Positions 1 through 52,458 of a DNA stretch of 52,458 bases are shown here, one piece after another. How positions within the stretch are numbered: position 1 is the stretch's first letter; each line of letters begins with the position of its first letter. The position numbers and the translations under genes were made by a program. The notes under the pieces were generated by a model. The model was not told the origin of the DNA, ran no database searches, and saw only the letters and a list, made by a program, of their open reading frames with translations. The stretch spans positions 1 through 52,458 of the IMG/VR virus record IMGVR_UViG_3300027754_000128, one strand, 5' to 3'. The stretch is from a virus. Taxonomy: Duplodnaviria; Caudoviricetes.

Positions 1-45
1 TCCCATGTGAACAGCGGCGGCGGTCAGGGTGATCGGCTCACTCAT
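1..45 (-). CDS. 5' end of excisionase-like gene (truncated by window edge; full copy 50814-51152)
   Basis: Identical to 51108-51152 (MSEPITLTAAAVHMG). Confidence 0.8.
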   Translation of the reverse strand, partial: MSEPITLTAAAVHMG

Positions 46-106
46 GGGCTTCCCGCCCAGGCCAGGAACTCGACGTACCGGATCACCAGCCAGATCGCGC
101 CGGGGA
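1..106. repeat. 106-bp exact direct repeat, copy 1 (copy 2 at 51108-51213)
   Basis: Base-by-base identity; similarity continues with substitutions to ~190 / ~51297. Confidence 0.97.
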
Positions 107-176
107 CGACCACGAACAAGACCGCAGCGACAATGCCGACGCGGGCGGCGACGGCCAGAGCGTCTTCGCTAATCAT
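42..176 (-). CDS. Small membrane protein, allele A (44 aa)
   Basis: MISEDALAVAARVGIVAAVLFVVVPGAIWLV...; conserved allele at 51149-51283; ATGA overlaps at both ends. Confidence 0.75.
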   Translation of the reverse strand: MISEDALAVAARVGIVAAVLFVVVPGAIWLVIRYVEFLAWAGSP

Positions 177-439
177 GTGTTCTCCAGTGCCGCACTGATT
201 TCCTCGATCTCGGAACGATGCGGCGCATCCATCTTCAGCGCGTGCAAAGCAGAGGACAGCGCACCCCGCAGCCGCTCGATCTCGTCTGCCTGTCTCGCGT
301 CCCACACGACCATCTTGTTGTGCGTGGCTGTGAGTTCGCTGTTGAGACGACGCAGGCGCTCGATTTCGTCGGCGGCTTCATACATCGTAGCCAGCGTCCC
401 GGCTTCCCGGCGCAGCTTCTTTACTAGGTCATCGCTCAT
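173..439 (-). CDS. Small coiled-coil cassette protein (EAADEIERLR type), allele A
   Basis: ORF bounded by GGAGAACACATGA junctions; N-terminus shared with 51280-51483. Confidence 0.8.
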   Translation of the reverse strand: MSDDLVKKLRREAGTLATMYEAADEIERLRRLNSELTATHNKMVVWDARQADEIERLRGALSSALHALKMDAPHRSEIEEISAALENT

Positions 440-887
440 GTGTTCTCCAATTCAAATAGCTGCTTGCGCTCCAGTGGGTGGCCGTCTTTTCGTGGGCGGG
501 ACGGTACAGACCACGACCCCCCCCCCGTTCGCCAAGGCATCGCCATCCAGCACCCAGCACGCTTGCGCCTGTCTCGCTCGCCAGCAGATAGGTTCCGATG
601 CGGCGGTATCCGAGTGCGAAGCAGGCCCGAGCGGCTGCGCCGTACAGGAAGGAACAGGCGTTGCGTGTCCCGTCCGTGCATAGCCGCGTCACCTCCAACG
701 TGTTGCCATCGTCACGCATCCGAGATACCGGACGACCAACAATCACCACGCCTACAAGGAACTCTCCTGCGACTGCGCCAAGGCTGAACTTGTGGCCGAC
801 AACAGGCCGATGATGGCGATGCAAAACGCGAACAAAATCGTTCGCCGTCACCAACTCAACCTTTCGCAGTTGCAGGCGTTCGCTCAT
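436..887 (-). pseudogene. XF1762-family / Mom-like GNAT-fold protein, frameshifted in a G10 tract
   Basis: N-part ANDFVRVLHRHHRPVVGHKFSLG...GRPVSR...LEVTRLCTDGTRNACSFLY is in one frame; C-terminal GGGSWSVPSRPR...LENT is in another and ends at the cassette junction at 436. Confidence 0.75.
517..526 (-). repeat. G10 homopolymer (C10 on + strand) at the frameshift
   Basis: Ten consecutive C; G11 or G8 restores the frame. Confidence 0.9.
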
Positions 888-910
888 CGCGGGACGCGCT
901 CATCGCTCAT
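884..910 (-). other. 8-aa minigene MSDERVPR (probable cassette remnant)
   Basis: Follows a GGAGAGCACATGA junction; its stop overlaps the next start (ATGA). Confidence 0.55.
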
Positions 911-1176
911 GTGCTCTCCTCCGCCTTATGAACCAAGAGCGTGCAGCGCCGGGGCGTGAACACTTCGCCATCCTTGTGGGTGATGAAGTCGATTATCTCT
1001 TGGCAGCCGCGCTCATCGACGTGCAGCGTGCCGACATCGGGCACGTTCAGAGCGTTGACGCCAATCCACAGTGTTGTGTCGATGTCGGCGGCGTCCACCA
1101 TCGACACAACGTCCGCCTCTTGGTGGCAGGGGGGGCAATATCCCACACGCCCATGTGGACACGCTTCATCGCTCAT
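907..1176 (-). CDS. Hypothetical cassette protein with N-terminal Cys/His motif (CPHGxxGYCPPC)
   Basis: MSDEACPH...AEEST; ATGA coupling at both ends. Confidence 0.7.
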   Translation of the reverse strand: MSDEACPHGRVGYCPPCHQEADVVSMVDAADIDTTLWIGVNALNVPDVGTLHVDERGCQEIIDFITHKDGEVFTPRRCTLLVHKAEEST

Positions 1177-1589
1177 GTGCCGCGCTCCACTTCGACAGCG
1201 GCCTTGCCTTCCGGCGAGAACGCGGAAATCCACGCAGCCGGGTCGACGCCGATCGCCTTCCACCAGGCACGCTCGTCGCCGGCCTTGTGCAGGGCGGCTG
1301 GCGAGGCATCGTGGTGGTAGTCGCACAACGGCACCGTAAGCTCGTCAGGACGCCGCTGGCCTAGCTTCCCGTGACCCTGTGGCCCGATAGACCGGACATG
1401 GTGGGCATGGCTTGGCGGGGCTGTTTTATGGCCTGTACCGCGGCACGCGATGCAGGGCTGGCCCTTCACCCGCGCGATGTGCCGCTTGTTCTTCGCCGGC
1501 CCCTTTTTGACCAGCGAGCGGGAGCCGGTCTTGGGGTGGCCCCTATTCTCTATTTTTGATTTAGGGGCCGGGTCTCTGGCGCGGATCAC
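1173..1589 (-). CDS. DUF968/Ref-like Zn-binding HNH-fold protein
   Basis: PCIAC...HAHH...TVPLCDYHH...LH..GDERAWW motif; its 3' end recurs at 52398-52458 with only synonymous changes. Confidence 0.75.
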   Translation of the reverse strand: MIRARDPAPKSKIENRGHPKTGSRSLVKKGPAKNKRHIARVKGQPCIACRGTGHKTAPPSHAHHVRSIGPQGHGKLGQRRPDELTVPLCDYHHDASPAALHKAGDERAWWKAIGVDPAAWISAFSPEGKAAVEVERGT

Positions 1590-2575
1590 CAGCCGACCCA
1601 CTGGCAGAAACGCGACCAAAGGGATGGCTGAAGGGCGACCGGCTCGATGACGGGCAGGTTGGGGAGGTTTGGTGAAGGCAATTCGCCCGGCACTAAAACC
1701 TCAAGAGGGCCATGAGGCGTGGGGTAACGCTTCTTCCATTGTCCACGGTGGGCACTCCATTGAACGGCTTTGAGGGAGACGCCCAAATGTTCGGCTGCTT
1801 GACGATAGGTCATCCAGGAACCGGCGATATTGATGATAGGCGAGATGACCGGCCCGACGCTGGCGAAGGGTGGGGTGGACGGGAGCAAATGAGCTGGGAT
1901 TAATAAATCGATGCCTGTGCTGCGGCCACCAAACGCGCGCCGCTTCTGCCAGCCACCTTGCGTGGCACGACGATGGATGGTCGATACGGAGCAGTCAAAC
2001 ATCTGGACGGCACGCTCAATCGTCACCCAGACCTTGTCAGGGTCGTCGGTGTATTTCTCCAATAACTTGTCGGGAATTGCGTAGATCGGGATTCCGCGCC
2101 CCCAAGCGTATGTCTTTCTCGGGAAGGAAGAATGATGGAAGTTTGCAAAGGCGGCTTTGCGACCAGTGACTTTCGCGTAAGTAGGCCCGGTCATCCACGT
2201 CGAACCTGCGATGGGCTCCGAGGTGTTGAGTTTTGCCGCGTAGCGTTCGACCTTGGCACGCATTTTAAGCACAGCCTTTCGTCTTGCGCGGCGACCTTCT
2301 GCACTTACGCGGCGTTTCGATTTCTGTTCGAGTTCGACGGCCGGCTGTTCCGCCACCTTGGTGGCCGTCAGGGCCGCATGATCGGCGATCATGTCCGACA
2401 TCCACGTTGACGGCGGCGACGACCTCGGCCGACCCTGCGGCGCTGTATATCCATTTCCTTGCGACATGAAATTGACCTCCGGCATGGTGAGTTGTGTTCC
2501 GTCTCGGGTACGCTCTCTGACGCGCTTGATGCGAAAGTAGTCGGCGACGTGGGTGCGGCGATGGCTGCGGGTCAT
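1586..2575 (-). CDS. DNA-binding protein with tandem Xis/MerR-like HTH repeats
   Basis: WVTIERAVQMFDCSVSTIHRRA and WMTYRQAAEHLGVSLKAVQWSA repeats; start uncertain. Confidence 0.6.
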   Translation of the reverse strand: MTRSHRRTHVADYFRIKRVRERTRDGTQLTMPEVNFMSQGNGYTAPQGRPRSSPPSTWMSDMIADHAALTATKVAEQPAVELEQKSKRRVSAEGRRARRKAVLKMRAKVERYAAKLNTSEPIAGSTWMTGPTYAKVTGRKAAFANFHHSSFPRKTYAWGRGIPIYAIPDKLLEKYTDDPDKVWVTIERAVQMFDCSVSTIHRRATQGGWQKRRAFGGRSTGIDLLIPAHLLPSTPPFASVGPVISPIINIAGSWMTYRQAAEHLGVSLKAVQWSAHRGQWKKRYPTPHGPLEVLVPGELPSPNLPNLPVIEPVALQPSLWSRFCQWVGW

Positions 2576-2967
2576 GTCGGCTCCCTCAACTGGATGCCGC
2601 GCATGGCGCACACGGCATGGATGAAATCTATGAGGCTGGAGAACCCCTTCTTCCTCAGTCTCGTTGTGCTGGGGCGAAGCTGGATCGGGTGGTCGAGGAA
2701 GATCACCATGTCCGAGTCGCCGCCATGCTCGATCATCCAGGCGGTGACGAGTGCCGTCTTGGCCTCCTCAACCGTGAGCCTGCGGCCATCGTCGGTGGCT
2801 AGTCCGCCCTCGACTACCTCTTCCAGCAAAGCGTGAAGCAGGCGATTCTGCCGGCTGTTCCTGCGCGGTTCGCCGATCTCGATGACCAGCCCCTTGGTCG
2901 CGCGCCGCACGAGATCAACGGCCCGCGCCCGGTCCTCCGGGGTCTGGAGGTAGACCTGGAGGCTCAT
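2572..2967 (-). CDS. ninB: NinB/Orf-family recombination protein
   Basis: RNSRQNRLLHALL...STTRLRKKGFSSLIDFIHA motif; near ERF. Confidence 0.75.
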   Translation of the reverse strand: MSLQVYLQTPEDRARAVDLVRRATKGLVIEIGEPRRNSRQNRLLHALLEEVVEGGLATDDGRRLTVEEAKTALVTAWMIEHGGDSDMVIFLDHPIQLRPSTTRLRKKGFSSLIDFIHAVCAMRGIQLREPT

Positions 2968-3608
2968 TAGCGAATCGCCGTTCTGACCGTCTCGAAGATG
3001 CGGATGCCGGGGATGGCGCGCAGACCGCCGGCGACGGCCGCTTTGACTGCGGCCTCGTTGACCATGCAGTAGTTCCGCGGCACCAGCGACGGGTCGAGGA
3101 CTTCGTGCGTCCACTTCGTGCTGGCGCTGGCGAGCGCACCGCCGCTTGAGACGACGCGCGCGGCCTCGCGGACGACGACCGGGGCCGCCATGGGTGTCGG
3201 CTCATCGAATAGCGCCGCCGCCTCGCGTTCGGCCTTCTCGCGGGCAGCGGTTGCCGCCCGTTCCGCCGCCAGCTTCGCGGACTGGAAGCGGTTGATCGCG
3301 CCGACCACCTTGTCGATTGAGTCTTTGACCGGCTGGGAGAGGCCAGAGAAGAAGCCATCCACGGTGCGGCCGTCCGCGAGTATCTGCTGCTTCTCCTTCG
3401 TGCGGGCCGCCTCGATCGCCTTGGCAACTTCCTTCAGCGCGCGAGCCGTCTCTGCGTAGTCGCCGGCCTCGTCGTCGCTTTCAATCGCGCGGATCTCGGC
3501 CGGCACGAGCTGGGCTGCGTTCGTGGCGCCAGTCGAGAGCGCGGCGTGATCCATCGCCAGACGATCGGCGAGGGGCGGGGCATTGCCGCCGATGCCATGG
3601 CGGCTCAT
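2967..3608 (-). CDS. Coiled-coil recombination-module protein (Gp157/Gam-like C-terminus)
   Basis: GIGGNAPP start; C-terminal VKAAVAGGLRAIPGIRIFE; adjacent to ERF. Confidence 0.55.
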   Translation of the reverse strand: MSRHGIGGNAPPLADRLAMDHAALSTGATNAAQLVPAEIRAIESDDEAGDYAETARALKEVAKAIEAARTKEKQQILADGRTVDGFFSGLSQPVKDSIDKVVGAINRFQSAKLAAERAATAAREKAEREAAALFDEPTPMAAPVVVREAARVVSSGGALASASTKWTHEVLDPSLVPRNYCMVNEAAVKAAVAGGLRAIPGIRIFETVRTAIR

Positions 3609-4348
3609 GCTGCCACCGCGCCTGTGCGATCCATCGCGGCATCGTAGGCTTCGAGCAGACGTTCGTAGTCGGCCGGCAGTTCGGTCTCGATCACGCCAAG
3701 GCGGGCCTTCTCGGTCTTCCACCAGGCTTTGAGTTCGTCGGACGTGTTCATGCCCTTGAACATTTCGACCGCAGCGGCGCACCACTGCTGCTTCTTTGTC
3801 GGCGGCGCGACAATCTTGGGAGCGGGGGCCTTGGATTCGGAGATCAACCCGTCGCGAGAGGCCTCGTCCTTTGCCGCCTGCGTTCCGACCGGGCCGACAA
3901 AGCGACGTGGCCCGGCTGGCCGGAAGTCGCCGCCGCCGTTCGCCATACCCCTGGTGCCTGTGTGTTCGTCATTTCCGTCGAGGTCGACGGGCGCTACGCC
4001 ACACATTGACGACAGCGCGAACCTGCGGGCGTAGGTGATGCTTGAGCCGTGGCCGTGCTGGTCGGCCTTGGTGACGGGCATACCCAGCACTTCACTCATC
4101 CACTGACCGGACGAGTGCATCATCATTGTCTCGACCTCGATGCCGCCGCCTTCGCGGATGCGGGGGAACTGCACCACCGCGATGTTGTTGGCGGAAAGCG
4201 GCGCGCGGATCGCGTCCCAGACCGCACCGAGGTCAGCGTACTTGGAGCGGAACGCGGGATTTTCCCGATCCTTGGTCGCCCCTTCGATCGCAGCCTGCGC
4301 CTTCGCCATAGCGGCGGCGATCTCGTTGATCTGTTCACTTCGTTGCAT
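3605..4348 (-). CDS. erf: ERF-family single-strand annealing protein
   Basis: EIAAAMAKAQ...NPAFRSKYADL...HSSGQW...GSSITYARRFAL. Confidence 0.92.
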   Translation of the reverse strand: MQRSEQINEIAAAMAKAQAAIEGATKDRENPAFRSKYADLGAVWDAIRAPLSANNIAVVQFPRIREGGGIEVETMMMHSSGQWMSEVLGMPVTKADQHGHGSSITYARRFALSSMCGVAPVDLDGNDEHTGTRGMANGGGDFRPAGPRRFVGPVGTQAAKDEASRDGLISESKAPAPKIVAPPTKKQQWCAAAVEMFKGMNTSDELKAWWKTEKARLGVIETELPADYERLLEAYDAAMDRTGAVAA

Positions 4349-4559
4349 GACTTGCTCCATTGATTTTGAGGCAGGAAACCCGTGTGCCGCTCGGCACGAC
4401 GTTCGCGAGGCTGACGAGGTCGAGCGCGCAGGCGGTGGGTGACGACAGTGCCTTGCCGCGTGGGCGGCAGTCGGGGTCGCACTGCATGAGTTGCCAGCGC
4501 GGCGTGTCGGCCTGGGCCGGCAGCGCGATCAGGCAGAGCGCGAGCGCGAGGGGCTTCAT
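4335..4559 (-). CDS. Small secreted Cys-containing protein
   Basis: Signal peptide MKPLALALCLIALPAQA; four Cys in the mature part. Confidence 0.6.
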   Translation of the reverse strand: MKPLALALCLIALPAQADTPRWQLMQCDPDCRPRGKALSSPTACALDLVSLANVVPSGTRVSCLKINGASHATK

Positions 4560-4945
4560 GCGTTCCACCGATCCTCGGCGCGCTGCTCGGCGCGCTGTTC
4601 TGCGGCGTCGTCCTCGTCGGCTTGCAGGTCATCGAGCGCCTGCTCGCACGCCTGTGCCTGGCCGTCCTCGCTTTCCAGCCAGTCGGCCGCGATGCTATCG
4701 AGCGTGCCTTGGGCGAGGTCGGCGTAGGCGCCGTCGAAGGGCGACGGCTTGCCGTCTTTGAGCGGCACCGCGCTGCCCCATTCGGCCATCGCGGCCTCTG
4801 CCGGCTGGCCGCCGGATGCGTAGGACGGCCCCTGCTCTGCAACGCGGGCGTGATAGGTGAACGTGATGCGGACATCGATCTCCGCGCCTTCGTCCGCGTC
4901 GCCGACCGGGATCGTGGCGTCGATCGTGTGGGTGCTGCTCATCAC
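4556..4945 (-). CDS. Acidic hypothetical protein
   Basis: Coupled ORF in the leftward operon. Confidence 0.65.
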   Translation of the reverse strand: MMSSTHTIDATIPVGDADEGAEIDVRITFTYHARVAEQGPSYASGGQPAEAAMAEWGSAVPLKDGKPSPFDGAYADLAQGTLDSIAADWLESEDGQAQACEQALDDLQADEDDAAEQRAEQRAEDRWNA

Positions 4946-5154
4946 GCGGCCTCCAGTCCGAGATCGGAGGCGGAAACGGCGCGCGGCTGCGCCTCAACTT
5001 CCCGCTGAAGCATCTTTGCGATGCTCGCGGCATCCTTTGGGAACAGCCAGAATGTGGTTGTCACCATTGTTTTTCCGGCGTCATCGGACGCCCACAAGGA
5101 CAGTCCAATCTGACCTTTGTTCGATTGAGTGAGGTAGTTCAGCGAGGGCTTCAC
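4942..5154 (-). CDS. Hypothetical protein
   Basis: Coupled ORF with GGAG RBS. Confidence 0.6.
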   Translation of the reverse strand: MKPSLNYLTQSNKGQIGLSLWASDDAGKTMVTTTFWLFPKDAASIAKMLQREVEAQPRAVSASDLGLEAA

Positions 5155-5360
5155 GCGACATCTCCCTGGCGGTCGTTCATTGCGATGCTCGCGGCGCGGT
5201 GGGCGAGCAGAACGGCGTGCTGGCGGACGACCTGACGCTTGCTCTGGCAGAGCTGCTGGAGCGCGCGAACCAGCGTTTCGCCGATCGCGCCGGTAAACAC
5301 CGCACGCCGTGCGGCGAAGAGGGCGACCTCTTCCACTGAGGCGAGGGACAGGGCGTTCAT
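5151..5360 (-). CDS. Hypothetical protein (MNALSLASVEEV...)
   Basis: ATGA/GTGA coupling at both ends. Confidence 0.55.
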   Translation of the reverse strand: MNALSLASVEEVALFAARRAVFTGAIGETLVRALQQLCQSKRQVVRQHAVLLAHRAASIAMNDRQGDVA

Positions 5361-5593
5361 GCCGCCACCCGCATCGCGACGCCGGCTGCGTGGGCCTCGA
5401 GCATCTCGAGCGCGGCGGCGATCCGGTGGCCGGCGTAGACCTCCTGGCAGTCGGGCGCCTCGGCGATCATGTAGTGGCCGTGCCTGCGGGGCGTCCGGTA
5501 GATCGTGCCGATCCGCTGGCCGGCGTCGGTGACGACCTCGGCCGTGTCGGTCAGGCCGTCGGCGGCGGTGAAATTGAGCGGCTGAATGGTCAT
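5357..5593 (-). CDS. Hypothetical protein, first gene of the PL operon
   Basis: GGAGG RBS before ATG 5593; directly downstream of PL. Confidence 0.65.
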   Translation of the reverse strand: MTIQPLNFTAADGLTDTAEVVTDAGQRIGTIYRTPRRHGHYMIAEAPDCQEVYAGHRIAAALEMLEAHAAGVAMRVAA

Positions 5594-5616
5594 GCTGTCC
5601 CTCCGTTGTTGGAAGG

Positions 5617-5659
5617 AGAGTACGCATAATGCGTCCGCATCGTCAAACGCAAAAAGCGT
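5617..5659 (-). promoter_or_regulatory. PL promoter with two operators (5622-5634, 5647-5659)
   Basis: TTGACG-N18-TACTCT on the minus strand; ACGCATAATGCGT and ACGCAAAAAGCGT. Confidence 0.75.
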
Positions 5660-5700
5660 ACACCGCAAACAAAATGGTACGCCGCCAGAAAACCCTTAAA

Positions 5701-6387
5701 TTACTTGCGCTTACGGAAGGGCTGGTACTTTCCGATCACGAGGGCAATCAGGGCGATCTCCTCGTCTTCCGGTGGATTATCGGTATCCAGTTCAATCGGC
5801 CGCCATTTAGGGTCAGTCGAATCTGGTGCCAGGATCAGGATGTTGCCGCGCTTACGCAGTCGCTTGGCCGTCACCTCCCGTTGCCCCTGCTGAAAACGGC
5901 GCCGCTCGACAATCACGATGTCGTCTTCTGCGAACACAATGCCCGCGACGGCCTTGTCCACGCAGTGAAAGACATCCCCCGGCCCAGCAACACGGTTCAT
6001 CGACGTGCCGCGAACGATCAAGCCGTACTGTGAGTCAATTGGATAGCCGGCAGTTGGAGCTATCGGGAATTGCTCGAAGTCGTCGGCGTCCAGATCCGCG
6101 TCCAGGTCAAGCCACCGACCGGCCGCCACCTCACCGCGCGTAGGAACGGCGACCATCGCGCGCTGGGCCTTTTTCTGCGGCTGGGAACCTCCCTCTAGAA
6201 GCCACTCCCACGAAACGCTGAAGGCTCGCGCGTAGGCTTTCGCCATAGCCCGCTTAGGCACGCGCTGTCCGTTCTCGTGCGTCAAATAAGTAGACCGCAC
6301 CCAGCCAAAAGAGCGGGCGGCCTCTACTGCGGATTGGAACCCGGCTTCTTTGCGCGCCCACTTCAGACGTTCTGCTGGCGTGTTCAT
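5701..6387 (-). CDS. cI: CI-like repressor (XRE HTH + S24 peptidase)
   Basis: ERLKWARKEAG...STYLTHENG HTH; GEVAAG cleavage region; VRGTSM and TAKR catalytic motifs. Confidence 0.93.
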   Translation of the reverse strand: MNTPAERLKWARKEAGFQSAVEAARSFGWVRSTYLTHENGQRVPKRAMAKAYARAFSVSWEWLLEGGSQPQKKAQRAMVAVPTRGEVAAGRWLDLDADLDADDFEQFPIAPTAGYPIDSQYGLIVRGTSMNRVAGPGDVFHCVDKAVAGIVFAEDDIVIVERRRFQQGQREVTAKRLRKRGNILILAPDSTDPKWRPIELDTDNPPEDEEIALIALVIGKYQPFRKRK

Positions 6388-6411
6388 TAGGAACACATCG
6401 CACAGCCATCC

Positions 6412-6453
6412 ACGCAAAAGGCGTTGACGGTGAGGACGCATTATGCGTACTGT
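6412..6453 (+). promoter_or_regulatory. PR promoter with two operators (6412-6424, 6436-6448)
   Basis: TTGACG-N18-TACTGT; ACGCAAAAGGCGT and ACGCATTATGCGT; mirror image of PL. Confidence 0.75.
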
Positions 6454-6460
6454 CTCGGTC

Positions 6461-6703
6461 ATGATCACTTCGCCCTCTCAAGCAATCGAACTTCTCGGCG
6501 GCCACAAAAGCCTGTCTGGGCGCATCCATCGGCCTCTCACGACTGTCGCTTCTTGGGTGAAGCGGGATTCCATCCCCGTCGAGGTCTGGTCAAAGCTGAT
6601 CGACCTCGCGAAGGCGCGCGGCGTCGAAGGCGTCACTTACGAAACGCTCGCCCGCGCTCACGCGCCCGCTCGGCCCGGCAAGCGCAAGCGGCGTGCAGCA
6701 TGA
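6461..6703 (+). CDS. cro: Cro-like repressor
   Basis: IELLGG...TTVASWVKRDSIP..W motif; divergent from cI. Confidence 0.85.
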   Translation: MITSPSQAIELLGGHKSLSGRIHRPLTTVASWVKRDSIPVEVWSKLIDLAKARGVEGVTYETLARAHAPARPGKRKRRAA

Positions 6704-7074
6704 AGGTCCGCGCCAAACAGAACGGACCGGAGCATATAGCCCTGTTGCGTCTTGGGCAGCGTCGGGCGCGGGAACGCCGCCTGAACGGCGAGGGTTTCAT
6801 CTACGCGGCAGAACTGCCCGGCACGGATATCATTAAAATCGGCTTTTCGCTCATGCCCGAAAAAAGAGTGCGGGGCGTCAGCATCCAAAACTACGCGAGA
6901 GCGCAGTTGCTGGCGAAGACACCCGGCACCGAACCCGCTGAGCGGGCGCTGCACAAGGTCCTCCGTGAACACTGCAGGCTCGACCTGCCTGGCTTCGAGT
7001 TCTACCCGCGCGCCATCCTGTCTCATCCGGCAATTCCTTCAGGGCTACGGGTGCCCGGCAAGCGTGCAGCGTGA
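6700..7074 (+). CDS. T5orf172/GIY-YIG-like nuclease-domain protein
   Basis: GFIYA...IKIGFS..PEKRV...ERALH...EFY. Confidence 0.75.
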   Translation: MKVRAKQNGPEHIALLRLGQRRARERRLNGEGFIYAAELPGTDIIKIGFSLMPEKRVRGVSIQNYARAQLLAKTPGTEPAERALHKVLREHCRLDLPGFEFYPRAILSHPAIPSGLRVPGKRAA

Positions 7075-7284
7075 AGGCAACGGCGCTCGCGATGATCGGT
7101 TCCATGAAATCTGCCGTCTCCTATGCGCGGCACGATCACGTCGACCTGCTTCCTCCCCCCTTGGTCGCGCGTGCAACTGACGGCGGCAGGCTTGGCTTGG
7201 TCTGCCGCCGTCTCTTTCTCGACGTAGAGCCTGGCGACCACCCTCGCGGTGGCAGCGCCCAACCGAATGAAATCCCGATCACCC

Positions 7285-7629
7285 ATGCCGAAAAAAGTAC
7301 CAGCGTGCATTCACAAGGCTTTGGAAATGTCATCCACGCACAACGAAACACTGGCGGCCGCTCGTCGCCTATTGATTGAAATCTGTGGCCCACGAACTTG
7401 GAATCAGACCAGACAGGCATGGCTCGCAAGAGGTGCTGCGCTGCTGGGCTGGAAGTACCGCCGTGCGGCGGCGCTTTTCTACAATGAAGCAAGACGCATC
7501 GAGCATGACGAGTACGTCCAGCTTGAGTCCCGTCTCATCGATCTTGAACAAAAACAAGCGGCACGGGAGGCCCATCTACATGAAATCCATTCTTTACGTT
7601 CGCGCCTCGACGGCACTCGCGATGGCTGA
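7285..7629 (+). CDS. CII-like HTH regulator
   Basis: LARGAALLGWKYRRAAALFYNEARRI; position after cro; start uncertain. Confidence 0.55.
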   Translation: MPKKVPACIHKALEMSSTHNETLAAARRLLIEICGPRTWNQTRQAWLARGAALLGWKYRRAAALFYNEARRIEHDEYVQLESRLIDLEQKQAAREAHLHEIHSLRSRLDGTRDG

Positions 7630-7699
7630 CTTCTTCTTCTGGATCAGCACTCTCTTCGCGCAGCAGGCCCGCATCCTGCACGATCGGTTGCCGCGATGA
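7580..7699 (+). CDS. Small hydrophobic protein (39 aa) overlapping the upstream gene
   Basis: GGAGG at 7566-7570; stop overlaps the next ATG. Confidence 0.45.
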   Translation: MKSILYVRASTALAMADFFFWISTLFAQQARILHDRLPR

Positions 7700-8280
7700 T
7701 CGGCGATAACGGCTTCAGTGTCGGCTACTGGTCGATGATGGCGGAACGCCTCGCGCGGTTCCATCAGCACCAGGCATCGCGTGGCATGTCGGAGTCGGCG
7801 CTCGCGCGCCTGCCGCGGCTGCCAAACTATGTACCGCCGCCGAAACTGCCGCCGATCGTGCTGGCGACACGCCAGAACTCCACGCGAGGCGGCGGTGCTG
7901 CGCCAATCGCGCCGCGCAAATACGACACCCATCGCGAGGAGCATCGCCGGCGGGTGCGACAGACGATGTCGTCTGAGCGTCTCGTTCTGGAACGGCAAAT
8001 CGTAGAAACGCTGATGGCGCTGTCCGGTATGAGCGAGGCCAAGTTGTGCAGCTCCACACGCGGCGGCGGCGAACCATCGAAGATTCGCGCGGTCGGCTAC
8101 GCGGCTGCGCGTCGGCGGGGTTTTAACACCGAGCAGGCCGCGCAGATCTGGAACAAGGAACGGTCGGTCGCGACCTATGCGGCGGCGAACCTGCCCGAGT
8201 GGCTCGCGGCATCCGCCGATCTGAGGCGCATCTCCGATGGCCTCGAGGCCGTTCTACCCCCAGTCAAGGAGCAAAAATGA
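7696..8280 (+). CDS. Protein with DnaA-C-terminal-like HTH
   Basis: R..GYAAARRRGFNTEQAAQIWNKERSVATYA resembles DnaA domain IV. Confidence 0.5.
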   Translation: MIGDNGFSVGYWSMMAERLARFHQHQASRGMSESALARLPRLPNYVPPPKLPPIVLATRQNSTRGGGAAPIAPRKYDTHREEHRRRVRQTMSSERLVLERQIVETLMALSGMSEAKLCSSTRGGGEPSKIRAVGYAAARRRGFNTEQAAQIWNKERSVATYAAANLPEWLAASADLRRISDGLEAVLPPVKEQK

Positions 8281-8573
8281 GCGACGTTAAAACGACCGGC
8301 GCGCTGTTCGTGAACGACAAGCAGGGCAACCCAAGCAGACCGGATTACCAGGGGAATTTCAAACTGACGCCCGAGTTCCTGGCGGCGATCACCGCCGCAC
8401 TGGGTGATGGCACTGAGGTCAAAATCCGACTCTCGGGCTGGAAGAAACAGGGCCAGCAGGGGCCGTACCTCAGTCTCAGCATTCAGCCGCCGTTCGTTGC
8501 CGATGGGCAGTCGCGTCCTGCCTCGGCGCCGGCCGCCAAGCGCGACGACCTCGACTCCGAAATTCCTTTTTGA
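8277..8573 (+). CDS. Phage single-stranded DNA-binding-like protein
   Basis: GALFVND...RPDYQG...SGWKK...YLSLS and acidic DDLDSEIPF tail. Confidence 0.65.
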   Translation: MSDVKTTGALFVNDKQGNPSRPDYQGNFKLTPEFLAAITAALGDGTEVKIRLSGWKKQGQQGPYLSLSIQPPFVADGQSRPASAPAAKRDDLDSEIPF

Positions 8574-8584
8574 GCGAGGCGAAC

Positions 8585-8845
8585 ATGAGCAACGCAACTG
8601 AAGGTGCCAGCTACTCGGAAATGCGTCGGCACAACGCGCGCTGTGTGGACATCATCAATGCGGCCTGGGGCTCGACCGTCGCGCGCGTCGAGGACGTGAT
8701 GGTCGTGCAGAGTTACCGCAACAAGCAGAACGAGCTGGTGCGCTACGAGGCGAAGGTGCCGTCGATCAAGTCGAAGATGGTCAACGGCCGCGTCGCTGGT
8801 CTGGCGTCGCCGCCGTTTTTCGCCGGCCCGGCGAGGGGCCTGTGA
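8585..8845 (+). CDS. Hypothetical protein
   Basis: GAGG RBS; phage-like codon usage. Confidence 0.6.
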   Translation: MSNATEGASYSEMRRHNARCVDIINAAWGSTVARVEDVMVVQSYRNKQNELVRYEAKVPSIKSKMVNGRVAGLASPPFFAGPARGL

Positions 8846-9021
8846 CTGCGCTCGCTCTCTACCGCCGCGACGACGAGGTCAAGGACTGGACCGATGTCGA
8901 GGTCGTCGGCCGGTATCCCAACGGCGACCTTCGCCTGCGCGAGATCGGCAAGTTCTATCCCGGCGTGTGGCGTGCGGCGCCGCATCAGATCGCCTTTCAT
9001 CAGACACCGGAGCCCAAATGA
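8842..9021 (+). CDS. Hypothetical protein (59 aa, not in the ORF track)
   Basis: GTGA and ATGA overlaps at both ends; MTALALYRRDDEVKDWTDVEVVGRYPNG... Confidence 0.55.
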   Translation: MTALALYRRDDEVKDWTDVEVVGRYPNGDLRLREIGKFYPGVWRAAPHQIAFHQTPEPK

Positions 9022-9272
9022 CCGACAGTCCTGACGCTTCCTCCCGCCACTGGCCCGCTCGCATGCGCCGTAAGCTCGCCAGCCAATACCTATTCGAGGT
9101 CCACGGCGTCTCGTTGAGCCCGCCGACTCTCGCCAGGTACGCCGTTGAAGGCCGCGGCCCCGCATACAGAAAAGACGGTCACTTCCCGGTCTATGACCGG
9201 CAGGATCTGGATGATTTCGCGGTTTCTCGCCTCGGACCTCTACGCGCGTCCAGCAGGGAGTTGTGCAAATGA
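9018..9272 (+). CDS. AlpA/Xis-like HTH DNA-binding protein
   Basis: ASQYL...SPPTLARYAVEGRGPAYRKDG..PVYDRQDLDDF. Confidence 0.75.
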   Translation: MTDSPDASSRHWPARMRRKLASQYLFEVHGVSLSPPTLARYAVEGRGPAYRKDGHFPVYDRQDLDDFAVSRLGPLRASSRELCK

Positions 9273-9931
9273 TCCGCGCACAGAACGAACGCGCCGTACC
9301 AGGCCACAACAAGACCAAATCCTTCACCGTCTCGGCTGAGACTTTGAAGGGATACGTCGATCGGCTTGAAAAGATGGACGAGGAAAAGAAAGCCGTCGCG
9401 GACGACATCAAGGACATCTACCAGGAATTGAAGGGCAACGGCTACGACGCAAAGGCCATCCGCACGATCGTGCGCGAGCGCAAGGTCGACGCAGCAGAGG
9501 CCGCAGAGCAGGAGGCGATCCTCGACACCTATCGCCACGCCCTTGGGATGGCCGTACAGGCGGTTCGTGACGGTTCAAGCCAGCGCAGTGCTGCCAAGGC
9601 GCATGGCGTCTCACGGTCATATCTGGGCCGTGTCGTGGGTGGCCCCTCCGCAGAAAATGTGGAGCAGGGGCCGGGTACGGAGATTCTGGAAACGACGGGA
9701 GCGGTTCCGTCGGGTGGCGACCAGGGGACGGCAGATGTAACGACTGCCCAGCCCTCGGTTGCCGCCAACTCATCGGCCTCGCAGGGCATGGTGATCGCCC
9801 GGACACCGAGGATGGCCGGCGCTGCAACGCCATCCATCCAGCCGACCGTCAGTGGCGAGGCTGGCGGCGGCACTCATCCAGACGACATCGATCTCACGAT
9901 CCCCGCGCACCTTCTGCGGAAGCTCGCGTAG
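9269..9931 (+). CDS. GapR/DUF2312-like protein fused to an HTH and a disordered tail
   Basis: LKGYVDRLEKMDEEKKAVADDIKDIYQELKGNGYDAKAIRTIV...EAILDTYRHALGM followed by SQRSAAKAHGVSRSYL. Confidence 0.85.
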   Translation: MIRAQNERAVPGHNKTKSFTVSAETLKGYVDRLEKMDEEKKAVADDIKDIYQELKGNGYDAKAIRTIVRERKVDAAEAAEQEAILDTYRHALGMAVQAVRDGSSQRSAAKAHGVSRSYLGRVVGGPSAENVEQGPGTEILETTGAVPSGGDQGTADVTTAQPSVAANSSASQGMVIARTPRMAGAATPSIQPTVSGEAGGGTHPDDIDLTIPAHLLRKLA

Positions 9932-11169
9932 TGCGTTATCTCAGCGTCTGCTCTGGCATCGAGGCCGCCTCGGCTGCCTGGCATCCGCTGGGATGGACGC
10001 CTGTGGCGTTCAGCGAGGTCGACAAGTTCCCGTCCGCCGTCCTCGCCCATCACTATCCCGATGTCCCGAATTGGGGCGACATGACCAAGTTCAAGGAATG
10101 GCCCGATGCAGATGTCGATGTTCTCGTCGGAGGCACCCCTTGCCAGTCCTTCAGCGTCGCAGGACTCCGAAAGGGCATGGACGATCCGCGTGGCAACCTG
10201 GCGCTTACCTATCTGGCGATTGCTGATCGATACAAGCCCACCTTCCTCTGCTGGGAAAACGTTCCCGGTGTCCTGTCATCGAACGGAGGACGGGACTTTG
10301 GTGCCATCCTCGGGGGCATGGTCGAACTCGGGTATGGCGTCGCCTACAGAGTGCTCGACGCACAGTTCTTTGGAGTTCCTCAGAGACGCCGTCGCGTCTT
10401 CGTTGTCGGACATCTTGGAGACTGGCGACGTGCCGCGGCGGTTCTTTTTGAGCAGCACAGCCTGCAAGGGCATCCTCCGCCGAGCCGCAAAGCGCGGCAA
10501 ACTGCTCCCACCATCCCTTCACGCCGCACTGCGGGCGGCGGCCTCAGGACCGACTTCGATTGCGACGGCGGCCTGATCCCTGAGCCCACGATCATGTCCT
10601 CCGGCCAGGCGAACGCGGAGATCCTCGAGGACGGCACGGGGCGCGGCACGCCGCTGATTCCCGTCGCCTTCTCGTCGAAGGACCACGGCGCCGACGCGGG
10701 CGACATCGCGCCCACCCTCCGCTCGATGGGCCACGACGGCAGCCATGCGAACGGCGGCGGACAGGTGGCCATCGCCTTCCAAGCCAATACGAACGGCGAC
10801 GACGGCATGGAGGTTGACGGCATTTCGGTGACGCTGAAGAGCGAAAGAATGCCTGCGGTAGCCTTCGATCTTCGCGGTCGGGAAGGCGGCGCACAATTCA
10901 AGGGGCCGCACGACACGGCGAACATTCGCGCGGCATCTGGTGGCTCGTCACGGTCCTATGTGGCTGCGATGCAGGTCCGCAGGCTGACGCCAATGGAGTG
11001 TGAGCGCCTCCAGGGATTCAGTGATGGGTACACTTTGGTCCCGTGGCGCCGCGGCATGTCGCCCGACGGACCTCGCTATAAAGCCCTTGGAAACAGCATG
11101 GCCGTACCCTGCATGCGCTGGCTGGGCGAACGCATCCAGATGGTTTCTGACCTGGAGGTAACGCCATGA
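9931..11169 (+). CDS. DNA cytosine-C5 methyltransferase
   Basis: SVCSGIEA (I), GGTPCQSFS (IV), WENVPG (VI), QRRRRVF (VIII), RRLTPMECERLQGF (IX), YKALGNS (X). Confidence 0.95.
   Translation: MRYLSVCSGIEAASAAWHPLGWTPVAFSEVDKFPSAVLAHHYPDVPNWGDMTKFKEWPDADVDVLVGGTPCQSFSVAGLRKGMDDPRGNLALTYLAIADRYKPTFLCWENVPGVLSSNGGRDFGAILGGMVELGYGVAYRVLDAQFFGVPQRRRRVFVVGHLGDWRRAAAVLFEQHSLQGHPPPSRKARQTAPTIPSRRTAGGGLRTDFDCDGGLIPEPTIMSSGQANAEILEDGTGRGTPLIPVAFSSKDHGADAGDIAPTLRSMGHDGSHANGGGQVAIAFQANTNGDDGMEVDGISVTLKSERMPAVAFDLRGREGGAQFKGPHDTANIRAASGGSSRSYVAAMQVRRLTPMECERLQGFSDGYTLVPWRRGMSPDGPRYKALGNSMAVPCMRWLGERIQMVSDLEVTP
10106..10576 (+). CDS. Nested alternative-frame ORF resembling the M.EcoHK31I beta polypeptide
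   Basis: AAGGA RBS; SLSDILE...FFLSSTACKGILRRAAKRGKLLP motif. Confidence 0.6.
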   Translation: MQMSMFSSEAPLASPSASQDSERAWTIRVATWRLPIWRLLIDTSPPSSAGKTFPVSCHRTEDGTLVPSSGAWSNSGMASPTECSTHSSLEFLRDAVASSLSDILETGDVPRRFFLSSTACKGILRRAAKRGKLLPPSLHAALRAAASGPTSIATAA

Positions 11170-11492
11170 CCCGCCAAGGTGCTGAGATGAGGCAGCAACT
11201 CGACCTTCTGACCTATCCCACATCCCCCGGCTTCAAGGCTGCCGGAACCTCGCAAGAGGCGGCAGAGGCGATGAAGCCGACTGCGGCGACGCTTAGGACG
11301 ATTTGCCTAACGATGATTCGCCGCTACTTCAACCTGACGGCGGACGAGTGCGCCGGTTTGATGAATGCGTCCATCCTCGCCGTGCGCCCGCGCATCACCG
11401 AGCTAAAGGAAATGGGCCTCATCGAGAAAACCGGCGAGCGCCGCAAGAACGCATCCGGCATGTCGGCGACTGTCTGGCGGGTGAAGGCGTGA
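11166..11492 (+). CDS. Winged-helix DNA-binding protein
   Basis: TSQEAA...LTADECA..M..SILAVRPRITEL..GLIEKTGERR. Confidence 0.75.
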   Translation: MTRQGAEMRQQLDLLTYPTSPGFKAAGTSQEAAEAMKPTAATLRTICLTMIRRYFNLTADECAGLMNASILAVRPRITELKEMGLIEKTGERRKNASGMSATVWRVKA

Positions 11493-11845
11493 AGCGGCCC
11501 GAGCAGCTCCTGCACAAGGCGGTGGCGCACTTCCTGCGGCTGTCGCTCAAGCCTCCGGTGGTGTGGTCGACGTTCCCGGCCGGCGGTGGCGGCAAGGTGC
11601 GCGGCGCCCAACTCAAGGCCATGGGCCTCCGCAAGGGCATGCCGGATCTGCTGGTGATCGCGCCGGGGCCGGTCCTTGTCGGCATCGAGCTGAAGTCGAA
11701 GGCCGGCAAGCAGACGCCCGAGCAGTTCCAGGTGGCGACTGACTTCAAAGACTGCGGCGCGTGGCTCGTCCTCTGTCGATCGGTCGAAGAGGTCGAGAAG
11801 GCCCTGCGCTTTTGCAAGATCCCGATGACCGCGAGGGTGACATGA
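11489..11845 (+). CDS. VRR-NUC domain nuclease
   Basis: GLRKGMPDL...IELKSKAGKQTPEQ...CRSVEEV. Confidence 0.85.
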   Translation: MKRPEQLLHKAVAHFLRLSLKPPVVWSTFPAGGGGKVRGAQLKAMGLRKGMPDLLVIAPGPVLVGIELKSKAGKQTPEQFQVATDFKDCGAWLVLCRSVEEVEKALRFCKIPMTARVT

Positions 11846-12192
11846 GCCAGCGAGACAAAATAGCCGAGACCTTGGAGCGTTATGCGTGCATCGACTCGCC
11901 AAGCAGTCGCCGGCTTCTGCAAACTGCCAAAAAGTACGGCCTCACTCTTTGGGAATGGGAGAACCTTGGCCACGCACAGGAATGGAAGTGTGCGGGTTGC
12001 GGCGAGCAGTTTCCTGATGACGATAACTTCAAAATCAAAACCGACCACTGCCACGCCACTGGAGTGGTGCGCGGCCTTCTGTGCCATCCCTGCAACGTGA
12101 CCTTGGGCTGGGTAAAGGACGATAGCCGCCGGCTGCGCCGCCTCGCGGGCTATCTGGATGCTTCTCAAACCAAGAAGGCCAGCAACACATGA
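11842..12192 (+). CDS. Endonuclease VII-family protein
   Basis: KYGLT...CAGC...DHCHATGVVRGLLCHPCNVTLG. Confidence 0.9.
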   Translation: MSQRDKIAETLERYACIDSPSSRRLLQTAKKYGLTLWEWENLGHAQEWKCAGCGEQFPDDDNFKIKTDHCHATGVVRGLLCHPCNVTLGWVKDDSRRLRRLAGYLDASQTKKASNT

Positions 12193-13070
12193 GCCGCCAC
12201 GATACATGGATGCCGCTCTACGTTGGCGACTATCTGGCCGACACGCTGCACCTGACCACGCGGCAGCACGGGGCTTATCTGCTGTTGCTCATGCACGCCT
12301 GGCGCAACGAGGGCTTCATTCCACACAACCCGGAAGAACTAGCCGCAGTCTCCAGAATGTCAGGCAAGGAATGGGCAAAGGACGGGGCTTGTATTCTGAG
12401 GTTCTTTGACGAAGACCCGAGCGGTGAAGGGGGATATTTCTGCCATCAGAGGGTGATGAAGGAGCTTGCCGTTGCCGAGGCGATGACACAGCAGCGCAGC
12501 AAAGCGGGCAAGGCGAGCGCAGCAAAGCGGGAACGGGAACGCCAACGGGATGGCAACGAGATTCCAACGGGCGATGGATTGCCGTTGCCGCCCCGTACCA
12601 AACCCTTACCTTCACCTTCACCTTCACCTGATTCAGAAGCTAAAGCTTCTGGCGCTGACGCGCCGCCTGTGGATATGACGAAGCTAGCCTTCGACGCTGG
12701 CGTTCGCGTTATGACCGCGTCGGGGATGACCGAGAGCAATGCGCGATCCTTGGTCGGGAAATGGCGGAAAGCCCACGGCGATGAGGCCGTGTTCAAGGTT
12801 CTGGGTGACTGCCAGCGTCAGAGCATCACAGAGCCCGCGTCGTGGATAGAAGCGGCTCTCAAAGCCGGTGCCAAGCCGACGCGCAAGCCTTGGGAGAAAG
12901 CCCCGATTGACGGGCTGCCGCCGTCCGAGGACTGGCCCGCTCGCATGCGAGGCTACAGGCCCGGCGTGATTTGGTGGAAGACGAACGATTGGGGGCCGGA
13001 ACCGGGGCAGCCTGGCTGCCGCGTACCGCCGTCAGTCCTCGCAGAGTGGCAGCAGCAGGTGGCGGCATGA
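12189..13070 (+). CDS. DUF1376/YdaU-family replication initiator
   Basis: WMPLYVGDYLADTLHLTTRQHGAYLLLLMHAW; PSPSPSP linker. Confidence 0.88.
   Translation: MSRHDTWMPLYVGDYLADTLHLTTRQHGAYLLLLMHAWRNEGFIPHNPEELAAVSRMSGKEWAKDGACILRFFDEDPSGEGGYFCHQRVMKELAVAEAMTQQRSKAGKASAAKRERERQRDGNEIPTGDGLPLPPRTKPLPSPSPSPDSEAKASGADAPPVDMTKLAFDAGVRVMTASGMTESNARSLVGKWRKAHGDEAVFKVLGDCQRQSITEPASWIEAALKAGAKPTRKPWEKAPIDGLPPSEDWPARMRGYRPGVIWWKTNDWGPEPGQPGCRVPPSVLAEWQQQVAA
12525..12651. other. Candidate replication origin inside the initiator gene
   Basis: Repeated AACG(G) units 12529-12571, (CCTTCA)3, perfect inverted repeat CAGAAGCT-AA-AGCTTCTG 12634-12651. Confidence 0.35.
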
Positions 13071-13297
13071 GCGAGATCATTCCGTTTCCCGAGATGCCGG
13101 GCTGGAAGCTGCTGGTCGAGGGCGACACCGGGGTCCGCGTCTACGTCCGCGCCAACGCGGAGCCGATCATCTCAGTGGTCAGCGCGAACCTGTGCAGCAT
13201 GCTTGGTCCCGAGGGCCACGAGTTGCTGACGCAGTACGGCGCGAAGGTTGTGACAGACGAGCCAGACTACAGCTTCTGGCTGGGCCGCGACGGGTGA
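13067..13297 (+). CDS. Hypothetical protein
   Basis: Coupled ORF. Confidence 0.6.
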   Translation: MSEIIPFPEMPGWKLLVEGDTGVRVYVRANAEPIISVVSANLCSMLGPEGHELLTQYGAKVVTDEPDYSFWLGRDG

Positions 13298-13488
13298 GCG
13301 ACGCGATCATCCGCCAGATCGGCGCCGACTGGACGGCCCAGCAGGGCGCCAAGATCCTCGAGCATCGCGGCGAGCGCGTGTTCATCGCGGCGAAGTGGGC
13401 GGTTGTCGACCAGGCGCGTGCGACGCTGCGGCCGGTGATCCTGACGGCCGAGCAGATCGCCGGCATCATGGCGAGGCTCAATGATTGA
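13294..13488 (+). CDS. Hypothetical protein
   Basis: GTGA-coupled ORF. Confidence 0.55.
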   Translation: MSDAIIRQIGADWTAQQGAKILEHRGERVFIAAKWAVVDQARATLRPVILTAEQIAGIMARLND

Positions 13489-13765
13489 ATGGCTGGGCGC
13501 ACAGCAGGACGACGCGCTCGATGGCGTGCTTGTACGCATGGTCGAGAACCACGCCGGCCTGCCGTGTCCTGCCATCAAGGAAATCCAGCTCTGGACCGGG
13601 ATGAGCCGGCGGCGCGTCTGGCGATACCTCTACGACATGGCAGCCCGCGGCCTGATCGAGATCGAGACGATCGAGGCCCGGACCAGTGGACGAGACCCCA
13701 AGCGGCGCCGGATGCGCGTGCCTGGCGGGGAATGGACGGCGTGGACCAACCGGAGCCACGGCTGA
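13481..13765 (+). CDS. LexA-N-like winged HTH protein
   Basis: CPAIKEIQLWTGMSRRRVWRYLYDMAARGLIE. Confidence 0.7.
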   Translation: MIEWLGAQQDDALDGVLVRMVENHAGLPCPAIKEIQLWTGMSRRRVWRYLYDMAARGLIEIETIEARTSGRDPKRRRMRVPGGEWTAWTNRSHG

Positions 13766-14019
13766 TGAGCGAGAAGATCGAGTTTCCCCGCTTCCTGGCC
13801 CTGCCGATCCGCCGCCGTCGCGAGGTCTGCCGGCTGGTGATGCTGATCTCCCAGCGGTCACTGGCCTCCGTCGAGGCGATGTGTCCAGACGATGACCTGT
13901 GTAGCGTCCGCGGCATGACCCGCGTATTCCTCCGCATGATCGAGCGCGGCGAGGCGTGTATATCGGTGGAGCGGGGCGGCAGCGTCTACCTGCGCCAGCC
14001 GGGGAGGACGATGCATTGA
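13765..14019 (+). CDS. Hypothetical protein
   Basis: TGATG-coupled ORF. Confidence 0.55.
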   Translation: MSEKIEFPRFLALPIRRRREVCRLVMLISQRSLASVEAMCPDDDLCSVRGMTRVFLRMIERGEACISVERGGSVYLRQPGRTMH

Positions 14020-14222
14020 GTGGCCCCTATTTAGAAAAACCGCGCGAGGGGCCACCCGAGGAGCCGACCGCATGGCCCGACCGCAAAGCCTACGACGCAT
14101 GGTGGTCGCGCAACGTGATCGCGCTCAACAGGACAGCGGTGAACGATCCAAGGGAGTACGCCAGGCTGCTCGACAAGATCGGCGGGCTGATCGAGGCGCT
14201 CAACAATCGGGTGGCAACATGA
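14016..14222 (+). CDS. Hypothetical protein
   Basis: TTGA-coupled ORF. Confidence 0.5.
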   Translation: MSGPYLEKPREGPPEEPTAWPDRKAYDAWWSRNVIALNRTAVNDPREYARLLDKIGGLIEALNNRVAT

Positions 14223-14398
14223 GGCCGATCGGCTGGTACTGGGTCAAGCGGGTGTTCGATGAGCCTTGGCAGCCCGCGCATTGGGCGCCGTGCAAGTCCT
14301 ACCCCGCCGATGGCTACCGCTGGAGGCTGGGAACCTACATCGAGATTCACCGTGGCAAGCTGTGGCGCGTAGGGCCGAGGATCAATGCACCGGCTTGA
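14219..14398 (+). CDS. Trp-rich hypothetical protein
   Basis: MRPIGWYWVKR...; ATGA overlap. Confidence 0.55.
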   Translation: MRPIGWYWVKRVFDEPWQPAHWAPCKSYPADGYRWRLGTYIEIHRGKLWRVGPRINAPA

Positions 14399-14612
14399 CC
14401 CGCCCATCCCGGTCGCCATCACGGCTAATAGTCTGCCGGCCGGCGTGACAGCCACCGACCGACGCGGCTGGTGCTACGCATGGGACCGATGCGGCATCGA
14501 CGGCCATCGCATCTGGGTTGTGGTGCTGGATGAGACAGGCGAAGTGGTCGACGTACCCCAGCCCGAGATCGTGGTCGATCCGAATTGGAGCTACGGTCGC
14601 CGTCTCAAGTAG
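14385..14612 (+). CDS. Hypothetical protein
   Basis: GAGG RBS; LDPPIPV...WVVVLDETGE...NWSYGRR. Confidence 0.65.
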   Translation: MHRLDPPIPVAITANSLPAGVTATDRRGWCYAWDRCGIDGHRIWVVVLDETGEVVDVPQPEIVVDPNWSYGRRLK

Positions 14613-14651
14613 ACGCCACCTGCACTCGATTTGAACGACCGGCCTCATAAT
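14608..14651 (+). promoter_or_regulatory. Putative late promoter 1 (upstream of terS)
   Basis: AGTAGACGCCAC-N26-CATAAT. Confidence 0.75.
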
Positions 14652-14680
14652 CGCGGGGAACTCAATCCCCGTGAGGACGT

Positions 14681-15172
14681 GTGGCGACCCTCAACCCTAA
14701 GCAAGCGCGATTCGTCGCGGAATATCTGATCGACAGCAACGCCACGCAGGCGGCGATCAGGGCTGGGTATAGCGCCAAGACCGCACAGCCAATCGGTTCG
14801 CGGCTGTTATCCAATGTTATGGTGGCCGCTGCCATCAAGGCGAAGCAGGGAACGATCCTTGACCGGCTTGGCATTTCGGCCGAGTCCGTCCTCGCTGAAG
14901 TGAAGGCGCTGGGCAAGGAAGCCCGCGAGATCGGCCAGCTTCCCGTGGCACTGCGCGCCCAGGAACTGCTGGGCAAGGCCTGCCGGCGCACCGAGGACGG
15001 CAACCCGTTCGCCGAGGCCATCGAAGTCAACACCACCGTGAAATCAGAGGACGAGCAGCCGGTGACGCTGCTGCAGCTCTCTCGCGAACTCGTCTTTGCC
15101 GTCCACCTCGGTCTGATCGAGGCGGCGAAGACCCCGACGTTGGAACCCTCCAACACTCCGCTCAAGCACTGA
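14681..15172 (+). CDS. terS: Terminase small subunit
   Basis: LNPKQARFVAEYLIDSNATQAAIRAGYSAKTA. Confidence 0.93.
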   Translation: MATLNPKQARFVAEYLIDSNATQAAIRAGYSAKTAQPIGSRLLSNVMVAAAIKAKQGTILDRLGISAESVLAEVKALGKEAREIGQLPVALRAQELLGKACRRTEDGNPFAEAIEVNTTVKSEDEQPVTLLQLSRELVFAVHLGLIEAAKTPTLEPSNTPLKH

Positions 15173-15215
15173 CATCAAGCAATGGCGCAAGCCATATAAT
15201 CAGGAGACTAAGACC

Positions 15216-16034
15216 ATGCGTATCCTTTCCTCGGTCGACGGCCGCAAGCTCGGCACAGGCCCCAACTACCCCAGCACCAGCCTCTCGCCGACCATCTCGA
15301 CCGGCGGCGTCATCGTCGGCGACCACGGCTCGCAGTTCGCGATGCCCGGCCCGAATCATGTCGTCCTGTTCGATGACTTCGTCGGCCTCGATGGCGTCGC
15401 GCCTGCCGCTTCCGCCTGGAAGTTCTTGGAAGGCACCGACAGCGCGACCTCCGCTGAAGTCGTGTCGCCGGCCAATGGCGGCGTGCTGCTGATGACCACG
15501 GGCGATGCTGGCACAGGTGTAGCCGCTGACGCTTGCGCGGCTGTGAACGGCCTGCATTGGTTCGCCAGCAATGGCGGATTGACCTTCCAGACGCGCATCA
15601 AGCTGTCGGCGATCACGACCTGCACGGCGTTCGTCGGCTTCACCGACTTGGCTGCCACCCTCGAGCAGTCGATCCTGTTCGCGACCGGCACCACGTTCAC
15701 GACCAACGCCAGCGATGCCTGCGGATTCCTGTTCGATACCGTGTCGACCGCCGACACCTGGTACCTGACGGGCGTCGCCGCTGACACCGACGCGACGATG
15801 CAGAACACCGGCCTCGCTCCGGTCGCCGACACCTACGAGACGTTCCGTATCGAACTCTCGACCACTGGCGCCGCCACGTTCTACCGGAACGGCGTTCAGG
15901 TTGGCACGACGATGGCTGGCGCTGTCACCGCCACCACGGCCCTGACGCCGATCGTCTACGTCTCGAAGCTGTCGGTGGCAGCCTCGATGACGGCGAGCGT
16001 GGACTACATCCACACGTCGATGCTGCGCGCTTAA
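15216..16034 (+). CDS. Beta-rich (lectin-like) probable virion/decoration protein
   Basis: AGGAG RBS, TATAAT at 15195, capsid-like codon bias, Thr/Ala-rich, LFDDF motif. Confidence 0.55.
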   Translation: MRILSSVDGRKLGTGPNYPSTSLSPTISTGGVIVGDHGSQFAMPGPNHVVLFDDFVGLDGVAPAASAWKFLEGTDSATSAEVVSPANGGVLLMTTGDAGTGVAADACAAVNGLHWFASNGGLTFQTRIKLSAITTCTAFVGFTDLAATLEQSILFATGTTFTTNASDACGFLFDTVSTADTWYLTGVAADTDATMQNTGLAPVADTYETFRIELSTTGAATFYRNGVQVGTTMAGAVTATTALTPIVYVSKLSVAASMTASVDYIHTSMLRA

Positions 16035-17656
16035 TGCTGAACACGGCGCACGAGGGACTGCAGATCGAAGCAGTGATGCGAGCCCTCGGCGCCGTGCCAG
16101 CGGAGGCGCGTGCGAAGCTGCGCGATACCGCCAAGGTCGCGATGGCAAAGGCAGGTCGATCGGCTCTGTGGGTACCCAATGCGGGGCCACAGACCGACGC
16201 CTACCTCTGCGAGGCGGACGAGCTGTTCTACGGCGGCCAGGCTGGCGGCGGTAAGTCCGCGCTGATGATCGGCCTGTCGCTGACATGCCACCAGCGCAGC
16301 CTGCTGCTGCGTCGCACGGCGAAGGAGGCCGAGGGCTGGGTCGATGACTATGTCGCGATCCTGGGCGACCGCGAGGGCTACAACGGCCAGCAGAACACCT
16401 GGCGCCGCGACGGTCGCATCATCGACCTCAGTGGCTGCCAACTCGAGGCGGACAAGCAGAAGTTCAAGGGCCGCCCGCACGACCTGATCGGCTTCGATGA
16501 GATCGCCGACTTCACCGAGACGCAATACACGTTCATCATTGGCTGGAACCGATCGACCACGCCCGGCCAGCGATGCCGCGTGATCGCAGCCGGCAACCCC
16601 CCGACCACGCCCGAGGGCCTGTGGGTGCTGAAGCGGTGGGCAGCCTGGCTCGACCCCAACCACCACAACCCTGCCGCTGCCGGCGAGCTTCGCTGGTACA
16701 CCACTGGCGCCGAGGGCAAAGAGATCGAGGTCGACGGCCCCGGCCCGCATGACGTGGGCGGCGAGATGGTCGTGGCCCGCTCGCGCACGTTCATCCCGGC
16801 CAAGTTAAGCGACAACCCGGATCTCGCCGCTTCCGGCTACGCTGCCACCCTGGCGGCCCTGCCCGAGGAGCTTCGCGCTGCCTACCGTGACGGCCGCTTC
16901 GACGTGGCCCTGCGTGACGGCGCCTTCCAGGCCATCCCGACCTCGTGGATACGCGCCGCGCAGGAACGCTGGACGCCCCGGCCGCCTGATGGCGTGCCAA
17001 TGTGCAGCATCGGTGTCGATGTGGCGCAGGGCGGCAACGACGAGACCGTGCTGGCCATCCGGCACGATGGCTGGTTCGCGCCGCTGATCGCGGTGGCTGG
17101 CAAGCTGACGCCTGATGGTGCATCCGTCGCCGGCCTCATCGTGAGCAAGCGTCGCGACAAGGCGACCGTGATAATCGACATGGGCGGCGGCTACGGTGGT
17201 GCGGCCTTCGAGTGGCTGCGCGATCAGGGCGACGACGTTCGTGGCTACAAGGGTGCCGAGGCTGGCCCCGGCCGCACGGTCGATCGGCAGCTCGCCTTCT
17301 TCAATCGCCGCACCCGTGCATACTGGCGTTTCCGCGAGGCTCTGGACCCGTCGCAGCCGCAGGGCTCCAGCATCGCGCTACCGCCTGACCCTGCCCTGGT
17401 GGCTGATTTAACCGCCGCCACGTTCAAGGTCGGCCCGCACGGCATCCAGGTCGAGGCCAAGGAACACGTCGTCAAGCGTCTGGGTCGATCGCCTGACCGC
17501 GGCGATGCCGTCGTCATGGCGTGGGAGGCCGGCATCAAAGGCCAGAACATCCCCGGCGGCTTTGCCCGCGGCTCTCGCCGGCAGCCTCCGCAGGTCGTGA
17601 TGGGCCACGGTCGATCGGCCCCGGCCCCACAAATGAAGGTGAGCGAGCATGGCTGA
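16034..17656 (+). CDS. terL: Terminase large subunit
   Basis: Walker A FYGGQAGGGKS, Walker B LIGFDEI, GNP coupling motif, nuclease GVDVAQGG and SPDRGDA. Confidence 0.95.
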   Translation: MLNTAHEGLQIEAVMRALGAVPAEARAKLRDTAKVAMAKAGRSALWVPNAGPQTDAYLCEADELFYGGQAGGGKSALMIGLSLTCHQRSLLLRRTAKEAEGWVDDYVAILGDREGYNGQQNTWRRDGRIIDLSGCQLEADKQKFKGRPHDLIGFDEIADFTETQYTFIIGWNRSTTPGQRCRVIAAGNPPTTPEGLWVLKRWAAWLDPNHHNPAAAGELRWYTTGAEGKEIEVDGPGPHDVGGEMVVARSRTFIPAKLSDNPDLAASGYAATLAALPEELRAAYRDGRFDVALRDGAFQAIPTSWIRAAQERWTPRPPDGVPMCSIGVDVAQGGNDETVLAIRHDGWFAPLIAVAGKLTPDGASVAGLIVSKRRDKATVIIDMGGGYGGAAFEWLRDQGDDVRGYKGAEAGPGRTVDRQLAFFNRRTRAYWRFREALDPSQPQGSSIALPPDPALVADLTAATFKVGPHGIQVEAKEHVVKRLGRSPDRGDAVVMAWEAGIKGQNIPGGFARGSRRQPPQVVMGHGRSAPAPQMKVSEHG

Positions 17657-18083
17657 CAACGTGGCGGCTCTCATGCGTCATCTGCGGGCGACCGCGCGAG
17701 CGGGGCGTGCCTGCGACGCTGCGCGCGACATCGCCCTGTCGCTGGGCATCTCCGAGAAGGCGGTCAACACGGCGTTCGTCGCGGCCCGCAAGGCCAAGAT
17801 GATCCACTGGTCGACGCACTACTGCGGGCCAGGGGTCGGTCAACGTCGCTGGGTGACGCTGGTTGCCGATCGCCTGCAGACGGCCAAGCCGGTCAAGTTC
17901 GGCCGCGCCTACCTTCGCGCACAGGGTGACACGAGCGACCTCCAGAAGGCCAAGACGGCGCTGCAGAAGCGCGGCCACTACGTCTGGGACGCAGCCATTG
18001 ACGGCGGGCCTCTGGGCCTCGTCCGCGTCGACCAGCACCTGATGCTGCCGGCCGATGTCATCGCATTCGCAGGAGGCGTCTGA
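17649..18083 (+). CDS. Hypothetical protein with N-terminal HTH-like segment
   Basis: ARDIALSLGISEKAVNTA. Confidence 0.6.
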   Translation: MADNVAALMRHLRATARAGRACDAARDIALSLGISEKAVNTAFVAARKAKMIHWSTHYCGPGVGQRRWVTLVADRLQTAKPVKFGRAYLRAQGDTSDLQKAKTALQKRGHYVWDAAIDGGPLGLVRVDQHLMLPADVIAFAGGV

Positions 18084-18406
18084 TGGGTAGCATGTCTGGT
18101 GGCGGCGGAATGGCTCCAGCACCTGCTCCCGTGGCAGTCGCACCGGCTCCCGCGCCGATCGTTTGGCAGGGCGACGATCCGTTCGCGCCCAACTACAGGC
18201 CACCGACCGGCGCACAGCTATCGCCCGCTCAGAAGGCGGCTGAAGCGGCCAAGGCTGCTGCGGCTCGTCCCTTGGCGCCCGCTGAACCCATCGAATCTGA
18301 AGAGGACCGCCTGGTACGTCAGCGCCGATCGGCTCTGATCCTGGGTGGCGGCTTCGAGGGCTGGGGCGGCGGCGATCCAAGCCAGTATGCGCCGCAAGGC
18401 TATTAG
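18083..18406 (+). CDS. Pro/Ala-rich small virion-associated protein
   Basis: AGGAGG RBS; MG...GGGG.APAPAP start like the next gene. Confidence 0.55.
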   Translation: MGSMSGGGGMAPAPAPVAVAPAPAPIVWQGDDPFAPNYRPPTGAQLSPAQKAAEAAKAAAARPLAPAEPIESEEDRLVRQRRSALILGGGFEGWGGGDPSQYAPQGY

Positions 18407-18417
18407 GAGAGCGTAAC

Positions 18418-18636
18418 ATGGGTTCATTATTTGGCGGCGGCGGCGGTTCGTCCGCACCACCTCCCGCACCAATGCCTGTCATGCCCGAGCCTGCGAAGGT
18501 CGAGCCGCCCATCGTCATGCCGGTCAAAGACCCGGTGGCTGACACGCAGTACGCGATGAAGGAGCAGGTGCAGCGTCGCGCCGGCAAGACCTCGCGGTCC
18601 AACACCATCATTGGTGACAGCCTGGGCGACGGGTGA
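18418..18636 (+). CDS. Small pre-portal virion protein (T7 gp6.7/7.3-like position)
   Basis: MGSLFGGGGGSSAPPPAP...RRAGKTSRSNTII..LG; AGGAG RBS. Confidence 0.65.
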   Translation: MGSLFGGGGGSSAPPPAPMPVMPEPAKVEPPIVMPVKDPVADTQYAMKEQVQRRAGKTSRSNTIIGDSLGDG

Positions 18637-18734
18637 TGGGCGCGCTCTACCAGATCAGCTACGTCACTGAGGCAGAAGCCCTAGTCGCCCGCGCCGCCGC
18701 AGTTAATTCTTACTTGGCTGGAGCAGGCGCATGA
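18636..18734 (+). CDS. 32-aa coupled ORF before the portal
   Basis: TGATG overlap at start, ATGA overlap with the portal start. Confidence 0.4.
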   Translation: MGALYQISYVTEAEALVARAAAVNSYLAGAGA

Positions 18735-20407
18735 GTAACGAAGATTGCGTCAACCACGTCAAAATGTTGGGGGATAATTTATTCAGCAAACGCATGGGTT
18801 TATTGTCCTTATGGCAAGAGCTTGCTGAACAATTTTTTCCCGCTCGTGCCGACTTCACGCGCACGCTGTCGCTAGGCACCGACCGCAACGGTGCCTTGAT
18901 GACCTCGGCTCCGGTGATTGCGCGCCGCAACCTCGCCAATGCTTTCAGCACCATGCTGCGCCCGACCGCCAAGCCGTGGTTCAACATCCGCAGCCGGCGC
19001 CCTGACCAGGAGGACACCGAGGCCAAGCAATACCTCGAGAAGCTGACGAGGCTGCAGAAGGACGCCATGTACGACAGCCGATCGGGCTTCGTGCGCGCCA
19101 CCAAGACGGCCGACAACGACTTTGCGACGTTCGGCCAGGCGGTGCTTCAATGTGAACTGTACCGCCCCGGCGACGGTTCGCAGCCCCATCTCCTACATCG
19201 CTGCTGGCATCTGCGCGACTGCGCCTGGATGGAGAACGATGTCGGCATCATCGACACCATGTACCGCCAGTGGACGCCGACCGCGACGACGCTGTCGACG
19301 CTGTTCCGCGACAAGGTCCACTCCGAGACGACCAAGCTGCTCGAGAAGACGCCCTACGCCGAGGTCAAGTGCTGGCACGTCGTCATGCCGTCGAAGATGT
19401 ACGCGACGTTCCCCGGCGCCAAGAAGTTCATGCAGCCGTTCGTCTCGATGATTATCGATGTCGACAACGTCCACATGATCGAATGTGTCGGGCAATGGTC
19501 GTTCGGCTACGTCGTGCCGCGGTGGGAGGTCGTCTCCGGTTCGCAGTACGCCAACAGCCCGGCAACCGACGCCGCCGTGGCCGATGCGCGGCTGCTGCAG
19601 CAGATCACCCACGTCATCCTCGAGGCGGGCGAGAAGGCGGTAAATCCGCCCATGGTGGCCGTTCAGGACGCCATCCGGGGCGATGTCCCGATCTATGCCG
19701 GCGGCATCACCTGGGTCGACGCTGACTACGACGAGCGCACAGGCGAGGCGCTGCGGCCGATGGCGAGCGATCACAAGGGCCTGACGTTCGGCCACGAGAT
19801 GATCGCCGACCTTCGCATGCAGATCGGCGAGGGCTTCTTCCTCAACAAGCTGAACCTTCCGCCCCAGGGCGGGCCTGACATGACGGCCTATGAGGTCGGC
19901 CAGAGGGTCCAGGAGTACATCCGCAACGCGCTGCCGCTCTTCGAGCCGGTCGAGATGGAATACAACTCCAAGGTCTGCGAGGAGGATCTCGGCCTGATGA
20001 TGCGGGCCGACCCGGTCATCGCTCAAGACGCGCCGCCGTCGATGCGCGGTCAGACCGTCGAGTTCCAGTTCGAGTCCCCACTCCGCGAGGCGATCGACAA
20101 GATGAAGGTCGGCCAGATGCTCGAGGCCAGCCAGGTCTTGACGCAGGCCATGCAGCTCGACCCCAGCGTCGCGATGCTGGTCGACATGACCAAGGGAACA
20201 CGCGACGTGCTGACGGCGGTGATCCCGGCGGCATGGATGAGGACCGAGTCCGAGGTCGACAGCCTGAAGAAGAAGGCCGCCCAGCAGGCAGCCCAGCAGC
20301 AGATGATGCAGGGCCTGGAGCAGGCGGCGTCTGTCGCCAAGACGGCCTCGGAGGCTGCCGGCAACACTGCCGACATGATGGGCCTCACCCCGCAGGCTGC
20401 CGCATGA
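18731..20407 (+). CDS. Portal (head-tail connector) protein
   Basis: 558 aa; WQELAEQFFP, PRW..SGSQYA.SP, MTAYEV.QRVQE, ESPL motifs of T7/BPP-1 portals. Confidence 0.93.
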   Translation: MSNEDCVNHVKMLGDNLFSKRMGLLSLWQELAEQFFPARADFTRTLSLGTDRNGALMTSAPVIARRNLANAFSTMLRPTAKPWFNIRSRRPDQEDTEAKQYLEKLTRLQKDAMYDSRSGFVRATKTADNDFATFGQAVLQCELYRPGDGSQPHLLHRCWHLRDCAWMENDVGIIDTMYRQWTPTATTLSTLFRDKVHSETTKLLEKTPYAEVKCWHVVMPSKMYATFPGAKKFMQPFVSMIIDVDNVHMIECVGQWSFGYVVPRWEVVSGSQYANSPATDAAVADARLLQQITHVILEAGEKAVNPPMVAVQDAIRGDVPIYAGGITWVDADYDERTGEALRPMASDHKGLTFGHEMIADLRMQIGEGFFLNKLNLPPQGGPDMTAYEVGQRVQEYIRNALPLFEPVEMEYNSKVCEEDLGLMMRADPVIAQDAPPSMRGQTVEFQFESPLREAIDKMKVGQMLEASQVLTQAMQLDPSVAMLVDMTKGTRDVLTAVIPAAWMRTESEVDSLKKKAAQQAAQQQMMQGLEQAASVAKTASEAAGNTADMMGLTPQAAA

Positions 20408-20604
20408 AGGACGAACTGACGCGCATTGCCGAGGCCCTGGAGCGCATCGCCAACGTGCTGACGCCGTCCGTACAGCCGCCGTACATCGAGCCAGACATCT
20501 GGTCCGATTGGGATCCGACCCCGGAGATCAAGGTCGCCTTGGAGCGGCCTCACCGGCTGGCTGTCGCCGGCTGGCTATCGCCGACCGCGCGCCGCGGGGA
20601 CTGA
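20404..20604 (+). CDS. Hypothetical protein (MKDELTRIAEALERIA)
   Basis: Coupled at both ends. Confidence 0.5.
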   Translation: MKDELTRIAEALERIANVLTPSVQPPYIEPDIWSDWDPTPEIKVALERPHRLAVAGWLSPTARRGD

Positions 20605-20921
20605 TGGCGCAGAAGCCTCTCGGCCACAACACACTGCCGCACCTCTCCTACCAGCACGATGTCGCCGACGTGGCGGCCGTGAAGGCATTGGCAGTGGGAG
20701 AGGCGACGCCCGACCAGCAGATCCGCGCCTTCAAGTGGATCATCGAGCGCGGCTGCATGACCTACGACGAGACCTTCGATCATACCAATGAGCGCAGCAG
20801 CGCCTTCATGCAGGGCCGGCGCTTCGTGGGTCTGAAGCTCGTGCTGTTCCTCAAGCTGTCCATAACCGCGCTCAAGACGCGGGTCTCACCGGGGGAGGGT
20901 TTGTCCGAAACAGGAGTCTAA
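20604..20921 (+). CDS. Bbp19-like protein
   Basis: SAFMQGRRFVGL motif between portal and scaffold. Confidence 0.7.
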   Translation: MAQKPLGHNTLPHLSYQHDVADVAAVKALAVGEATPDQQIRAFKWIIERGCMTYDETFDHTNERSSAFMQGRRFVGLKLVLFLKLSITALKTRVSPGEGLSETGV

Positions 20922-20928
20922 ACCCCCA

Positions 20929-21912
20929 ATGGCACTCGAACCCACAGCGGCCCCGGTCGATCCGGCCACCCCGCCACCCGTTCCAGCTTCCGCTACGCCT
21001 GCCACGCCTGCCGCACCCGCGGCACCGATCGTTCCACCCGGCCCCTCCGCGACAATTCCCGACGAGGGGCCACCCCCGACTGCAAATACCCCGCCTGCCG
21101 GCGACCCTCCCGCAGACCCTCCCGCGTCGACCTGGCGCGACGAGATGGCCGGCGGCGACGACAAGCTGCGGAAGATGCTCGACCGCTATGCCTCGCCCAA
21201 GGCGCTGGCAGAGGCGCAGCTTGCCGCGCGCGACCGCTTCGCCAAGGGACAGGTGCGCCAGCCCCTCAAGGAAGGCGCCACGCCCGAGGAACTGACGCAG
21301 TGGCGTGCCGACAACAACATCCCGGAGACCTTCGACAAGTACGACGTGAGCCTGCCGCAGGGCATGGTGATCGGCGAGGCTGACAAGCCTCTGGTCGAAG
21401 GCTTCCTCAAGACGGCGCACGACAACAACCTCCAGCCCGAGGCCGTCAAGACGGCGCTCAGTTGGTACTACGCCGAGCAGGGCCGCAGGGCCGAGGCACA
21501 GTTCGCCCAGGACGCGACCGGCAAGCAGGAGGTCGTGGCTGCACTCACCCAGGAGTACGGCGGCGACTACAAGCGATACGTCACCGCGGCCGACGATTAC
21601 TTCCGCGAGGCTGGTCCCGACCTGGGACCGTCGATCCTGCAGGCGCGCATGCCTGACGGGACGCTGGTCGGCGCCAATCCGCTGGCCGTGCGGTTCTTCA
21701 TCAACAAGGCACTGGAGGTCAATCCGTTGGCGACTGTGACACCGGCCGGCGGGCAGACGCCGATGGCGACGATCGAGGCCGAGCTCGCAGGCCTCAAGGC
21801 CGAGATGGGCGATCACAACGGCCCGTACTGGAAGGGGCCGATGGCGAACATCAAGCAGGCCCGCGTCGATGAGATCAACCGGATGATGGCAGGCGCCACC
21901 GCCCGCAAGTAG
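20929..21912 (+). CDS. Capsid scaffolding protein
   Basis: Pro-rich N-terminus, helical; directly before the capsid gene. Confidence 0.8.
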   Translation: MALEPTAAPVDPATPPPVPASATPATPAAPAAPIVPPGPSATIPDEGPPPTANTPPAGDPPADPPASTWRDEMAGGDDKLRKMLDRYASPKALAEAQLAARDRFAKGQVRQPLKEGATPEELTQWRADNNIPETFDKYDVSLPQGMVIGEADKPLVEGFLKTAHDNNLQPEAVKTALSWYYAEQGRRAEAQFAQDATGKQEVVAALTQEYGGDYKRYVTAADDYFREAGPDLGPSILQARMPDGTLVGANPLAVRFFINKALEVNPLATVTPAGGQTPMATIEAELAGLKAEMGDHNGPYWKGPMANIKQARVDEINRMMAGATARK

Positions 21913-21951
21913 ACGCCACCTGACGGTGATTGCGAGGGGTCGCAGTAGAAT
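21908..21951 (+). promoter_or_regulatory. Putative late promoter 2 (upstream of capsid)
   Basis: AGTAGACGCCAC-N26-TAGAAT. Confidence 0.75.
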
Positions 21952-22072
21952 ACTCACAACTTGCTGCGGCCCCATTGCGATCCAGGTCGGCGCTCTAAGA
22001 CGAGCCACCCCGACCAAGTAAGCGTGGCCACCCCGACAGAAGGGTCTTTCACCTTTCATCGGAGTACGTCAC

Positions 22073-22906
22073 ATGGCTGAATCAGCCTTTCAAACCAAAT
22101 ACCGGCAGGAGTTCATTGCCGGCTTCGAGGCTCGCCAGAGCCTGCTTCGCGGCGCCGTCACCACGGAAGCCAACGTCAACGGCTCGGCCGCCGTGTTCCT
22201 CGTTGCCGACTCGGGCTCCGCGAGCGCCACGACCCGTGGCCTCAACGGCTTGATCCCGGCACGCGCCGACAACCTGACGCAGTACACGGCGACGCTCGCC
22301 GAGTGGCACGATCTGGTTCGTCGCACGAGCTACAACCTCTATGCCTCGCAGAGCGACGGTCGCCGAATCATGCAGCAGACCACGATGGCCGTTCTCAATC
22401 GCAAGATCGACTACGACATCCAGGCCGCTCTCGAACTCGGCACGCAGGACACCGGCACGGCACAGACGGGCTCGCTCTCGCTCGTCATGTACGCGCTGAC
22501 GATCCTGGGCAACAACGCTGTCCCGCTCGACGGCGACATCACTGGCCTGATCAGCCCGGCGTTCTACGCCTACCTGATGCAGACCAAGGAGTTCGCTTCG
22601 GCCGACTTCACCGCCAACAAGATGTTCGACAAGTCGAACCCGACCACGTTCAAGTGGGCCGGCGTCAACTTCATCGTGCATCCGACGATCACCGGCAAGG
22701 CGACCTCGGCCGAGAAGTGCATCTTGTTCCACAAGAGCGCGATCGGCCACGCCATGGACATGGCCAGCATCCAGACCGCCGCCGACTACATGTCGGAGCA
22801 GGACTACTCGTGGGCGCGTGCGAGCGCGTACATGGGCTCCAAGCTCCTGCAGAACACCGGCATCGTGATTATGAACCACGACGGCTCCGGCTTCGCTGCC
22901 CAGTAA
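22073..22906 (+). CDS. Major capsid protein
   Basis: FQTKYRQEFIAGFE..QSLLR..VT, NRKID, FHKSAIGHA; strongest codon bias; followed by a terminator. Confidence 0.9.
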   Translation: MAESAFQTKYRQEFIAGFEARQSLLRGAVTTEANVNGSAAVFLVADSGSASATTRGLNGLIPARADNLTQYTATLAEWHDLVRRTSYNLYASQSDGRRIMQQTTMAVLNRKIDYDIQAALELGTQDTGTAQTGSLSLVMYALTILGNNAVPLDGDITGLISPAFYAYLMQTKEFASADFTANKMFDKSNPTTFKWAGVNFIVHPTITGKATSAEKCILFHKSAIGHAMDMASIQTAADYMSEQDYSWARASAYMGSKLLQNTGIVIMNHDGSGFAAQ

Positions 22907-22911
22907 CCGAT

Positions 22912-22945
22912 GAGCCTCGGCCTACGGGCCGGGGCTTCTTCTCTC
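22912..22945 (+). terminator. Intrinsic terminator after capsid gene
   Basis: GAGCCTCGGCC-TACG-GGCCGGGGCTT hairpin plus pyrimidine tail. Confidence 0.65.
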
Positions 22946-22967
22946 TCTTCATCGAAAGGATTCTCTC

Positions 22968-23255
22968 ATGGCTTACACTTCCGCCAACCTGAGCCTCGTC
23001 GCTCAGTCCATCGCCGGCCCGCGCTTCTGGCACCACACTTCGGCTGACGCCACGGCGACGGTCGATGGCGCCTCGTTCATCACCGATGGTGGCGACAAGG
23101 GCATGAAGGCCGCTGACATCGTGTACCACAAGGACAGCACGACCAACGCGACCGCACTCACGATGCACAAGGTCGTGACGGTCAGCGCGACGGCGCCCGG
23201 CGTGGTCGATCTCTCCGATGGCACGGTCGTCGGCTCCGCTACCAACACCGACTAA
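22968..23255 (+). CDS. Probable capsid decoration/cement protein
   Basis: AAGGA RBS; position and codon bias. Confidence 0.6.
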   Translation: MAYTSANLSLVAQSIAGPRFWHHTSADATATVDGASFITDGGDKGMKAADIVYHKDSTTNATALTMHKVVTVSATAPGVVDLSDGTVVGSATNTD

Positions 23256-23267
23256 TTGACCCTCTAA

Positions 23268-23333
23268 CCCGGCGGGCATCCGCTCGCCGGGGTTCTGGGA
23301 TGCCGCCGCCGCGTAGCGTTTCGCGGCGGCATC
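23268..23333 (+). terminator. Two adjacent GC-rich hairpins
   Basis: CCCGGCGGGC/GCTCGCCGGG and GATGCCGCCGC/GCGGCGGCATC. Confidence 0.45.
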
Positions 23334-23351
23334 TTCACATCAGGAGACACC

Positions 23352-23786
23352 GTGAAGATCCTTTCCCACCAGTTGAAAATCGCAGACTACGGCCGCAACA
23401 CCTGGATCGCGGGCGACCTCGATGAGAGCGTCACGCGCGCCGACTTCCTGAAGGCCGAGACCTACATCCACGTCGCCAAGCAGCTCTCCCGCGGTGACAT
23501 CATCGCCGTGCTGGCTCCCGATGGTTCCTGGTACGCCGAGTTCATGGTCCGCGCGAACGGCATGACGGGCGTCCTGATCGGCGCGCTGGCAAGCTACGAC
23601 TTCGCCGTCACCGACGTGAAGGAAGTCGCCCTCGAGACGCCGGAAGGCTTCGAGATCAAGTATGCCGGCCCGACCGCCAAGTGGCGCGTCACCCGTCTCA
23701 GCGACAAGTCGATCCTCAAGCAGGGCCTGTCGAGCAAGCTCGAGGCGCATGCCTGGCTGGCGTCGCCTGTGCTGCAGGCGGCCTAA
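23352..23786 (+). CDS. Hypothetical protein
   Basis: AGGAG RBS, GTG start. Confidence 0.7.
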   Translation: MKILSHQLKIADYGRNTWIAGDLDESVTRADFLKAETYIHVAKQLSRGDIIAVLAPDGSWYAEFMVRANGMTGVLIGALASYDFAVTDVKEVALETPEGFEIKYAGPTAKWRVTRLSDKSILKQGLSSKLEAHAWLASPVLQAA

Positions 23787-24431
23787 GTGGGAACGACGCG
23801 GCTGAAATTGGTCAACGCCGCGCTCGGCATATGCGGGGAGAGGCTGCTTGCCTCCCTCACCGAGGACCGCGAGCCGCGTCGCATCGCTGACACGGTCTGG
23901 GACAACGGCCTGGTCGATGACGTGCTGGCGCAGGGACAGTGGACCTTCGCCACGCGCTCGATCGAACTGTCGTCGGACGCCAGCACCACAACGCAGTTCG
24001 GCTATTCCAAGGGCTTCGTGCAGCCCACCGACATGCTGCGGACGGTGGCCTTGTGTGAGGATGAGCGGTTCAACACGCCGCTCACCGCCTACCAGGTCGA
24101 GACCGGCTACTGGTATGCCGACATCGATCCCATCTGGGTCCGCTACATCTCCAACGATGCGGACTACGGCGCCAACCTGGCTCTGTGGCCGACCGACTTC
24201 TGCCGGTTCGCCGAACTCTACTTCGCCACCCTGATCCAGCCTCGCCTGACCGGCTCCAAGGCCGACCTGATGGCGATGAAGAAGGAGCTGCGGAAGTCCC
24301 GCCTTGAGGCCGCTTCGTGCGATGCGATGGAAAAGCCCACGCAATTCGCGCCGCAGGGCTCGTGGGTCTCTGCGCGACAGGGCCGCGCTGGCCGGTCGGA
24401 CAGGGGCAGCCGCAGCCAGTTGATTGGCTAG
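23787..24431 (+). CDS. Tail tubular protein A / adaptor (T7 gp11-like)
   Basis: LVNAALGICGE...WTFAT...F..PTD.LR. Confidence 0.85.
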   Translation: MGTTRLKLVNAALGICGERLLASLTEDREPRRIADTVWDNGLVDDVLAQGQWTFATRSIELSSDASTTTQFGYSKGFVQPTDMLRTVALCEDERFNTPLTAYQVETGYWYADIDPIWVRYISNDADYGANLALWPTDFCRFAELYFATLIQPRLTGSKADLMAMKKELRKSRLEAASCDAMEKPTQFAPQGSWVSARQGRAGRSDRGSRSQLIG

Positions 24432-24446
24432 TGAACGGGTGTCGCT

Positions 24447-27221
24447 ATAGCTAAGGTTCTCCACCAGATCCTGGCTCTGAACCGCGGGCTTGTCTCGCGG
24501 CTTGCGCTTGCCAGGACCGATCTCAAGCGCATGGCGCTGTCGGCCGACACCTACCAGAACTTCATGCCTCGCGTGATGGGCTCGATGATGCTGCGGCCGG
24601 GCCTCGAGTACATCGGCTCGACCAAGTCCAACGCGGCGTCGTTCCACATACCGTTCGTTCACGCGACGAGCGACACGGCGATCATCGAACTGACCAACAG
24701 CGTGATGCGCGTGCGGATCGATGAGGTGGTGATCACCCGGCCGGCCGTCACCTCGAAGCTCAACGACTGGAACGGCGCGGCCTTCGTGGCAGGCACCAAC
24801 GTCTCCAGCCTGTTCGTCAACCTGGCCGATGTCGACCTGTGGCAGGACAGCGATGCGTCGGGCGGCGTCTCGACCTTCGCGACAGGCGGTTACATGAGCC
24901 TGCTCGGCAATGGCGTCGCGGCGGCAATCCGAGATCGATCGGTCGCCGTGTCCGGTGCCAACATCAGCGTCGAGCATGCGCTGGCCATCGTCGTCAATCG
25001 CGGCAACGTCACCCTGCGGATCGGCTCGACACTGGGCGGGGACGAGTACCTGACCGACAGAACCCTGCGACCCGGCCAGCATTCCATTGCCATCACGCCG
25101 ACGGGCGACTTTTTCATCCGCCTGTCCAATGCCGACGACATCACCGCCCTGGTCGACAGCGTGACGCTGGGCCAGTCGGCGGGCGACATGGAGCTCACAA
25201 CCCCGTGGGCTGCCGCCAACCTCCAGTACGTCCGCTACGAGCAGTCTGGCGACGTGATCTTCGTGGCCTGCGACGGCATCGTCCAGAAGCGCATCGAGCG
25301 CCAGGGCGCGACCTCTCCGCGCTCGTGGTCGGTGGTCGACTACCATCCCGACGACGGCCCCTTCATGTCGCTGAACACAGGCCCCGTGCGGCTCAAGGGA
25401 TCGGCGCTGACCGGCGACATCACGCTGACGGCAGAGACCGCCTTCTTCAAGTCGACCAACGTCGGCTCGCTGTTCCGGCTGACTTCCGCCGGCCAGCAGG
25501 TGACCAAGCGCATCCAGGCGCAGAACACCTTCTCCAACTACATCCGCGTGACCGGCATCTCGACGGGGCGCGTGTTCAACATCACCCTGACTGGGCCGAC
25601 CTTCACCGCCACGACCACGGTGACGCTGCAGCGGTCGGTCGGCACGCCGGGCTCGTGGACCGATGTCACGACCTACACGGCCGTCAACAACGTCAACTAC
25701 AACGACACGCTCGACAACCAGATCATCTACTACCGGATCGGCGTAAAGACCGGCGCCTACACGGCAGCCGACGACCTGACGGCGGCCCTGACGTTCTCTG
25801 CCGGCACGATCACTGGCGTCGTGCGGGCGACCGAATACCTGACCACAACGACGATGAGCGCGTCTGTGCTGACGGATCTCGGCCAGGCCGATGTCTACAC
25901 ACAGGACTGGTACGAGGGCGCGTGGTCGCCCCGCCGCGGCTACCCGTCGAGCGTCTGCCTGTTCGACGGTCGCCTGTTCTGGGCCGGCAAGGACAACATC
26001 TGGGGGTCGGCGTCCGACCTGTTCGACAGCTTCGATGACCTCGACACCGAGGCGGGCGATGCCAAGACGATCAAGAAGTCGCTGGGCTCAGGACCTGTCG
26101 ACAGCGTCAACTGGCTCCAGCCGGTGCTGCATCTCCTGATCGGCACGCAGGGCGCATCGATCGTCGCCAAGGCGTCGTCCTTCGATGAGCCTCTGACGCA
26201 GACCAAGTTCGGCCTGAAGCCGGTGAGCAACAGCGGCACCTCGTCCATCATGGCGGCGCGCATCGACACCTCGTGCATCTTCGTCTCGCGGTCGACCAGC
26301 CGCGTCACCGAGCTGTCCTACGACGGTGGCTCCTACACCTACGTCCCCAACGATTTGACGGCAGTGATCCCTGAGATCGGCCTGCCGGGCGGCTTTGTGC
26401 GCGTCGCCGTCCAGCGTCATCCCGACACCCGCGTTCACTTCGTGCGCGCCGATGGCACGGTCTGCGTGCTGCTGTTCGACAAGATCGAGGGTGTCACCTG
26501 CTGGGTGACAGTCGTCACCGATGGCACGGTCGAGGATGTCGTCGTCCTGCCAGGCTCATCGACGGCGCCGGAAGAGGATCGCATCTACTACGTCGTCAAC
26601 CGCACGATCGGCGGCGTGACCAAGCGGTACCTCGAGCGGTGGGCCTTCGAGGCCAAGGCGCAGGGTGCTGCCGACACGCGGCTGGGCGACTCCGGCGTCT
26701 ATCGCAGCAGTGCTGCCTCGGTTACGGTAACCGGCCTGACGCACCTCGAGGGCGAGCAGGTCGTCGTGTGGGCCGATGGCGTGTGCCTGGCCGACGGCGA
26801 GAACCCCAAGCTGTTCACCGTCACGAGCGGCGCGATCACCCTCGATACCGCAGCGTCCGTCGTCTACGCCGGCCTGCCCTATACCGCCAAGTGGCGCTCG
26901 GCCAAGCTCGCCGTCGCGTCGCAAGCCGGCGCCCCGCTGACACAGCGTAAGAAGGTGGAAAGCCTCGGCGTCGTGCTGGCGGACACCCACCACAAGGGCC
27001 TCAAGTACGGCCCGACCTTCGACATCCTGGATGCCCTTCCTCAGATGGAAGCCGGCAAGCCTGTCGCCACCGACTACATCTGGACGGCCTACGACGCTCC
27101 GTCCTTCGAGTTCAATGGCGAGTGGACGACCGATGCCCGCATCTGCCTGCAGGCTGTGGCGCCGCGTCCCTGCACCGTTTTGGGCATCATTATGGGCGTG
27201 GAATCGCACGATAAACTATGA
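24447..27221 (+). CDS. Tail tubular protein B / nozzle (T7 gp12-like); true start probably ATA at 24447
   Basis: QSGDVIFVAC, GYPSSVCLFDGRLFWAG, VYAGLPY motifs; N-terminal NRG.VS segment lies upstream of the first ATG (24531). Confidence 0.85.
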   Translation: MAKVLHQILALNRGLVSRLALARTDLKRMALSADTYQNFMPRVMGSMMLRPGLEYIGSTKSNAASFHIPFVHATSDTAIIELTNSVMRVRIDEVVITRPAVTSKLNDWNGAAFVAGTNVSSLFVNLADVDLWQDSDASGGVSTFATGGYMSLLGNGVAAAIRDRSVAVSGANISVEHALAIVVNRGNVTLRIGSTLGGDEYLTDRTLRPGQHSIAITPTGDFFIRLSNADDITALVDSVTLGQSAGDMELTTPWAAANLQYVRYEQSGDVIFVACDGIVQKRIERQGATSPRSWSVVDYHPDDGPFMSLNTGPVRLKGSALTGDITLTAETAFFKSTNVGSLFRLTSAGQQVTKRIQAQNTFSNYIRVTGISTGRVFNITLTGPTFTATTTVTLQRSVGTPGSWTDVTTYTAVNNVNYNDTLDNQIIYYRIGVKTGAYTAADDLTAALTFSAGTITGVVRATEYLTTTTMSASVLTDLGQADVYTQDWYEGAWSPRRGYPSSVCLFDGRLFWAGKDNIWGSASDLFDSFDDLDTEAGDAKTIKKSLGSGPVDSVNWLQPVLHLLIGTQGASIVAKASSFDEPLTQTKFGLKPVSNSGTSSIMAARIDTSCIFVSRSTSRVTELSYDGGSYTYVPNDLTAVIPEIGLPGGFVRVAVQRHPDTRVHFVRADGTVCVLLFDKIEGVTCWVTVVTDGTVEDVVVLPGSSTAPEEDRIYYVVNRTIGGVTKRYLERWAFEAKAQGAADTRLGDSGVYRSSAASVTVTGLTHLEGEQVVVWADGVCLADGENPKLFTVTSGAITLDTAASVVYAGLPYTAKWRSAKLAVASQAGAPLTQRKKVESLGVVLADTHHKGLKYGPTFDILDALPQMEAGKPVATDYIWTAYDAPSFEFNGEWTTDARICLQAVAPRPCTVLGIIMGVESHDKL

Positions 27222-27580
27222 CCGTGACCTTCACCGAGGCGACCTCCGAGATGGCGACTGCCTACTATGGCTGCCAGCCGCCGTATTCGTTCAAGGGCTA
27301 CGTTGCCCTGCACGATGGCCGCCCGATCGGCATTGGCGGGGTGTTCTTCTCTGGCGACAGGCCGGTGGCCTTCAGCGACATGAAGGACGAGATGCGGCCC
27401 ATGCTGAAGGCGAAGGCTCGCGCCGTGCGCGTGCTGGAGACGCTGATCCGCAGCTTCAAGGTGCCGGTCTACGCCGTCGCCGCCGAAAGCACGAGCGTCG
27501 GCCTGCTGACCAAGCTGGGCTTCACCGATACCCACGAGAAGGCCAGCGCGGGGCCTGTGATGATGCGGGAGCCGACATGA
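27218..27580 (+). CDS. GNAT-like protein (T7 gp13-like position)
   Basis: PIGIGGV...LLTKLGF. Confidence 0.6.
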   Translation: MTVTFTEATSEMATAYYGCQPPYSFKGYVALHDGRPIGIGGVFFSGDRPVAFSDMKDEMRPMLKAKARAVRVLETLIRSFKVPVYAVAAESTSVGLLTKLGFTDTHEKASAGPVMMREPT

Positions 27581-28035
27581 GGGTCCAACCCAGCACCGTG
27601 GCTGAAATCTCTGCTGCCGCCTCTTTTCCGGCGCTGCTGGCCGAGTATGCCGCCGAGTCCTCGATCGAAGGGATGCCGTCTCCCAACGCCAGGATGGAGA
27701 CCTACCGCGAGCTTGAGGCGAAGGGGATGCTGCACGTCATCAGCGCGGTCAACGATGACGGCGAGCTGGTCGGCTTCATTTCTGTGCTGGCCGCGCCTCT
27801 GCCGCACTACGGCATGTCCGTCGCCGTGTCCGAGAGCTTCTTTGTCGCCAAGGCGCACCGCGGCAGCGGGGCTGGCATCAAGCTGCTGCGCGACGCCGAG
27901 GAGAGGGCGCGTGTCATCGGCTCGCCAGGTCTGCTGGTCAGCGCACCCTACGCCGGCAAGCTGTTCGAGCTGCTGCCCCGCCTTGGCTACGCCGAGACCA
28001 ACCGCATCTTTTTCAAGAGGACGGTCGATGCTTGA
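27577..28035 (+). CDS. GNAT acetyltransferase
   Basis: FFVAKAHRGSGAGIKLL acetyl-CoA motif; RLGY. Confidence 0.85.
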   Translation: MRVQPSTVAEISAAASFPALLAEYAAESSIEGMPSPNARMETYRELEAKGMLHVISAVNDDGELVGFISVLAAPLPHYGMSVAVSESFFVAKAHRGSGAGIKLLRDAEERARVIGSPGLLVSAPYAGKLFELLPRLGYAETNRIFFKRTVDA

Positions 28036-28462
28036 CATCGCTGTACGTCCCGTCATCCCCGCGATGGATACACGCTCTGTCGATGTCGTTCGTCGCCTGG
28101 AAGCCGCTTCGCTTGCCGAGATGCCGCAAGTCGAGATCCGCATCGATCATGTCCTGCATGCCGGCATGTACGCGCGCACGGCATTCCTGCCGGCGGGTGC
28201 GATGATTACCGGCGTCGAGATCAGGATCGAGACACTGCTGATCGTTCACGGCGATGCCATCGTCTGGATCGGTGCCGACGATGGTAGCCGGCGCCTGTCG
28301 GGCTTCAATGTCGTGGCCGCCGCAGCCGGTCGCAAGCAGGCGTTCATCGCCGAGACCGACACGCATCTCACGATGGTTTTTCCCACGTCGGCAAAGACGG
28401 TCGAGCAGGCCGAGGCCGAGTTTACTGCTGAAGCCCACATGCTTCAGTCGCGGAGGGTGTGA
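28028..28462 (+). CDS. Cupin-like protein
   Basis: H.LHAGMYART..LPAG..ITG...AAAGRKQA. Confidence 0.65.
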   Translation: MLDIAVRPVIPAMDTRSVDVVRRLEAASLAEMPQVEIRIDHVLHAGMYARTAFLPAGAMITGVEIRIETLLIVHGDAIVWIGADDGSRRLSGFNVVAAAAGRKQAFIAETDTHLTMVFPTSAKTVEQAEAEFTAEAHMLQSRRV

Positions 28463-29166
28463 TGTCGGGTGTATCGACAGCGACGATGCTGGCGGTCGGC
28501 TCTGCCGCCATGACGGTGGTCAGCGGCGTGATGTCGTTCGCAGGCTCGCAGAACCAGGCCGGCGCGCAGGAGCAGGCGGGCCGCGTGGCACAGCAGAACG
28601 CCATCCTGCGCCAGCAGCAATTGGAAGCGCAGGCGCGTCAGCAGGAGGGCGAGGCCGCCCAGAACCGTGCCGCCGCCAACGACAGCGCCGCGGCGGGGCA
28701 ACGCCAGATGATCGAGGCCAAGCGCAAGGGCGCGATCATGGCGGGCCGGGCGCAGGCCGTGATGGGCGCGTCGGGTGCCGGCGTCGATCCGTCGATGACG
28801 GCGGGGCTTCTCGCCGAGGGCAACTATGCGGGTGATGTCGCCAACTTCGAGGGCCAGCAGCGCGAGCGTGGCTACAAGAACGCCGCCAACGTGAACGACT
28901 ATCAGGCGGCCTACTCCCGCTACAGCGGAAAGGGTGCCGTATGGCAGGGCGCGCAGACGCAGGCGGCCTACAACACAGCCGCCGGCAATACACGGTCGGC
29001 GGCCACGGGTGCCTTGATCGGCTCTGTCGCCAAGGCAGGCATTGGCCTCGCGGCGCAGTACGGCGGGGATTGGGGTGGGGGTGATACAGGCGTAGCCCAA
29101 AGCGAAACAGCCGCCGCCTACGCAACCCGCGGTATGGCCCCGATCATCTACGACCCGCTCGTCTGA
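28462..29166 (+). CDS. Internal virion/ejection protein (T7 gp14-like)
   Basis: Ala/Gln-rich, hydrophobic N-terminus, GASGAGVD motif. Confidence 0.75.
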   Translation: MSGVSTATMLAVGSAAMTVVSGVMSFAGSQNQAGAQEQAGRVAQQNAILRQQQLEAQARQQEGEAAQNRAAANDSAAAGQRQMIEAKRKGAIMAGRAQAVMGASGAGVDPSMTAGLLAEGNYAGDVANFEGQQRERGYKNAANVNDYQAAYSRYSGKGAVWQGAQTQAAYNTAAGNTRSAATGALIGSVAKAGIGLAAQYGGDWGGGDTGVAQSETAAAYATRGMAPIIYDPLV

Positions 29167-29582
29167 TGTCCGTCGCCGCCTTCATCGCCGCTCGTGCGAA
29201 GCGCCCAGAACCGGCGCCGGAGAAGGCTGAGACCGAATCCGATGCCGCCGAGATCAAGGGCCTCGACAGCGTCATCAAGGCGATCGAGGGGCTGGGCGAG
29301 ATCCTGAAGGATCAGGCCAAGGCCGACGCCGAGGACGACAAGGCAGAGCGCGAGGCGATGGCGAAGGTCATGCAGGAGGTCGGGCAGGAATTGACGCAGA
29401 TCGTCCCGGCCATTGCCGCCGCTGTCGGTGCCGCCATCCAGGCGCGCGAGGCGCAGCAGGACGCGCAACTGAAGATGATCTGCGACGCGCTGTGCGCGAT
29501 GAAAGACGACACCGCTGCGGCACAGGATAAAACCAATGCGCTGCTCGAGCGCATCGCCGACTCTATGAAGGATATGGCCTGA
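29166..29582 (+). CDS. Coiled-coil hypothetical protein
   Basis: TGATG-coupled at both ends. Confidence 0.6.
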   Translation: MSVAAFIAARAKRPEPAPEKAETESDAAEIKGLDSVIKAIEGLGEILKDQAKADAEDDKAEREAMAKVMQEVGQELTQIVPAIAAAVGAAIQAREAQQDAQLKMICDALCAMKDDTAAAQDKTNALLERIADSMKDMA

Positions 29583-31978
29583 TGGGCGTTGTCATTCCCG
29601 ATGCTGCCGACTACGGCACCCCTGTCCCGCGCGCAGCGACGACCGTCCAGTCCTATGGTGTCGGCCAGCCTGTCCAGCAGGATGTCGCCGCATGGACCTA
29701 CGCCGCGCAGTCCGCCAAGGCCGCCGCCGATAGCGACGCCAAGGCGATGGAAGGCGTGGGCGTCGAGATTGCCAAGTGGTCCGACCAGCTCCAGACCACG
29801 CAGGCGCAGGACAGCCTCAACCAGTTGCGCGCACGCCGGCAGGAACTGACGACCGGCGACAACGGCTTTATGAAGGTGCAGGGCGGCAACGTCGTCAATC
29901 CGGCGGGCGGGCAGGGTACTTCGATCTACGAGACGTTCCCGACCCAGTTCCAGGGCCACGCCGACGACATTGGCTTGAAGCTCTCTGGCAAGGCCGCGAT
30001 GCTCTACAAGCAGGCGATGGCGGCCGAGATCACCGGCTTCAAGAGCGACGTTGCCCGGCACGGCCTTGCGGAGGGCGAGAAGTACCGCGGCGCCGTGTAC
30101 AAGGACTTGCAGACCCAGCTCGACAACAAGATCGCCTCCTCGAGCGACCCGGCCGAGGTCGACAAGGGGATCGCCGACAAGATCGCGTCAGCTACGCAGT
30201 ACGCAATCTCGATCGGCATGCCGGGCGCTGCGGCGGCAAAGGCTGCCGGTTCCGACGCTGCCATGCTGGTGATCCAGAAGGCGGTCAATACCGGCGACAG
30301 CGGCGCGGCGTCGGCTGCCCTCACGAAGTACGGCACCTACCTCGACGCCAAGGACCGCATCAGGGTCGACGGCCTGGTGAAGACGCTTGCAAATCAGGAC
30401 TCTGCGGTCTCCGAGGCCGGCGCCATTCGCGCCAGTGTACTGGGCGGCGGCACAGGCGGTGATCTGGACAACAATATCGGCAACATCACGACCAGCCAGT
30501 TCCAGTATTCTGGCGGCAAGGGCGCTCCAAAGGGAGCCTTTGAGACATTCCAGACGCCGGAACATGGCGTCGCTGCCGCCTATCATACGGTTCAAGCAAA
30601 GGCGAAGCAGAACGGCGGCACGATTTCGTTCATCGAACTGATCGGTGGCAACGGCAAGGTGAAGGGCTGGGCGCCGGCCGCTAACGGTAGTTCTGATCCA
30701 CTCCTCAAGGGCAACGACCCCAACTCCTATGCAGCGCGTCTTGCTGCGGCTGTCGGGCTGAAGCCAGGCGATGCCGTCCCCGTTGGGGATGATGCGAAGA
30801 TGCAAGCCATTCTTCGCATGATGAACGTACACGAGAAGGGTAAACAAACAGTCAAGGACGATGCCTTCGGCCGCGGCATTCAGTTGGCTAAGGGTGACAC
30901 GTCTGTTGTCGCCGCGCCCGCTGCCAAGCGTTCGTCAGACCCGCTCTTCGATGACGGGCCGGCTGTAGACCCGATGAGAGACCCGCTCGGCGGCAAAGAC
31001 AATGTAGTGGCGGGCCAGGAGAACGGGGCTCTCTACAAAGACCCCGATGCCCTGCTGTACCAACTCAACCAGCAGTTTGCCGCCATGACGCGCGCGAACC
31101 AGGAGCGTTTCGCCACCAACATCGGAAAGCGCACCCTAGTCCAGACGGAACTGGAACTCTGGCACACGGCGCAGAAGAAGCAGATCGAACAGATGCGCCT
31201 CGCGCAAAAGGTGAACCTGAACCAGGTGATGACGACCGGCGGTCCTGACGGCAAGGGGCCGACCCACGAGAAGCAGATCCCGACCGAGCTGTGGGCGCAG
31301 CTCTCGTTCCGCGAGCGCGAGAGCGTGACCAATATCATCAAGCACAATGCCAAAGGCACCGAGGCCGTGACCGACCAGCAGCACTGGTATGAGATCCAGC
31401 GCGGCCTGACGAGCGCCGACCCCGTGGAGCGCCAGAAGTGGGCCGACTACGACCTGTGGCAGTCGAAGGACAAGCTCGACAACAAGGATCTGCAGGAACT
31501 GGCGAAGATGCAGGGCGTCGTCCGCAGGGGCGATCCCGACAAGCAGACGACGCATGTCCGCAACATCAATCAACTGGTCGATGATACGTTGCTAAAGCTG
31601 AGGATCGACAGCACGCCCAAGGCCGGGTCGAACGATGCCACGAAGGCATACGAGTTCCGGCGCTTCGTGCAGGATCAAATCACCGCGCTTGAAGCGACAC
31701 AGCCCGGCAAGAAGGCAACCACCGAGCAGCAGCAGAATATCATCGACCGCGCGGCGCTCGACATCGTCATGAAGAAAGGCAGGCTCTGGGACGACACGAA
31801 GCCGCGCTACGCCCTTACCATCAAGGACATCCCCGCCGAGGACAAGACCAAGATCATCGACGCCCTGACGCGCAAGAACGCAGCAGAAGCCGCCGCCACA
31901 AAGACGCAACCCAAGGCAATCTCGGAGAGTGACATCATCGACGCATTCGCACGCAAGAACGCCCAGGCCCCGAAATGA
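29582..31978 (+). CDS. Internal virion/ejection protein (gp15-like) with lysozyme-like insert
   Basis: 798 aa helical; NNIGNI...F.TPEHG...WAP...NDPNSYA segment. Confidence 0.75.
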   Translation: MGVVIPDAADYGTPVPRAATTVQSYGVGQPVQQDVAAWTYAAQSAKAAADSDAKAMEGVGVEIAKWSDQLQTTQAQDSLNQLRARRQELTTGDNGFMKVQGGNVVNPAGGQGTSIYETFPTQFQGHADDIGLKLSGKAAMLYKQAMAAEITGFKSDVARHGLAEGEKYRGAVYKDLQTQLDNKIASSSDPAEVDKGIADKIASATQYAISIGMPGAAAAKAAGSDAAMLVIQKAVNTGDSGAASAALTKYGTYLDAKDRIRVDGLVKTLANQDSAVSEAGAIRASVLGGGTGGDLDNNIGNITTSQFQYSGGKGAPKGAFETFQTPEHGVAAAYHTVQAKAKQNGGTISFIELIGGNGKVKGWAPAANGSSDPLLKGNDPNSYAARLAAAVGLKPGDAVPVGDDAKMQAILRMMNVHEKGKQTVKDDAFGRGIQLAKGDTSVVAAPAAKRSSDPLFDDGPAVDPMRDPLGGKDNVVAGQENGALYKDPDALLYQLNQQFAAMTRANQERFATNIGKRTLVQTELELWHTAQKKQIEQMRLAQKVNLNQVMTTGGPDGKGPTHEKQIPTELWAQLSFRERESVTNIIKHNAKGTEAVTDQQHWYEIQRGLTSADPVERQKWADYDLWQSKDKLDNKDLQELAKMQGVVRRGDPDKQTTHVRNINQLVDDTLLKLRIDSTPKAGSNDATKAYEFRRFVQDQITALEATQPGKKATTEQQQNIIDRAALDIVMKKGRLWDDTKPRYALTIKDIPAEDKTKIIDALTRKNAAEAAATKTQPKAISESDIIDAFARKNAQAPK

Positions 31979-34900
31979 GCGGCCCCGACGAGCTCCAGCC
32001 CGCCGCTCCCGTTGACGACGGTCTGGCGCAACTGACGGCCGACCGCAATGCAGCCGATGTTCCGCCGCCGCCCACGCCGCCTGCCAGTGCGCCTGGCCCC
32101 GCCGTCACGAACGAGTACGATGCTCTTCTGGCAGAGGCGCCCGCGAAGCCGGTCAACGAATACGACGCCGTCGTGGAGGATCTGTCCCGCGAGCGCAAAC
32201 AGACTGTGCGCGGGAACCTCATTGGCGCGCAGGCGACCACGCCAGAAGCCGCCGCGAAGTCTCTCGACCTGTCGCGCAAGACCGGCCTGCCGGCTGACAT
32301 GGTCGAGCGAAACTTGCCCAAAGTCGAGGCCGATCACAGGCTGAACGAATACGACGCCATCCTCAACGCTTCGCCCAAGACGCAGACATGGATCGCGGGC
32401 GACCCGACGAACGCCAAGGTGGCGGGCGATGAGGTCAAGAGGTTGGCCGAGATCGAAGCCATCCTGAAGCCAAGGAACATGTACGACCGCAACAGGCCGA
32501 GCAAGGCCTCGCGCTCGATCGACAGCGAGTCGGCGGATTGGGAGGCGACGGCGTTCGGTCGTGCGGGCGGTATCGTCTATGATAACAAGGCGCCCGCCGC
32601 CGCTCCGCTCTACCAGTCGCAGTGGATGTCTGGCGTCGAGAATATGGCGCAGGGCTTCAACAAGATGTCGAACCTCAATATCGCCCGCGATATTCGGACG
32701 TTCGACGCGATCGACCAGGGTAAGCCTGTCAATACGGCTGATGATCCCTATGGCTACAAGGACATGTCGAGTGACCAGCGCGCCCAGACGCGCACGCTCG
32801 CCGAGGTCCAGATCGTCAAGAACGTCGCGGCTCTCAAGCGGTCGACCGCCTTCGTCGCCGATCTGCCGCGCAACCAGAACGTCCAGCCGTTCTTCGATGC
32901 CCTCGATGATGTGCAGGCCAAGGATATGCTTTCCGTTCTGACGGATGCTCTCGGCAAGATGTCGGCGGGGATGAATGGCGCCCCGCAGGCTGGCACTGCT
33001 GGCCCTTCGCCATTGGCCGCGGCCGGCAAGATATTCGCGTCCGATTCGCTGGGTATCATGCAGCAGCTTGCGGTGGAAACGACGCCCAACATGCTCCCGA
33101 TCATCGCGGGTTCGATCGTGGGTGGTCCTGTCGGCACTTTCCTGGCATCGCAAGCTGTCGATTTCCCGTCGCGAACCGACGACTGGATCAAGCAGGAACT
33201 GGCGAAGGAAAACAAGACCGGCGTCGAGTTCATTAATGTCAACGATCCCGAGGCCGTGCAGGCATATCTGCGCGCCAACCCCGCCTTCGCCGAGAAGGCG
33301 CAGAGGATGGGATATGCTGGATCATTCGGCCCGTCTGCTGTCGACGCCGTCTCGTTCGGAGCGACCCGCCCGTTCAAACGCGGCGCAGGTTTCGCCGCGA
33401 ATACCGGACGAGTGGCCGGCAACATCGCGATGGATACCGGCCTTGAAATGGTTGGTGAGGCCGCCGGGCAGATCATCAGCGGACAGGACGAGATCAAACT
33501 CAGTGAGATTGTCGCCGAGGGATTGGGCGCGTTCCCGCATGGCGCCTCCAATACCGTTGTCGCAACGGCGCGGGAAGCATCCCGCGCCAGTACCGAGGCC
33601 AAGACCGAGGCCGCCGTCAAGGAGATCAAGGCGACCATCACGGCCGCCAACGAGTTCCTGACCGACCTGCGGACGCACGTCGCGGAGACGGAGACGCTGA
33701 CGCTCGATGACCTTGTCGACAAGGTGCAGGGCAGCACCCTCCACAAGCTGTCGCCCGAGAAGATGAAGGACTTCCTCGAGTCGCTGTCTCCTGACGAGCA
33801 GAAGGCCGACGTGTTCATCTCGTCGGATGCGGTCAGCACGCTGTTCCAGGACATGTCGGTCCTGGAGCGCGATACGCTGGCCGAGAACCTCGGCATCACC
33901 GAGCAGCTCAATTCGCTGGGCCTCAACGCCAACACCGACATCGTGATCCCGCTGCCGGTCTACCTGACGGCGATCGGCGATGCTCACAAGGCGTGGCGCG
34001 ACGACGTTCGCATGGACTTCATGGGGTTCTCCAACCGGGAGGCCATTGCGGAGGGCAAGGCCAAGGCCGAGGAGACCGCCGCTGCGGTGGCGCGCTTCGA
34101 GGAGCAGGTCGCTGCCGGCGTGCAGGATAGCCCGCAGGAGATCGTCTACCAGCAGGTGTTGGGGATGCTGAAGGCGAACGGCTTCACCAATGAGCAGGCT
34201 TCCCAGCAGGCTGCCTATGCTGCCTCGCGCTACCATGCTCGTGCGGTTCGCAGCCCGCAGATGTTCACCGACGCCCTGGATGCGTTCACGCAGTACCCGT
34301 TCACCATCCGCTCGCACCTGGGCGACGGCATCCGGGTGATCGGCCCTGACCAGCTCGACATCATGCTCGACAGCATCCGGTCGGGCAAAGATCCGGTGAT
34401 CACGCCGGCCTTCGCCCACATCGAGGCGCGCAAAGCTGCGGCCGAGGCAGAGTTGTCGACGGTCCTCGGCGAGGCACCTGTCGTCAAGACGCCCAAGCAG
34501 ATCGCGGACGAACGCAAGGCTGCCGCGCTGGGCGTGTTCCAGGCTCGCCGTCAGGAACTGGCAGACTGGCTCGAGAGCCGCGGCCTCGACCTCAAGACGG
34601 CGACCAACGCGCAGATCCGCGCCGAGATCGAGAAGGTCCAGAAGGGGACCAGCTACAACCAAGACGATGTTCTGGTTGTTAAGCAGCCCCTTTCCGACAG
34701 TTTGATCATGGTCGCCCAGCGTGGCGATCGGGCGACTGGTAATCGGCTTCTCCTGTCTACTGAAGAGAAGGCGGCCATTGCCGCGTCTGTCGGGCCGAGC
34801 GGTCTATCGGTTGCAGAAATCACCGCGACCGTTCGCAAGCACAAACTGGCCCATCCGCCGGCACAGAACTGGGAGCCTCTGGTCTTCATCAAGGCCCGCC

Positions 34901-37900
34901 TCGACAAAAAGGGCAAGCCTGAGTTCATGTACAAGTTGGTTCCCTATAGCTTCATCAGGGACAACGACGGCAAAGAGATTCAGCCATCGGAGAAGAAATA
35001 CGCGGGCAGGGTCAAGGCGCTCGGCGACGCTATTGCGGAAGAGGTTCGTGGCATCTATCGCCGCGCCGCTGCTGGCGACAAGAACGCCCAGAACATCCTG
35101 GCCCAAGCCGGCTGGTACAAGGCAATGCGTGCCAGGCTGCGCCAAGAGTTCGGTGGCCTGGGTGACCTGTTTGCCGACGCTCTCGGAGCCACGTCGCCCA
35201 ATACGCCCGTGCGCGGGAACTGGGAGAATGCGGTCGACAGCTTGCGCCGCGCGAGCCGTGGTGACTTTGATGCACTGATGCCGCAGTGGGTAGCCTGGTC
35301 TGAGAATATCGACCGGCTCGAGACCGACCTCCGCGCGTTCGTAAACGAGCAGCGCGCCAAGAAGCAGGCCTCGAAGAGCGAGCCCTGGATGGACAGCGAT
35401 AAGCCGCAGACCTTGAAGTCCATCAAGGAGATGCAGGAATACATCGATAAGAGGAAGGCTCTGTCTGAGGCGCGTGAACTGCCGCCCGACCTCATGCCGA
35501 CCAAGGAGAGTGGCGCACAGTACGGGTTCAACGGTCGCAACGTGGTGCGCGCCATGCTCGACCTGTGGCGCACAATCAAGGACGCTGATCCCGATATCGG
35601 ACGTAGCGGCACTGCGCCCAAGGCGCTCAATTTCTCTGGCAACCTCATTGGGTTCCGGGGCAAGGCGACGATCGATGTCTGGGCCGCGCGCCTGCTGCAG
35701 CGTCTGGCCGGCAAGCGCCGCATACCCAGCATGGCAGAGATAGCCGTCTCCGGTGAGATGCTTGCTGATGCTTCGACAACGGGCCAGTTCGGCTTCGGGC
35801 AGGACACTTTCGCGCATGCCGTTGCCGTCATCAGATCCGACAGCGAGATGAGCCAGGACTCTGCTCTCGCAAAAATCAATGACGACGACCTACAGGCTGT
35901 TGTCTGGTTCATCGAGAAAGAGGTCTGGACGGTCAACAACTGGACAAGCGTCTCAGGGGAGGGAGGCTCGTTCGAGTTGGAAGCCAACCTCACCGGCACG
36001 GCCAAGCAGGCCCGTGTTCGCGAGCTGCGTAAGATCATCGACAGCTCCCCGTCCGCGGCCGATGTGAAGGCGGTGGCCGGCGCCGACGCAGTCTCGGCAA
36101 AGGTCGAGGCGTGGGATGCTGAACACAAAGCGGAACTCGATGAACTGGGAGAGATCAACCAGCGCCTCGCGTCGGATACCCTGTCGAAGAAGGAAGCATC
36201 CGGTCTAAAGAAGCGCGCGGCAGAACTGCAGAAGGCCACTAAGCTGCCGAAAGAAATCGCGCAGGAGATGCGCGACGTTGCCAACGGCCAGCGACGGATT
36301 GACGAGCGCGCTGCCCAGAAGGTGTTGGCGCGGGCGGAACTGGCAACCCTTGAGCGTCCCGTCGATCGCTACGTCGGCGGTCTGTCCACGCAGATGTCGA
36401 TCGACAACCAGGGGGTGGACTACGTCCCGACCGACGCCGACATGGCCCGCTTGGGTGATGCCATCCGGCTGGCGATCTACGAGAACGATGCCACTGCAAA
36501 CGTGCTGGCCTCCAAGGCCCTGCCGACCGAGGGCCGCTACGGCAGCGTGGAGCGTTCGCTCGACCTCGAGATTGTGGCTCGCGAGGGCTACGATCCCAGC
36601 ACGGTCTGGGCCGAGATGCTGCGCCAGGCGCAGGAAGCGCGGCAGGACTCGACCTTCCTCTCCCGCGTTCTGCGGGATGGCGAGGAGATCGATTACACCA
36701 AGCACCGGCCCGGCATTGAAATATACTTCCGCGATGCCGCCGCCGCCCAGCAGCTTGAGAAGATGTTGGCCGACCTGGCGAAGGAGGGGGTGTCCTTCCT
36801 GACGGTCTCTGTCGACGGGCGCCGGATGCCCGGTTATGTGGCCGGTGCCATGCCGGCAGCGGTCGGCGTGCGCCTGCAGTACGTCCCAGAGTTCGAGCAA
36901 AGGTACGGAATAGACGACCTTTCGGGCTTGGATGACGCGGCCATTGCGGATAAGATGAAGGCCAAAGGCGACGAACTGGACGACGTTGCGATGCGCGTCG
37001 CCACCAATGTTTCAGGCGTCTCGTTTGCTGGCGTTTTCTGGCATGAGACACAGGTGGCATTCAGCCATCAGTATCAGGAGAAGATCGATGGTCTCGCAAC
37101 TGGAAGAACTGAAGCGGAAGCTGGCGCGACTGGACCCGGAGGGTGGGTCGGACAATCCGTTCGTGCAGGGCTTGCGGATGCAGATCGCCAGTCGCGAGAA
37201 GCCGCGAGCGGAGAACCCGGTGGGCAACGAGAGCCGGTGGTCGGCGGGGATGAGGGCAGCACCGGACGCGCCGGAAAAGGCGTAACTCTCAACCAGTCCG
37301 TCTACCACGGCGGCCCGCGCATCTTCGACCGCTTCAGCCTCGACTATATTGGAACGGGAGAGGGCGCGCAGGCTTTCGGTTGGGGATTATACTTCGCGTC
37401 GAAGAAGGCTCTCGCGGCGCACTATCGCGACAAGCTATCTCCCGCTGGCCCCGGTGCCGTCGAGTATCAGGGCAAGATGGTCCTCACCTCGGACGGCAAG
37501 CCTCTTCGCGCGCGGCCCGAGTGGCTGAAGGATTGGGGCAACGATCTGCAGGCGCTGATCGAGGTTGCAGTCGACGGCAACATGACATTGCCGGAGGCCA
37601 TTGCCGAGGTCCGCGCCGCCGCTAAGCAGGTCGGGTTTATCCGTCGCTTTCTGGGCTACGGCTTTAACGAGCGGTTCCTGCAGGCGATCCTCGACAAGGG
37701 CTACACCATTGGCGACTCGCAGAAGGGCCGCCTCTACACCGTCGAGATCCCCGACGATGGCGCGTACCTGCTGTGGGACAAGCCGCTCAGTGAGCAGAGC
37801 AAGGTTCTTCGCGACGCACTGCCCGCACTGATCCAGAAATACGGCGGTGACCTCTCCAAGATCATTGGCGCCAACGGCCAACTGCGCGACAGCGTGACGG

Positions 37901-40900
37901 GCGAGTCCGTCTACCGCGCACTGTCGGCGGCTATGGCGAACAAGCCAATCGATGAAAGCGGCATGGCGGGCTGGACGCGGGTCCAGAATACCGTCAACGA
38001 CCGAATGGCGAACGACAAAGCCGCCTCCCTCGCCCTGCTTGCCGCAGGCATCCCCGGCATCAAGTACCTCGACGGCTCGTCGCGGCGGAAGGGCGATGGC
38101 GATCACAACTATGTGCTGTTCGATGACAGCCTCGCCAAGATCACGCAGTACGAGCAAGACAAACGCGGCTCGATCACGTTCGGCGATACGTCCGCCACGG
38201 TCGACCTCTACCAGGCCCGCAACCCGTCCACGCTGCTGCATGAGATGTGGCACAAGTGGTTCGGCGAGTTCGAGTTCGATGTCGCCCACCTCGGCGCCAG
38301 CGAGCAGATGCGGGCGGACTTCAAGGTGCTGCTCGACTTCGTCGGCTCGACGGACGGTCGCATTGGACTGAGCGCCTACGAGGGCGGGCGGGTGAATACA
38401 CTGCGCGCCAAGATCGACGCCACGGGCGAGAAGAGCCTCGACGGCGCGGAAGCCGAGGAGTGGGCCGCGCTGAAGGTCCGCATCGAGCAGAACGAGAAGC
38501 TGGCCCGTGCCGGCGAGGTCTACCTCATGGAGGGCAAGGCCCCGTCCGACGCCCTCCGCAAGGTGTTCCGCGCCTTCAAGTCGTGGCTGCTGGGCGTCTA
38601 CCGCAATATGCGGAATCTGCAGGCGCCGATCTCTCCCGAGGTCCGCGCGGTGTTGGACCGCATGCTGGCGACCGACGAGGAGATAGCCTCGCTGAACGAT
38701 CGGCAGGGGCTGAACCCCGTGCTGGAGTACGCCAAGGAACTGATGAGCAAAACTGAGTTCGCCGCCTACACGAAGAAGACCGCGGACGTACTCGAGGACC
38801 AGCAGGACGCACTGTTCGCCAAGGTATCGGGCGACCTCCGCAAGCAGGCCAAGGGCGAATACGTCAAGGAACGCGCCAAGATCCGGGGCGAGGTCACCGA
38901 CGAGATGATGGCGGAACCCGGCCAGCAGGCGCTGCACTTCCTAAAGAAGGGCGTCATGTCTGCCGGCGAGACGCCTGAGATACTGAAGGGCCGCAAGTTG
39001 TCCCGCGCCGGCCTGATAGAACTGATCGGGCAGGAGGGGCTGAACACGCTCCCGGCGGGCATCTATGCGGAAGAGGGGCTTTCCCCCGACGAGATGGCGC
39101 CGCTGTTCGGGCTGGGCAACGGCATGGAGTTGGCCGAGCGCCTGATGCAGATCGCCGCCGAGGACAAGGCGTGGAAGGACAAGGGCGGGCGCGGCACCGC
39201 CGTCCAGTCGCGGATCGCAGAGGAGACCCAGAGGCGGCTCACAGAGGCCCTGGGAGACCCGCTGAACGACGGCAGCATCGAAGCCGAGGCTTGGGCCATC
39301 GTCCACTCGGACAAGCGCCTGGACCTCATGGCAGTCGATCTGCGGATGCTTGCGCGCAAGGCCGGGCAGACCGGCGCGGTGAGCATCGTGGACATCCAGA
39401 ACTGGGCGGCCGAGCAGATCGGCGGCATGTCGTCGTATCAGGCGACACAGGTCGCGCGCTACCAGCGCGCCGAGCGGATGGCGGGCCAGCAGGTCCAGAA
39501 GGCCCTCGTGAAGGGCGACTGGGTGGCTGCGTTCAAGGCCAAGCAGGACCAGGTCTACAACTTCGCGCTCTACAAGGAGGCGATGAAGGCGTCCGACGAT
39601 GCTGGCAAGATCACGGCCTACCTCGACAAGCTGGCCGGCGCCCGCAACATCAAGGCCCTCGACCAGAACTATCTCGACTCCATCCACGGTCTCCTCGAGG
39701 AGTACGACTTCAAGAAGCGCAGCGGCACTCTGCTGACCGATCGCACCCGCTTCAACGCCTTGGTCGCGGAGCAGGCGTTGATGGGCGTCGAGGTGCAAGA
39801 GCCGCCTTACCTGAAGGGGGCCGAGCGCAAGCACTTCTCGCAGATGACGATGGATGAATTGCGCGCCGTCTACGAGGCAATCAAGCAGCTCGATCGCCTT
39901 GGCCGAGACATCAAGAAGGTGATGCTCGACGGCAAGAAGGTCGCGCGCGATGCTGTGCTGACCGAGATGGAGGCGACTGCTGCTGCCGGCGTGCAGCGCG
40001 GCTCCAGTCTCAGCAATCTCGGCAAGACCGAGATCCAGAAGAGCGTCGGCAAGGCCAAGCATATCTTGCGTCTGGGCAACGCCAGCCTGCTCAAGATCGA
40101 GCGGCTGCTGGAGTTCGCGGACGGCGATGTGACCGGCAACGGTATCTTTTCGCGCGCGATCTACCGGCCCATCGCCAACGCTGCCCACGCCACCAACGAT
40201 GAGCGCGTCGATAACAGCAAGCAGTACAAGGTGATCTACGAGAAGGTGCCGCTCGAGCAGCGCAATGCCTGGTCGACAATCCACACGCTTCCCGAGCTTG
40301 GCGGCAGGAAGCTCTCAAAAGAGAACATCATCTCGATAGCTCTCAACATGGGCAACGAATCGAACCTCGAGAAGCTGATCAAGGGCTATGGCTGGAGCTA
40401 CGAGGGTGTTCGCGCGGTCGTGAACAAGTACCTCACGAAGGAAGAGTGGAGGTTCGTTCAGGACAAGTGGGACTTGATGCAGTCTCGCTGGCCTGCCTAC
40501 GCCGCGATGATCCGCGACATCGAGGGCGTCGAACCTCCCAAGATCGAGGCCGTCCCTCTCGAGACACCGTTCGGAACGCTGCCCGGCGGCTACATGCCGG
40601 TCCAGTATGACCGCAACGAGAGCCTGGAAGCACAAAAGATCGGCGAGGCGCAGGACAGTGCGTTGCTGCAGGGCATGGCAATATCGCCCCGCGCCAATGT
40701 ACCGTCCACGAAATCTGGATCGTCCATCGAGCGCACCGGCTTCACTGGTCCCATCCTGCTGGAACTGAGTGTCATCGGTAAGCATCTGGACGAGGTCGCC
40801 CACGACACCCACCACCGTCGTGCCGTGGCGGACGTTTTCAAGATCATCTCAAACGACCGCTTCCGCAAGGCCATCCAGTCGCGGCTCGGCGTCGAGTACG

Positions 40901-42045
40901 AGGCAACCTTCATGCCGTGGTTGATCCGCGTGGCTAACGAGGCGCGCGTAGCCAACGTCGAGCTGGCCGGGCCTGACTACATGATGCGGGCGCTGCGGGT
41001 GAACGTGACGCAGATGGCGATGGGCCTGCGCGTCTCGACCATGGTGCAGCAGGTCGCGGGCTTTGCCGCATCGGCTGCGAATCTGGGCGCCAAGGATCTG
41101 GGCTCCGGCTTCTGGGAATACATCCAGAACCCCAAGGCCGCCGCTCGCGAGGTCTACGCGAAGTCGGGCGAGATGCGCCACCGCGCCAACAACCTCGAGC
41201 GCGACATCAAGGCCAACCTCGACAAGTTCCGCGGGAGTACCAAGAGGATCTCCCGCGCGCGGGACGACATCGGACGGTTTGCCTTCCGCGGCATCGCGCT
41301 GATGGACCTCGCGGTGTCGATCCCGACGTGGCTGGGCGCCTACAAGCAGGGCCTGACCAAGGGCATGCTCGAGGCTGATGCCATTGCCTACGCCGACAAG
41401 ATGGTGCGCGACACGCAGGGTGCCGGCGGCGTCAAGGATCTGTCGGCCTTCCAGGGTGGCGGCGGCGAGGGCTGGAAGCTCCTCGGCATGTTCTATTCGT
41501 TCCTCAACGTCTACTACAACGCGCAGGCCCGCATGCTCGAGGCCGCGCGCAAGCCCGGCAAGACCTTCTCCGAGCATGTCGACCTCTGGTGGATGGCGAC
41601 CATGTGGATGGCCGTGTCGCCGCTGTTGGCCGCCGCCGTGTCGGGGCAGGGACCGGACGACGACGAAGACCCGCTCTACTGGGCCATGCGGACGGTGGGC
41701 TTCGGCGCCTTTGCCGGCATCCCGGTCGTGCGCGATGCAATGAGTACGATGTCCCGCGAGATGGGCGGCAAGCCAACGGCCGGCTTCCAGATGTCTCCCG
41801 TGACCGGGCCGATCTCCGGGTCCACGCGCCTGGTGAAGGATTTGATCAACCTCGCGAGCGGCGAGGATGTCAGCAAGAACTTCACCAAGAACACCTTCAA
41901 CGTGATTGGCGGCTTCACCGGCCTGCCAACAGGGCAGATCGGCGTGACCTCGCAGTTCCTGTGGGACACGCTCTACTCCGGGGCAGAAAACCCCGAGAAC
42001 ATTCTGGAATGGCTCCGCGGCCTCACGTTCGGGCCCAAGAAGTAG
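31975..42045 (+). CDS. Giant polyvalent ejection protein (3356 aa; gp16/DarB-like position)
   Basis: Glycosylase-like (WY, ATSP, TIDVW, LQAVVW), SAM-lyase-like (GRY..VERS, QDS), ART (YHG, GTGEG.QAFGWGLYF, NYVLFD) and HEMWH peptidase motifs. Confidence 0.88.
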   Translation: MSGPDELQPAAPVDDGLAQLTADRNAADVPPPPTPPASAPGPAVTNEYDALLAEAPAKPVNEYDAVVEDLSRERKQTVRGNLIGAQATTPEAAAKSLDLSRKTGLPADMVERNLPKVEADHRLNEYDAILNASPKTQTWIAGDPTNAKVAGDEVKRLAEIEAILKPRNMYDRNRPSKASRSIDSESADWEATAFGRAGGIVYDNKAPAAAPLYQSQWMSGVENMAQGFNKMSNLNIARDIRTFDAIDQGKPVNTADDPYGYKDMSSDQRAQTRTLAEVQIVKNVAALKRSTAFVADLPRNQNVQPFFDALDDVQAKDMLSVLTDALGKMSAGMNGAPQAGTAGPSPLAAAGKIFASDSLGIMQQLAVETTPNMLPIIAGSIVGGPVGTFLASQAVDFPSRTDDWIKQELAKENKTGVEFINVNDPEAVQAYLRANPAFAEKAQRMGYAGSFGPSAVDAVSFGATRPFKRGAGFAANTGRVAGNIAMDTGLEMVGEAAGQIISGQDEIKLSEIVAEGLGAFPHGASNTVVATAREASRASTEAKTEAAVKEIKATITAANEFLTDLRTHVAETETLTLDDLVDKVQGSTLHKLSPEKMKDFLESLSPDEQKADVFISSDAVSTLFQDMSVLERDTLAENLGITEQLNSLGLNANTDIVIPLPVYLTAIGDAHKAWRDDVRMDFMGFSNREAIAEGKAKAEETAAAVARFEEQVAAGVQDSPQEIVYQQVLGMLKANGFTNEQASQQAAYAASRYHARAVRSPQMFTDALDAFTQYPFTIRSHLGDGIRVIGPDQLDIMLDSIRSGKDPVITPAFAHIEARKAAAEAELSTVLGEAPVVKTPKQIADERKAAALGVFQARRQELADWLESRGLDLKTATNAQIRAEIEKVQKGTSYNQDDVLVVKQPLSDSLIMVAQRGDRATGNRLLLSTEEKAAIAASVGPSGLSVAEITATVRKHKLAHPPAQNWEPLVFIKARLDKKGKPEFMYKLVPYSFIRDNDGKEIQPSEKKYAGRVKALGDAIAEEVRGIYRRAAAGDKNAQNILAQAGWYKAMRARLRQEFGGLGDLFADALGATSPNTPVRGNWENAVDSLRRASRGDFDALMPQWVAWSENIDRLETDLRAFVNEQRAKKQASKSEPWMDSDKPQTLKSIKEMQEYIDKRKALSEARELPPDLMPTKESGAQYGFNGRNVVRAMLDLWRTIKDADPDIGRSGTAPKALNFSGNLIGFRGKATIDVWAARLLQRLAGKRRIPSMAEIAVSGEMLADASTTGQFGFGQDTFAHAVAVIRSDSEMSQDSALAKINDDDLQAVVWFIEKEVWTVNNWTSVSGEGGSFELEANLTGTAKQARVRELRKIIDSSPSAADVKAVAGADAVSAKVEAWDAEHKAELDELGEINQRLASDTLSKKEASGLKKRAAELQKATKLPKEIAQEMRDVANGQRRIDERAAQKVLARAELATLERPVDRYVGGLSTQMSIDNQGVDYVPTDADMARLGDAIRLAIYENDATANVLASKALPTEGRYGSVERSLDLEIVAREGYDPSTVWAEMLRQAQEARQDSTFLSRVLRDGEEIDYTKHRPGIEIYFRDAAAAQQLEKMLADLAKEGVSFLTVSVDGRRMPGYVAGAMPAAVGVRLQYVPEFEQRYGIDDLSGLDDAAIADKMKAKGDELDDVAMRVATNVSGVSFAGVFWHETQVAFSHQYQEKIDGLATGRTEAEAGATGPGGWVGQSVRAGLADADRQSREAASGEPGGQREPVVGGDEGSTGRAGKGVTLNQSVYHGGPRIFDRFSLDYIGTGEGAQAFGWGLYFASKKALAAHYRDKLSPAGPGAVEYQGKMVLTSDGKPLRARPEWLKDWGNDLQALIEVAVDGNMTLPEAIAEVRAAAKQVGFIRRFLGYGFNERFLQAILDKGYTIGDSQKGRLYTVEIPDDGAYLLWDKPLSEQSKVLRDALPALIQKYGGDLSKIIGANGQLRDSVTGESVYRALSAAMANKPIDESGMAGWTRVQNTVNDRMANDKAASLALLAAGIPGIKYLDGSSRRKGDGDHNYVLFDDSLAKITQYEQDKRGSITFGDTSATVDLYQARNPSTLLHEMWHKWFGEFEFDVAHLGASEQMRADFKVLLDFVGSTDGRIGLSAYEGGRVNTLRAKIDATGEKSLDGAEAEEWAALKVRIEQNEKLARAGEVYLMEGKAPSDALRKVFRAFKSWLLGVYRNMRNLQAPISPEVRAVLDRMLATDEEIASLNDRQGLNPVLEYAKELMSKTEFAAYTKKTADVLEDQQDALFAKVSGDLRKQAKGEYVKERAKIRGEVTDEMMAEPGQQALHFLKKGVMSAGETPEILKGRKLSRAGLIELIGQEGLNTLPAGIYAEEGLSPDEMAPLFGLGNGMELAERLMQIAAEDKAWKDKGGRGTAVQSRIAEETQRRLTEALGDPLNDGSIEAEAWAIVHSDKRLDLMAVDLRMLARKAGQTGAVSIVDIQNWAAEQIGGMSSYQATQVARYQRAERMAGQQVQKALVKGDWVAAFKAKQDQVYNFALYKEAMKASDDAGKITAYLDKLAGARNIKALDQNYLDSIHGLLEEYDFKKRSGTLLTDRTRFNALVAEQALMGVEVQEPPYLKGAERKHFSQMTMDELRAVYEAIKQLDRLGRDIKKVMLDGKKVARDAVLTEMEATAAAGVQRGSSLSNLGKTEIQKSVGKAKHILRLGNASLLKIERLLEFADGDVTGNGIFSRAIYRPIANAAHATNDERVDNSKQYKVIYEKVPLEQRNAWSTIHTLPELGGRKLSKENIISIALNMGNESNLEKLIKGYGWSYEGVRAVVNKYLTKEEWRFVQDKWDLMQSRWPAYAAMIRDIEGVEPPKIEAVPLETPFGTLPGGYMPVQYDRNESLEAQKIGEAQDSALLQGMAISPRANVPSTKSGSSIERTGFTGPILLELSVIGKHLDEVAHDTHHRRAVADVFKIISNDRFRKAIQSRLGVEYEATFMPWLIRVANEARVANVELAGPDYMMRALRVNVTQMAMGLRVSTMVQQVAGFAASAANLGAKDLGSGFWEYIQNPKAAAREVYAKSGEMRHRANNLERDIKANLDKFRGSTKRISRARDDIGRFAFRGIALMDLAVSIPTWLGAYKQGLTKGMLEADAIAYADKMVRDTQGAGGVKDLSAFQGGGGEGWKLLGMFYSFLNVYYNAQARMLEAARKPGKTFSEHVDLWWMATMWMAVSPLLAAAVSGQGPDDDEDPLYWAMRTVGFGAFAGIPVVRDAMSTMSREMGGKPTAGFQMSPVTGPISGSTRLVKDLINLASGEDVSKNFTKNTFNVIGGFTGLPTGQIGVTSQFLWDTLYSGAENPENILEWLRGLTFGPKK
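37088..37285 (+). CDS. Nested +1-frame ORF (65 aa) inside the giant gene
   Basis: AGGAG at 37076-37080, 7 nt before ATG; helical MVSQLEELKRKLARLDPEGGSDNPFVQGLRMQIA; the host frame is a low-complexity linker here. Confidence 0.55.
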   Translation: MVSQLEELKRKLARLDPEGGSDNPFVQGLRMQIASREKPRAENPVGNESRWSAGMRAAPDAPEKA

Positions 42046-42084
42046 ACGCCACGTCGCCGTCGATCGGTGATCGGCGGCTATAAT
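42041..42084 (+). promoter_or_regulatory. Putative late promoter 3 (upstream of tail fibre)
   Basis: AGTAGACGCCAC-N26-TATAAT. Confidence 0.78.
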
Positions 42085-42105
42085 CGCTTTCTGTAGGAGT
42101 ACGCA

Positions 42106-43344
42106 ATGACATTAGACCGGCGCCTGGGCGTCTCTGGCGGCACCGCCTTGAAGGCACCGTGCCTAGTGGCGACGACGGCCAACATCACGCTGTCCGGTCT
42201 GCAGACGATCGACGGCGTGACCGTCGTTGCCGATGATCGTGTGCTGGTGAAGAACCAGACGACCGGCAGCGAGAACGGCATTTATCTGGCGAACACCTCG
42301 ACGTGGACGCGGGCGGTCGACTTCAACGGCACGCGCGACGCGGTACAAGGAACGCTGGTCCTGGTGATCTCAGGAACAGTCGGCGGAAATGCCCTGTTCC
42401 AACTGACGACGGCGACGCCGGTCATCGGCACCTCTAGCCTAACCTTCACGCCGTCGAGCGCGGGCGCGCTGTCGCTCGCTTCGACCTTCATGCTGACGGT
42501 GCTGGATGACACTACGGCGGCAGCGGCGCGGACCACGCTCGATGTGCCGAGCAATGCCGAGGCCATTCTGGATACAATCGTTGATGCCGCGGGCGATCTG
42601 ATCGTCGGCACGGCGGCCGATACTGTAGCCCGCCTTGCCAAGGGGACTGCCCTGCAGGTCTTGCGCGTCAATTCCGGCGCAACCGCGCTCGAATGGGCGG
42701 CGGCGCCGAACGCCACCGCGCCAACCTATCAGGTTCTCACCAGCGGGACGGCGGCTACATACACAACGCCAGCCGGCGTTCGCTATATCAGGGTCGTGTT
42801 CGTAGGCGGCGGCGGCGGTGGTGGCGGCGCTGGCGGCTCTACCGCACCGACTGGCGCAACGGGCGGCACGACATCGTTCAACTCGATCACGGCCATCGGC
42901 GGCTCTGGCGGTGTCGGATCAATCGGGACTACGGGTGCTGGTGGCATCGGCGGCACGGGTGGCGCTGGAACGGCTACTTGGCGCCTGCCGGGCGGCCCCG
43001 GCTCAACTGGTTCGGGAACGTTCGGCTACGTTCAGGGTGGCAATGGCGGCGTAGGCCCGTTTGGTGGGGCGTCTGGCACGGGCGTCAACGGGGGCGTCGG
43101 CGTTGCTGGACAGGCGAACACGGGAGCCGGTGGCTCGGGCACCGGCACCGCAGCCGCGACCAATGCTTCCGGTGGCGGCGGCGCTGGCGAGTACGTTGAA
43201 TTGATCATCGGCAGTCCTGCGGCGACCTACACCTACACGGTGGGGGCTGGTGGCGCGGGCGGCATTGGGACAGGGGCGTCGCCGCTGACCGGAGGCGCGG
43301 GTGGCAGCGGCATCATCGTTGTCGAAGAACACTACAACTTCTAG
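42106..43344 (+). CDS. Tail fibre-like protein with C-terminal glycine-rich domain
   Basis: ATTANITLSGLQTIDGV...RVLVKNQT...NGIY N-domain; GGGGGGG.../GGAGGSGIIVVEE domain. Confidence 0.8.
   Translation: MTLDRRLGVSGGTALKAPCLVATTANITLSGLQTIDGVTVVADDRVLVKNQTTGSENGIYLANTSTWTRAVDFNGTRDAVQGTLVLVISGTVGGNALFQLTTATPVIGTSSLTFTPSSAGALSLASTFMLTVLDDTTAAAARTTLDVPSNAEAILDTIVDAAGDLIVGTAADTVARLAKGTALQVLRVNSGATALEWAAAPNATAPTYQVLTSGTAATYTTPAGVRYIRVVFVGGGGGGGGAGGSTAPTGATGGTTSFNSITAIGGSGGVGSIGTTGAGGIGGTGGAGTATWRLPGGPGSTGSGTFGYVQGGNGGVGPFGGASGTGVNGGVGVAGQANTGAGGSGTGTAAATNASGGGGAGEYVELIIGSPAATYTYTVGAGGAGGIGTGASPLTGGAGGSGIIVVEEHYNF
42739..43329 (+). repeat. Gly-rich domain repeat, copy 1 (copy 2 at 44389-44979)
   Basis: Colinear at offset 1650, mostly synonymous differences. 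Confidence 0.92.
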
Positions 43345-43353
43345 GAACCGAAC

Positions 43354-43665
43354 ATGATTAAAGTGATTGTTCGTAACAATGTGGTCGAAAACATCGGTGT
43401 CCCGAGCCCGAACGACGGGCCGCCTCCTGATGGGACTACCGTGCATGATTTCGACGGCCCTTGCTCCGTTAGGTGGTTGTGGAACGACGGAAGTCCTGTT
43501 GATCCGAATCCCCCGCCGTCGTCGCCGCCTTTCCCCGATCAATCCAACACGGACAATCATCAGCGTGCGATCAAGGCCGCCATGCTGGTCATGGCACAGT
43601 GGAACGGAAAGACGCCTGCACAAGCAAAGGCAGCGTTCAAGGCGGCCTACGACAGCCTGCCCTGA
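43354..43665 (+). CDS. Tail fibre chaperone-like protein
   Basis: VENI...WLWNDG...PPP pattern after a Gly-rich fibre. Confidence 0.55.
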   Translation: MIKVIVRNNVVENIGVPSPNDGPPPDGTTVHDFDGPCSVRWLWNDGSPVDPNPPPSSPPFPDQSNTDNHQRAIKAAMLVMAQWNGKTPAQAKAAFKAAYDSLP

Positions 43666-43704
43666 AGTAGCGACCAGTAGGCCGTTCGACCGGGTGCGTC
43701 ATCC

Positions 43705-43748
43705 AGTAGACGCCACCTAACAGGAAACCGACCGAGCCAAGGTATCCT
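43705..43748 (+). promoter_or_regulatory. Putative late promoter 4
   Basis: AGTAGACGCCAC-N26-TATCCT. Confidence 0.72.
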
Positions 43749-43783
43749 CTTCTCAATCCCACGAAACCCTGGGGAGAGGACAC

Positions 43784-44296
43784 ATGGCAACCAAGAACGG
43801 CCTCGGCTTTCGCAGTATCACAGCGACCTTCACGCGACCCTCTGACACCAACGTCTATGCTTCCGGCGACCTCGTCGCCAACTCGACCACGGCGGCCAGC
43901 GTCGTGCCGATGGAGTGGGTCGTGCCGGGCAAGCCGGTGTTCCAGGTGCCGGCCATCCGGCTGCAGAAGAGCGGCGCGACGGTCACCAACGCCCAGTTCC
44001 GCGTCCACCTGTTCCTGACCACCATCCCGACCATCGCGACCACGGGCGACAACGGCGCGTTTGCCTCTGTGGTCACCGGCTTCGGGTCATGGTTCGGCGC
44101 ATATGACGGCACCATGCTTGGCCTCGCCGATGGCGGCGTCTGCGACTGCGTACCGATCTCTGGCATTATCCGGCCCGATCTGATCGCCACGCCCGGCGAC
44201 AAGATCTACGGCCTTGTCGAAGCTCGAGCGGCCTACACGCCGGCTAGTGCCGAGATCTTCATCGCGACGCTCATCCAAGAGTTTGAGAGGCCATAA
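43784..44296 (+). CDS. Probable structural protein
   Basis: FTRPSDTNVYASGD.V...YGLVEARAAYTPAS; GAGGA RBS. Confidence 0.6.
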   Translation: MATKNGLGFRSITATFTRPSDTNVYASGDLVANSTTAASVVPMEWVVPGKPVFQVPAIRLQKSGATVTNAQFRVHLFLTTIPTIATTGDNGAFASVVTGFGSWFGAYDGTMLGLADGGVCDCVPISGIIRPDLIATPGDKIYGLVEARAAYTPASAEIFIATLIQEFERP

Positions 44297-44985
44297 TGGC
44301 ACGCTTTCTCGGCGTCACCTCGGGCAGTATCGCGCGCGCTCTGGGCTTCACGCCCGCTTCGTCCAGGGTGCCTACCTCGCAAACCTTCACTAGTGGCACG
44401 GCGGCGACCTATACAACCCCGGCCGGCGTAAGTTATCTCAAGGTTCGCTTTGTCGGCGGTGGTGGTGGCGCTGGCGGCGCTGGCGGCTCTACCGCACCGA
44501 CTGGCGCAACGGGCAGCACGACATCGTTCAATTCCATCACGGCCATCGGCGGTTCCGGTGGCGTGGGTTCAGTGGGGGCGACTGGCGCGGGCGGCATCGG
44601 CGGCACGGGCGGCGCAGGCACGGCTACTTGGCGCCTGCCGGGCGGCCCCGGCTCAACTGGTTCGGGAACGGTCAGCTACGTTCAGGGCGGCAACGGCGGC
44701 GTTGGCCCATTTGGTGGGGCGTCGGGAACCGGCATCAACGGGGGCGTGGGCGTCGCTGGACAGGCGAACACTGGCGCGGGTGGTTCGGGAACCGGCACAG
44801 CAGCCGCGACCAACGCTTCCGGTGGCGGTGGTGCGGGAGAGTATGTCGAATTGATTATCGGCAGTCCTGCGGCGACCTACACCTACACGGTGGGGGCTGG
44901 TGGCGCGGGCGGCATCGGTACTGGCGCAGGCGCGCTTACGGGCGGCGCGGGCGGCAGCGGCTTCATCATCGTTGAAGAGTTTTAG
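44296..44985 (+). CDS. Stand-alone glycine-rich fibre-domain protein
   Basis: Near-identical to the C-terminal domain of 42106-43344. Confidence 0.8.
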   Translation: MARFLGVTSGSIARALGFTPASSRVPTSQTFTSGTAATYTTPAGVSYLKVRFVGGGGGAGGAGGSTAPTGATGSTTSFNSITAIGGSGGVGSVGATGAGGIGGTGGAGTATWRLPGGPGSTGSGTVSYVQGGNGGVGPFGGASGTGINGGVGVAGQANTGAGGSGTGTAAATNASGGGGAGEYVELIIGSPAATYTYTVGAGGAGGIGTGAGALTGGAGGSGFIIVEEF

Positions 44986-45082
44986 GTGCTTGGGGTAATG
45001 GCACCCGCGAATACCAGGCTCGGCCAACCATGACGCCCGACGCCACATTGACCGCGCCTACCATCGCACAGTGGGGGGCGCC

Positions 45083-45436
45083 ATGAACGACCGAATCTCC
45101 GCTCTTGTGGACGCGCTCTGGTTCCTGATCCCGTTTAGCTTCGTGGGCGCGTTTTTTGGGGATTCGTTCCGCCGCGATGTGCTGTCGCCGCGCCAGCGCG
45201 TGGCGGCGGGCCTGTTCGCCCTGTTCATCGGCCCGGTCTCCGGCCTGCTGGTGACGCGGGAATGGGGTTGGCACGACGTGACCGGATACGCCATCGCCGC
45301 CGTGGTGCCGACCCTCTCTTACGACCTGATCGTGCTGGTGGCGGCTCTGTTGAGCCAGATCCGTTCGGACCCGCTGGGTGGGCTTCGCAAGGTGTGGGAC
45401 GCGGTTGCCGCGATCCTGCCGGGGCGGAAGCCGTGA
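45083..45436 (+). CDS. Holin-like membrane protein
   Basis: Three hydrophobic segments; upstream of the lysozyme. Confidence 0.65.
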   Translation: MNDRISALVDALWFLIPFSFVGAFFGDSFRRDVLSPRQRVAAGLFALFIGPVSGLLVTREWGWHDVTGYAIAAVVPTLSYDLIVLVAALLSQIRSDPLGGLRKVWDAVAAILPGRKP

Positions 45437-45519
45437 CCTGGGAAGTCCTGATCTGGGTTGCTGTTGTGGCCTTCCTTGCATGGCGGGCGCGTAGGCATTG
45501 GACGGGCGCGTCCAGATGA
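45433..45519 (+). CDS. 28-aa single-TM peptide in the lysis cassette
   Basis: MTWEVLIWVAVVAFLAWRARR...; GTGA and ATGA overlaps. Confidence 0.45.
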   Translation: MTWEVLIWVAVVAFLAWRARRHWTGASR

Positions 45520-45950
45520 AGATCAGCCAACAGGGCATCGATCTCCTGATTGCTCGCGAGGGCAAGCGCAACAAGGCGTATCTCGACAGCGTCGGTGTAT
45601 GGACTGTGGGTGTCGGCCACACTGGGCCGGAAGTCCATGAGGGTCTGGTCTGGACGGACGCGGAGATTGAAGCCGCATTGCGTGCGGACATTGCCCGCTT
45701 CGAGGATGCCATCAACGGCAGCGTGACGGTGGGGCTTGAGCCGTACCAGTTCGATGCGCTTGTCAGCTTCGCCTTCAATGTCGGCGTGGGCGCGTTCAAA
45801 TCTTCAACGCTGCTAAAGAAAATCAACCTTCACCGCTTTGAAGAGGCCGCGCTTCAATTCGACCGCTGGAACATCCCGCCCGAGATCACCCGCCGCCGCA
45901 ATGGCGAGCGCGAGCAGTTCGCCGGGCGGCACTTCGTGGCGCAGTACTGA
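45516..45950 (+). CDS. Endolysin, GH24 lysozyme
   Basis: EG...AYLDSVGVWTVGVGHT (E-D-T triad); QFDALVSFAFNVG; RRRNGE. Confidence 0.95.
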   Translation: MKISQQGIDLLIAREGKRNKAYLDSVGVWTVGVGHTGPEVHEGLVWTDAEIEAALRADIARFEDAINGSVTVGLEPYQFDALVSFAFNVGVGAFKSSTLLKKINLHRFEEAALQFDRWNIPPEITRRRNGEREQFAGRHFVAQY

Positions 45951-46300
45951 TGGGCTTCCTTCTCAAGATGCTGCCCTCGTGGGTGCCGCTTGCGCTGGGC
46001 GGTCTGCTGATCGCCAGCCTGATCGGCGGCTACTACGTCTGGCGCGGACAGCAGCGGGAGATCGGCCGGCAGGAGATCATCGCAGCCGATGCCAAGGCGG
46101 TGGCCGAGCAGGCCATCAAAGATCGAGATCTATCGCGTCAGTTGATTGCTTACATGCAGAACAACATAGCGCAGCGCGAAGCCTCGGCCGCACCTGTGCG
46201 AGAGGTCATCAAGTATGTCACCCCTTCGACTTGCGCTGGCGACGCCGCTCTTAATTCTGCTGCTGAATGGGTGAGGTCTGCGCTGCAACCACGGAGATGA
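45950..46300 (+). CDS. Inner-membrane spanin (Rz-like)
   Basis: N-terminal TM, coiled-coil, C-terminal Cys. Confidence 0.75.
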   Translation: MGFLLKMLPSWVPLALGGLLIASLIGGYYVWRGQQREIGRQEIIAADAKAVAEQAIKDRDLSRQLIAYMQNNIAQREASAAPVREVIKYVTPSTCAGDAALNSAAEWVRSALQPRR

Positions 46301-46301
46301 A

Positions 46302-46820
46302 ATGATGGCATCCGCGGCGTCCGAAAGCACACTCAAATACCTTGAATCGCGGAGCATCCCAGAACCCAATTCGGGGTGCATTCTGTGGCTTCAATTCGTT
46401 GACCGTTGGGGGTACGGAATTGGTACGCGCGACTGTGTTCGCTGGCCGGCGCACAGATTGGCGTGGATCGCTGAACGTGGGCCAATCCCCACGGGCCTAA
46501 AGGTTTGCCACAAGTGCGATGTGCCGAGTTGCATCAACGTCGATCATCTATTCCTCGGAACGGATGCCGAAAATGCCGCCGACAGGAACGCAAAGGGACG
46601 ACAGTCACGCGGCGTAAAGCACGTTGCGACGTGGCTCACAGACAAGTGGCGGAAGGCTATCCCGCGTGGAGCAGCCCGGATTAACGCTAAACTTTCAGAG
46701 CCCGACGTGCTGGCGATCCGCTCGCGCACTTCCTCGCAACGAGCAATAGCCGTTGAGTTTGGTGTCTCCCAAAGGCTCATCGGCCAAATCAAAAGGTGCG
46801 AGCGTTGGACACACGTATAG
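46302..46820 (+). CDS. HNH homing endonuclease
   Basis: SGCILW...AHR...VCHKCDVPSCINVDHLFLGT..EN..D; C-terminal HTH. Confidence 0.92.
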   Translation: MMASAASESTLKYLESRSIPEPNSGCILWLQFVDRWGYGIGTRDCVRWPAHRLAWIAERGPIPTGLKVCHKCDVPSCINVDHLFLGTDAENAADRNAKGRQSRGVKHVATWLTDKWRKAIPRGAARINAKLSEPDVLAIRSRTSSQRAIAVEFGVSQRLIGQIKRCERWTHV

Positions 46821-47056
46821 GTTTTGCCGTCCTTGCGCTGGTCGCATTGACGGCCTGCGCCGCGCCCTCTCACCCCAAGCTGGTGGACCGGCAACCCGAC
46901 CCTAGCCTTCTGGTGGCGCCGCTTCGTCCGTCTCTGCCGCCCGCCAAGCCTACCTACAACGATGCCCTGCTGGGCTGGATGGAGGCGGTGCAGCGGTATC
47001 TGGATCTGGAAGTGCGCTTCAACGCGCTCGCGGCCTTCGTGAAGGGCGGCAAGTAA
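46796..47056 (+). CDS. Outer-membrane spanin lipoprotein (Rz1-like)
   Basis: Lipobox LTAC; Pro-rich mature region. Confidence 0.75.
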   Translation: MRALDTRIGFAVLALVALTACAAPSHPKLVDRQPDPSLLVAPLRPSLPPAKPTYNDALLGWMEAVQRYLDLEVRFNALAAFVKGGK

Positions 47057-48306
47057 TGGCGCAGGCCCCGCTATCCGACGAGAAGTGCCAGGAGGCGGTT
47101 GACGCCATCGTGACCCATGGCAGCGTGGCGGCTGCGGCCCGCGCGTTGAACGTCAATCGATCAACATTCGAGGCCCGCGCAATCGAGGCAAAAAGGCGAG
47201 GCTTCAACTCGACACTGCCGCCGCGCCTGATGATGAAGGGGCAGTCCATCCTCCGCAACATGGCGGGGGAGGAGGTCGGGAGGTGGGACAAGACCAAGCT
47301 CGCCGGCCGCGACGCCGCCGATACATTTCAATTGCCCGATCCAAAAAAGGTCACGAAGGTTTCGACCTTCCTCGACCAACAAGGAAACGTCGCCGCTCAG
47401 TGGATCTCGGAAAAACCGGACGACGCCGAACGCGAACGTCTCTGGCAGCTCTACGCAGAGAAGATCGCGGGCGATGTGAAGCGCGCCGCGCCGGTCAAGG
47501 CGCCCAAGGGCAAGTCCCATTCCGACCTTCTGGCGGTGTATCCGGTAGGCGACCATCATACCGGCATGATGGCATGGCCCGATGAAACGGGCGACGCGGC
47601 CTACGATTTGAAGATTGCCGAACAGGTGATGCGTGATGCGTCCGTCCGCCTGATCGACACATGCCCGCCGTGCGACCAGGCGCTGATCCCGTTCCTCGGG
47701 GATTTTCTTCATTACGATTCCTACGCCGCGGTCACGCCGGCTCACCGGAACCTGCTCGACGCTGATGGCCGGTTTCCAAAGATGGTCGAGACCGGCGTGC
47801 GGATCGTGCGGCATGTCATCGCCGCTGCGCTCGAGCGGCATGGGCGCGTCAACGTGATCTTCGAGGGCGGCAACCACGACCCCGCCACGGCGGCCTTCAT
47901 GCGTATCCTGCTGTCATGCCTGTACGAGAACGAGCCGCGCGTCACCGTCGATAAAACGCCCACGGGTGTCCACTATTTCGAGTGGAACCGCGTGCTGATC
48001 GGCACCCACCACGGCGACAAGATCAAGGGCGAGAAGCTGCCCAGCATCATGGCGCACGACCGGCCGGAAGCGTGGGGCCGCACGGCGCACAGGGTTTGGT
48101 TTACCGGCCACGTTCACCACGAAAGCCTCAAATCGTTTCCCGGCTGCAAGGTCGAGACGATGGAAGTGCTGGCGCCGCTGGACGCCTATGCGGCGGGCGC
48201 CGGCTATCGCGGCCATCGATCGATGAAGGCCATCGTCTACCACTGCGAATACGGCGAGGTAGAGCGGCACACTGTGCAGCCGAGCATGTTTGAGAGGGCC
48301 GCGTGA
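47056..48306 (+). CDS. HTH + calcineurin-like metallophosphoesterase
   Basis: GDHH, GDFLH, GNHD, HHGD, GHVH motifs; N-terminal GSVAAAARALNVNRST. Confidence 0.88.
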   Translation: MAQAPLSDEKCQEAVDAIVTHGSVAAAARALNVNRSTFEARAIEAKRRGFNSTLPPRLMMKGQSILRNMAGEEVGRWDKTKLAGRDAADTFQLPDPKKVTKVSTFLDQQGNVAAQWISEKPDDAERERLWQLYAEKIAGDVKRAAPVKAPKGKSHSDLLAVYPVGDHHTGMMAWPDETGDAAYDLKIAEQVMRDASVRLIDTCPPCDQALIPFLGDFLHYDSYAAVTPAHRNLLDADGRFPKMVETGVRIVRHVIAAALERHGRVNVIFEGGNHDPATAAFMRILLSCLYENEPRVTVDKTPTGVHYFEWNRVLIGTHHGDKIKGEKLPSIMAHDRPEAWGRTAHRVWFTGHVHHESLKSFPGCKVETMEVLAPLDAYAAGAGYRGHRSMKAIVYHCEYGEVERHTVQPSMFERAA

Positions 48307-48572
48307 TGGCGAAGAAGTTCGCCATGCCGACGCGGATGGTGATGGTCGAGTGGCTCGACGCCATGAGCGACGACGCCGGCTGGAAGAGCTGGAAGAAGGT
48401 TCACAAGCAGGAACCGCTGATCGTGCATTCGCTGGGCTATGTCGTGCGCGACGAGCCGGGCTTCCTGACGATTGTCGGGTCTGTTGTCGTATTCGACGGC
48501 ACTCTTGATGGCGACGTGACCATACCACGCGCGATGATCCAGAAGATCCATGACTTGAAGGTCGAGCCGTGA
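48306..48572 (+). CDS. Small beta-barrel-like protein (VEWxDA type)
   Basis: VMVEWLDA...GW...SLGYV...IPRAMI. Confidence 0.7.
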   Translation: MAKKFAMPTRMVMVEWLDAMSDDAGWKSWKKVHKQEPLIVHSLGYVVRDEPGFLTIVGSVVVFDGTLDGDVTIPRAMIQKIHDLKVEP

Positions 48573-49003
48573 CCGTGTTCCGCCCCGTGTCCACCCGCGA
48601 GGATGAACGCTGGCTGCGCTGGCTCGACGCCGAGTGCTTCCCCGACGACCGGCCGCTGGTCCTAAGCGACGCCTTCTGGGCGTTGGCATGGGAGGGCGAC
48701 GAGCCTGTGGCCTTCTGCGGCTGGTGCGCGCGGGGCGACTGGGGCTTCCACTATCGCGCAGGCGCCCATCCTGTGGCTCGTGGGAGAGGGTTACAGGCTT
48801 TGATGATCCGCTACCGCGAGGGCGAGATGGTGCGCCGGGCGGGGCTTAAAACCGCCGTGACCTACACTGAAGCCTACAGCGCCGCGTCGATGCGGTCGCT
48901 CATTGCCTGCGGATACCGGCCCTTCGAGGCTGATGAGAACACGGGTCTCGTTCTCAACCCGGCCTATTGGCGCACGATGGTCTACTGGCGGCGGCAGCTA
49001 TGA
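48569..49003 (+). CDS. GNAT acetyltransferase
   Basis: RAGAHPVARGRGLQ...S.RSLIACGY. Confidence 0.8.
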   Translation: MTVFRPVSTREDERWLRWLDAECFPDDRPLVLSDAFWALAWEGDEPVAFCGWCARGDWGFHYRAGAHPVARGRGLQALMIRYREGEMVRRAGLKTAVTYTEAYSAASMRSLIACGYRPFEADENTGLVLNPAYWRTMVYWRRQL

Positions 49004-49212
49004 GCGAAGTGGTCGTGTTTCCCGGCGAAACGACCCTGCCGCTGCCGGCCGAGCGCGTCCTCAACGGCGCCATCGAGGCGGGGCTGGGGATGGCCTTGGT
49101 GCTGGGCCGATACCCGGACGGTCAAATCTATCTGGCGACGACGCACGGCGACCTCGGCGATCTGCTGTTGTTGCTCGAGCGTGCCAAGGCTGCCTTCCTG
49201 GAGGACTGCTGA
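49000..49212 (+). CDS. Hypothetical protein
   Basis: ATGA-coupled. Confidence 0.65.
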   Translation: MSEVVVFPGETTLPLPAERVLNGAIEAGLGMALVLGRYPDGQIYLATTHGDLGDLLLLLERAKAAFLEDC

Positions 49213-49415
49213 TGGTCGCTCTTTACCCGCGCTTCGTGGTCGAGGACGGCCGCATCCTTTGCAAGGTCAACGTCGAGGGGGTGGAGCGTGCCTGCCCCGT
49301 GTCGGAGGGTCTTGCTCTATCCCTGATCGCGGATCTGGCGAAGGCCATCCAGTGGGCCGATTGCAGCGCGCCGCACCCGTCCGACAGCGACCAGCCAAAG
49401 GCACCCGCCCGATGA
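49212..49415 (+). CDS. Hypothetical protein
   Basis: GGAGG RBS; TGATG-coupled. Confidence 0.55.
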   Translation: MVALYPRFVVEDGRILCKVNVEGVERACPVSEGLALSLIADLAKAIQWADCSAPHPSDSDQPKAPAR

Positions 49416-49801
49416 TCCGGGTTGTCGCCTCTTACCTGGCGGCGGCTCTGGCTTTTGTGGCTGTCGTGACCGTGTTCATGCCGCTGAAGGCGAGGGCGCA
49501 GGATCACAGCCCGCACCACAAGGACTTCTACCGGCTATGGCTACAACCCGGCACGTCTGTCAGTTGCTGCAACGCCCGCGTCGAGCTGAACGGCGTCGAG
49601 ACCGGAGACTGCGAGCCTGTCAAGGCCGAGGTCCGGGGTGGGAACTGGTGGGCGTGGCTGCGGCAGGAGAGCCGGTGGATCGAGATAGACGACAGCCGCA
49701 TCCTGCGTGAGCGGAACCCGACGCAGGGCGGGGTGGATGCTCACCTGTGTTACAGCTACGGACGCGTGCTGTGTTTTGTCCCGCCATTTGGCGGTGGCTA
49801 G
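49412..49801 (+). CDS. Secreted Cys-rich protein
   Basis: Signal peptide ending ARA; SCC...DC...HLC...LCFVP. Confidence 0.7.
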   Translation: MIRVVASYLAAALAFVAVVTVFMPLKARAQDHSPHHKDFYRLWLQPGTSVSCCNARVELNGVETGDCEPVKAEVRGGNWWAWLRQESRWIEIDDSRILRERNPTQGGVDAHLCYSYGRVLCFVPPFGGG

Positions 49802-49815
49802 AACATACCTGGAAC

Positions 49816-50035
49816 TTTCTCCCCCATTCCTCCCCTAGTGTTTTGGTCTTGTTCTGTCCCGGCGGGGCAGTTCCCCACAGGGAGCCGGAATCTACGAAGG
49901 ACCGAAAACCCAATGTTTATTGGGAAAAAATGGTGGGCGCTGTAGGGATTGAACCTACGACCCCACCCGTGTGAACGGCGTTCTGCCCGCTGATTTCATT
50001 AGACAATTCGCTTTCTCCCCCGTTTCTCCCCCATT
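49816..50035. repeat. Candidate integrase arm-type sites flanking attP
   Basis: TTTCTCCCCC at 49816, 50012, 50023 and TTCCTCCCCT at 49827; tandem pairs with an 11-bp period. Confidence 0.6.
49931..49975 (-). other. attP core: 3' half of tRNA-Val(CAC)
   Basis: Minus strand TTCACAC-GGGTG-GGGTC-GTAGG-TTCAATC-CCTAC-AGCGCCC-ACCA; 5' half absent; adjacent to the integrase stop. Confidence 0.88.
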
Positions 50036-50985
50036 AGAATCACGACCCCACGGTCAGGCGTTACCGGCGATCGGTGGTGAACGTAGCGGCCGGCAGATCG
50101 TTCGTCGCGCCACAGTCCGCGCTCGGCGATGGCGCGCATATCGTATCCCAGCGCCCGCAGATCGGTCGCCATTGCGTGCCTCGACTGGTGTGGCGTGTAG
50201 GTGACCTTCAGGCGGGCGCACAGGGGCTTCAGCCACCTGTAGACGTTGTGCCGGTCACCCCAGGGGAAAACGCGCCCAGAGGGCAAATGCGGGGCGCTGG
50301 CGAGCATTGCTACCAGTTCGGGCGACAGACCTATCTCACCGATGTCATCCGTCTTGGTGGAGCCGACGCGGGCAGTGGCGGCCGGAAGGTCGAAGTCCTC
50401 GCGGCGCAGGCGCAGGCTGTCGGTGATCCGCTGGCCTGTCTCATACAGCCAGACGAGGAACAGGTGCTTGTGTCCGGTCGTGTTCGCCAACAACAGCCGC
50501 ATCGTGTCAGCGGCGACAGGCCGGCGGGGCGAGCGGCGGGATACCTTCAGCCGGCGGTGGCGGCGGTCGGCGCACCATCCTTGCTCGGCGGCGAAGTGCA
50601 GGATCGAGGAGGCGGGGCCAATCACAGCGCGGTTCTTGTTGCTGTCGCTTGTGCGGGGGCAGAGCGCGTGCGCTGCAGTCGTGAGGTCGGAGCCGATCAT
50701 ATCGCCCACAAGCTTGTCGCCAAAGAACCGCACCAGCCGGTCGATATAGGCGAGGTCTTGCTTGCCTAGCCGCTTGCCCTGAAGGAAGGCGTGGGCGGCC
50801 TCGCGGAACGAGACTACCGCGCCAGGCTCACGACCTTTGATAGCGGCGAAGAACTGTTCGGCTTCTTTCTTTGCATCTGCGAGTTTCGTCGCTGCCAGTA
50901 CTTTCTCAACTTGTCGTCCGTTACTTGGCCCGCGAACAACGAAGGTCCGGTTGCCTTTGCGGGAACCGGGCGCGTAGAACTGCAT
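49999..50985 (-). CDS. int: Tyrosine integrase
   Basis: TGQRITD (R), TKT (K), HQSRH, GLW, RYVH (Y). Confidence 0.93.
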   Translation of the reverse strand: MQFYAPGSRKGNRTFVVRGPSNGRQVEKVLAATKLADAKKEAEQFFAAIKGREPGAVVSFREAAHAFLQGKRLGKQDLAYIDRLVRFFGDKLVGDMIGSDLTTAAHALCPRTSDSNKNRAVIGPASSILHFAAEQGWCADRRHRRLKVSRRSPRRPVAADTMRLLLANTTGHKHLFLVWLYETGQRITDSLRLRREDFDLPAATARVGSTKTDDIGEIGLSPELVAMLASAPHLPSGRVFPWGDRHNVYRWLKPLCARLKVTYTPHQSRHAMATDLRALGYDMRAIAERGLWRDERSAGRYVHHRSPVTPDRGVVILMGEKRGRKRIV

Positions 50986-51152
50986 GCGGCGCGCTCCTTG
51001 GCTTTGAGTGTTTCGATGTCCGCGTCCTCGAGCCTGGCGCGGCGGCCGGTGCCGATCGTGGCGATACCGTGCCGGGCCAGCGCCCGCGTCAATGTACGAC
51101 GGGACCATCCCATGTGAACAGCGGCGGCGGTCAGGGTGATCGGCTCACTCAT
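50814..51152 (-). CDS. xis: Excisionase-like HTH protein overlapping the int 5' end
   Basis: ITLTAAAVHMGWSRRTL...GRRARLEDADI. Confidence 0.75.
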   Translation of the reverse strand: MSEPITLTAAAVHMGWSRRTLTRALARHGIATIGTGRRARLEDADIETLKAKERAACSSTRPVPAKATGPSLFAGQVTDDKLRKYWQRRNSQMQRKKPNSSSPLSKVVSLAR

Positions 51153-51213
51153 GGGCTTCCCGCCCAGGCCAGGAACTCGACGTACCGGATCACCAGCCAG
51201 ATCGCGCCGGGGA
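51108..51213. repeat. 106-bp exact direct repeat, copy 2
   Basis: Identical to 1-106. Confidence 0.97.
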
Positions 51214-51283
51214 TCACCACAAAGAGGACTAGGGCGACAAGGCCGACCTTGGTGACGACGGCTAGAGCGTCTTCGCTAATCAT
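51149..51283 (-). CDS. Small membrane protein, allele B
   Basis: MISEDALAVVTKVGLVALVLFVVIPGAIWLV... Confidence 0.75.
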   Translation of the reverse strand: MISEDALAVVTKVGLVALVLFVVIPGAIWLVIRYVEFLAWAGSP

Positions 51284-51483
51284 GTGTTCTCCAGTGCTGC
51301 GCGGGCGGCTTTTTGAACCGCAAACAAAACGTCAGCGTCGATGATGCCGTCCACGCCAACCAATTCTGCGGTGGCCGCAACTCTCAGCGCAGCCCGCAGC
51401 CGCTCTATCTCGTCGGCGGCTTCATACATCGTAGCCAGCGTGCCGGCCTCGCGGCGCAGCCTCTCTACTAGGTCATCGGTCAT
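51280..51483 (-). CDS. EAADEIERLR-type cassette protein, allele B
   Basis: Same N-terminus and ALENT end as 173-439, different middle. Confidence 0.8.
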   Translation of the reverse strand: MTDDLVERLRREAGTLATMYEAADEIERLRAALRVAATAELVGVDGIIDADVLFAVQKAARAALENT

Positions 51484-51797
51484 GTGTTCTCCCTCGCTTT
51501 GGCGATGGCGGCGCGGGCGACGTAGTAGCCGAGTGGCGTTTCATCAAGGTCTAGGCAGTCGATGCTTTCGAGGATGCCTTCCAGCGCAGCCCGGAGCCGC
51601 TCGATCTCTGCATCGGATGCGCGGCGGTTCCATGCGGCGATGGCTTGGGTTTCGGTCGAGTAACGAGAGTCGCCGTCGCCCGCGCAACCTACCTCACCAT
51701 CGCAATAAATTTCCCACCCGTCGATGCGATTCTCGTCACGAAAGGTAGCAACGCGAGCGCCGCAAAACGGACACGGATTCAGTGCTTCATCGCTCAT
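51480..51797 (-). CDS. Lar-family restriction alleviation-like protein with C-terminal extension
   Basis: LNPCPFCG...IYC....C...QAIAAWNRRA. Confidence 0.8.
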   Translation of the reverse strand: MSDEALNPCPFCGARVATFRDENRIDGWEIYCDGEVGCAGDGDSRYSTETQAIAAWNRRASDAEIERLRAALEGILESIDCLDLDETPLGYYVARAAIAKARENT

Positions 51798-52153
51798 GCT
51801 GGCACCTCTTGCTGGTGTGGGCCGGTGACGCGGATGCAAGCCGTGTCGTCCCATTTAGACAAGACCTTGGCGTAGTCCTGTGCTTCAGCTTCCACATGGA
51901 AGGACGCGGAAAATGGATAAAAGGCGGGTCCGTTGATTTTCGTTTGCGCGTATTCAACCCTCCACACCTCGACCATCTTGGTCTTGGGTAGGGTGGACTC
52001 GGCGGCGTCTGCGAGGGCCTTCGCCAAATCCTCGCGGATGTTCAGAAAGACGCCCGATCCAGACGGCTTGCCAAACGGACCGCTTGGGCCAAACAGCATT
52101 GGTGTCTGGCGTGCTGCGCGGATTGCCTCGCGCAGTTTGTCTGCATCGCTCAT
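51794..52153 (-). CDS. Hypothetical cassette protein
   Basis: Starts at a GGAGAACACATGA junction. Confidence 0.7.
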   Translation of the reverse strand: MSDADKLREAIRAARQTPMLFGPSGPFGKPSGSGVFLNIREDLAKALADAAESTLPKTKMVEVWRVEYAQTKINGPAFYPFSASFHVEAEAQDYAKVLSKWDDTACIRVTGPHQQEVPA

Positions 52154-52401
52154 GTGTTCTCCTTCCGGGCGCGGATGGCGGCGGCGGCTTCGTCAAGTTC
52201 AGCGCCGACAGCCCAGCCGATTCGGCCTCCATTCAGGCGCTCGCAGACCTTCGCCGCTTCCTCCAGCACCGCATCCCGTTCCGGTTGGGGCCGGCGGGAG
52301 AGTAGGGCGCGGGCGACGATAAGGGCGTCAAGTGCACGCGGAAGCTTGGTATCGAAATCAGTCACAATCCGCTTCGCTGCTTCCAGTTCGTCTAGGGTCA
52401 T
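52150..52401 (-). CDS. Hypothetical cassette protein (RDAVLEEAAKVCE motif)
   Basis: Ends KENT at the junction; ATGA-coupled. Confidence 0.7.
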   Translation of the reverse strand: MTLDELEAAKRIVTDFDTKLPRALDALIVARALLSRRPQPERDAVLEEAAKVCERLNGGRIGWAVGAELDEAAAAIRARKENT

Positions 52402-52458
52402 GTCCCGCGCTCCACTTCGACAGCAGCCTTGCCTTCCGGGCTAAACGCGGAAATCCAC
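52398..52458 (-). CDS. 3' end of a second allele of the DUF968-like gene (truncated by window edge)
   Basis: 55/61 identical to 1173-1233; all differences synonymous. Confidence 0.8.
   Translation of the reverse strand, partial: WISAFSPEGKAAVEVERGT

Follow-up and report, generated by a model that had tools for sequence, protein, structure and literature searches.

The small-gene array described here is a boundary-sequence mosaic of the lambdoid type, set in a translationally coupled accessory operon, and not an analogue of an integron; recombination at its joints we infer. Probably, the 13-mer that recurs in it is the commonest stop/Shine-Dalgarno/start joint of a coupled hypervariable array, and has been spread by exchange at the joints together with selection.

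A repeated coupling joint in a small-gene array

In the window, which is a whole virus record of 52,458 bp, the 13-mer GGAGAACACATGA occurs in five exact copies (at 173-185, 436-448, 51280-51292, 51480-51492 and 52150-52162) and once as a one-mismatch variant, GGAGAGCACATGA, at 907-919. The minus strand carries all six, against 0.03 expected, and none of 100 shuffles reached six; they are located only in the array of small genes that runs from a DUF968/HNH gene to xis. These sites had been predicted and we confirm them, as we do the sequence that five gene starts were said to share, namely ATGAGCGATG, at 430-439, 901-910, 1167-1176, 51788-51797 and 52144-52153 (0.24 expected). The 13-mer had further been proposed to combine the last codons of one gene with the ribosome-binding site and start of the next, and placement of the ORFs bears this out: its TGA terminates the preceding ORF, which ends in -ENT or -EST, its ATG is the start of the next ORF, and a GGAG lying 5 nt before that ATG, still within the upstream gene, is the Shine-Dalgarno sequence. 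From DUF968 to xis, each of the 11 successive junctions in the window's two arrays is an ATGA overlap. The usable homology at joints amounts to 13 to about 48 nt, made up of the 13-mer, the start sequence ATGAGCGATGA and terminal modules common to several genes (..ARAALENT-stop and MSDDLV.RL).

The two arrays form the ends of the window and are variant copies (A and B) of one locus, with flanks ~90% identical and differing genes: 1-193 matches 51108-51300 and 351-448 matches 51395-51492, both at 91%, and 1173-1233 matches 52398-52458 at 90%. Since the locus is present twice, 173 and 51280 are one junction seen twice, and 436 and 51480 have the same downstream gene; thus the five exact copies are all real, but two of them (173/51280) repeat a single junction, which the original prediction missed. 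The blocks of homology between the copies end at joints, one beginning at the first base of a 13-mer (448/51492), one ending 8 nt beyond a 13-mer (193/51300) and one ending at the DUF968 stop. An assembly artefact, in which a chimeric or wrapped-around contig has duplicated one locus, would explain the repeat in keeping with the position of the two copies at the window ends and with the finding of both variants, at similar depth, within the same sample as well as in run X3; from that similar depth, the contig may represent a circular genome that was unrolled via a strain 'bubble'. Such an artefact is nonetheless an extremely improbable source of the motif, which occurs two to three times even within a single array copy, in five more non-redundant arrays that come from other samples (L007, L009, L046, L049 and L050) and also in Logan contigs whose runs belong to two other studies.

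Genes of the array and its surroundings

The array lies in the early-left operon of a temperate freshwater phage of lambdoid style, arranged cI ... erf-exo-ninB-HTH-DUF968/HNH-array-TM-xis-int-attP; all features given below are on the minus strand. The original prediction invoked the phage's own ERF and NinB, and both genes are present just upstream of the array in the same operon, along with an exonuclease. This recombination module (2572-4360) comprises ERF at 3605-4360 (phrog_2324, 2e-32), the exonuclease at 2967-3608 (phrog_10477, 7e-6) and NinB/Orf at 2572-3114 (phrog_72, 3e-19).

The upstream anchor of copy A, a DUF968/Ref-like HNH gene (1173-1619; PF06147, 31.6 bits against a cut-off of 27.8; phrog_1588, 6e-16), terminates in the joint GGAGCGCGGCACATGA at 1173-1188. 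Cassette A1 (907-1176, 89 aa), for which Pfam and PHROG profile searches gave no family match, starts with ATGAGCGATGA and ends -EST-stop in the one-mismatch joint at 907-919. At this joint begins a mini-ORF of eight codons (884-910, MSDERVPR-stop), whose stop overlaps the start codon of the gene that follows, an XF1762-family/Mom-like cassette (436-887; NF045478, 174.3 bits against a cut-off of 50; phrog_1384, 1.5e-33). The Pfam Mom model gave only 14.3 bits against its cut-off of 27.1, so that the label 'Mom-like' rests on PHROG. With its G10 run (517-526) the gene is out of frame as assembled, and its -ENT stop is reached only via the conserved C-terminal frame, which ends LFELENT-stop within the 13-mer at 436-448; the peptide of this frame matches 74 of 80 relatives, vs. 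4 of 80 for the assembled frame, and 10 of the 11 substitutions relative to L049 are synonymous in it (alignment read by eye). Cassette A3 (173-439), which encodes a mosaic, coiled-coil-like protein of 88 aa, begins at the joint 436-448, carries an EIERLR segment at 257-289 and ends -ALENT-stop in the 13-mer at 173-185. The downstream anchor is a conserved gene for a 44-aa transmembrane (TM) protein (42-176; 64-100% identity over 10 arrays), after which xis starts at 45 and is truncated by the window end.

Copy B opens with the 3' end of the DUF968 gene (52398-52458), truncated by the other end of the window. Cassette B1 (52150-52401, 83 aa; relatives L044_42, L045_689 and L007_457) ends -KENT-stop in the 13-mer at 52150-52162, the joint at which cassette B2 (51794-52153, 119 aa; no family match in Pfam and PHROG profile searches) starts; B2 itself ends at another joint, GAGGTGCCAGCATGA. 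Cassette B3 (51480-51797) encodes a Lar-type restriction-alleviation protein (PF14354, 40.2 bits against a cut-off of 28.6; TIGR03655, 37.5 bits, slightly below its cut-off of 39.6) with an EIERLR-containing tail and a -RENT-stop end in the 13-mer at 51480-51492, and cassette B4 (51280-51483, 67 aa) ends -ALENT-stop in that at 51280-51292. Then come the TM protein gene (51149-51283) and, over 49999-51152, an xis-like HTH gene (start 51152; phrog_1840) and a tyrosine integrase gene (about 49999-50985; PF00589, 49.8 bits). A stretch at about 49930-49998 resembles a tRNA 3' end and has an attP-like look when read by eye; ARAGORN and Rfam found no tRNA, there included. Rfam gave no credible match in either array, and over 1-7500 a scan for promoters and terminators turned up no promoter-like site and only weak terminator-like matches, none at a joint. 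To judge from their family matches, the nameable cassettes (XF1762/Mom-like, Lar and the PAPS-reductase-like gene of a relative described below) appear to be of a DNA-modification/anti-restriction type.

The genes that share these ends had been called otherwise unrelated. This is true of the XF1762/Mom-like, Lar and HNH genes, which are separate families, but not of A3 and B4, which have an N-terminal module in common (the N-terminal 30 residues of B4 are 90% identical to A3), nor of the several array genes with a common EIERLR-coding segment. The common ends might then belong to diverged paralogues of one ancestral small gene, with termini kept and middle changed, and modules of the A3 family, N-terminal (MSDDLV.RLRREAGTLATMYEAADEIERLR), EIERLR and C-terminal ARAALENT, do occur in varied combinations. 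We consider such an origin improbable: the XF1762/Mom-like, Lar, HNH and beta-solenoid proteins each have a wide family of their own, these ends are missing where XF1762/Mom-like genes occur in other phages, and partner genes outside the A3 and B1 families show no BLASTP similarity.

Recurrence and array specificity of the joint

For comparison we assembled a set of only about 10 non-redundant arrays, leaving out L008 (matches identical to L009), L039 and L042 (L007's contig), L040 and L043 (array like that of L044), L041 and L132 (array like that of L045), L048 and L051 (TM gene at the locus edge, no upstream array) and L010 (no TM gene). The exact 13-mer occurs 14 times in the 16,815 nt of the 10 arrays, at least once in 7 of them, and in every one of the 14 copies its ATG is a gene start. 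By our own tally over BLASTP families, the copies join 11 distinct upstream/downstream gene pairs; motif-bearing joints thus lie exactly at borders of non-homologous genes, the location that defines a boundary sequence. The motif is moreover common to related but distinct phages, namely those of the 7 arrays and of contigs from two further studies.

Relatives were sought across the whole collection. A scan of viral contigs with GGAGAACACATGANCGATG returned four loci, of which L007, L008 and L009 are related (L008 and L009 with identical matches) and L006 is unrelated; the same scan of GTDB species genomes returned 28 loci, about as many as chance would give, and blastn showed none of them to be related. 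Scans anchored on proteins gave no locus for DUF968, five for A3, and for the integrase one, L010, whose integrase is 63% identical and whose xis is similar, with no copy of the motif. L133-L136, from the A3 scan, are unrelated phages of 43-48% GC and were dropped.

Enrichment of the motif against the rest of the genome had been suggested as a check, and the 13-mer proved to be confined to the array, with none at the 15 control ATGA junctions elsewhere in the window. It was likewise absent from the surroundings of 80 XF1762/Mom-like genes in other phages (448,591 nt in all; the 3' end was readable in 74), in which a conserved ..LLFE is followed by unrelated tails; such cassettes therefore do not travel with these ends. 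An [AG]TGA filter was used to curate 47 junctions by hand; the 9-mer ahead of the ATG takes 26 different forms among them, with GGAGAACAC at 14 of the 47, and the sequence of the 13-mer is thus not forced by function.

It could still be that the motif is purely an expression signal, whether an optimal termination-reinitiation cassette or an operator through which a translational repressor, a small RNA or a CsrA-like factor would regulate the array genes jointly. The motif does contain a GGAG 5 nt before its ATG and the ATGA overlap, it is mostly unpaired in predicted folds of the six window joints (z from -0.46 to +1.40), all 11 window junctions are coupled by overlap, and mini-ORFs keep the relay going. 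In addition, stops in both other frames fall within 14 nt of the ATG at 33 of the 47 array starts, vs. 2 of 15 controls (in the start sequences ATGAGCGATGA, ATGATTAG and ATGAGTGA), and would end any upstream frame beside the start codon; when repeats are merged, however, such stops mark about 6 of 16 distinct start types, which is not significantly different from 2 of 15. Other findings weigh against a signal of this kind: 26 different 9-mers are found at junctions of the same arrays, late genes with ATGA overlaps never use the motif, Rfam has no match for it, and the AACAC spacer is identical at 11 unrelated gene pairs, which is unexpected from convergence. Relatives have orthologues of the TM, Lar and A3-family genes behind different joints, which means that the exact 13-mer is not required by any gene. 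We hold a pure expression signal to be unlikely, though worth serious consideration. The mosaic would then come from illegitimate recombination plus selection, with no recombination role for the motif.

Gene-content differences and breakpoints

Differences in gene content between variants are bounded by joints. In contigs from two other studies (runs X6 and X10), 1183 is joined directly to 913, so that cassette A1 is absent as one 269-nt joint-to-joint unit (914-1182); absence was scored only at this bridged joint 913-1183, uncovered parts of the array in X5, X6 and X10 not being counted. Over 413-913, which takes in the mini-ORF, the Mom-like gene and the joint, the same contigs show 4 differences (99% identity), between flanks that are ~90% identical (45 differences in 458 nt of DUF968 and 24 in 250 nt at TM). 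Borders of indels or steps in identity thus fall at 913, within a joint, and at 1183, 448 and 193. L045 differs from L044 by a PAPS-reductase-like gene (phrog_424, 2e-48) inserted within that lineage's own joint, with CACTCAAGGAGACGCAG repeated on both sides.

Among HSP endpoints, 110 of 194 lie within 15 nt of a gene start vs. 20.8 expected (maximum of 35 in 2000 simulations), a count that is non-independent in that the TM, xis and A3 blocks recur across many pairs; and in any operon of overlapping genes, selection by itself is expected to leave breakpoints at gene boundaries. The original prediction would place gene-content breakpoints at the 13-mer, which describes the joint-bounded differences well but not the frequent breakpoints at the ATG itself where upstream joints differ. 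Many homology blocks start 1 to 3 nt before the ATG despite such differing joints (for example Lar in copy B vs. L009, or the TM gene behind five different joints), so the 13-mer is not a requirement for crossovers. Four mini-ORFs, that at 884-910 of the window, MSDPTKENT-stop in L009, MTSLKETQT-stop in L045 and VSAQDLPLVKG-stop in L049, are scars inside cassettes, which argues for imprecise recombination with selection for translational coupling rather than for joint-to-joint exchange.

Under the reading that we favor, exchange at joints plus selection, the joints would be inherited DNA, identical by descent and not re-invented gene by gene. Gene bodies would be swapped between co-infecting relatives through recombination at or just inside the joints, an exchange that the phage's own ERF, Exo and NinB would probably assist. 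Coupling would be needed, in that recombinants destroying a joint would break the ribosome relay to xis and int and be lost, and imprecise events would survive only with both joints kept, giving rise to mini-ORF 'relays'.

A more specific proposal, which we make tentatively and regard as rather doubtful, is that the joint is a standardised, frame-tolerant 'plug' (GGAG-AACAC-ATGA plus a second, out-of-frame stop supplied by ATGAGCGATGA, ATGATTAG or ATGAGTGA) doubling as a landing pad of 13-48 nt for ERF/Exo/NinB, by which counter-defence cassettes would be exchanged within an operon and without a dedicated recombinase. The plug-in joints for short-homology exchange that were originally predicted are supported insofar as the joints are specific to the array, connect 11 gene pairs and bound content changes; on the other side, the 13-mer is below the 23-27 bp minimum quoted for Red-beta (see below), breakpoints are often at the ATG and scars are present. 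Only the extended joints, of 20-48 nt, approach that minimum. With such a plug, any gene body between two joints would end beside the next start, keeping the relay to xis and int.

Comparison with integrons

The array had also been called integron-like, a comparison we reject, having found no attC-like structure and no integron integrase. The sole integrase is an ordinary phage tyrosine integrase with a Phage_integrase domain, encoded beside the attP-like site, and the integron integrase model TIGR02249 gave only 34.9 bits against a cut-off of 265. No inverted repeats or attC-like hairpins were found at the joints, and the predicted folds of the six 13-mer or one-mismatch joints (folded along with two other joints) were no better than shuffles. 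In integrons a cassette carries its own site everywhere, which is not the case here, where none of the 80 XF1762/Mom-like loci elsewhere has the 13-mer.

A dedicated integron-like system of site-specific cassette exchange, with the 13-mer as the recombination site of the recombinase, would suit the promoterless, co-oriented cassettes, the tyrosine recombinase gene adjoining the array and the short repeated sites at every cassette boundary. We consider it very improbable in light of the integrase score and the attP-like site near that gene, the joints without inverted repeat or hairpin and the XF1762/Mom-like genes of other phages without the site; scars and variable breakpoints also misfit precise site-specific exchange. 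The likeness to integron arrays thus extends to promoterless single-gene cassettes in one orientation, varying content and a short boundary repeat, whereas IntI, attI, attC, structured sites and evidence of circular cassettes are all absent, and the joints here are a property of the array, not of the cassette.

Relation to lambdoid boundary sequences

Lambdoid phages and prophages have a variable accessory stretch between xis and the recombination genes (the ea genes of P22; lar and ralR of Rac). The array has the same early-left position and likewise holds small non-essential genes, among them a Lar-type gene. We know of no report of one identical coupling joint repeated through the lambdoid accessory stretch, and a literature search, whose reach stopped short of older subscription papers, returned no report of a repeated identical coupling joint.

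The likeness to lambdoid boundary sequences that the original prediction drew is apt. In PMC3029335, the boundary ('linker') sequences of lambdoid mosaics are credited to Susskind & Botstein 1978 and to Clark et al. 2001 (HK620). The origin of phage mosaics, by homologous exchange at linkers or by random illegitimate joining plus selection, has been debated since 1978; the usual objection to linkers is that most mosaic borders have no findable linker sequence (PMC3029335). The joints resemble boundary sequences in being short identities that border non-homologous modules in related temperate phages, and in lying in an early operon beside erf/ninB-type recombination genes; boundary sequences are proposed substrates for general or phage-encoded homologous recombination, as is suggested here. 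They differ in that the unit is a stop, ribosome-binding site and start within a fully coupled chain, in being only 13-21 nt long with up to three per array, in marking single small genes rather than multi-gene functional modules, and in belonging to an uncultured freshwater phage group of 64% GC rather than to coliphages.

A second comparison is with the relaxed homologous recombination by Rad52-like phage recombinases (Red-beta, RecT and Erf) of De Paepe et al. 2014 (PMC3945230). That paper quotes a minimal pairing segment of 23-27 bp for Red-beta, reports Erf/Exo of phage D3 to be as good as Red at recombining diverged DNA, and concerns homologies of hundreds of bp at 2-33% divergence. The array likewise has an Erf-family annealing protein, an exonuclease and NinB/Orf just upstream, and, like the mosaics ascribed to Rad52-like recombinases, short patches of identity at borders; unlike the homologies treated in that paper, its joints offer 13-48 nt.

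The array is an unusually clean natural test bed for the debate between linkers and illegitimate joining: one joint is found at many unrelated gene pairs, variants co-occur in the same waters, ERF/Exo/NinB adjoin, one cassette is present or absent from joint to joint, and one is 99% identical in ~90% flanks. It illustrates how coupling selection via mini-ORF relays can standardise gene borders, and it points to a site that uncultured freshwater phages use for keeping and exchanging counter-defence genes. As such it is a new and clean case of the short 'boundary sequences' for which a role in driving the shuffling of phage genes has long been proposed.

A repeated stop-start joint at both ends of the window

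The 13-mer GGAGAACACATGA occurs exactly at 173, 436, 51280, 51480 and 52150 and with one mismatch at 907, always on the minus strand, a count of six against 0.03 expected that was attained in none of 100 shuffles; the second shared start sequence, ATGAGCGATG, has five copies (0.24 expected). Both repeats are as originally described, and minus-strand reading confirmed that the 13-mer serves as stop, ribosome site and start together: at every site TGA is the stop of the upstream ORF (which ends in -ENT, or -EST at 907), ATG is the start of the next ORF, and GGAG lies at the Shine-Dalgarno position, 5 nt upstream of the ATG. The 13-mer observation is real. Between the DUF968 gene and xis, every one of the 11 successive junctions of the two arrays is an ATGA overlap. 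The motif is not equally common elsewhere in the window: of 15 well-supported ATGA junctions outside the arrays, none carries it.

The window spans a whole IMG/VR virus record (52,458 bp, 64% GC), and its ends are two variant copies of one early-left locus, here copy A (low coordinates) and copy B (high coordinates), whose flanks are ~90% identical and whose cassettes differ; the original reading had missed this. Shared blocks at 1-193 vs. 51108-51300 (91%), 351-448 vs. 51395-51492 (91%) and 1173-1233 vs. 52398-52458 (90%) are separated by genes that differ. The contig therefore exceeds one genome length, and although the positions of the five exact 13-mers hold, their independence does not: 173 and 51280 are the same junction, and 436 and 51480 have the same downstream gene. 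Both array variants are present at similar depth in sequencing run X3. The record is either a circular genome that assembly unrolled through a strain 'bubble' or a pair of related prophages in tandem.

Gene content of the arrays

All genes from the cI-like repressor (5701-6468) to int are on the minus strand: ERF (3605-4360), exonuclease (2967-3608), NinB (2572-3114), a 329-aa HTH protein and the DUF968/Ref-like HNH gene (1173-1619), followed by the array, a 44-aa membrane protein (TM), xis, int and the att site. Read by eye, a stretch at ~49930-49998 that adjoins the integrase resembles a T-arm and acceptor 3' end; neither ARAGORN nor Rfam found a tRNA there. Its layout, with integrase on one side and genes matching PHROGs on the other, suggests an attP.

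Copy A runs A1 (89 aa), an 8-codon mini-ORF, an XF1762/Mom-like gene and A3 (88 aa); copy B runs B1 (83 aa), B2 (119 aa), a Lar-type gene (PF14354, 40.2 bits vs. cut-off 28.6) and B4 (67 aa). The XF1762 cassette scored 174 bits with NF045478 (cut-off 50) and its family is Mom-like by PHROG label (1.5e-33); the Pfam Mom model stayed under threshold on it. As assembled, this gene is put out of frame by a run at 517-526 (C10 on the plus strand, G10 on the coding strand), the sole G/C homopolymer of at least 8 in the window. It is the downstream -ENT frame that is conserved: it matches 74 of 80 relatives, and of 11 substitutions relative to the related locus L049, 10 are synonymous in this frame. 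The run is one base shorter in L049, likewise out of frame, and one base longer in contigs from runs X6 and X10, which are in frame; it is either an error of assembly or an on/off tract of variable length.

The late region has a single 3,356-aa ORF (31975-42045, plus strand), a 300-nt direct repeat of 82% identity (42713-43012 and 44363-44662, 1,650 nt apart) and a four-copy family of 29-nt glycine-rich-coding repeats (43063-44918); these repeats may be duplicated tail-fibre-like modules.

Recurrence of the joint among relatives

With the small membrane protein and the motif as anchors, 10 non-redundant arrays were recovered: the two window copies and related loci L007, L009, L044, L045, L046, L047, L049 and L050. 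The 16,815 nt of these arrays contain 14 copies of the exact 13-mer, spread over seven of the ten; the ATG of each copy is a gene start, and together they link 11 distinct upstream/downstream gene pairs by BLASTP grouping, the upstream partners being XF1762/Mom-like, Lar, an HNH gene, a beta-solenoid protein (PF18836), the B1 and A3 families and three orphans. The upstream gene of L050 stops at a TAG abutting the 13-mer, which is there an untranslated leader. Because 26 different 9-mers precede the ATG at 47 curated junctions, the joint sequence is unforced by function; GGAGAACAC occupies 14 of the 47, and the second-commonest 9-mer six, all at the orthologous TM-xis junction. The L044/L045 sub-lineage has its own repeated joint, CTCAAGGAGACGCAGACATGA, different from the 13-mer.

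The joint is a property of the array, not of the cassette. Among XF1762/Mom-like relatives in IMG/VR (300 found, 80 loci kept, 3' end readable in 74), the conserved protein end ..KLLFE is followed by unrelated tails; the LFE-LENT ending was seen only in the window and L049, and the 80 loci, 448,591 nt in total, lack the 13-mer throughout.

Breakpoints and scars

Between copies A and B, one shared block starts precisely where the 13-mer does (448/51492), another ends 8 nt past it (193/51300) and a third ends at the DUF968 stop. In the X6 and X10 Logan contigs (two further studies, lake and river water), just two other letters separate 1183 from 913, so that cassette A1 is missing as a single joint-to-joint unit of 269 nt. 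Over 413-913, which spans the mini-ORF, the XF1762/Mom-like gene, the joint and 26 nt at the start of the following gene, these contigs show just 4 differences, vs. 45 in 458 nt of DUF968 and 24 in 250 nt of the TM region: a near-identical cassette within ~90% flanks, with one border inside the joint. In L045 a PAPS-reductase-like gene (phrog_424) lies within that lineage's joint, flanked by repeated CACTCAAGGAGACGCAG. Over all array pairs, 110 of 194 HSP endpoints fell within 15 nt of a gene start (20.8 expected, maximum 35 across 2000 simulations), the counts being non-independent and the junction set hand-picked. The position of borders relative to the 13-mer is mixed: several are at or in joints, but many homology blocks start 1-3 nt before the ATG despite differing upstream joints, as with Lar of copy B vs. 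L009 and with TM, found behind five different joints.

Four mini-ORFs of 8-11 codons sit among full-size genes with the stop-start chain intact, each the first codons of one cassette fused to the last codons of another: MSDERVPR (window 884-910), MSDPTKENT (L009 10375-10404; L007 gene 1 minus its interior), MTSLKETQT (L045 4739-4768) and VSAQDLPLVKG (L049 4283-4318; remnant of a Lar-like start). Their composition points to scars of imprecise events within cassettes, and the products kept both joints, as would be expected under selection for an unbroken ribosome relay.

A second recurrent segment, coding (D)EIERLR(A/G)AL, occurs at 257-289, 51385-51417 and 51582-51614 of the window and in L009, L044, L045 and L047. 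It sits within otherwise different genes, matches over 20-37 nt at up to 100% identity across unrelated contexts, and terminates several homology blocks 88-91 nt into A3-family genes; it seems to be an equivalent of the joint that lies in frame and within genes. In L009 (whose array is also in L008), the GC-rich sequence of the array stops at ~10590, right behind the Lar gene and an out-of-frame remnant of this segment, and AT-rich DNA of foreign appearance follows.

Comparison with known systems

The minimal pairing segment quoted for Red-beta in PMC3945230 is 23-27 bp, and the 13-mer, being shorter, limits the recombination reading. The extended joints come nearer: those that include ATGAGCGATGA reach 20-21 nt, those with ..CGCGCAGCACT.. 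28 nt, and those that run into the MSDDLV.RL start 36-48 nt. In the same paper an Erf/Exo pair is shown to recombine diverged DNA equally to Red.

Likening the array to an integron was unsupported: inverted repeats were absent from the joints, the joints folded no better than shuffled sequence, and the integrase scored 34.9 bits with the integron-integrase model (cut-off 265). We found no published account of such a repeated coupling joint in the literature searched, older subscription papers being mostly outside its reach.

The best reading of the locus is a compact array of translationally coupled accessory genes in a freshwater phage of lambdoid style. Its joints are inherited units, probably kept up both by short-homology exchange and by selection for coupling. 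The proposed likeness that we retain is to the lambdoid 'boundary sequences', an idea credited to Clark 2001 and to Susskind and Botstein 1978 as cited in PMC3029335: the array joints are best read as acting in a similar role, as standardised units at gene borders.

Follow-up and report, generated by a model that had tools for sequence, protein, structure and literature searches.

Does a short open reading frame lying out of frame inside the gene for a giant phage virion protein encode a product of its own and, if so, what would this product act on? The question is raised by a 52,458-nucleotide stretch of viral DNA (Duplodnaviria; Caudoviricetes; positions 1-52,458 of IMG/VR record IMGVR_UViG_3300027754_000128), referred to here as the window. 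A giant ORF of 3356 codons (31975-42045, on the plus strand, like the nested ORF, its start signals and the main-frame modules described below) wholly contains a second ORF of 65 codons plus TAA (37088-37285) in the +1 frame relative to it. Read directly from the sequence, the nested ATG occupies 37088-37090 and the TAA 37283-37285, and the start is preceded by a Shine-Dalgarno (SD) sequence, AGGAG (37076-37080), which lies inside the main-frame residues Q-E-K and is separated from the ATG by a 7-nt spacer. The 65-residue translation is the peptide quoted in a preliminary description of this DNA, which had reported the AGGAG-N7-ATG start, a G/A/E/R-rich main frame across the nested ORF, and a nested stop just 5′ of a boundary between an LNQ motif and an ART domain. 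These details hold: the nested ORF is a conserved gene equipped with an SD and an ATG separate from those of the giant gene, the main-frame translation of this stretch has the composition described, and the nested TAA ends 3 nt 5′ of the main-frame codons L1772-N1773-Q1774.

The giant gene has terminase, connector, major head, tail and tail-fibre genes as its neighbors in a podovirus-like structural module, and its product is a polyvalent virion or ejection-type protein. The protein matched the Pfam family LPD22 over residues 86-165 (E 1.9e-16) and phrog_9880 over residues 2159-3356, and its relatives carry cargo with Pfam matches to ART, GNAT, Zeta-toxin, lysozyme and other families. Judged by the LPD22 match, a weak ART-PolyVal match, the diverse cargo of its relatives and its position in the structural module, the host gene is one for a polyvalent protein. 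Around the nested ORF, the main frame runs from a conserved α/β domain with two predicted ferredoxin-like halves (residues 1450-1705; 36322-37089) through a stop-free linker (residues 1706-1772; 37090-37290) into an ART-PolyVal-like cassette (residues about 1773-2059; 37291-38151), which starts 6 nt past the nested stop. The ART-PolyVal match is weak, starting from residue 1775 with an E-value of 0.0022 and 19.2 bits against a cut-off of 31.2 bits, and the cassette is missing from most relatives. No internal promoter-like or terminator-like site was found in 36300-37600. As a separate observation, a sub-threshold riboswitch-like Rfam match was seen at 37727-37791.

Taken in this sequence alone, the nested ORF is not beyond chance in GC-rich DNA: the GC content of the window is 62-68%, with 64% as the figure against which a single ORF was judged, and 93 ORFs of at least 50 aa overlap positions 30000-45000. 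The ORF is lifted above chance by a flip in GC content by codon position together with comparative evidence. Across the giant gene, GC by codon position is 0.64/0.44/0.82, whereas in 37099-37248 it is 0.84/0.70/0.48, a flip seen nowhere else in the gene, which turns into the normal coding pattern once the +1 frame is taken as the reading frame. The preliminary description had envisaged a small gene of this kind traveling in each cargo cassette; this did not hold up, as the giant gene has only one such stretch and no other nested genes were found in it, the ART cassette being checked by composition alone.

For the comparative analysis, 49 viral loci were collected via the upstream main-frame domain alone (41-99% identity); the distinct copies of the small ORF number 41 and form 19 clusters at 70% identity, and because the loci share descent, the counts given below do not represent independent events. 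The results showed that a +1-frame homologue is present and open in 49/49 domain-bearing loci, each matching the small-protein HMM in that frame with E-values from 4.6e-36 to 5.7e-13, and that the same HMM gave no matches in the other two forward frames of the 49 loci. The position of the ATG is identical in 48/49 loci and falls two codons later in the remaining one (L150). Among the distinct copies, identity to that of the window is as low as 28%, and the GC content of the loci spans 0.41-0.68. In 40/41 distinct copies an SD core is located 4-16 nt 5′ of the ATG, against a background of 0.11, and mRNA structure near the start is weaker than the locus background in 40/41 copies (mean z +1.52). 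In 19/19 loci, the main-frame codon that contributes the first two letters of the nested ATG is GAT, even though in those 15 whose GC content is at least 0.62 only 9-35% of Asp codons are GAT. Over the distinct copies, the codon spanning the nested AT is GAT in 29/41 and AAT in 12/41, and in L101 it is CAT, so that the main-frame residue varies and the ATG is nevertheless kept.

A profile search with the small protein recovered 110 proteins at E ≤1e-3, nearly all of them 31-227 aa long; most of them align from residue 1 and therefore share the same start methionine. Several different conserved C-terminal extensions occur among the family members, and no giant protein carrying the small-protein sequence in its own frame was present among the 110 matches. 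Nor did we find a viral locus in which the small gene stands separately beside the domain gene. Pfam and PHROGs contained no match to the small protein, an absence expected because gene callers omit genes nested in another frame, and a phage GenBank collection returned no match for the DNA, the small protein, the upstream domain or an AT-rich homologue. The ESM Atlas gave only leads, at 0.83, which is under the useful level, and a full-text literature search found no description of the small protein.

Selection was then compared between the frames. Over the overlap, the +1 frame has a pN/pS of 0.51, compared with 1.28 for the main frame and 1.24 for the third frame, which served as control, and the +1 value is below that of the main frame in 132/136 pairs. 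Differences by +1 codon position are 0.26/0.25/0.40. Main-frame pS is 0.24 in the overlap versus 0.68 upstream, and main-frame pN/pS over the upstream domain is 0.28. In 6/6 comparisons this inverted pattern is confined to a single 40-codon stretch of the giant gene. The main frame across the overlap is also free of stops in 41/41 distinct copies, and the stretch is dual-coding for that reason; the third frame has at least one stop in 41/41, and the chance of the main frame staying open is at most 0.03 in all 25 loci with a GC content of 0.56 or less. By these comparisons the nested ORF is an out-of-frame embedded (overlapping) gene in the strict sense. The main-frame linker, whose amino acid sequence is without purifying selection, is on the same substitution data selected for openness only and not for its sequence.

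These data bear on the readings in which the nested ORF is not an independently started gene. That it might have arisen by chance in GC-rich DNA, or owe its conservation to an element acting at the nucleotide level, would agree with the abundance of off-frame ORFs in this region; it is extremely improbable, however, given that selection is frame-specific, that the +1 frame remains open with a conserved ATG even in loci with 41-47% GC, whose third frame is interrupted by 4-7 stops, that no Rfam family and no terminal repeats indicative of a mobile insert were found over or flanking the ORF, and that AlphaFold2 gives its product a confident fold. A different proposal would have ribosomes shift frame from the main frame in a programmed manner, so that the giant protein is cut short and ends in a hairpin that packs in cis against its own domain. 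Phages do shift frame elsewhere to obtain two products, as in lambda G/GT, and the hairpin is predicted to pack on a domain that ends where the hairpin begins. We nevertheless hold this to be very unlikely: a +1-frame stop lies directly 5′ of the ATG in 15/41 copies, there is no conserved slippery site because the codons preceding the ATG vary (ATC, ATA, ATT, CTC, TTA, CTA), frameshifting would have no need of the conserved ATG and SD, and copies found away from the domain begin at the same ATG with an SD. The converse idea, in which ribosomes translating the nested ORF return to the main frame by a -1 shift, yielding a hairpin-tagged C-terminal isoform, was rejected, as no X XXY YYZ heptamer exists at the end of the ORF and the tails of the small ORF differ in length and sequence among copies.

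AlphaFold2 modeled the small protein as a helical hairpin (helices at residues 4-19 and 24-37; pLDDT about 90 over residues 1-40), in agreement with the hairpin that had been proposed earlier for its N-terminal half, and a conserved tail motif follows. Foldseek with the hairpin against the PDB found nothing at E ≤0.001. The upstream domain is present in 99 giant proteins and has a mean column identity of 79% in its alignment (A4); the AF2 model of its 256 residues has a pLDDT of 75.8 and a pTM of 0.77. The domain is a conserved core of the giant-protein family and not variable cargo, and it contains a cluster of invariant charged residues. Searching Pfam with the domain alone matched nothing, and its sequence profile gave no match in the PDB (best E 0.49). 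Fold searches returned generic ferredoxin-like matches only; as to the SAM-lyase-like nature suggested for the domain in the preliminary description, 6zm9 (Foldseek E 7.5e-3, TM 0.41 on target; VIA Z 7.8, rmsd 4.2, 115 aligned) is one of many ferredoxin-like folds at Z 6-8 and is not distinctive. When the small protein and the upstream domain were submitted together to complex prediction, the score was 0.81 (runs 0.81, 0.79 and 0.83) versus 0.16 for the best control, with a partner pLDDT of at least 65 and a contact agreement of at least 49% in the runs. This mark was reached by 58/80 solved complexes and 2/110 mismatched pairs, calibration counts that are only rough because the predictions were made from unpaired alignments. 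Interface residues of the domain are not enriched in invariant columns (9/23 versus about one third overall). By its score against the controls, the complex prediction supports an interaction between the small protein and the ferredoxin-like double domain upstream, and its partner is probably the domain encoded just before it.

The preliminary description had cast the small protein as an inhibitor or chaperone of an adjacent, putatively toxic domain, either the SAM-lyase-like one upstream or the ART downstream, and co-occurrence separates these two halves of the claim. The upstream link is favored by the joint presence of domain and small ORF in 49/49 loci together with the predicted binding. 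The link to ART fails: among 73 ART-bearing loci lacking the upstream domain, none (0/73) has a small-protein match within 3 kb, and L002, which is 99% identical, lacks the ART cassette yet keeps the small ORF, as do L003, L100 and most other relatives. An immunity protein or inhibitor of the ART domain, to which the nested stop 6 nt before the cassette in the window would point, is refuted as a general rule and is the least credible of the readings considered here. The small ORF was also found away from the domain, in 11 metagenomic loci (L104-L108, L111-L114, L118 and L122) in which it is intact while the domain is absent or reduced to at most its last 47 profile positions. Among these, L122 lies on a 271-kb contig, L112 has its junction right at the SD, and L108 carries two convergent small-ORF paralogues around an HTH-type ORF. 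From these 11 loci it appears that the small protein can persist without the domain.

On balance, we consider it somewhat better than an even prospect that this is a genuine overlapping gene whose product is a trans-acting, dedicated partner of the domain at residues 1450-1705. Under this scheme, ribosomes would initiate independently at the SD and ATG embedded in the last codons of the upstream domain and read the +1 frame for about 60 codons, terminating shortly ahead of the module that follows in the giant protein. Predicted to be a small helical hairpin that carries a short conserved tail, the product would bind in trans to the ferredoxin-like double domain. Its production alongside the giant protein in the virus-producing cell, as the dedicated partner of the domain, would follow from the nested position of the gene and the predicted binding. 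We infer that it most likely holds the domain inactive, soluble or assembly-competent until packaging, and it may then be excluded from the virion. The main frame would cross the same DNA as a spacer tying the domain to variable downstream cargo. Since the domain is a conserved core, a constant partner fits better than a polymorphic toxin-immunity pair.

The domain-less loci weigh instead toward a small protein that is real but does a job unrelated to the upstream domain, being a member of a wider modular family (a regulator or an anti-defence factor, for example), placed inside the giant gene only because two neighboring genes were joined by translation across it in another frame. The varied conserved C-terminal extensions in the family speak for the same possibility, as does the fact that GC3 and selection track the +1 frame, as if it were the frame that matters or the older one. 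Set against this, all 49 domain loci, with domain identities as low as 41%, have the small ORF in an unchanged position, the predicted binding passed its controls, and the small gene was nowhere seen apart beside the domain gene; we regard an unrelated job as unlikely, though worth serious consideration. More doubtful is a stronger version of the partner idea, in which the nested gene would be a built-in antidote of a conserved, host-directed enzymatic domain, made in the producing cell only, so that the domain is silent during assembly and active after ejection, and the domain-less copies would be captured orphan antidotes that disarm incoming phages. No recognisable enzymatic or toxic family accounts for the domain, so that any need for its inhibition is putative.

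The dedicated-partner arrangement can be set beside known systems. Lambda Rz/Rz1 is the type case of an embedded out-of-frame phage gene pair, in which a short gene lies wholly within another in the +1 frame with its own ribosome-binding site and the products are thought to form a physical pair. The nested gene described here is likewise short, wholly inside a phage gene, in the +1 frame and provided with its own ribosome-binding site. It differs in that its 65-aa product contains no cysteine, lipobox, signal peptide or hydrophobic N-terminus, unlike the outer-membrane lipoprotein embedded in the spanin pair, in that the host gene encodes a 3356-aa virion protein and not a lysis protein, and in that the host-frame amino acid sequence is unconstrained over the overlap save for staying open. 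Phage assembly genes with two products include nested scaffold genes and the tail-chaperone G/GT frameshift, which use the same frame or a slippery-site frameshift. As in these cases, one stretch of a late structural operon would yield a large protein and a small helper; unlike them, the start here is independent and out of frame, with no conserved slippery site.

Among phage polymorphic toxins with immunity proteins, the MuF toxins are an example in which a multidomain phage protein packaged in the head has one of its domains neutralised by a small cognate partner (PMC12226406; PMC9503650). In the window, the small gene follows the domain that its product is predicted to bind, but this domain is a conserved internal core where those systems have a variable toxin at the C-terminus, no known toxin or immunity family matches either partner, and the small gene overlaps the giant gene rather than coming after it. 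The variability typical of polymorphic toxin-immunity pairs is also not seen, as the domain and the small gene are constant (49/49) and it is the downstream modules that vary. The polyvalent proteins of phages and conjugative elements (Iyer et al., 2017; PMC5512222) offer the nearest likeness for the host gene in its LPD22 match and weak ART-PolyVal match; the main text of that paper, from which the words ‘overlap’ and ‘frameshift’ are absent, does not describe proteins of this kind with a gene in a second frame, and its supplement may list the domain under an LPD name.

As a computational case of dual coding in a tailed phage, the nested gene is among the clearest, with one frame selected for its protein and the other for openness only. 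The predicted partner also provides an initial point of access to a core domain of giant polyvalent ejection proteins that is conserved yet unannotated. If this partner is an inhibitor, the arrangement would reveal how a phage can assemble its virions safely although the enzymes to be injected are potentially harmful, and the orphan copies would then be candidate host defences of a new type. Because a substitution that leaves the host-frame protein unchanged could abolish the nested start, the system lends itself to a clean genetic test. The small-protein family is conserved in many uncultured phages, and the collections searched contain over a hundred of its members.

The window, a virus record of 52,458 bases, has an estimated completeness of 98%, and its structural module looks podovirus-like, with a terminase, connector, major head protein, 896-aa tail protein, 798-aa protein, the giant gene (31975-42045, + strand) and a tail-fibre gene following in that order. 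The 798-aa protein encoded 5′ of the giant gene gave a lysozyme-like match. In the 3356-aa giant protein, Pfam identified an LPD22 domain and, below threshold, a match to ART-PolyVal (residues 1775-1819), and the final 1200 residues matched phrog_9880 (function unknown); because of this content, we class it as a polyvalent protein as the term is used in PMC5512222. The sequence bore out the preliminary description of a hidden gene in the +1 frame of the giant gene: AGGAG (37076-37080) is followed, after 7 bases, by an ATG at 37088 opening an ORF of 65 codons that ends with TAA at 37283-37285. Translation confirmed that the main frame across this ORF is a G/A/E/R-rich spacer, and the nested stop lies just before the LNQ-ART boundary as had been noted, 3 nt ahead of the L-N-Q codons preceding the ART-like segment.

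Taken in the window alone, such an off-frame ORF means little, since the DNA is 62-68% GC and 93 ORFs of at least 50 aa overlap 30000-45000. GC content by main-frame codon position was 0.64/0.44/0.82 gene-wide vs 0.84/0.70/0.48 in 37099-37248, a pattern that is normal if read in the +1 frame. A 40-codon scan of the giant gene showed this to be the sole strong flip, with weak departures at 31975-32154 (the Pro/Ala-rich first 60 codons) and 34705-34854. When the whole giant gene was compared with six relatives in sliding fashion, third positions were less variable than first positions only at codons 1711-1750 (37105-37224), in all six comparisons, and this inverted pattern was not seen at either of the weak departures. 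With one strong flip and one inverted-pattern stretch in the entire gene, the earlier proposal that a nested gene travels inside each cargo cassette found no support.

Relatives were gathered from viral, genome and metagenome collections. The first seven loci covering the region (56-99% protein identity, GC 0.41-0.67) all had an open +1 ORF of 58-67 codons with a shared ATG. For an unbiased test, viral contigs were searched using a profile built solely on the upstream main-frame domain (giant-protein residues 1450-1705, 36322-37089). In all 49 loci found (domain identity to the window's copy 41-99%), the small-protein HMM matched in the +1 frame with E-values of 4.6e-36 to 5.7e-13, and it had no match in the other two forward frames. 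Among the small proteins encoded there, 41 are distinct; clustering gave 33 groups at 90% identity, 19 at 70% and 7 at 50%, and the farthest protein shares 28% identity with the window's copy. The counts in these comparisons rest on related sequences rather than independent events. Nei-Gojobori pN/pS was computed on 17 nested loci over 60 core codons with the third frame as control, alongside simpler codon-position counts. This codon-conservation analysis, which the preliminary description had proposed, returned purifying selection in the +1 frame (0.51, the lower value in 132 of 136 pairs) and a main frame resembling the control (1.28 vs 1.24), the main-frame value for the upstream domain being 0.28; synonymous divergence in the main frame was 0.24 across the overlap, down from 0.68 upstream. 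The main frame had no stop in any of the 41 distinct copies, and the third frame had at least one in every copy. When the small-protein codons were redrawn from each locus's own usage, the probability of an open main frame was 0.53 at best and <0.002 at worst, and ≤0.03 in all 25 loci with GC ≤0.56. Because the +1 frame is under selection and the main frame is never closed, the stretch 37088-37285 is genuinely dual-coding, with the +1 frame selected for its protein and the main frame for continuity only.

The start signals were likewise retained. The ATG position was identical in 48 of the 49 domain-bearing viral loci, the exception (L150) starting two codons later. The main-frame codon supplying the A and T of this ATG was GAT in all 19 first-round loci, although in the 15 loci of GC ≥0.62 just 9-35% of Asp residues are encoded by GAT; the 41 copies have GAT 29 times and AAT 12 times, and the genome-bin locus L101 has CAT. 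The nested ATG stays although the main-frame residue changes. A Shine-Dalgarno core lay 4-16 nt 5′ of the ATG in 40 of 41 copies, vs a frequency of 0.11 at arbitrary positions. Compared with the locus background, mRNA folding over 50 nt around the start was weaker in 40 of 41 copies, at a mean z of +1.52. The ribosome-binding site, ATG and open +1 frame, any of which might have proved unconserved among homologues, were therefore all conserved. A chance ORF, which the GC content and the many ORFs of the window would allow, is unlikely given this conservation; entry into the +1 frame by ribosomal frameshifting is also unlikely, and in two of the first seven loci, both AT-rich, a stop codon immediately precedes the nested ATG. 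From these comparisons, the small ORF is very probably a gene whose translation begins at an SD-ATG of its own.

The guess of a helical hairpin was supported by AlphaFold2, which from 57 sequences predicted helices at residues 4-19 and 24-37 (pLDDT ∼90 for residues 1-40, 61-73 for the tail). Residues invariant among close members include M1, S3, Q4, L5, L8, K9, G20, P24, V26, G28, L29, Q32, I33, A34, E37, K38, P39, N43 and P44, and in distant members the hairpin is retained, as is a tail resembling aromatic-x-[VA]-G-[MT]-x-x-A-P. No matching family was found in Pfam or PHROG, a PDB fold search returned nothing at E ≤0.001, and an Atlas search gave sub-threshold leads only. When 1.84 billion representatives were searched by profile, 110 proteins were recovered at E ≤1e-3 (31 at ≤1e-10), nearly all of 31-227 aa; the majority align from residue 1 and therefore share the same Met start. 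Two long matches (993 and 1172 aa) were rejected as unrelated repeat proteins, and since the small-protein sequence never occurred in frame within a giant protein in this search, a simple frame error was ruled out. Eight of ten clusters examined were singletons on contigs of 644-8834 bases, and this shortness is why gene callers reported those copies. Several variants have conserved C-terminal extensions of their own, and a 130-aa variant is likewise nested in an open giant frame. The extension modules are of at least four kinds, carried by locus L099 (3001-3315); by family members P0012 and P0017; by P0005, P0023, P0028 and P0044; by P0009 and P0022; and by P0051, P0053, L101 and L122. The family is modular, since P0053 has one such module N-terminal to the hairpin. 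3′ of the small gene, loci L104, L105 and L106 have a further short ORF, in a different frame again and ending in a ‘DDLGL’-like tail; this ORF occurs in three unrelated contexts and is similar to the extensions that P0009, P0014 and P0022 carry at their C-termini.

BLAST of relatives showed a conserved giant-protein block (residues ∼880-1770) ending with the nested ORF, followed by variable cassettes and, from residue 2060, another conserved block. The ART-like cassette (residues ∼1773-2059, 37291-38151) begins 6 nt after the nested stop and is missing from most relatives, including L002, which is 96-99% identical elsewhere; against L002 it is a clean presence/absence difference with its junction at that point, as if module swapping respected the end of the hidden gene. 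A Guanidine-III riboswitch-like match within it (37727-37791; 19.5 vs a gathering score of 36 bits, E 0.2) is most likely due to chance. At least 99 giant proteins contain the upstream domain (range searched 1845-5873 aa); all are unnamed or ‘hypothetical’ bar one source-labelled GNAT N-acetyltransferase, and their cargo is diverse, with ART, GNAT, Zeta-toxin and lysozyme-type domains among it. The host gene of distant phages stops 101-444 codons past the domain with quite different tails, but the small ORF remains nested there too. Phages L154-L162, which are AT-rich and distant, have a short conserved basic C-terminal peptide at the end of the domain-bearing gene, and an ORF starting MATQMP follows directly 3′, in a gene order unlike the window's.

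Residues 1450-1705 are strongly conserved: column identity averaged 79% across 18 sequences, and many charged residues are invariant. AlphaFold2 modelled them as an alpha/beta fold comprising two ferredoxin-like halves (pLDDT 75.8, pTM 0.77), and fold searches gave generic ferredoxin-like matches only; among these was 6zm9, a phage SAM lyase (Foldseek E 7.5e-3; VIA Z 7.8, rmsd 4.2, 115 aligned), whose match was not distinctive among such folds. Sequence searches of PDB and Pfam found nothing, and in BFVD the domain was seen in uncultured-phage polyvalent proteins only. Prediction of a complex between domain and small protein, another proposed check, scored 0.81 (runs 0.81, 0.79 and 0.83) vs 0.16 for the best control, with partner pLDDT ≥65 and contact agreement between runs ≥49%. 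Of 80 solved complexes, 58 reached the mark used, as did 2 of 110 mismatched pairs; these counts are only rough here because author-built alignments were used. The predicted interface comprises small-protein residues 1-5, 7-8, 11, 14-15, 23-29, 31-32, 35-36, 55 and 57 and domain residues 63, 117, 119-125, 134, 217-228 and 233-240 (giant-protein 1512, 1566, 1568-1574, 1583, 1666-1677 and 1682-1689). The model supports, without showing, binding of the small protein to the upstream domain, which we consider probable; that it would be this domain's dedicated trans-acting partner is a combined claim towards which we lean slightly. Such a partner may inhibit, chaperone or complete the domain.

The preliminary description had left open whether an inhibitor or chaperone would serve the upstream domain or the downstream ART. 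The small ORF adjoins the ART-like cassette in the window; across 80 loci, it was present in all seven with the upstream domain, and none of the 73 ART-only loci had a small-protein match within 3 kb. Co-occurrence therefore held for the upstream domain, as in the 49 viral loci, and failed for ART, making immunity to ART unlikely. A classical polymorphic toxin-immunity pair is also argued against, because the domain is a constant core and not a variable cargo. The small protein might instead be real but unrelated in function to the domain, a reading opposed by the predicted complex and fed by copies that lack the domain. Among 19 further metagenomic loci sorted by domain and main frame, six lay within long frames that include the full domain, and 11 (L104-L108, L111-L114, L118 and L122) had an intact small ORF with the domain absent or reduced to at most its last 47 profile positions, so the small protein can exist without it. 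The main frame is closed in three of these: L111, L112, where a junction with foreign sequence falls right at the SD, and L122, which adjoins a transposase-like ORF on a 271-kb contig. In L101, just the final part of the domain remains, at the end of a 150-aa ORF, and the small ORF extends beyond the stop of that ORF. The domain-less copies also feed the boldest reading, in which the nested gene would encode an antidote of an injected domain and domain-less copies would be orphan antidotes against incoming phages. In open full-text literature on polyvalent proteins with overlapping genes or immunity, and on internal virion proteins containing embedded genes or genes in an alternative frame, no account of a second-frame gene lying within a polyvalent or ejection protein was found, nor did term look-ups in the main texts of PMC5512222, PMC12226406 and PMC9503650 return one.

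The domain-less loci keep the small gene's Shine-Dalgarno site. The remaining two of the 19 loci are fragments with an internal stop: L120 (2366-2455) and L121 (1530-1619) cover profile positions 15-56, with the stop after the DNPFV motif, and look like decayed copies. L108 has two diverged, convergent small-protein paralogues (287-655, + strand, and 970-1269, - strand) flanking a 92-aa ORF with a helix-turn-helix-like motif.

Follow-up and report, generated by a model that had tools for sequence, protein, structure and literature searches.

Two versions of a variable early-left locus at the two ends of a temperate phage contig

Results

The window, by which we mean the whole stretch of DNA that was analysed (52,458 nt), is an entire virus record consisting of a single contig, and both of its ends lie in one and the same locus, bordered by a DUF968/Ref-like nuclease gene and by xis-int within the early-left operon. 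Its small genes form an array of translationally coupled cassettes, with ATGA overlaps at 12 of 12 gene starts; the genes, the attP-like site and the junction motif for which coordinates are given below are on the minus strand. At the left end of the window, in what we call version A, the contig start cuts the 5' end of xis (1..45, identical to 51108-51152), whose ORF begins MSEPITLTAAAVHMG. Next to it are the ORFs of a 44-aa membrane protein (allele A, 42..176), which has relatives in the contigs L004/L007, L008 and L009, and of an 88-aa small protein of the 'DLV..LR ... AADEIERLR' family (173..439), for which no Pfam, PHROG or NCBIfam match was found. Three genes are found in version A only: a frame-shifted Mom-like gene of the XF1762 family (429..887), an 8-codon minigene of 27 nt recognized from its sequence context (MSDERVPR and a stop, 884..910) and the ORF of an 89-aa Cys/His protein (907..1176), again with no family match in Pfam, PHROG or NCBIfam. 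The right-hand anchor is the DUF968/Ref-like HNH nuclease gene (1173..1619), which matches PF06147 with 31.6 bits (cut-off 27.8) and phrog_1588 with an E value of 6e-16, and which stays just under the cut-off of PF16786 (26.7 bits, cut-off 26.9). Upstream in the same operon there is a gene for a NinB/Orf-like recombination mediator (2572..3114; phrog_72, E 2.6e-19), and an Erf-like single-strand annealing protein is encoded at 3605..4360 (phrog_2324, E 2e-32).

The right end of the window carries version B. It is preceded by an attP-like 3' part of a tRNA (49931..49975), read by eye as Val(CAC), for which ARAGORN made no call and Rfam gave just two sub-threshold chance matches in 49800-50100. 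Beside this fragment lies the sole integrase, a phage-type tyrosine integrase (49999..50985; PF00589, 49.8 bits) whose relatives in L001/L002 and L003 are 63-64% identical. The following gene, xis, encodes an HTH protein (50980..51152) with a weak HTH_8 match below the cut-off and is conserved in L001 and L003; its open frame continues to 50814. Allele B of the 44-aa membrane protein (51149..51283) and a 67-aa small protein of the AADEIERLR family (51280..51483) come next, each recognized as an ORF. Version B alone has a Lar-like restriction-alleviation gene (51480..51797; PF14354), a 119-aa ORF (51794..52153) and an 83-aa ORF (52150..52401). No family match in Pfam, PHROG or NCBIfam was found for the 119-aa protein and none for the 83-aa protein; as to function, the Atlas places the 119-aa and 67-aa proteins in unnamed viral clusters only. 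The 83-aa gene has a homologue in L009, with N-terminal similarity, and a 35-nt match of 97% in L004. The version ends with the 3' end of the DUF968 gene (allele B, 52398..52458), which is cut by the contig end.

The original prediction had described these two regions as different versions of one locus held between two anchors, and its account of them is correct in each particular. Positions 1-106 and 51108-51213 are identical (106/106), with identity ending at 107/51214, and 1173-1233 matches 52398-52458 at 55 of 61 positions. All six changes in this second anchor are silent, one of them a serine switch from TCG to AGC, and both copies translate to WISAFSPEGKAAVEVERGT followed by the stop. 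Version B is indeed 118 nt longer (1351 nt against 1233 nt), and the gene content is as it had been proposed, with the Mom-like gene, the minigene and the Cys/His protein in A and the Lar-like gene and two others in B. We can add that both versions carry diverged alleles of the 44-aa membrane protein (38/44 aa identical) and of the small 88/67-aa protein, neither of which had been mentioned. Between the anchors, similarity is lower at first (34/50 for 107-156 against 51214-51263), rises to 36/37 for 157-193 against 51264-51300, is 89/98 for 351-448 against 51395-51492 and is then lost, the 724 nt of A at 449-1172 being unrelated to the 905 nt of B at 51493-52397. The borders of this replaced block coincide exactly with gene junctions, and the genes of the locus that both versions share differ by about 9-10%.

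What do the two versions carry? The Mom-like gene of version A matches phrog_1384 (E 1.5e-33) and NF045478 (174.3 bits, cut-off 50, profile positions 2-133 of 143). It is shifted in frame at a run of ten G (C10 on the plus strand, 517-526), so the window version does not hold the full-length reading frame of this Mom-like/XF1762 gene; a variant protein, P0009, uses the other frame after the G run and covers profile positions 2-143 of NF045478 with 193.1 bits. The Lar-like gene of version B covers the whole of PF14354 from position 2 (2-58 of 58; 40.2 bits, cut-off 28.6) and scores just below the cut-off of the narrower TIGR03655 (37.5 bits, cut-off 39.6). It bears an EIERLR C-terminal extension and is 83% identical in nucleotides over 230 nt to a gene in L005/L006. 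Since a DNA-modification gene of the Mom-like (XF1762) type stands in A and a Lar-like gene in B, the two haplotypes represent alternative predicted anti-restriction loads, DNA modification in one case and Lar-type alleviation in the other.

The genes of the locus are joined by a 13-nt motif, GGAGAACACATGA, which is found at 173..185, 436-448, 907-919 (with one mismatch), 51280-51292, 51480-51492 and 52150-52162. With at most one mismatch allowed, these are the six matches in the window, all within the locus and all at gene junctions, where 0.03 would be expected; none of 100 shuffles reached six. The repeat consists of a ribosome-binding site and an ATGA stop/start overlap inside one operon. 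Its junction, GGAGAACACATGAGCGATGA, has both stops and starts in two frames each, so that it can terminate whatever cassette lies upstream and begin the following one anew. Promoter-like sites numbered none in 1-2700 and two in 49700-52458, both outside the junctions, and terminator-like counts at the locus were at the level of shuffles. The minigene at 884-910 has the junction motif at its start, and its end lies in the ATGA at which the Mom-like gene begins; we read it as a probable junction scar. The exact 13-mer, searched with up to two mismatches, is absent from L001, L008 and L009, so the motif is not universal in the phage family. The 20-mer GGAGAACACATGAGCGATGA is found in three further viral contigs, each time where cassettes border on each other. 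In two of the three, L005/L006, this 20-mer lies in an island of 52-60% GC with a Lar-like gene, flanked by DNA of about 37-45% GC.

A second short sequence, the DEIERLR-coding 21-mer, was considered as a DNA recombination signal and then given less weight, because a conserved peptide together with GC-rich codon use explains its identity at the DNA level. It has four copies in the window, in the locus only, is found exactly in 105 viral contigs, and its conservation drops to about 0 bits outside the stretch from -9 to +27; the ORFs which contain it belong to a small-protein family, M[TS]DIVERLR ... EAADEIERLRA. The motif coincides with two of the joints described below and with one border of similarity.

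To follow the locus outside the record we used contigs of public freshwater runs (Logan contigs), in which linkage is seen at the scale of 31-mers and contig depth is not the same as copy number. In both X1, a possible source of the record, and X4, a 6,328-nt contig covers 47500-51213 with no differences, crosses the attP-like site, int and xis unbroken and with no incoming side branch, and has its end exactly at 51213. From this fork an A branch and a B branch lead on in each of the two runs. Two 110-nt contigs lie on 51184-51293, one with no differences and one with 16, and an 899-nt contig differs at six positions on 51412-51492, after which it has 724 other letters up to 52398. A comparison of A with B within the window gives exactly the same figures, 16 and 6 differences and 724 nt. 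The A and B contigs both extend 33 nt beyond 52458 and stop there, where the branches rejoin. The original prediction had held that the want of any link between int-xis and version B would indicate misassembly; such a link exists at the level of the graph, B following xis by 30-nt overlaps in two runs.

It had also been suggested that A and B depths which add up to the depth of the core would favour a population bubble. By the rough measure of contig depth, the long branch contigs come near the core in X1 (A 8.24 and B 5.3, together 13.5, against 12.0) and in X4 (A 10, B 5.8 and a third form 5.04, together 20.8, against 18.9), and the first small bubble exceeds it in both runs (8.1 and 10.6, together 18.7, against 12 in X1; 7.4 and 19.9, together 27.3, against 18.9 in X4). 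The third form in X4 is an arrangement with joints from 51787 to 52144, with 11 shared letters, and from 51311 to 51577, and the 119-aa gene is missing from it; a 323-nt contig over the 83-aa gene has a depth of 10.7 in this run, near that of B and the third form taken together. Run X6 has a joint from 51307 to 51577. It contains a more distant relative, with 15-45 differences per contig and other joints, and its joints hint that further arrangements exist. In X5 an A-type contig (16 differences) was found and 51484-52147 is uncovered; at a core depth of only about 5, too low to count, this gap was not taken as absence of B.

The contigs which touch the tRNA-like stretch at 49931-49975 have 3-4 differences and flanks which are unlike the window on both sides; they are tRNA genes of other organisms and not att junctions. 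Among the pieces listed for X1 and X4, no contig is alike on one side only of the attP-like site, as attL or attR beside it would be.

For all five exact B proteins the longest contig is one of 59,570 nt, and the same length is given for the exact integrase, terminase, portal-like, tail and exonuclease proteins; that B, int and the core proteins are placed on one contig is inferred from these equal figures. Three of the four A proteins in their exact form (the 44-aa membrane protein allele A, the 88-aa and the 89-aa protein) are listed only on the 52,458 nt of the window. The 59,570-nt contig exceeds one genome by 8.4 kb and may represent either a prophage flanked by host DNA or an overrun of greater length.

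Relatives which have int, xis and the nuclease gene in common with the window carry other cargo between them. Among phage records, 1-3000 gave only matches of 66-71% to the Mom-like gene and 49500-52458 gave none. No prophage relative was found in bacterial genomes, either by the integrase alone or by two-sequence alignment, and hence neither a host nor an attB. The exact 35-nt left anchor had no matches in viral and metagenome contigs, a collection from which near-identical records may be missing.

Discussion

In this work we have examined a phage contig which begins with one version of a locus and ends with another. We take the window, which comes from a freshwater metagenome, to hold a single complete genome of a temperate phage, about 51.1 kb long, and an overrun of 1.35 kb. 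The terminase, portal-like, tail, Erf, NinB and int genes are each present in one set, and the structural genes correspond to podovirus-like PHROGs. The only other direct repeat of at least 30 nt with high similarity is a 300-nt pair of 82% at 42713/44363, so the overlap of the ends is not part of a general repetitiveness. The record overstates the genome by 1,351 nt, with two small genes and parts of two others duplicated, and for further use it is best trimmed to one unit, which measures 51,107 nt with version A or 51,225 nt with version B. Because the first and last bases of the record mismatch, a test for identical ends would miss its circularity.

Why are there two versions in one contig? 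The original prediction had left the choice between two related prophages in tandem and an assembly that ran through a bubble of phage variants present side by side. We think it likely that the second holds, i.e. that a single circular genome in its attP form was assembled and that the path overran into a second haplotype. The assembler would have gone once round the circle and then 1.35 kb further into the other branch of the bubble, and such a walk would explain why the contig begins with haplotype A and ends with haplotype B. The graph fork with both of its branches, the third arrangement and the longest-contig listings point to a population bubble and not to a tandem dilysogen: in X1 and X4 the int-xis contig ends at the A/B fork with both branches present, and X4 holds the third form in addition. 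A counterpoint is that the contig starts 106 nt before the fork and ends 3 nt before the apparent merge. Assemblers usually leave an overlap of k-mer size, and the k-mer deduced from the 106-nt overlap does not fit the usual values of k.

Could version B instead have come from a different, related phage which shares only the int-xis block, so that the contig is a misjoin across genomes? In favour of such a chimera, even the shared genes of the locus differ by about 9-10%, pieces of the cassettes are found in the unrelated viral contigs L004 to L006, and the depths of the first bubble, being above the core, suggest that other phages may add to these k-mers. However, the B branch follows a 6,328-nt contig which is identical in both runs and receives no side branch, 33 nt beyond the end of the window it meets the A path again, and the core and integrase proteins share their 59,570-nt longest contig with the five B proteins. 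We therefore regard a chimeric join as very unlikely. A tandem dilysogen or a mixed concatemer, in which an A-phage and a B-phage are joined head to tail through attP, seems to us equally unlikely. The order of the contig (A, late genes, attP-like site, int, xis, B) matches such a junction, two identical cores would collapse into the same graph as a population bubble does, and the 59,570-nt contig shows that stretches beyond one genome do get assembled. Yet the record contains no host DNA, and 49931-49975 is crossed unbroken at full core depth in X1 and X4; attL and attR, if present at half the depth of the core, would equal the retained A and B branches in depth and would break the contig there, and the tRNA-like contigs, with flanks unlike on both sides, do not supply such junctions. 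A dilysogen would also give A and B equal depths at half the core, and those found, by a rough measure, are 8.24 against 5.3 and 10 against 5.8. The third arrangement in X4 also speaks against it, as does the listing of B, and not of the exact A proteins, for the 59,570-nt contig. Lastly, headful-packaged virion DNA from a mixed infection, with A and B at opposite redundant ends, would suit an overlap of 1.2-1.35 kb, which amounts to about 2.5% of the genome and falls within the range of headful terminal redundancy, but it is highly improbable, since a contig built from many reads cannot stand for one molecule and the fork and merge coincide with branch points of the graph.

Under the population-bubble reading, A, B and at least one more haplotype would co-exist in the sampled phage population on a backbone which is otherwise identical. 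The presence of both branches, A and B, in X1 and in X4 bears out the claim that different states of a hypervariable locus are recorded in the contig. The variation is real, and it is of a known kind of phage mosaicism. The data show standing variation inside one natural phage population, where backbones that are alike in all else bear a small accessory array in at least three arrangements, and different loads in A and B are the outcome to be expected from selection by hosts with different restriction systems.

How could such arrangements arise? We hypothesize that recombination at short conserved junctions leads to the gain, loss and exchange of cassettes. The sites would be GGAGAACACATGAGCGATGA at the borders of genes and, within genes, the stretch which codes for EIERLRAAL, and the phage's own Erf and NinB/Orf proteins would probably drive the exchange. 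A role of the junction motif in recombination is suggested by one precise deletion and by the shared motifs; selection for translational coupling alone could also preserve the motif. Precise borders at short shared junctions make the mechanism of recombination testable. It is possible, if rather speculative, that GGAGAACACATGAGCGATGA is more than a ribosome-binding site and offers homology for an exchange of anti-restriction cassettes by Erf, by NinB and perhaps by the adjacent DUF968 nuclease, the cassettes being mobile between phages of different hosts, in an integron-like anti-defence pool which needs no integrase. The 20-mer and the GC island with the 83%-identical Lar-like gene in L005/L006 suggest that cassettes may move between the phages of different hosts.

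It is well known that the early-left region of lambdoid phages is variable between the recombination genes and xis-int, as with the ea genes of lambda, and that lar adjoins recT in the Rac prophage. The reference for this lambdoid and Rac lar comparison is reportedly that of King and Murray from 1995. The present locus resembles the lambdoid one in its order, with Erf and NinB, a nuclease and small accessory genes followed by xis and int, in a cargo gene of the Lar family and in a gene content which varies between relatives. It differs in the type of phage, the structural genes corresponding to podovirus-like PHROGs, in its other cargo and in the variation being inside one natural population. 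According to the CheckV paper, the usual direct terminal repeats of contigs assembled from circular viral genomes in metagenomes are exact and k-mer sized, of 55, 77 or 99 bp (PMC8116208); here the overlap is 1.2-1.35 kb and its two copies are different haplotypes. Arbiol et al. (2010, PMC2839356) describe modular shuffling by PeSLs, which are promoter and terminator stem-loops, in the hyperplastic regions of T4-type phages. As in that account of PeSL shuffling, small non-essential genes are concerned here and a repeated short sequence bounds insertions, deletions and replacements, but our junctions have no promoter-like or terminator-like site. De Paepe et al. (2014, PMC3945230) describe how phage Rad52-like recombinases, helped by Orf, carry out relaxed homologous recombination. 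Compared with the systems treated there, the stretches shared at our locus are short (11-37 nt). As in these systems, there are genes for an Erf-like and a NinB/Orf-like protein, here 1-3 kb upstream of the locus, and the borders of the mosaic lie at short common sequences.

Results

The record is a single virus contig of 52,458 nt, which carries two versions of one accessory-gene locus, A at its start and B at its end. When the window was compared with itself, 51108-51213 proved to be an exact copy of 1-106, the match breaking at 107/51214, and 1173-1233 agreed with 52398-52458 at 55 of 61 positions, all changes being synonymous because both copies translate to WISAFSPEGKAAVEVERGT*. From anchor to anchor A spans 1233 nt and B 1351 nt. 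The original prediction had described both anchors and the 118 bp excess of B correctly, and the genes it assigned were also found: the Mom-like gene, a minigene and a CPH protein (the 89-aa Cys/His protein) in A, and the Lar-like gene with two others (119-aa and 83-aa) in B. The two versions match in successive stretches of 34/50 and 36/37, then, after an unlike stretch, of 89/98 (351-448 and 51395-51492), beyond which 724 nt of A and 905 nt of B are dissimilar. All locus genes lie on the minus strand. In A the order is DUF968/Ref-like nuclease, 89-aa protein, 8-codon minigene, Mom-like gene, 88-aa gene, 44-aa membrane protein (TM44-A) and xis, the last truncated by the contig start; in B, the nuclease 3' end, truncated by the contig end, is followed by the 83-aa, 119-aa, Lar-like and 67-aa genes, a 44-aa membrane protein, xis, int and an attP-like tRNA fragment (49931-49975).

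The Mom-like gene matched phrog_1384 (E 1.5e-33) and NF045478 (174.3 bits, cut-off 50), the Lar-like gene PF14354 (40.2 bits, cut-off 28.6; under TIGR03655 its 37.5 bits fall below the cut-off of 39.6) and the nuclease gene DUF968 (31.6 bits, cut-off 27.8). No family match among Pfam, PHROGs and NCBIfam profiles was obtained for the remaining small genes of the locus. The Mom-like gene (429-887) contains ten C at 517-526, that is, ten G on the coding strand, and its 152-aa product, present on 6 contigs, matches the profile over 2-133 of 143 and departs from it past the G run. In P0009, a variant of 150 aa known from 1 contig of another assembly, the other frame is used, the profile match extends over 2-143 (193.1 bits) and the canonical ...ENT* junction closes the protein; by codon count this variant would need eleven G. 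The run could make expression of this DNA-modification gene phase-variable, or it could be an assembly error in a homopolymer.

Outside the locus, the contig makes up a single temperate phage genome. Erf-like and NinB-like genes lie upstream within the operon of the locus itself, and there are genes for a methyltransferase, a terminase, a portal-like 'head-tail adaptor' protein and tail proteins, together with a 3,356-aa ORF, which is one frame (31975-42045) among the virion genes; the attP-like site and int come after this ORF and the tail genes in contig order. The xis frame (50814-51152) continues without a stop some 170 nt into the integrase gene (49999-50985). In the relative L001 this long frame is likewise uninterrupted and its residues are similar. 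Such a frame could mean that the two genes overlap, or it could follow simply from the conserved N-terminus of the integrase.

Assembled contigs from four public freshwater runs, of which X1 was flagged as a possible source, were compared with 47500-52458. A 6,328-nt contig present in X1 and also in X4 matches 47500-51213 with 0 differences and stops exactly at the final base common to A and B. The stretch 51184-51293 is next covered by two 110-nt contigs, which show 0 and 16 differences. The B path is carried on by contigs of 172 and 1,080 nt, while an 899-nt contig shows 6 differences over 51412-51492, then 724 other letters, then 52398-52458. Since A and B differ within the window by exactly 16, 6 and 724 at the same places, the 16-difference contig and the 899-nt contig are haplotype A. 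Both long branch contigs end 33 nt past the window end, as expected at a merge node. The contig graph is thus a circle with a bubble, and the record most probably represents one full circle followed by a second pass into the bubble's other branch. In X1 as in X4 the 6,328-nt contig begins near 44886, some 2.6 kb to the left of 47500, and the tail-fibre region holds a 300-nt direct repeat of 82% identity (42713-43012 and 44363-44662); a second branch point may lie here.

Exact look-ups gave a longest contig of 59,570 nt for the integrase, terminase, portal-like protein, 896-aa tail protein, 416-aa exonuclease and 327-aa protein, and likewise for all five B-specific proteins, whereas TM44-A and the 88-aa and 89-aa proteins gave the window's 52,458 only. 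From the equal figures we infer that the 59,570-nt entries are one contig, and on these lists B seems to occur on the same backbone without exact A proteins, which would be independent support for the bubble.

Could the contig instead read across the junction of an A-phage and a B-phage integrated in tandem, the other option of the original prediction? The fork at 51213, with both branches in X1 and X4, favours the population bubble. The record contains no host DNA, and the attP-like site is spanned unbroken by the 6,328-nt contig in both runs, although attL/attR, if at half the core depth, would equal the retained A and B branches in depth and would have broken it. Among the contigs listed, those touching 49931-49975 show 3-4 differences there and match neither flank; they are other organisms' tRNA genes. 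The long branches are also unequal in depth, a rough measure and not a copy number (8.24 and 5.3 in X1; 10 and 5.8 in X4). On the long branches the depths come roughly to that of the core (13.5 against 12.0 in X1; 20.8 against 18.9 in X4, third form included), as the original prediction expected of a population bubble, but at the first small bubble they lie well above it, at 18.7 against 12 and 27.3 against 18.9.

This third form was met in X4, where the Lar-like allele of one contig diverges by 11 differences and a 6-nt gap and its start abuts the end of the 83-aa gene. This joint leads from 51787 to 52144, and the 11 letters that fit either side, ATGAGCGATGA, are the start of five cassettes. 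Further joints lead to 51577 from 51311 in X4 and from 51307 in X6. Combined, they probably describe an arrangement of 83-aa gene, short Lar-like gene and membrane protein, without the 119-aa and 67-aa genes. The X4 contig over the 83-aa gene, common to B and this form, has a depth of 10.7, near 5.8 + 5.04. Co-existence is shown for two arrangements and probable for the third.

From the nuclease gene to xis, each of the 12 gene starts (6 in A, 6 in B) takes the form of an ATGA stop/start overlap. The 13-mer GGAGAACACATGA, comprising ribosome-binding site, spacer and ATGA, has 6 copies at one mismatch or fewer, every one at a junction of the locus, against 0.03 expected; a 19-mer form has 4 copies at up to 3 mismatches. 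Because this sequence is repeated, unrelated proteins share a C-terminal E-N/S-T. The block differing between A and B is bordered by the junction motif on one side (448/51492) and by the ATGA junction at the nuclease gene end on the other (1173/52398). No promoter-like or terminator-like sites were found at the junctions. With the pattern M[TS]D(I/L)VxRLR ... EAADEIERLRA and unrelated tails after it, the 88-aa and 67-aa proteins fall into a family of small phage proteins that is widespread and unannotated. The 21-mer coding for DEIERLR (266-286, 350-370, 51394-51414 and 51591-51611) occurs exactly in 105 viral contigs (loci L010-L112), some of low GC, and this stretch forms a C-terminal extension of the Lar-like genes of the window and L008.

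Among other viral contigs, the integrase relatives (63-64% identity; L001/L002 from one phage, L003 from another) have only int, xis and the nuclease gene in common with the window, with other genes in between. L008 and L009, reached via the 44-aa protein, retain a common frame in which an HNH nuclease gene is followed by an 83-aa-like gene, the cargo, a 67/88-like gene, the membrane protein and xis. One of them carries a Lar fusion as cargo, the other a 300-aa ORF with a methyltransferase-like ORF upstream and no significant match in a family profile search. Neither has the exact 13-mer. Three further viral contigs carry the 20-mer junction in exact form. Of these, L004 has genes of the Erf-like, NinB-like and HNH types as well as two cassettes, and its membrane-protein gene shows 86% DNA identity to allele A. 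In L005/L006 an island of 52-60% GC within flanks of about 37-45% combines a 67/88-like domain and two junction motifs with a Lar-like gene (83% identity over 230 nt); the similarity begins at a junction and stops at 51576, adjoining the X4/X6 joint. In this island (about 6000-10600 in L006) hexapeptide-repeat ORFs are fused in frame to the 67/88-like domain via a junction 1 nt longer (...KENTMSDDLV...), followed by a 64-aa gene and the Lar-like gene.

Discussion

The arrangements are bordered by gene junctions and short shared motifs. The junctions shared with L004-L006 are suggestive of junctions serving as homology for cassette swaps and of cassettes moving between phages, but borders at junctions can also reflect selection for coupled translation and intact genes. 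By their family names, the Mom-like and Lar-like cargoes might be alternative ways of coping with host restriction. Lambdoid phages are well known for accessory genes that vary between their recombination genes and xis-int, and the locus resembles them in this. In viral metagenomics, terminal overlaps from circular templates are routine (PMC8116208); an overlap built of two haplotypes is an unusual yet explicable case. With Erf-like and NinB/Orf-like genes just upstream of the locus, we infer that cassettes could be exchanged by homology-driven recombination tolerating short or diverged homology, a tolerance described for Rad52-like phage recombinases with Orf (PMC3945230). The outcome would be similar to the PeSL-mediated shuffling of T4-type phages (PMC2839356), although the linker here is of another kind.
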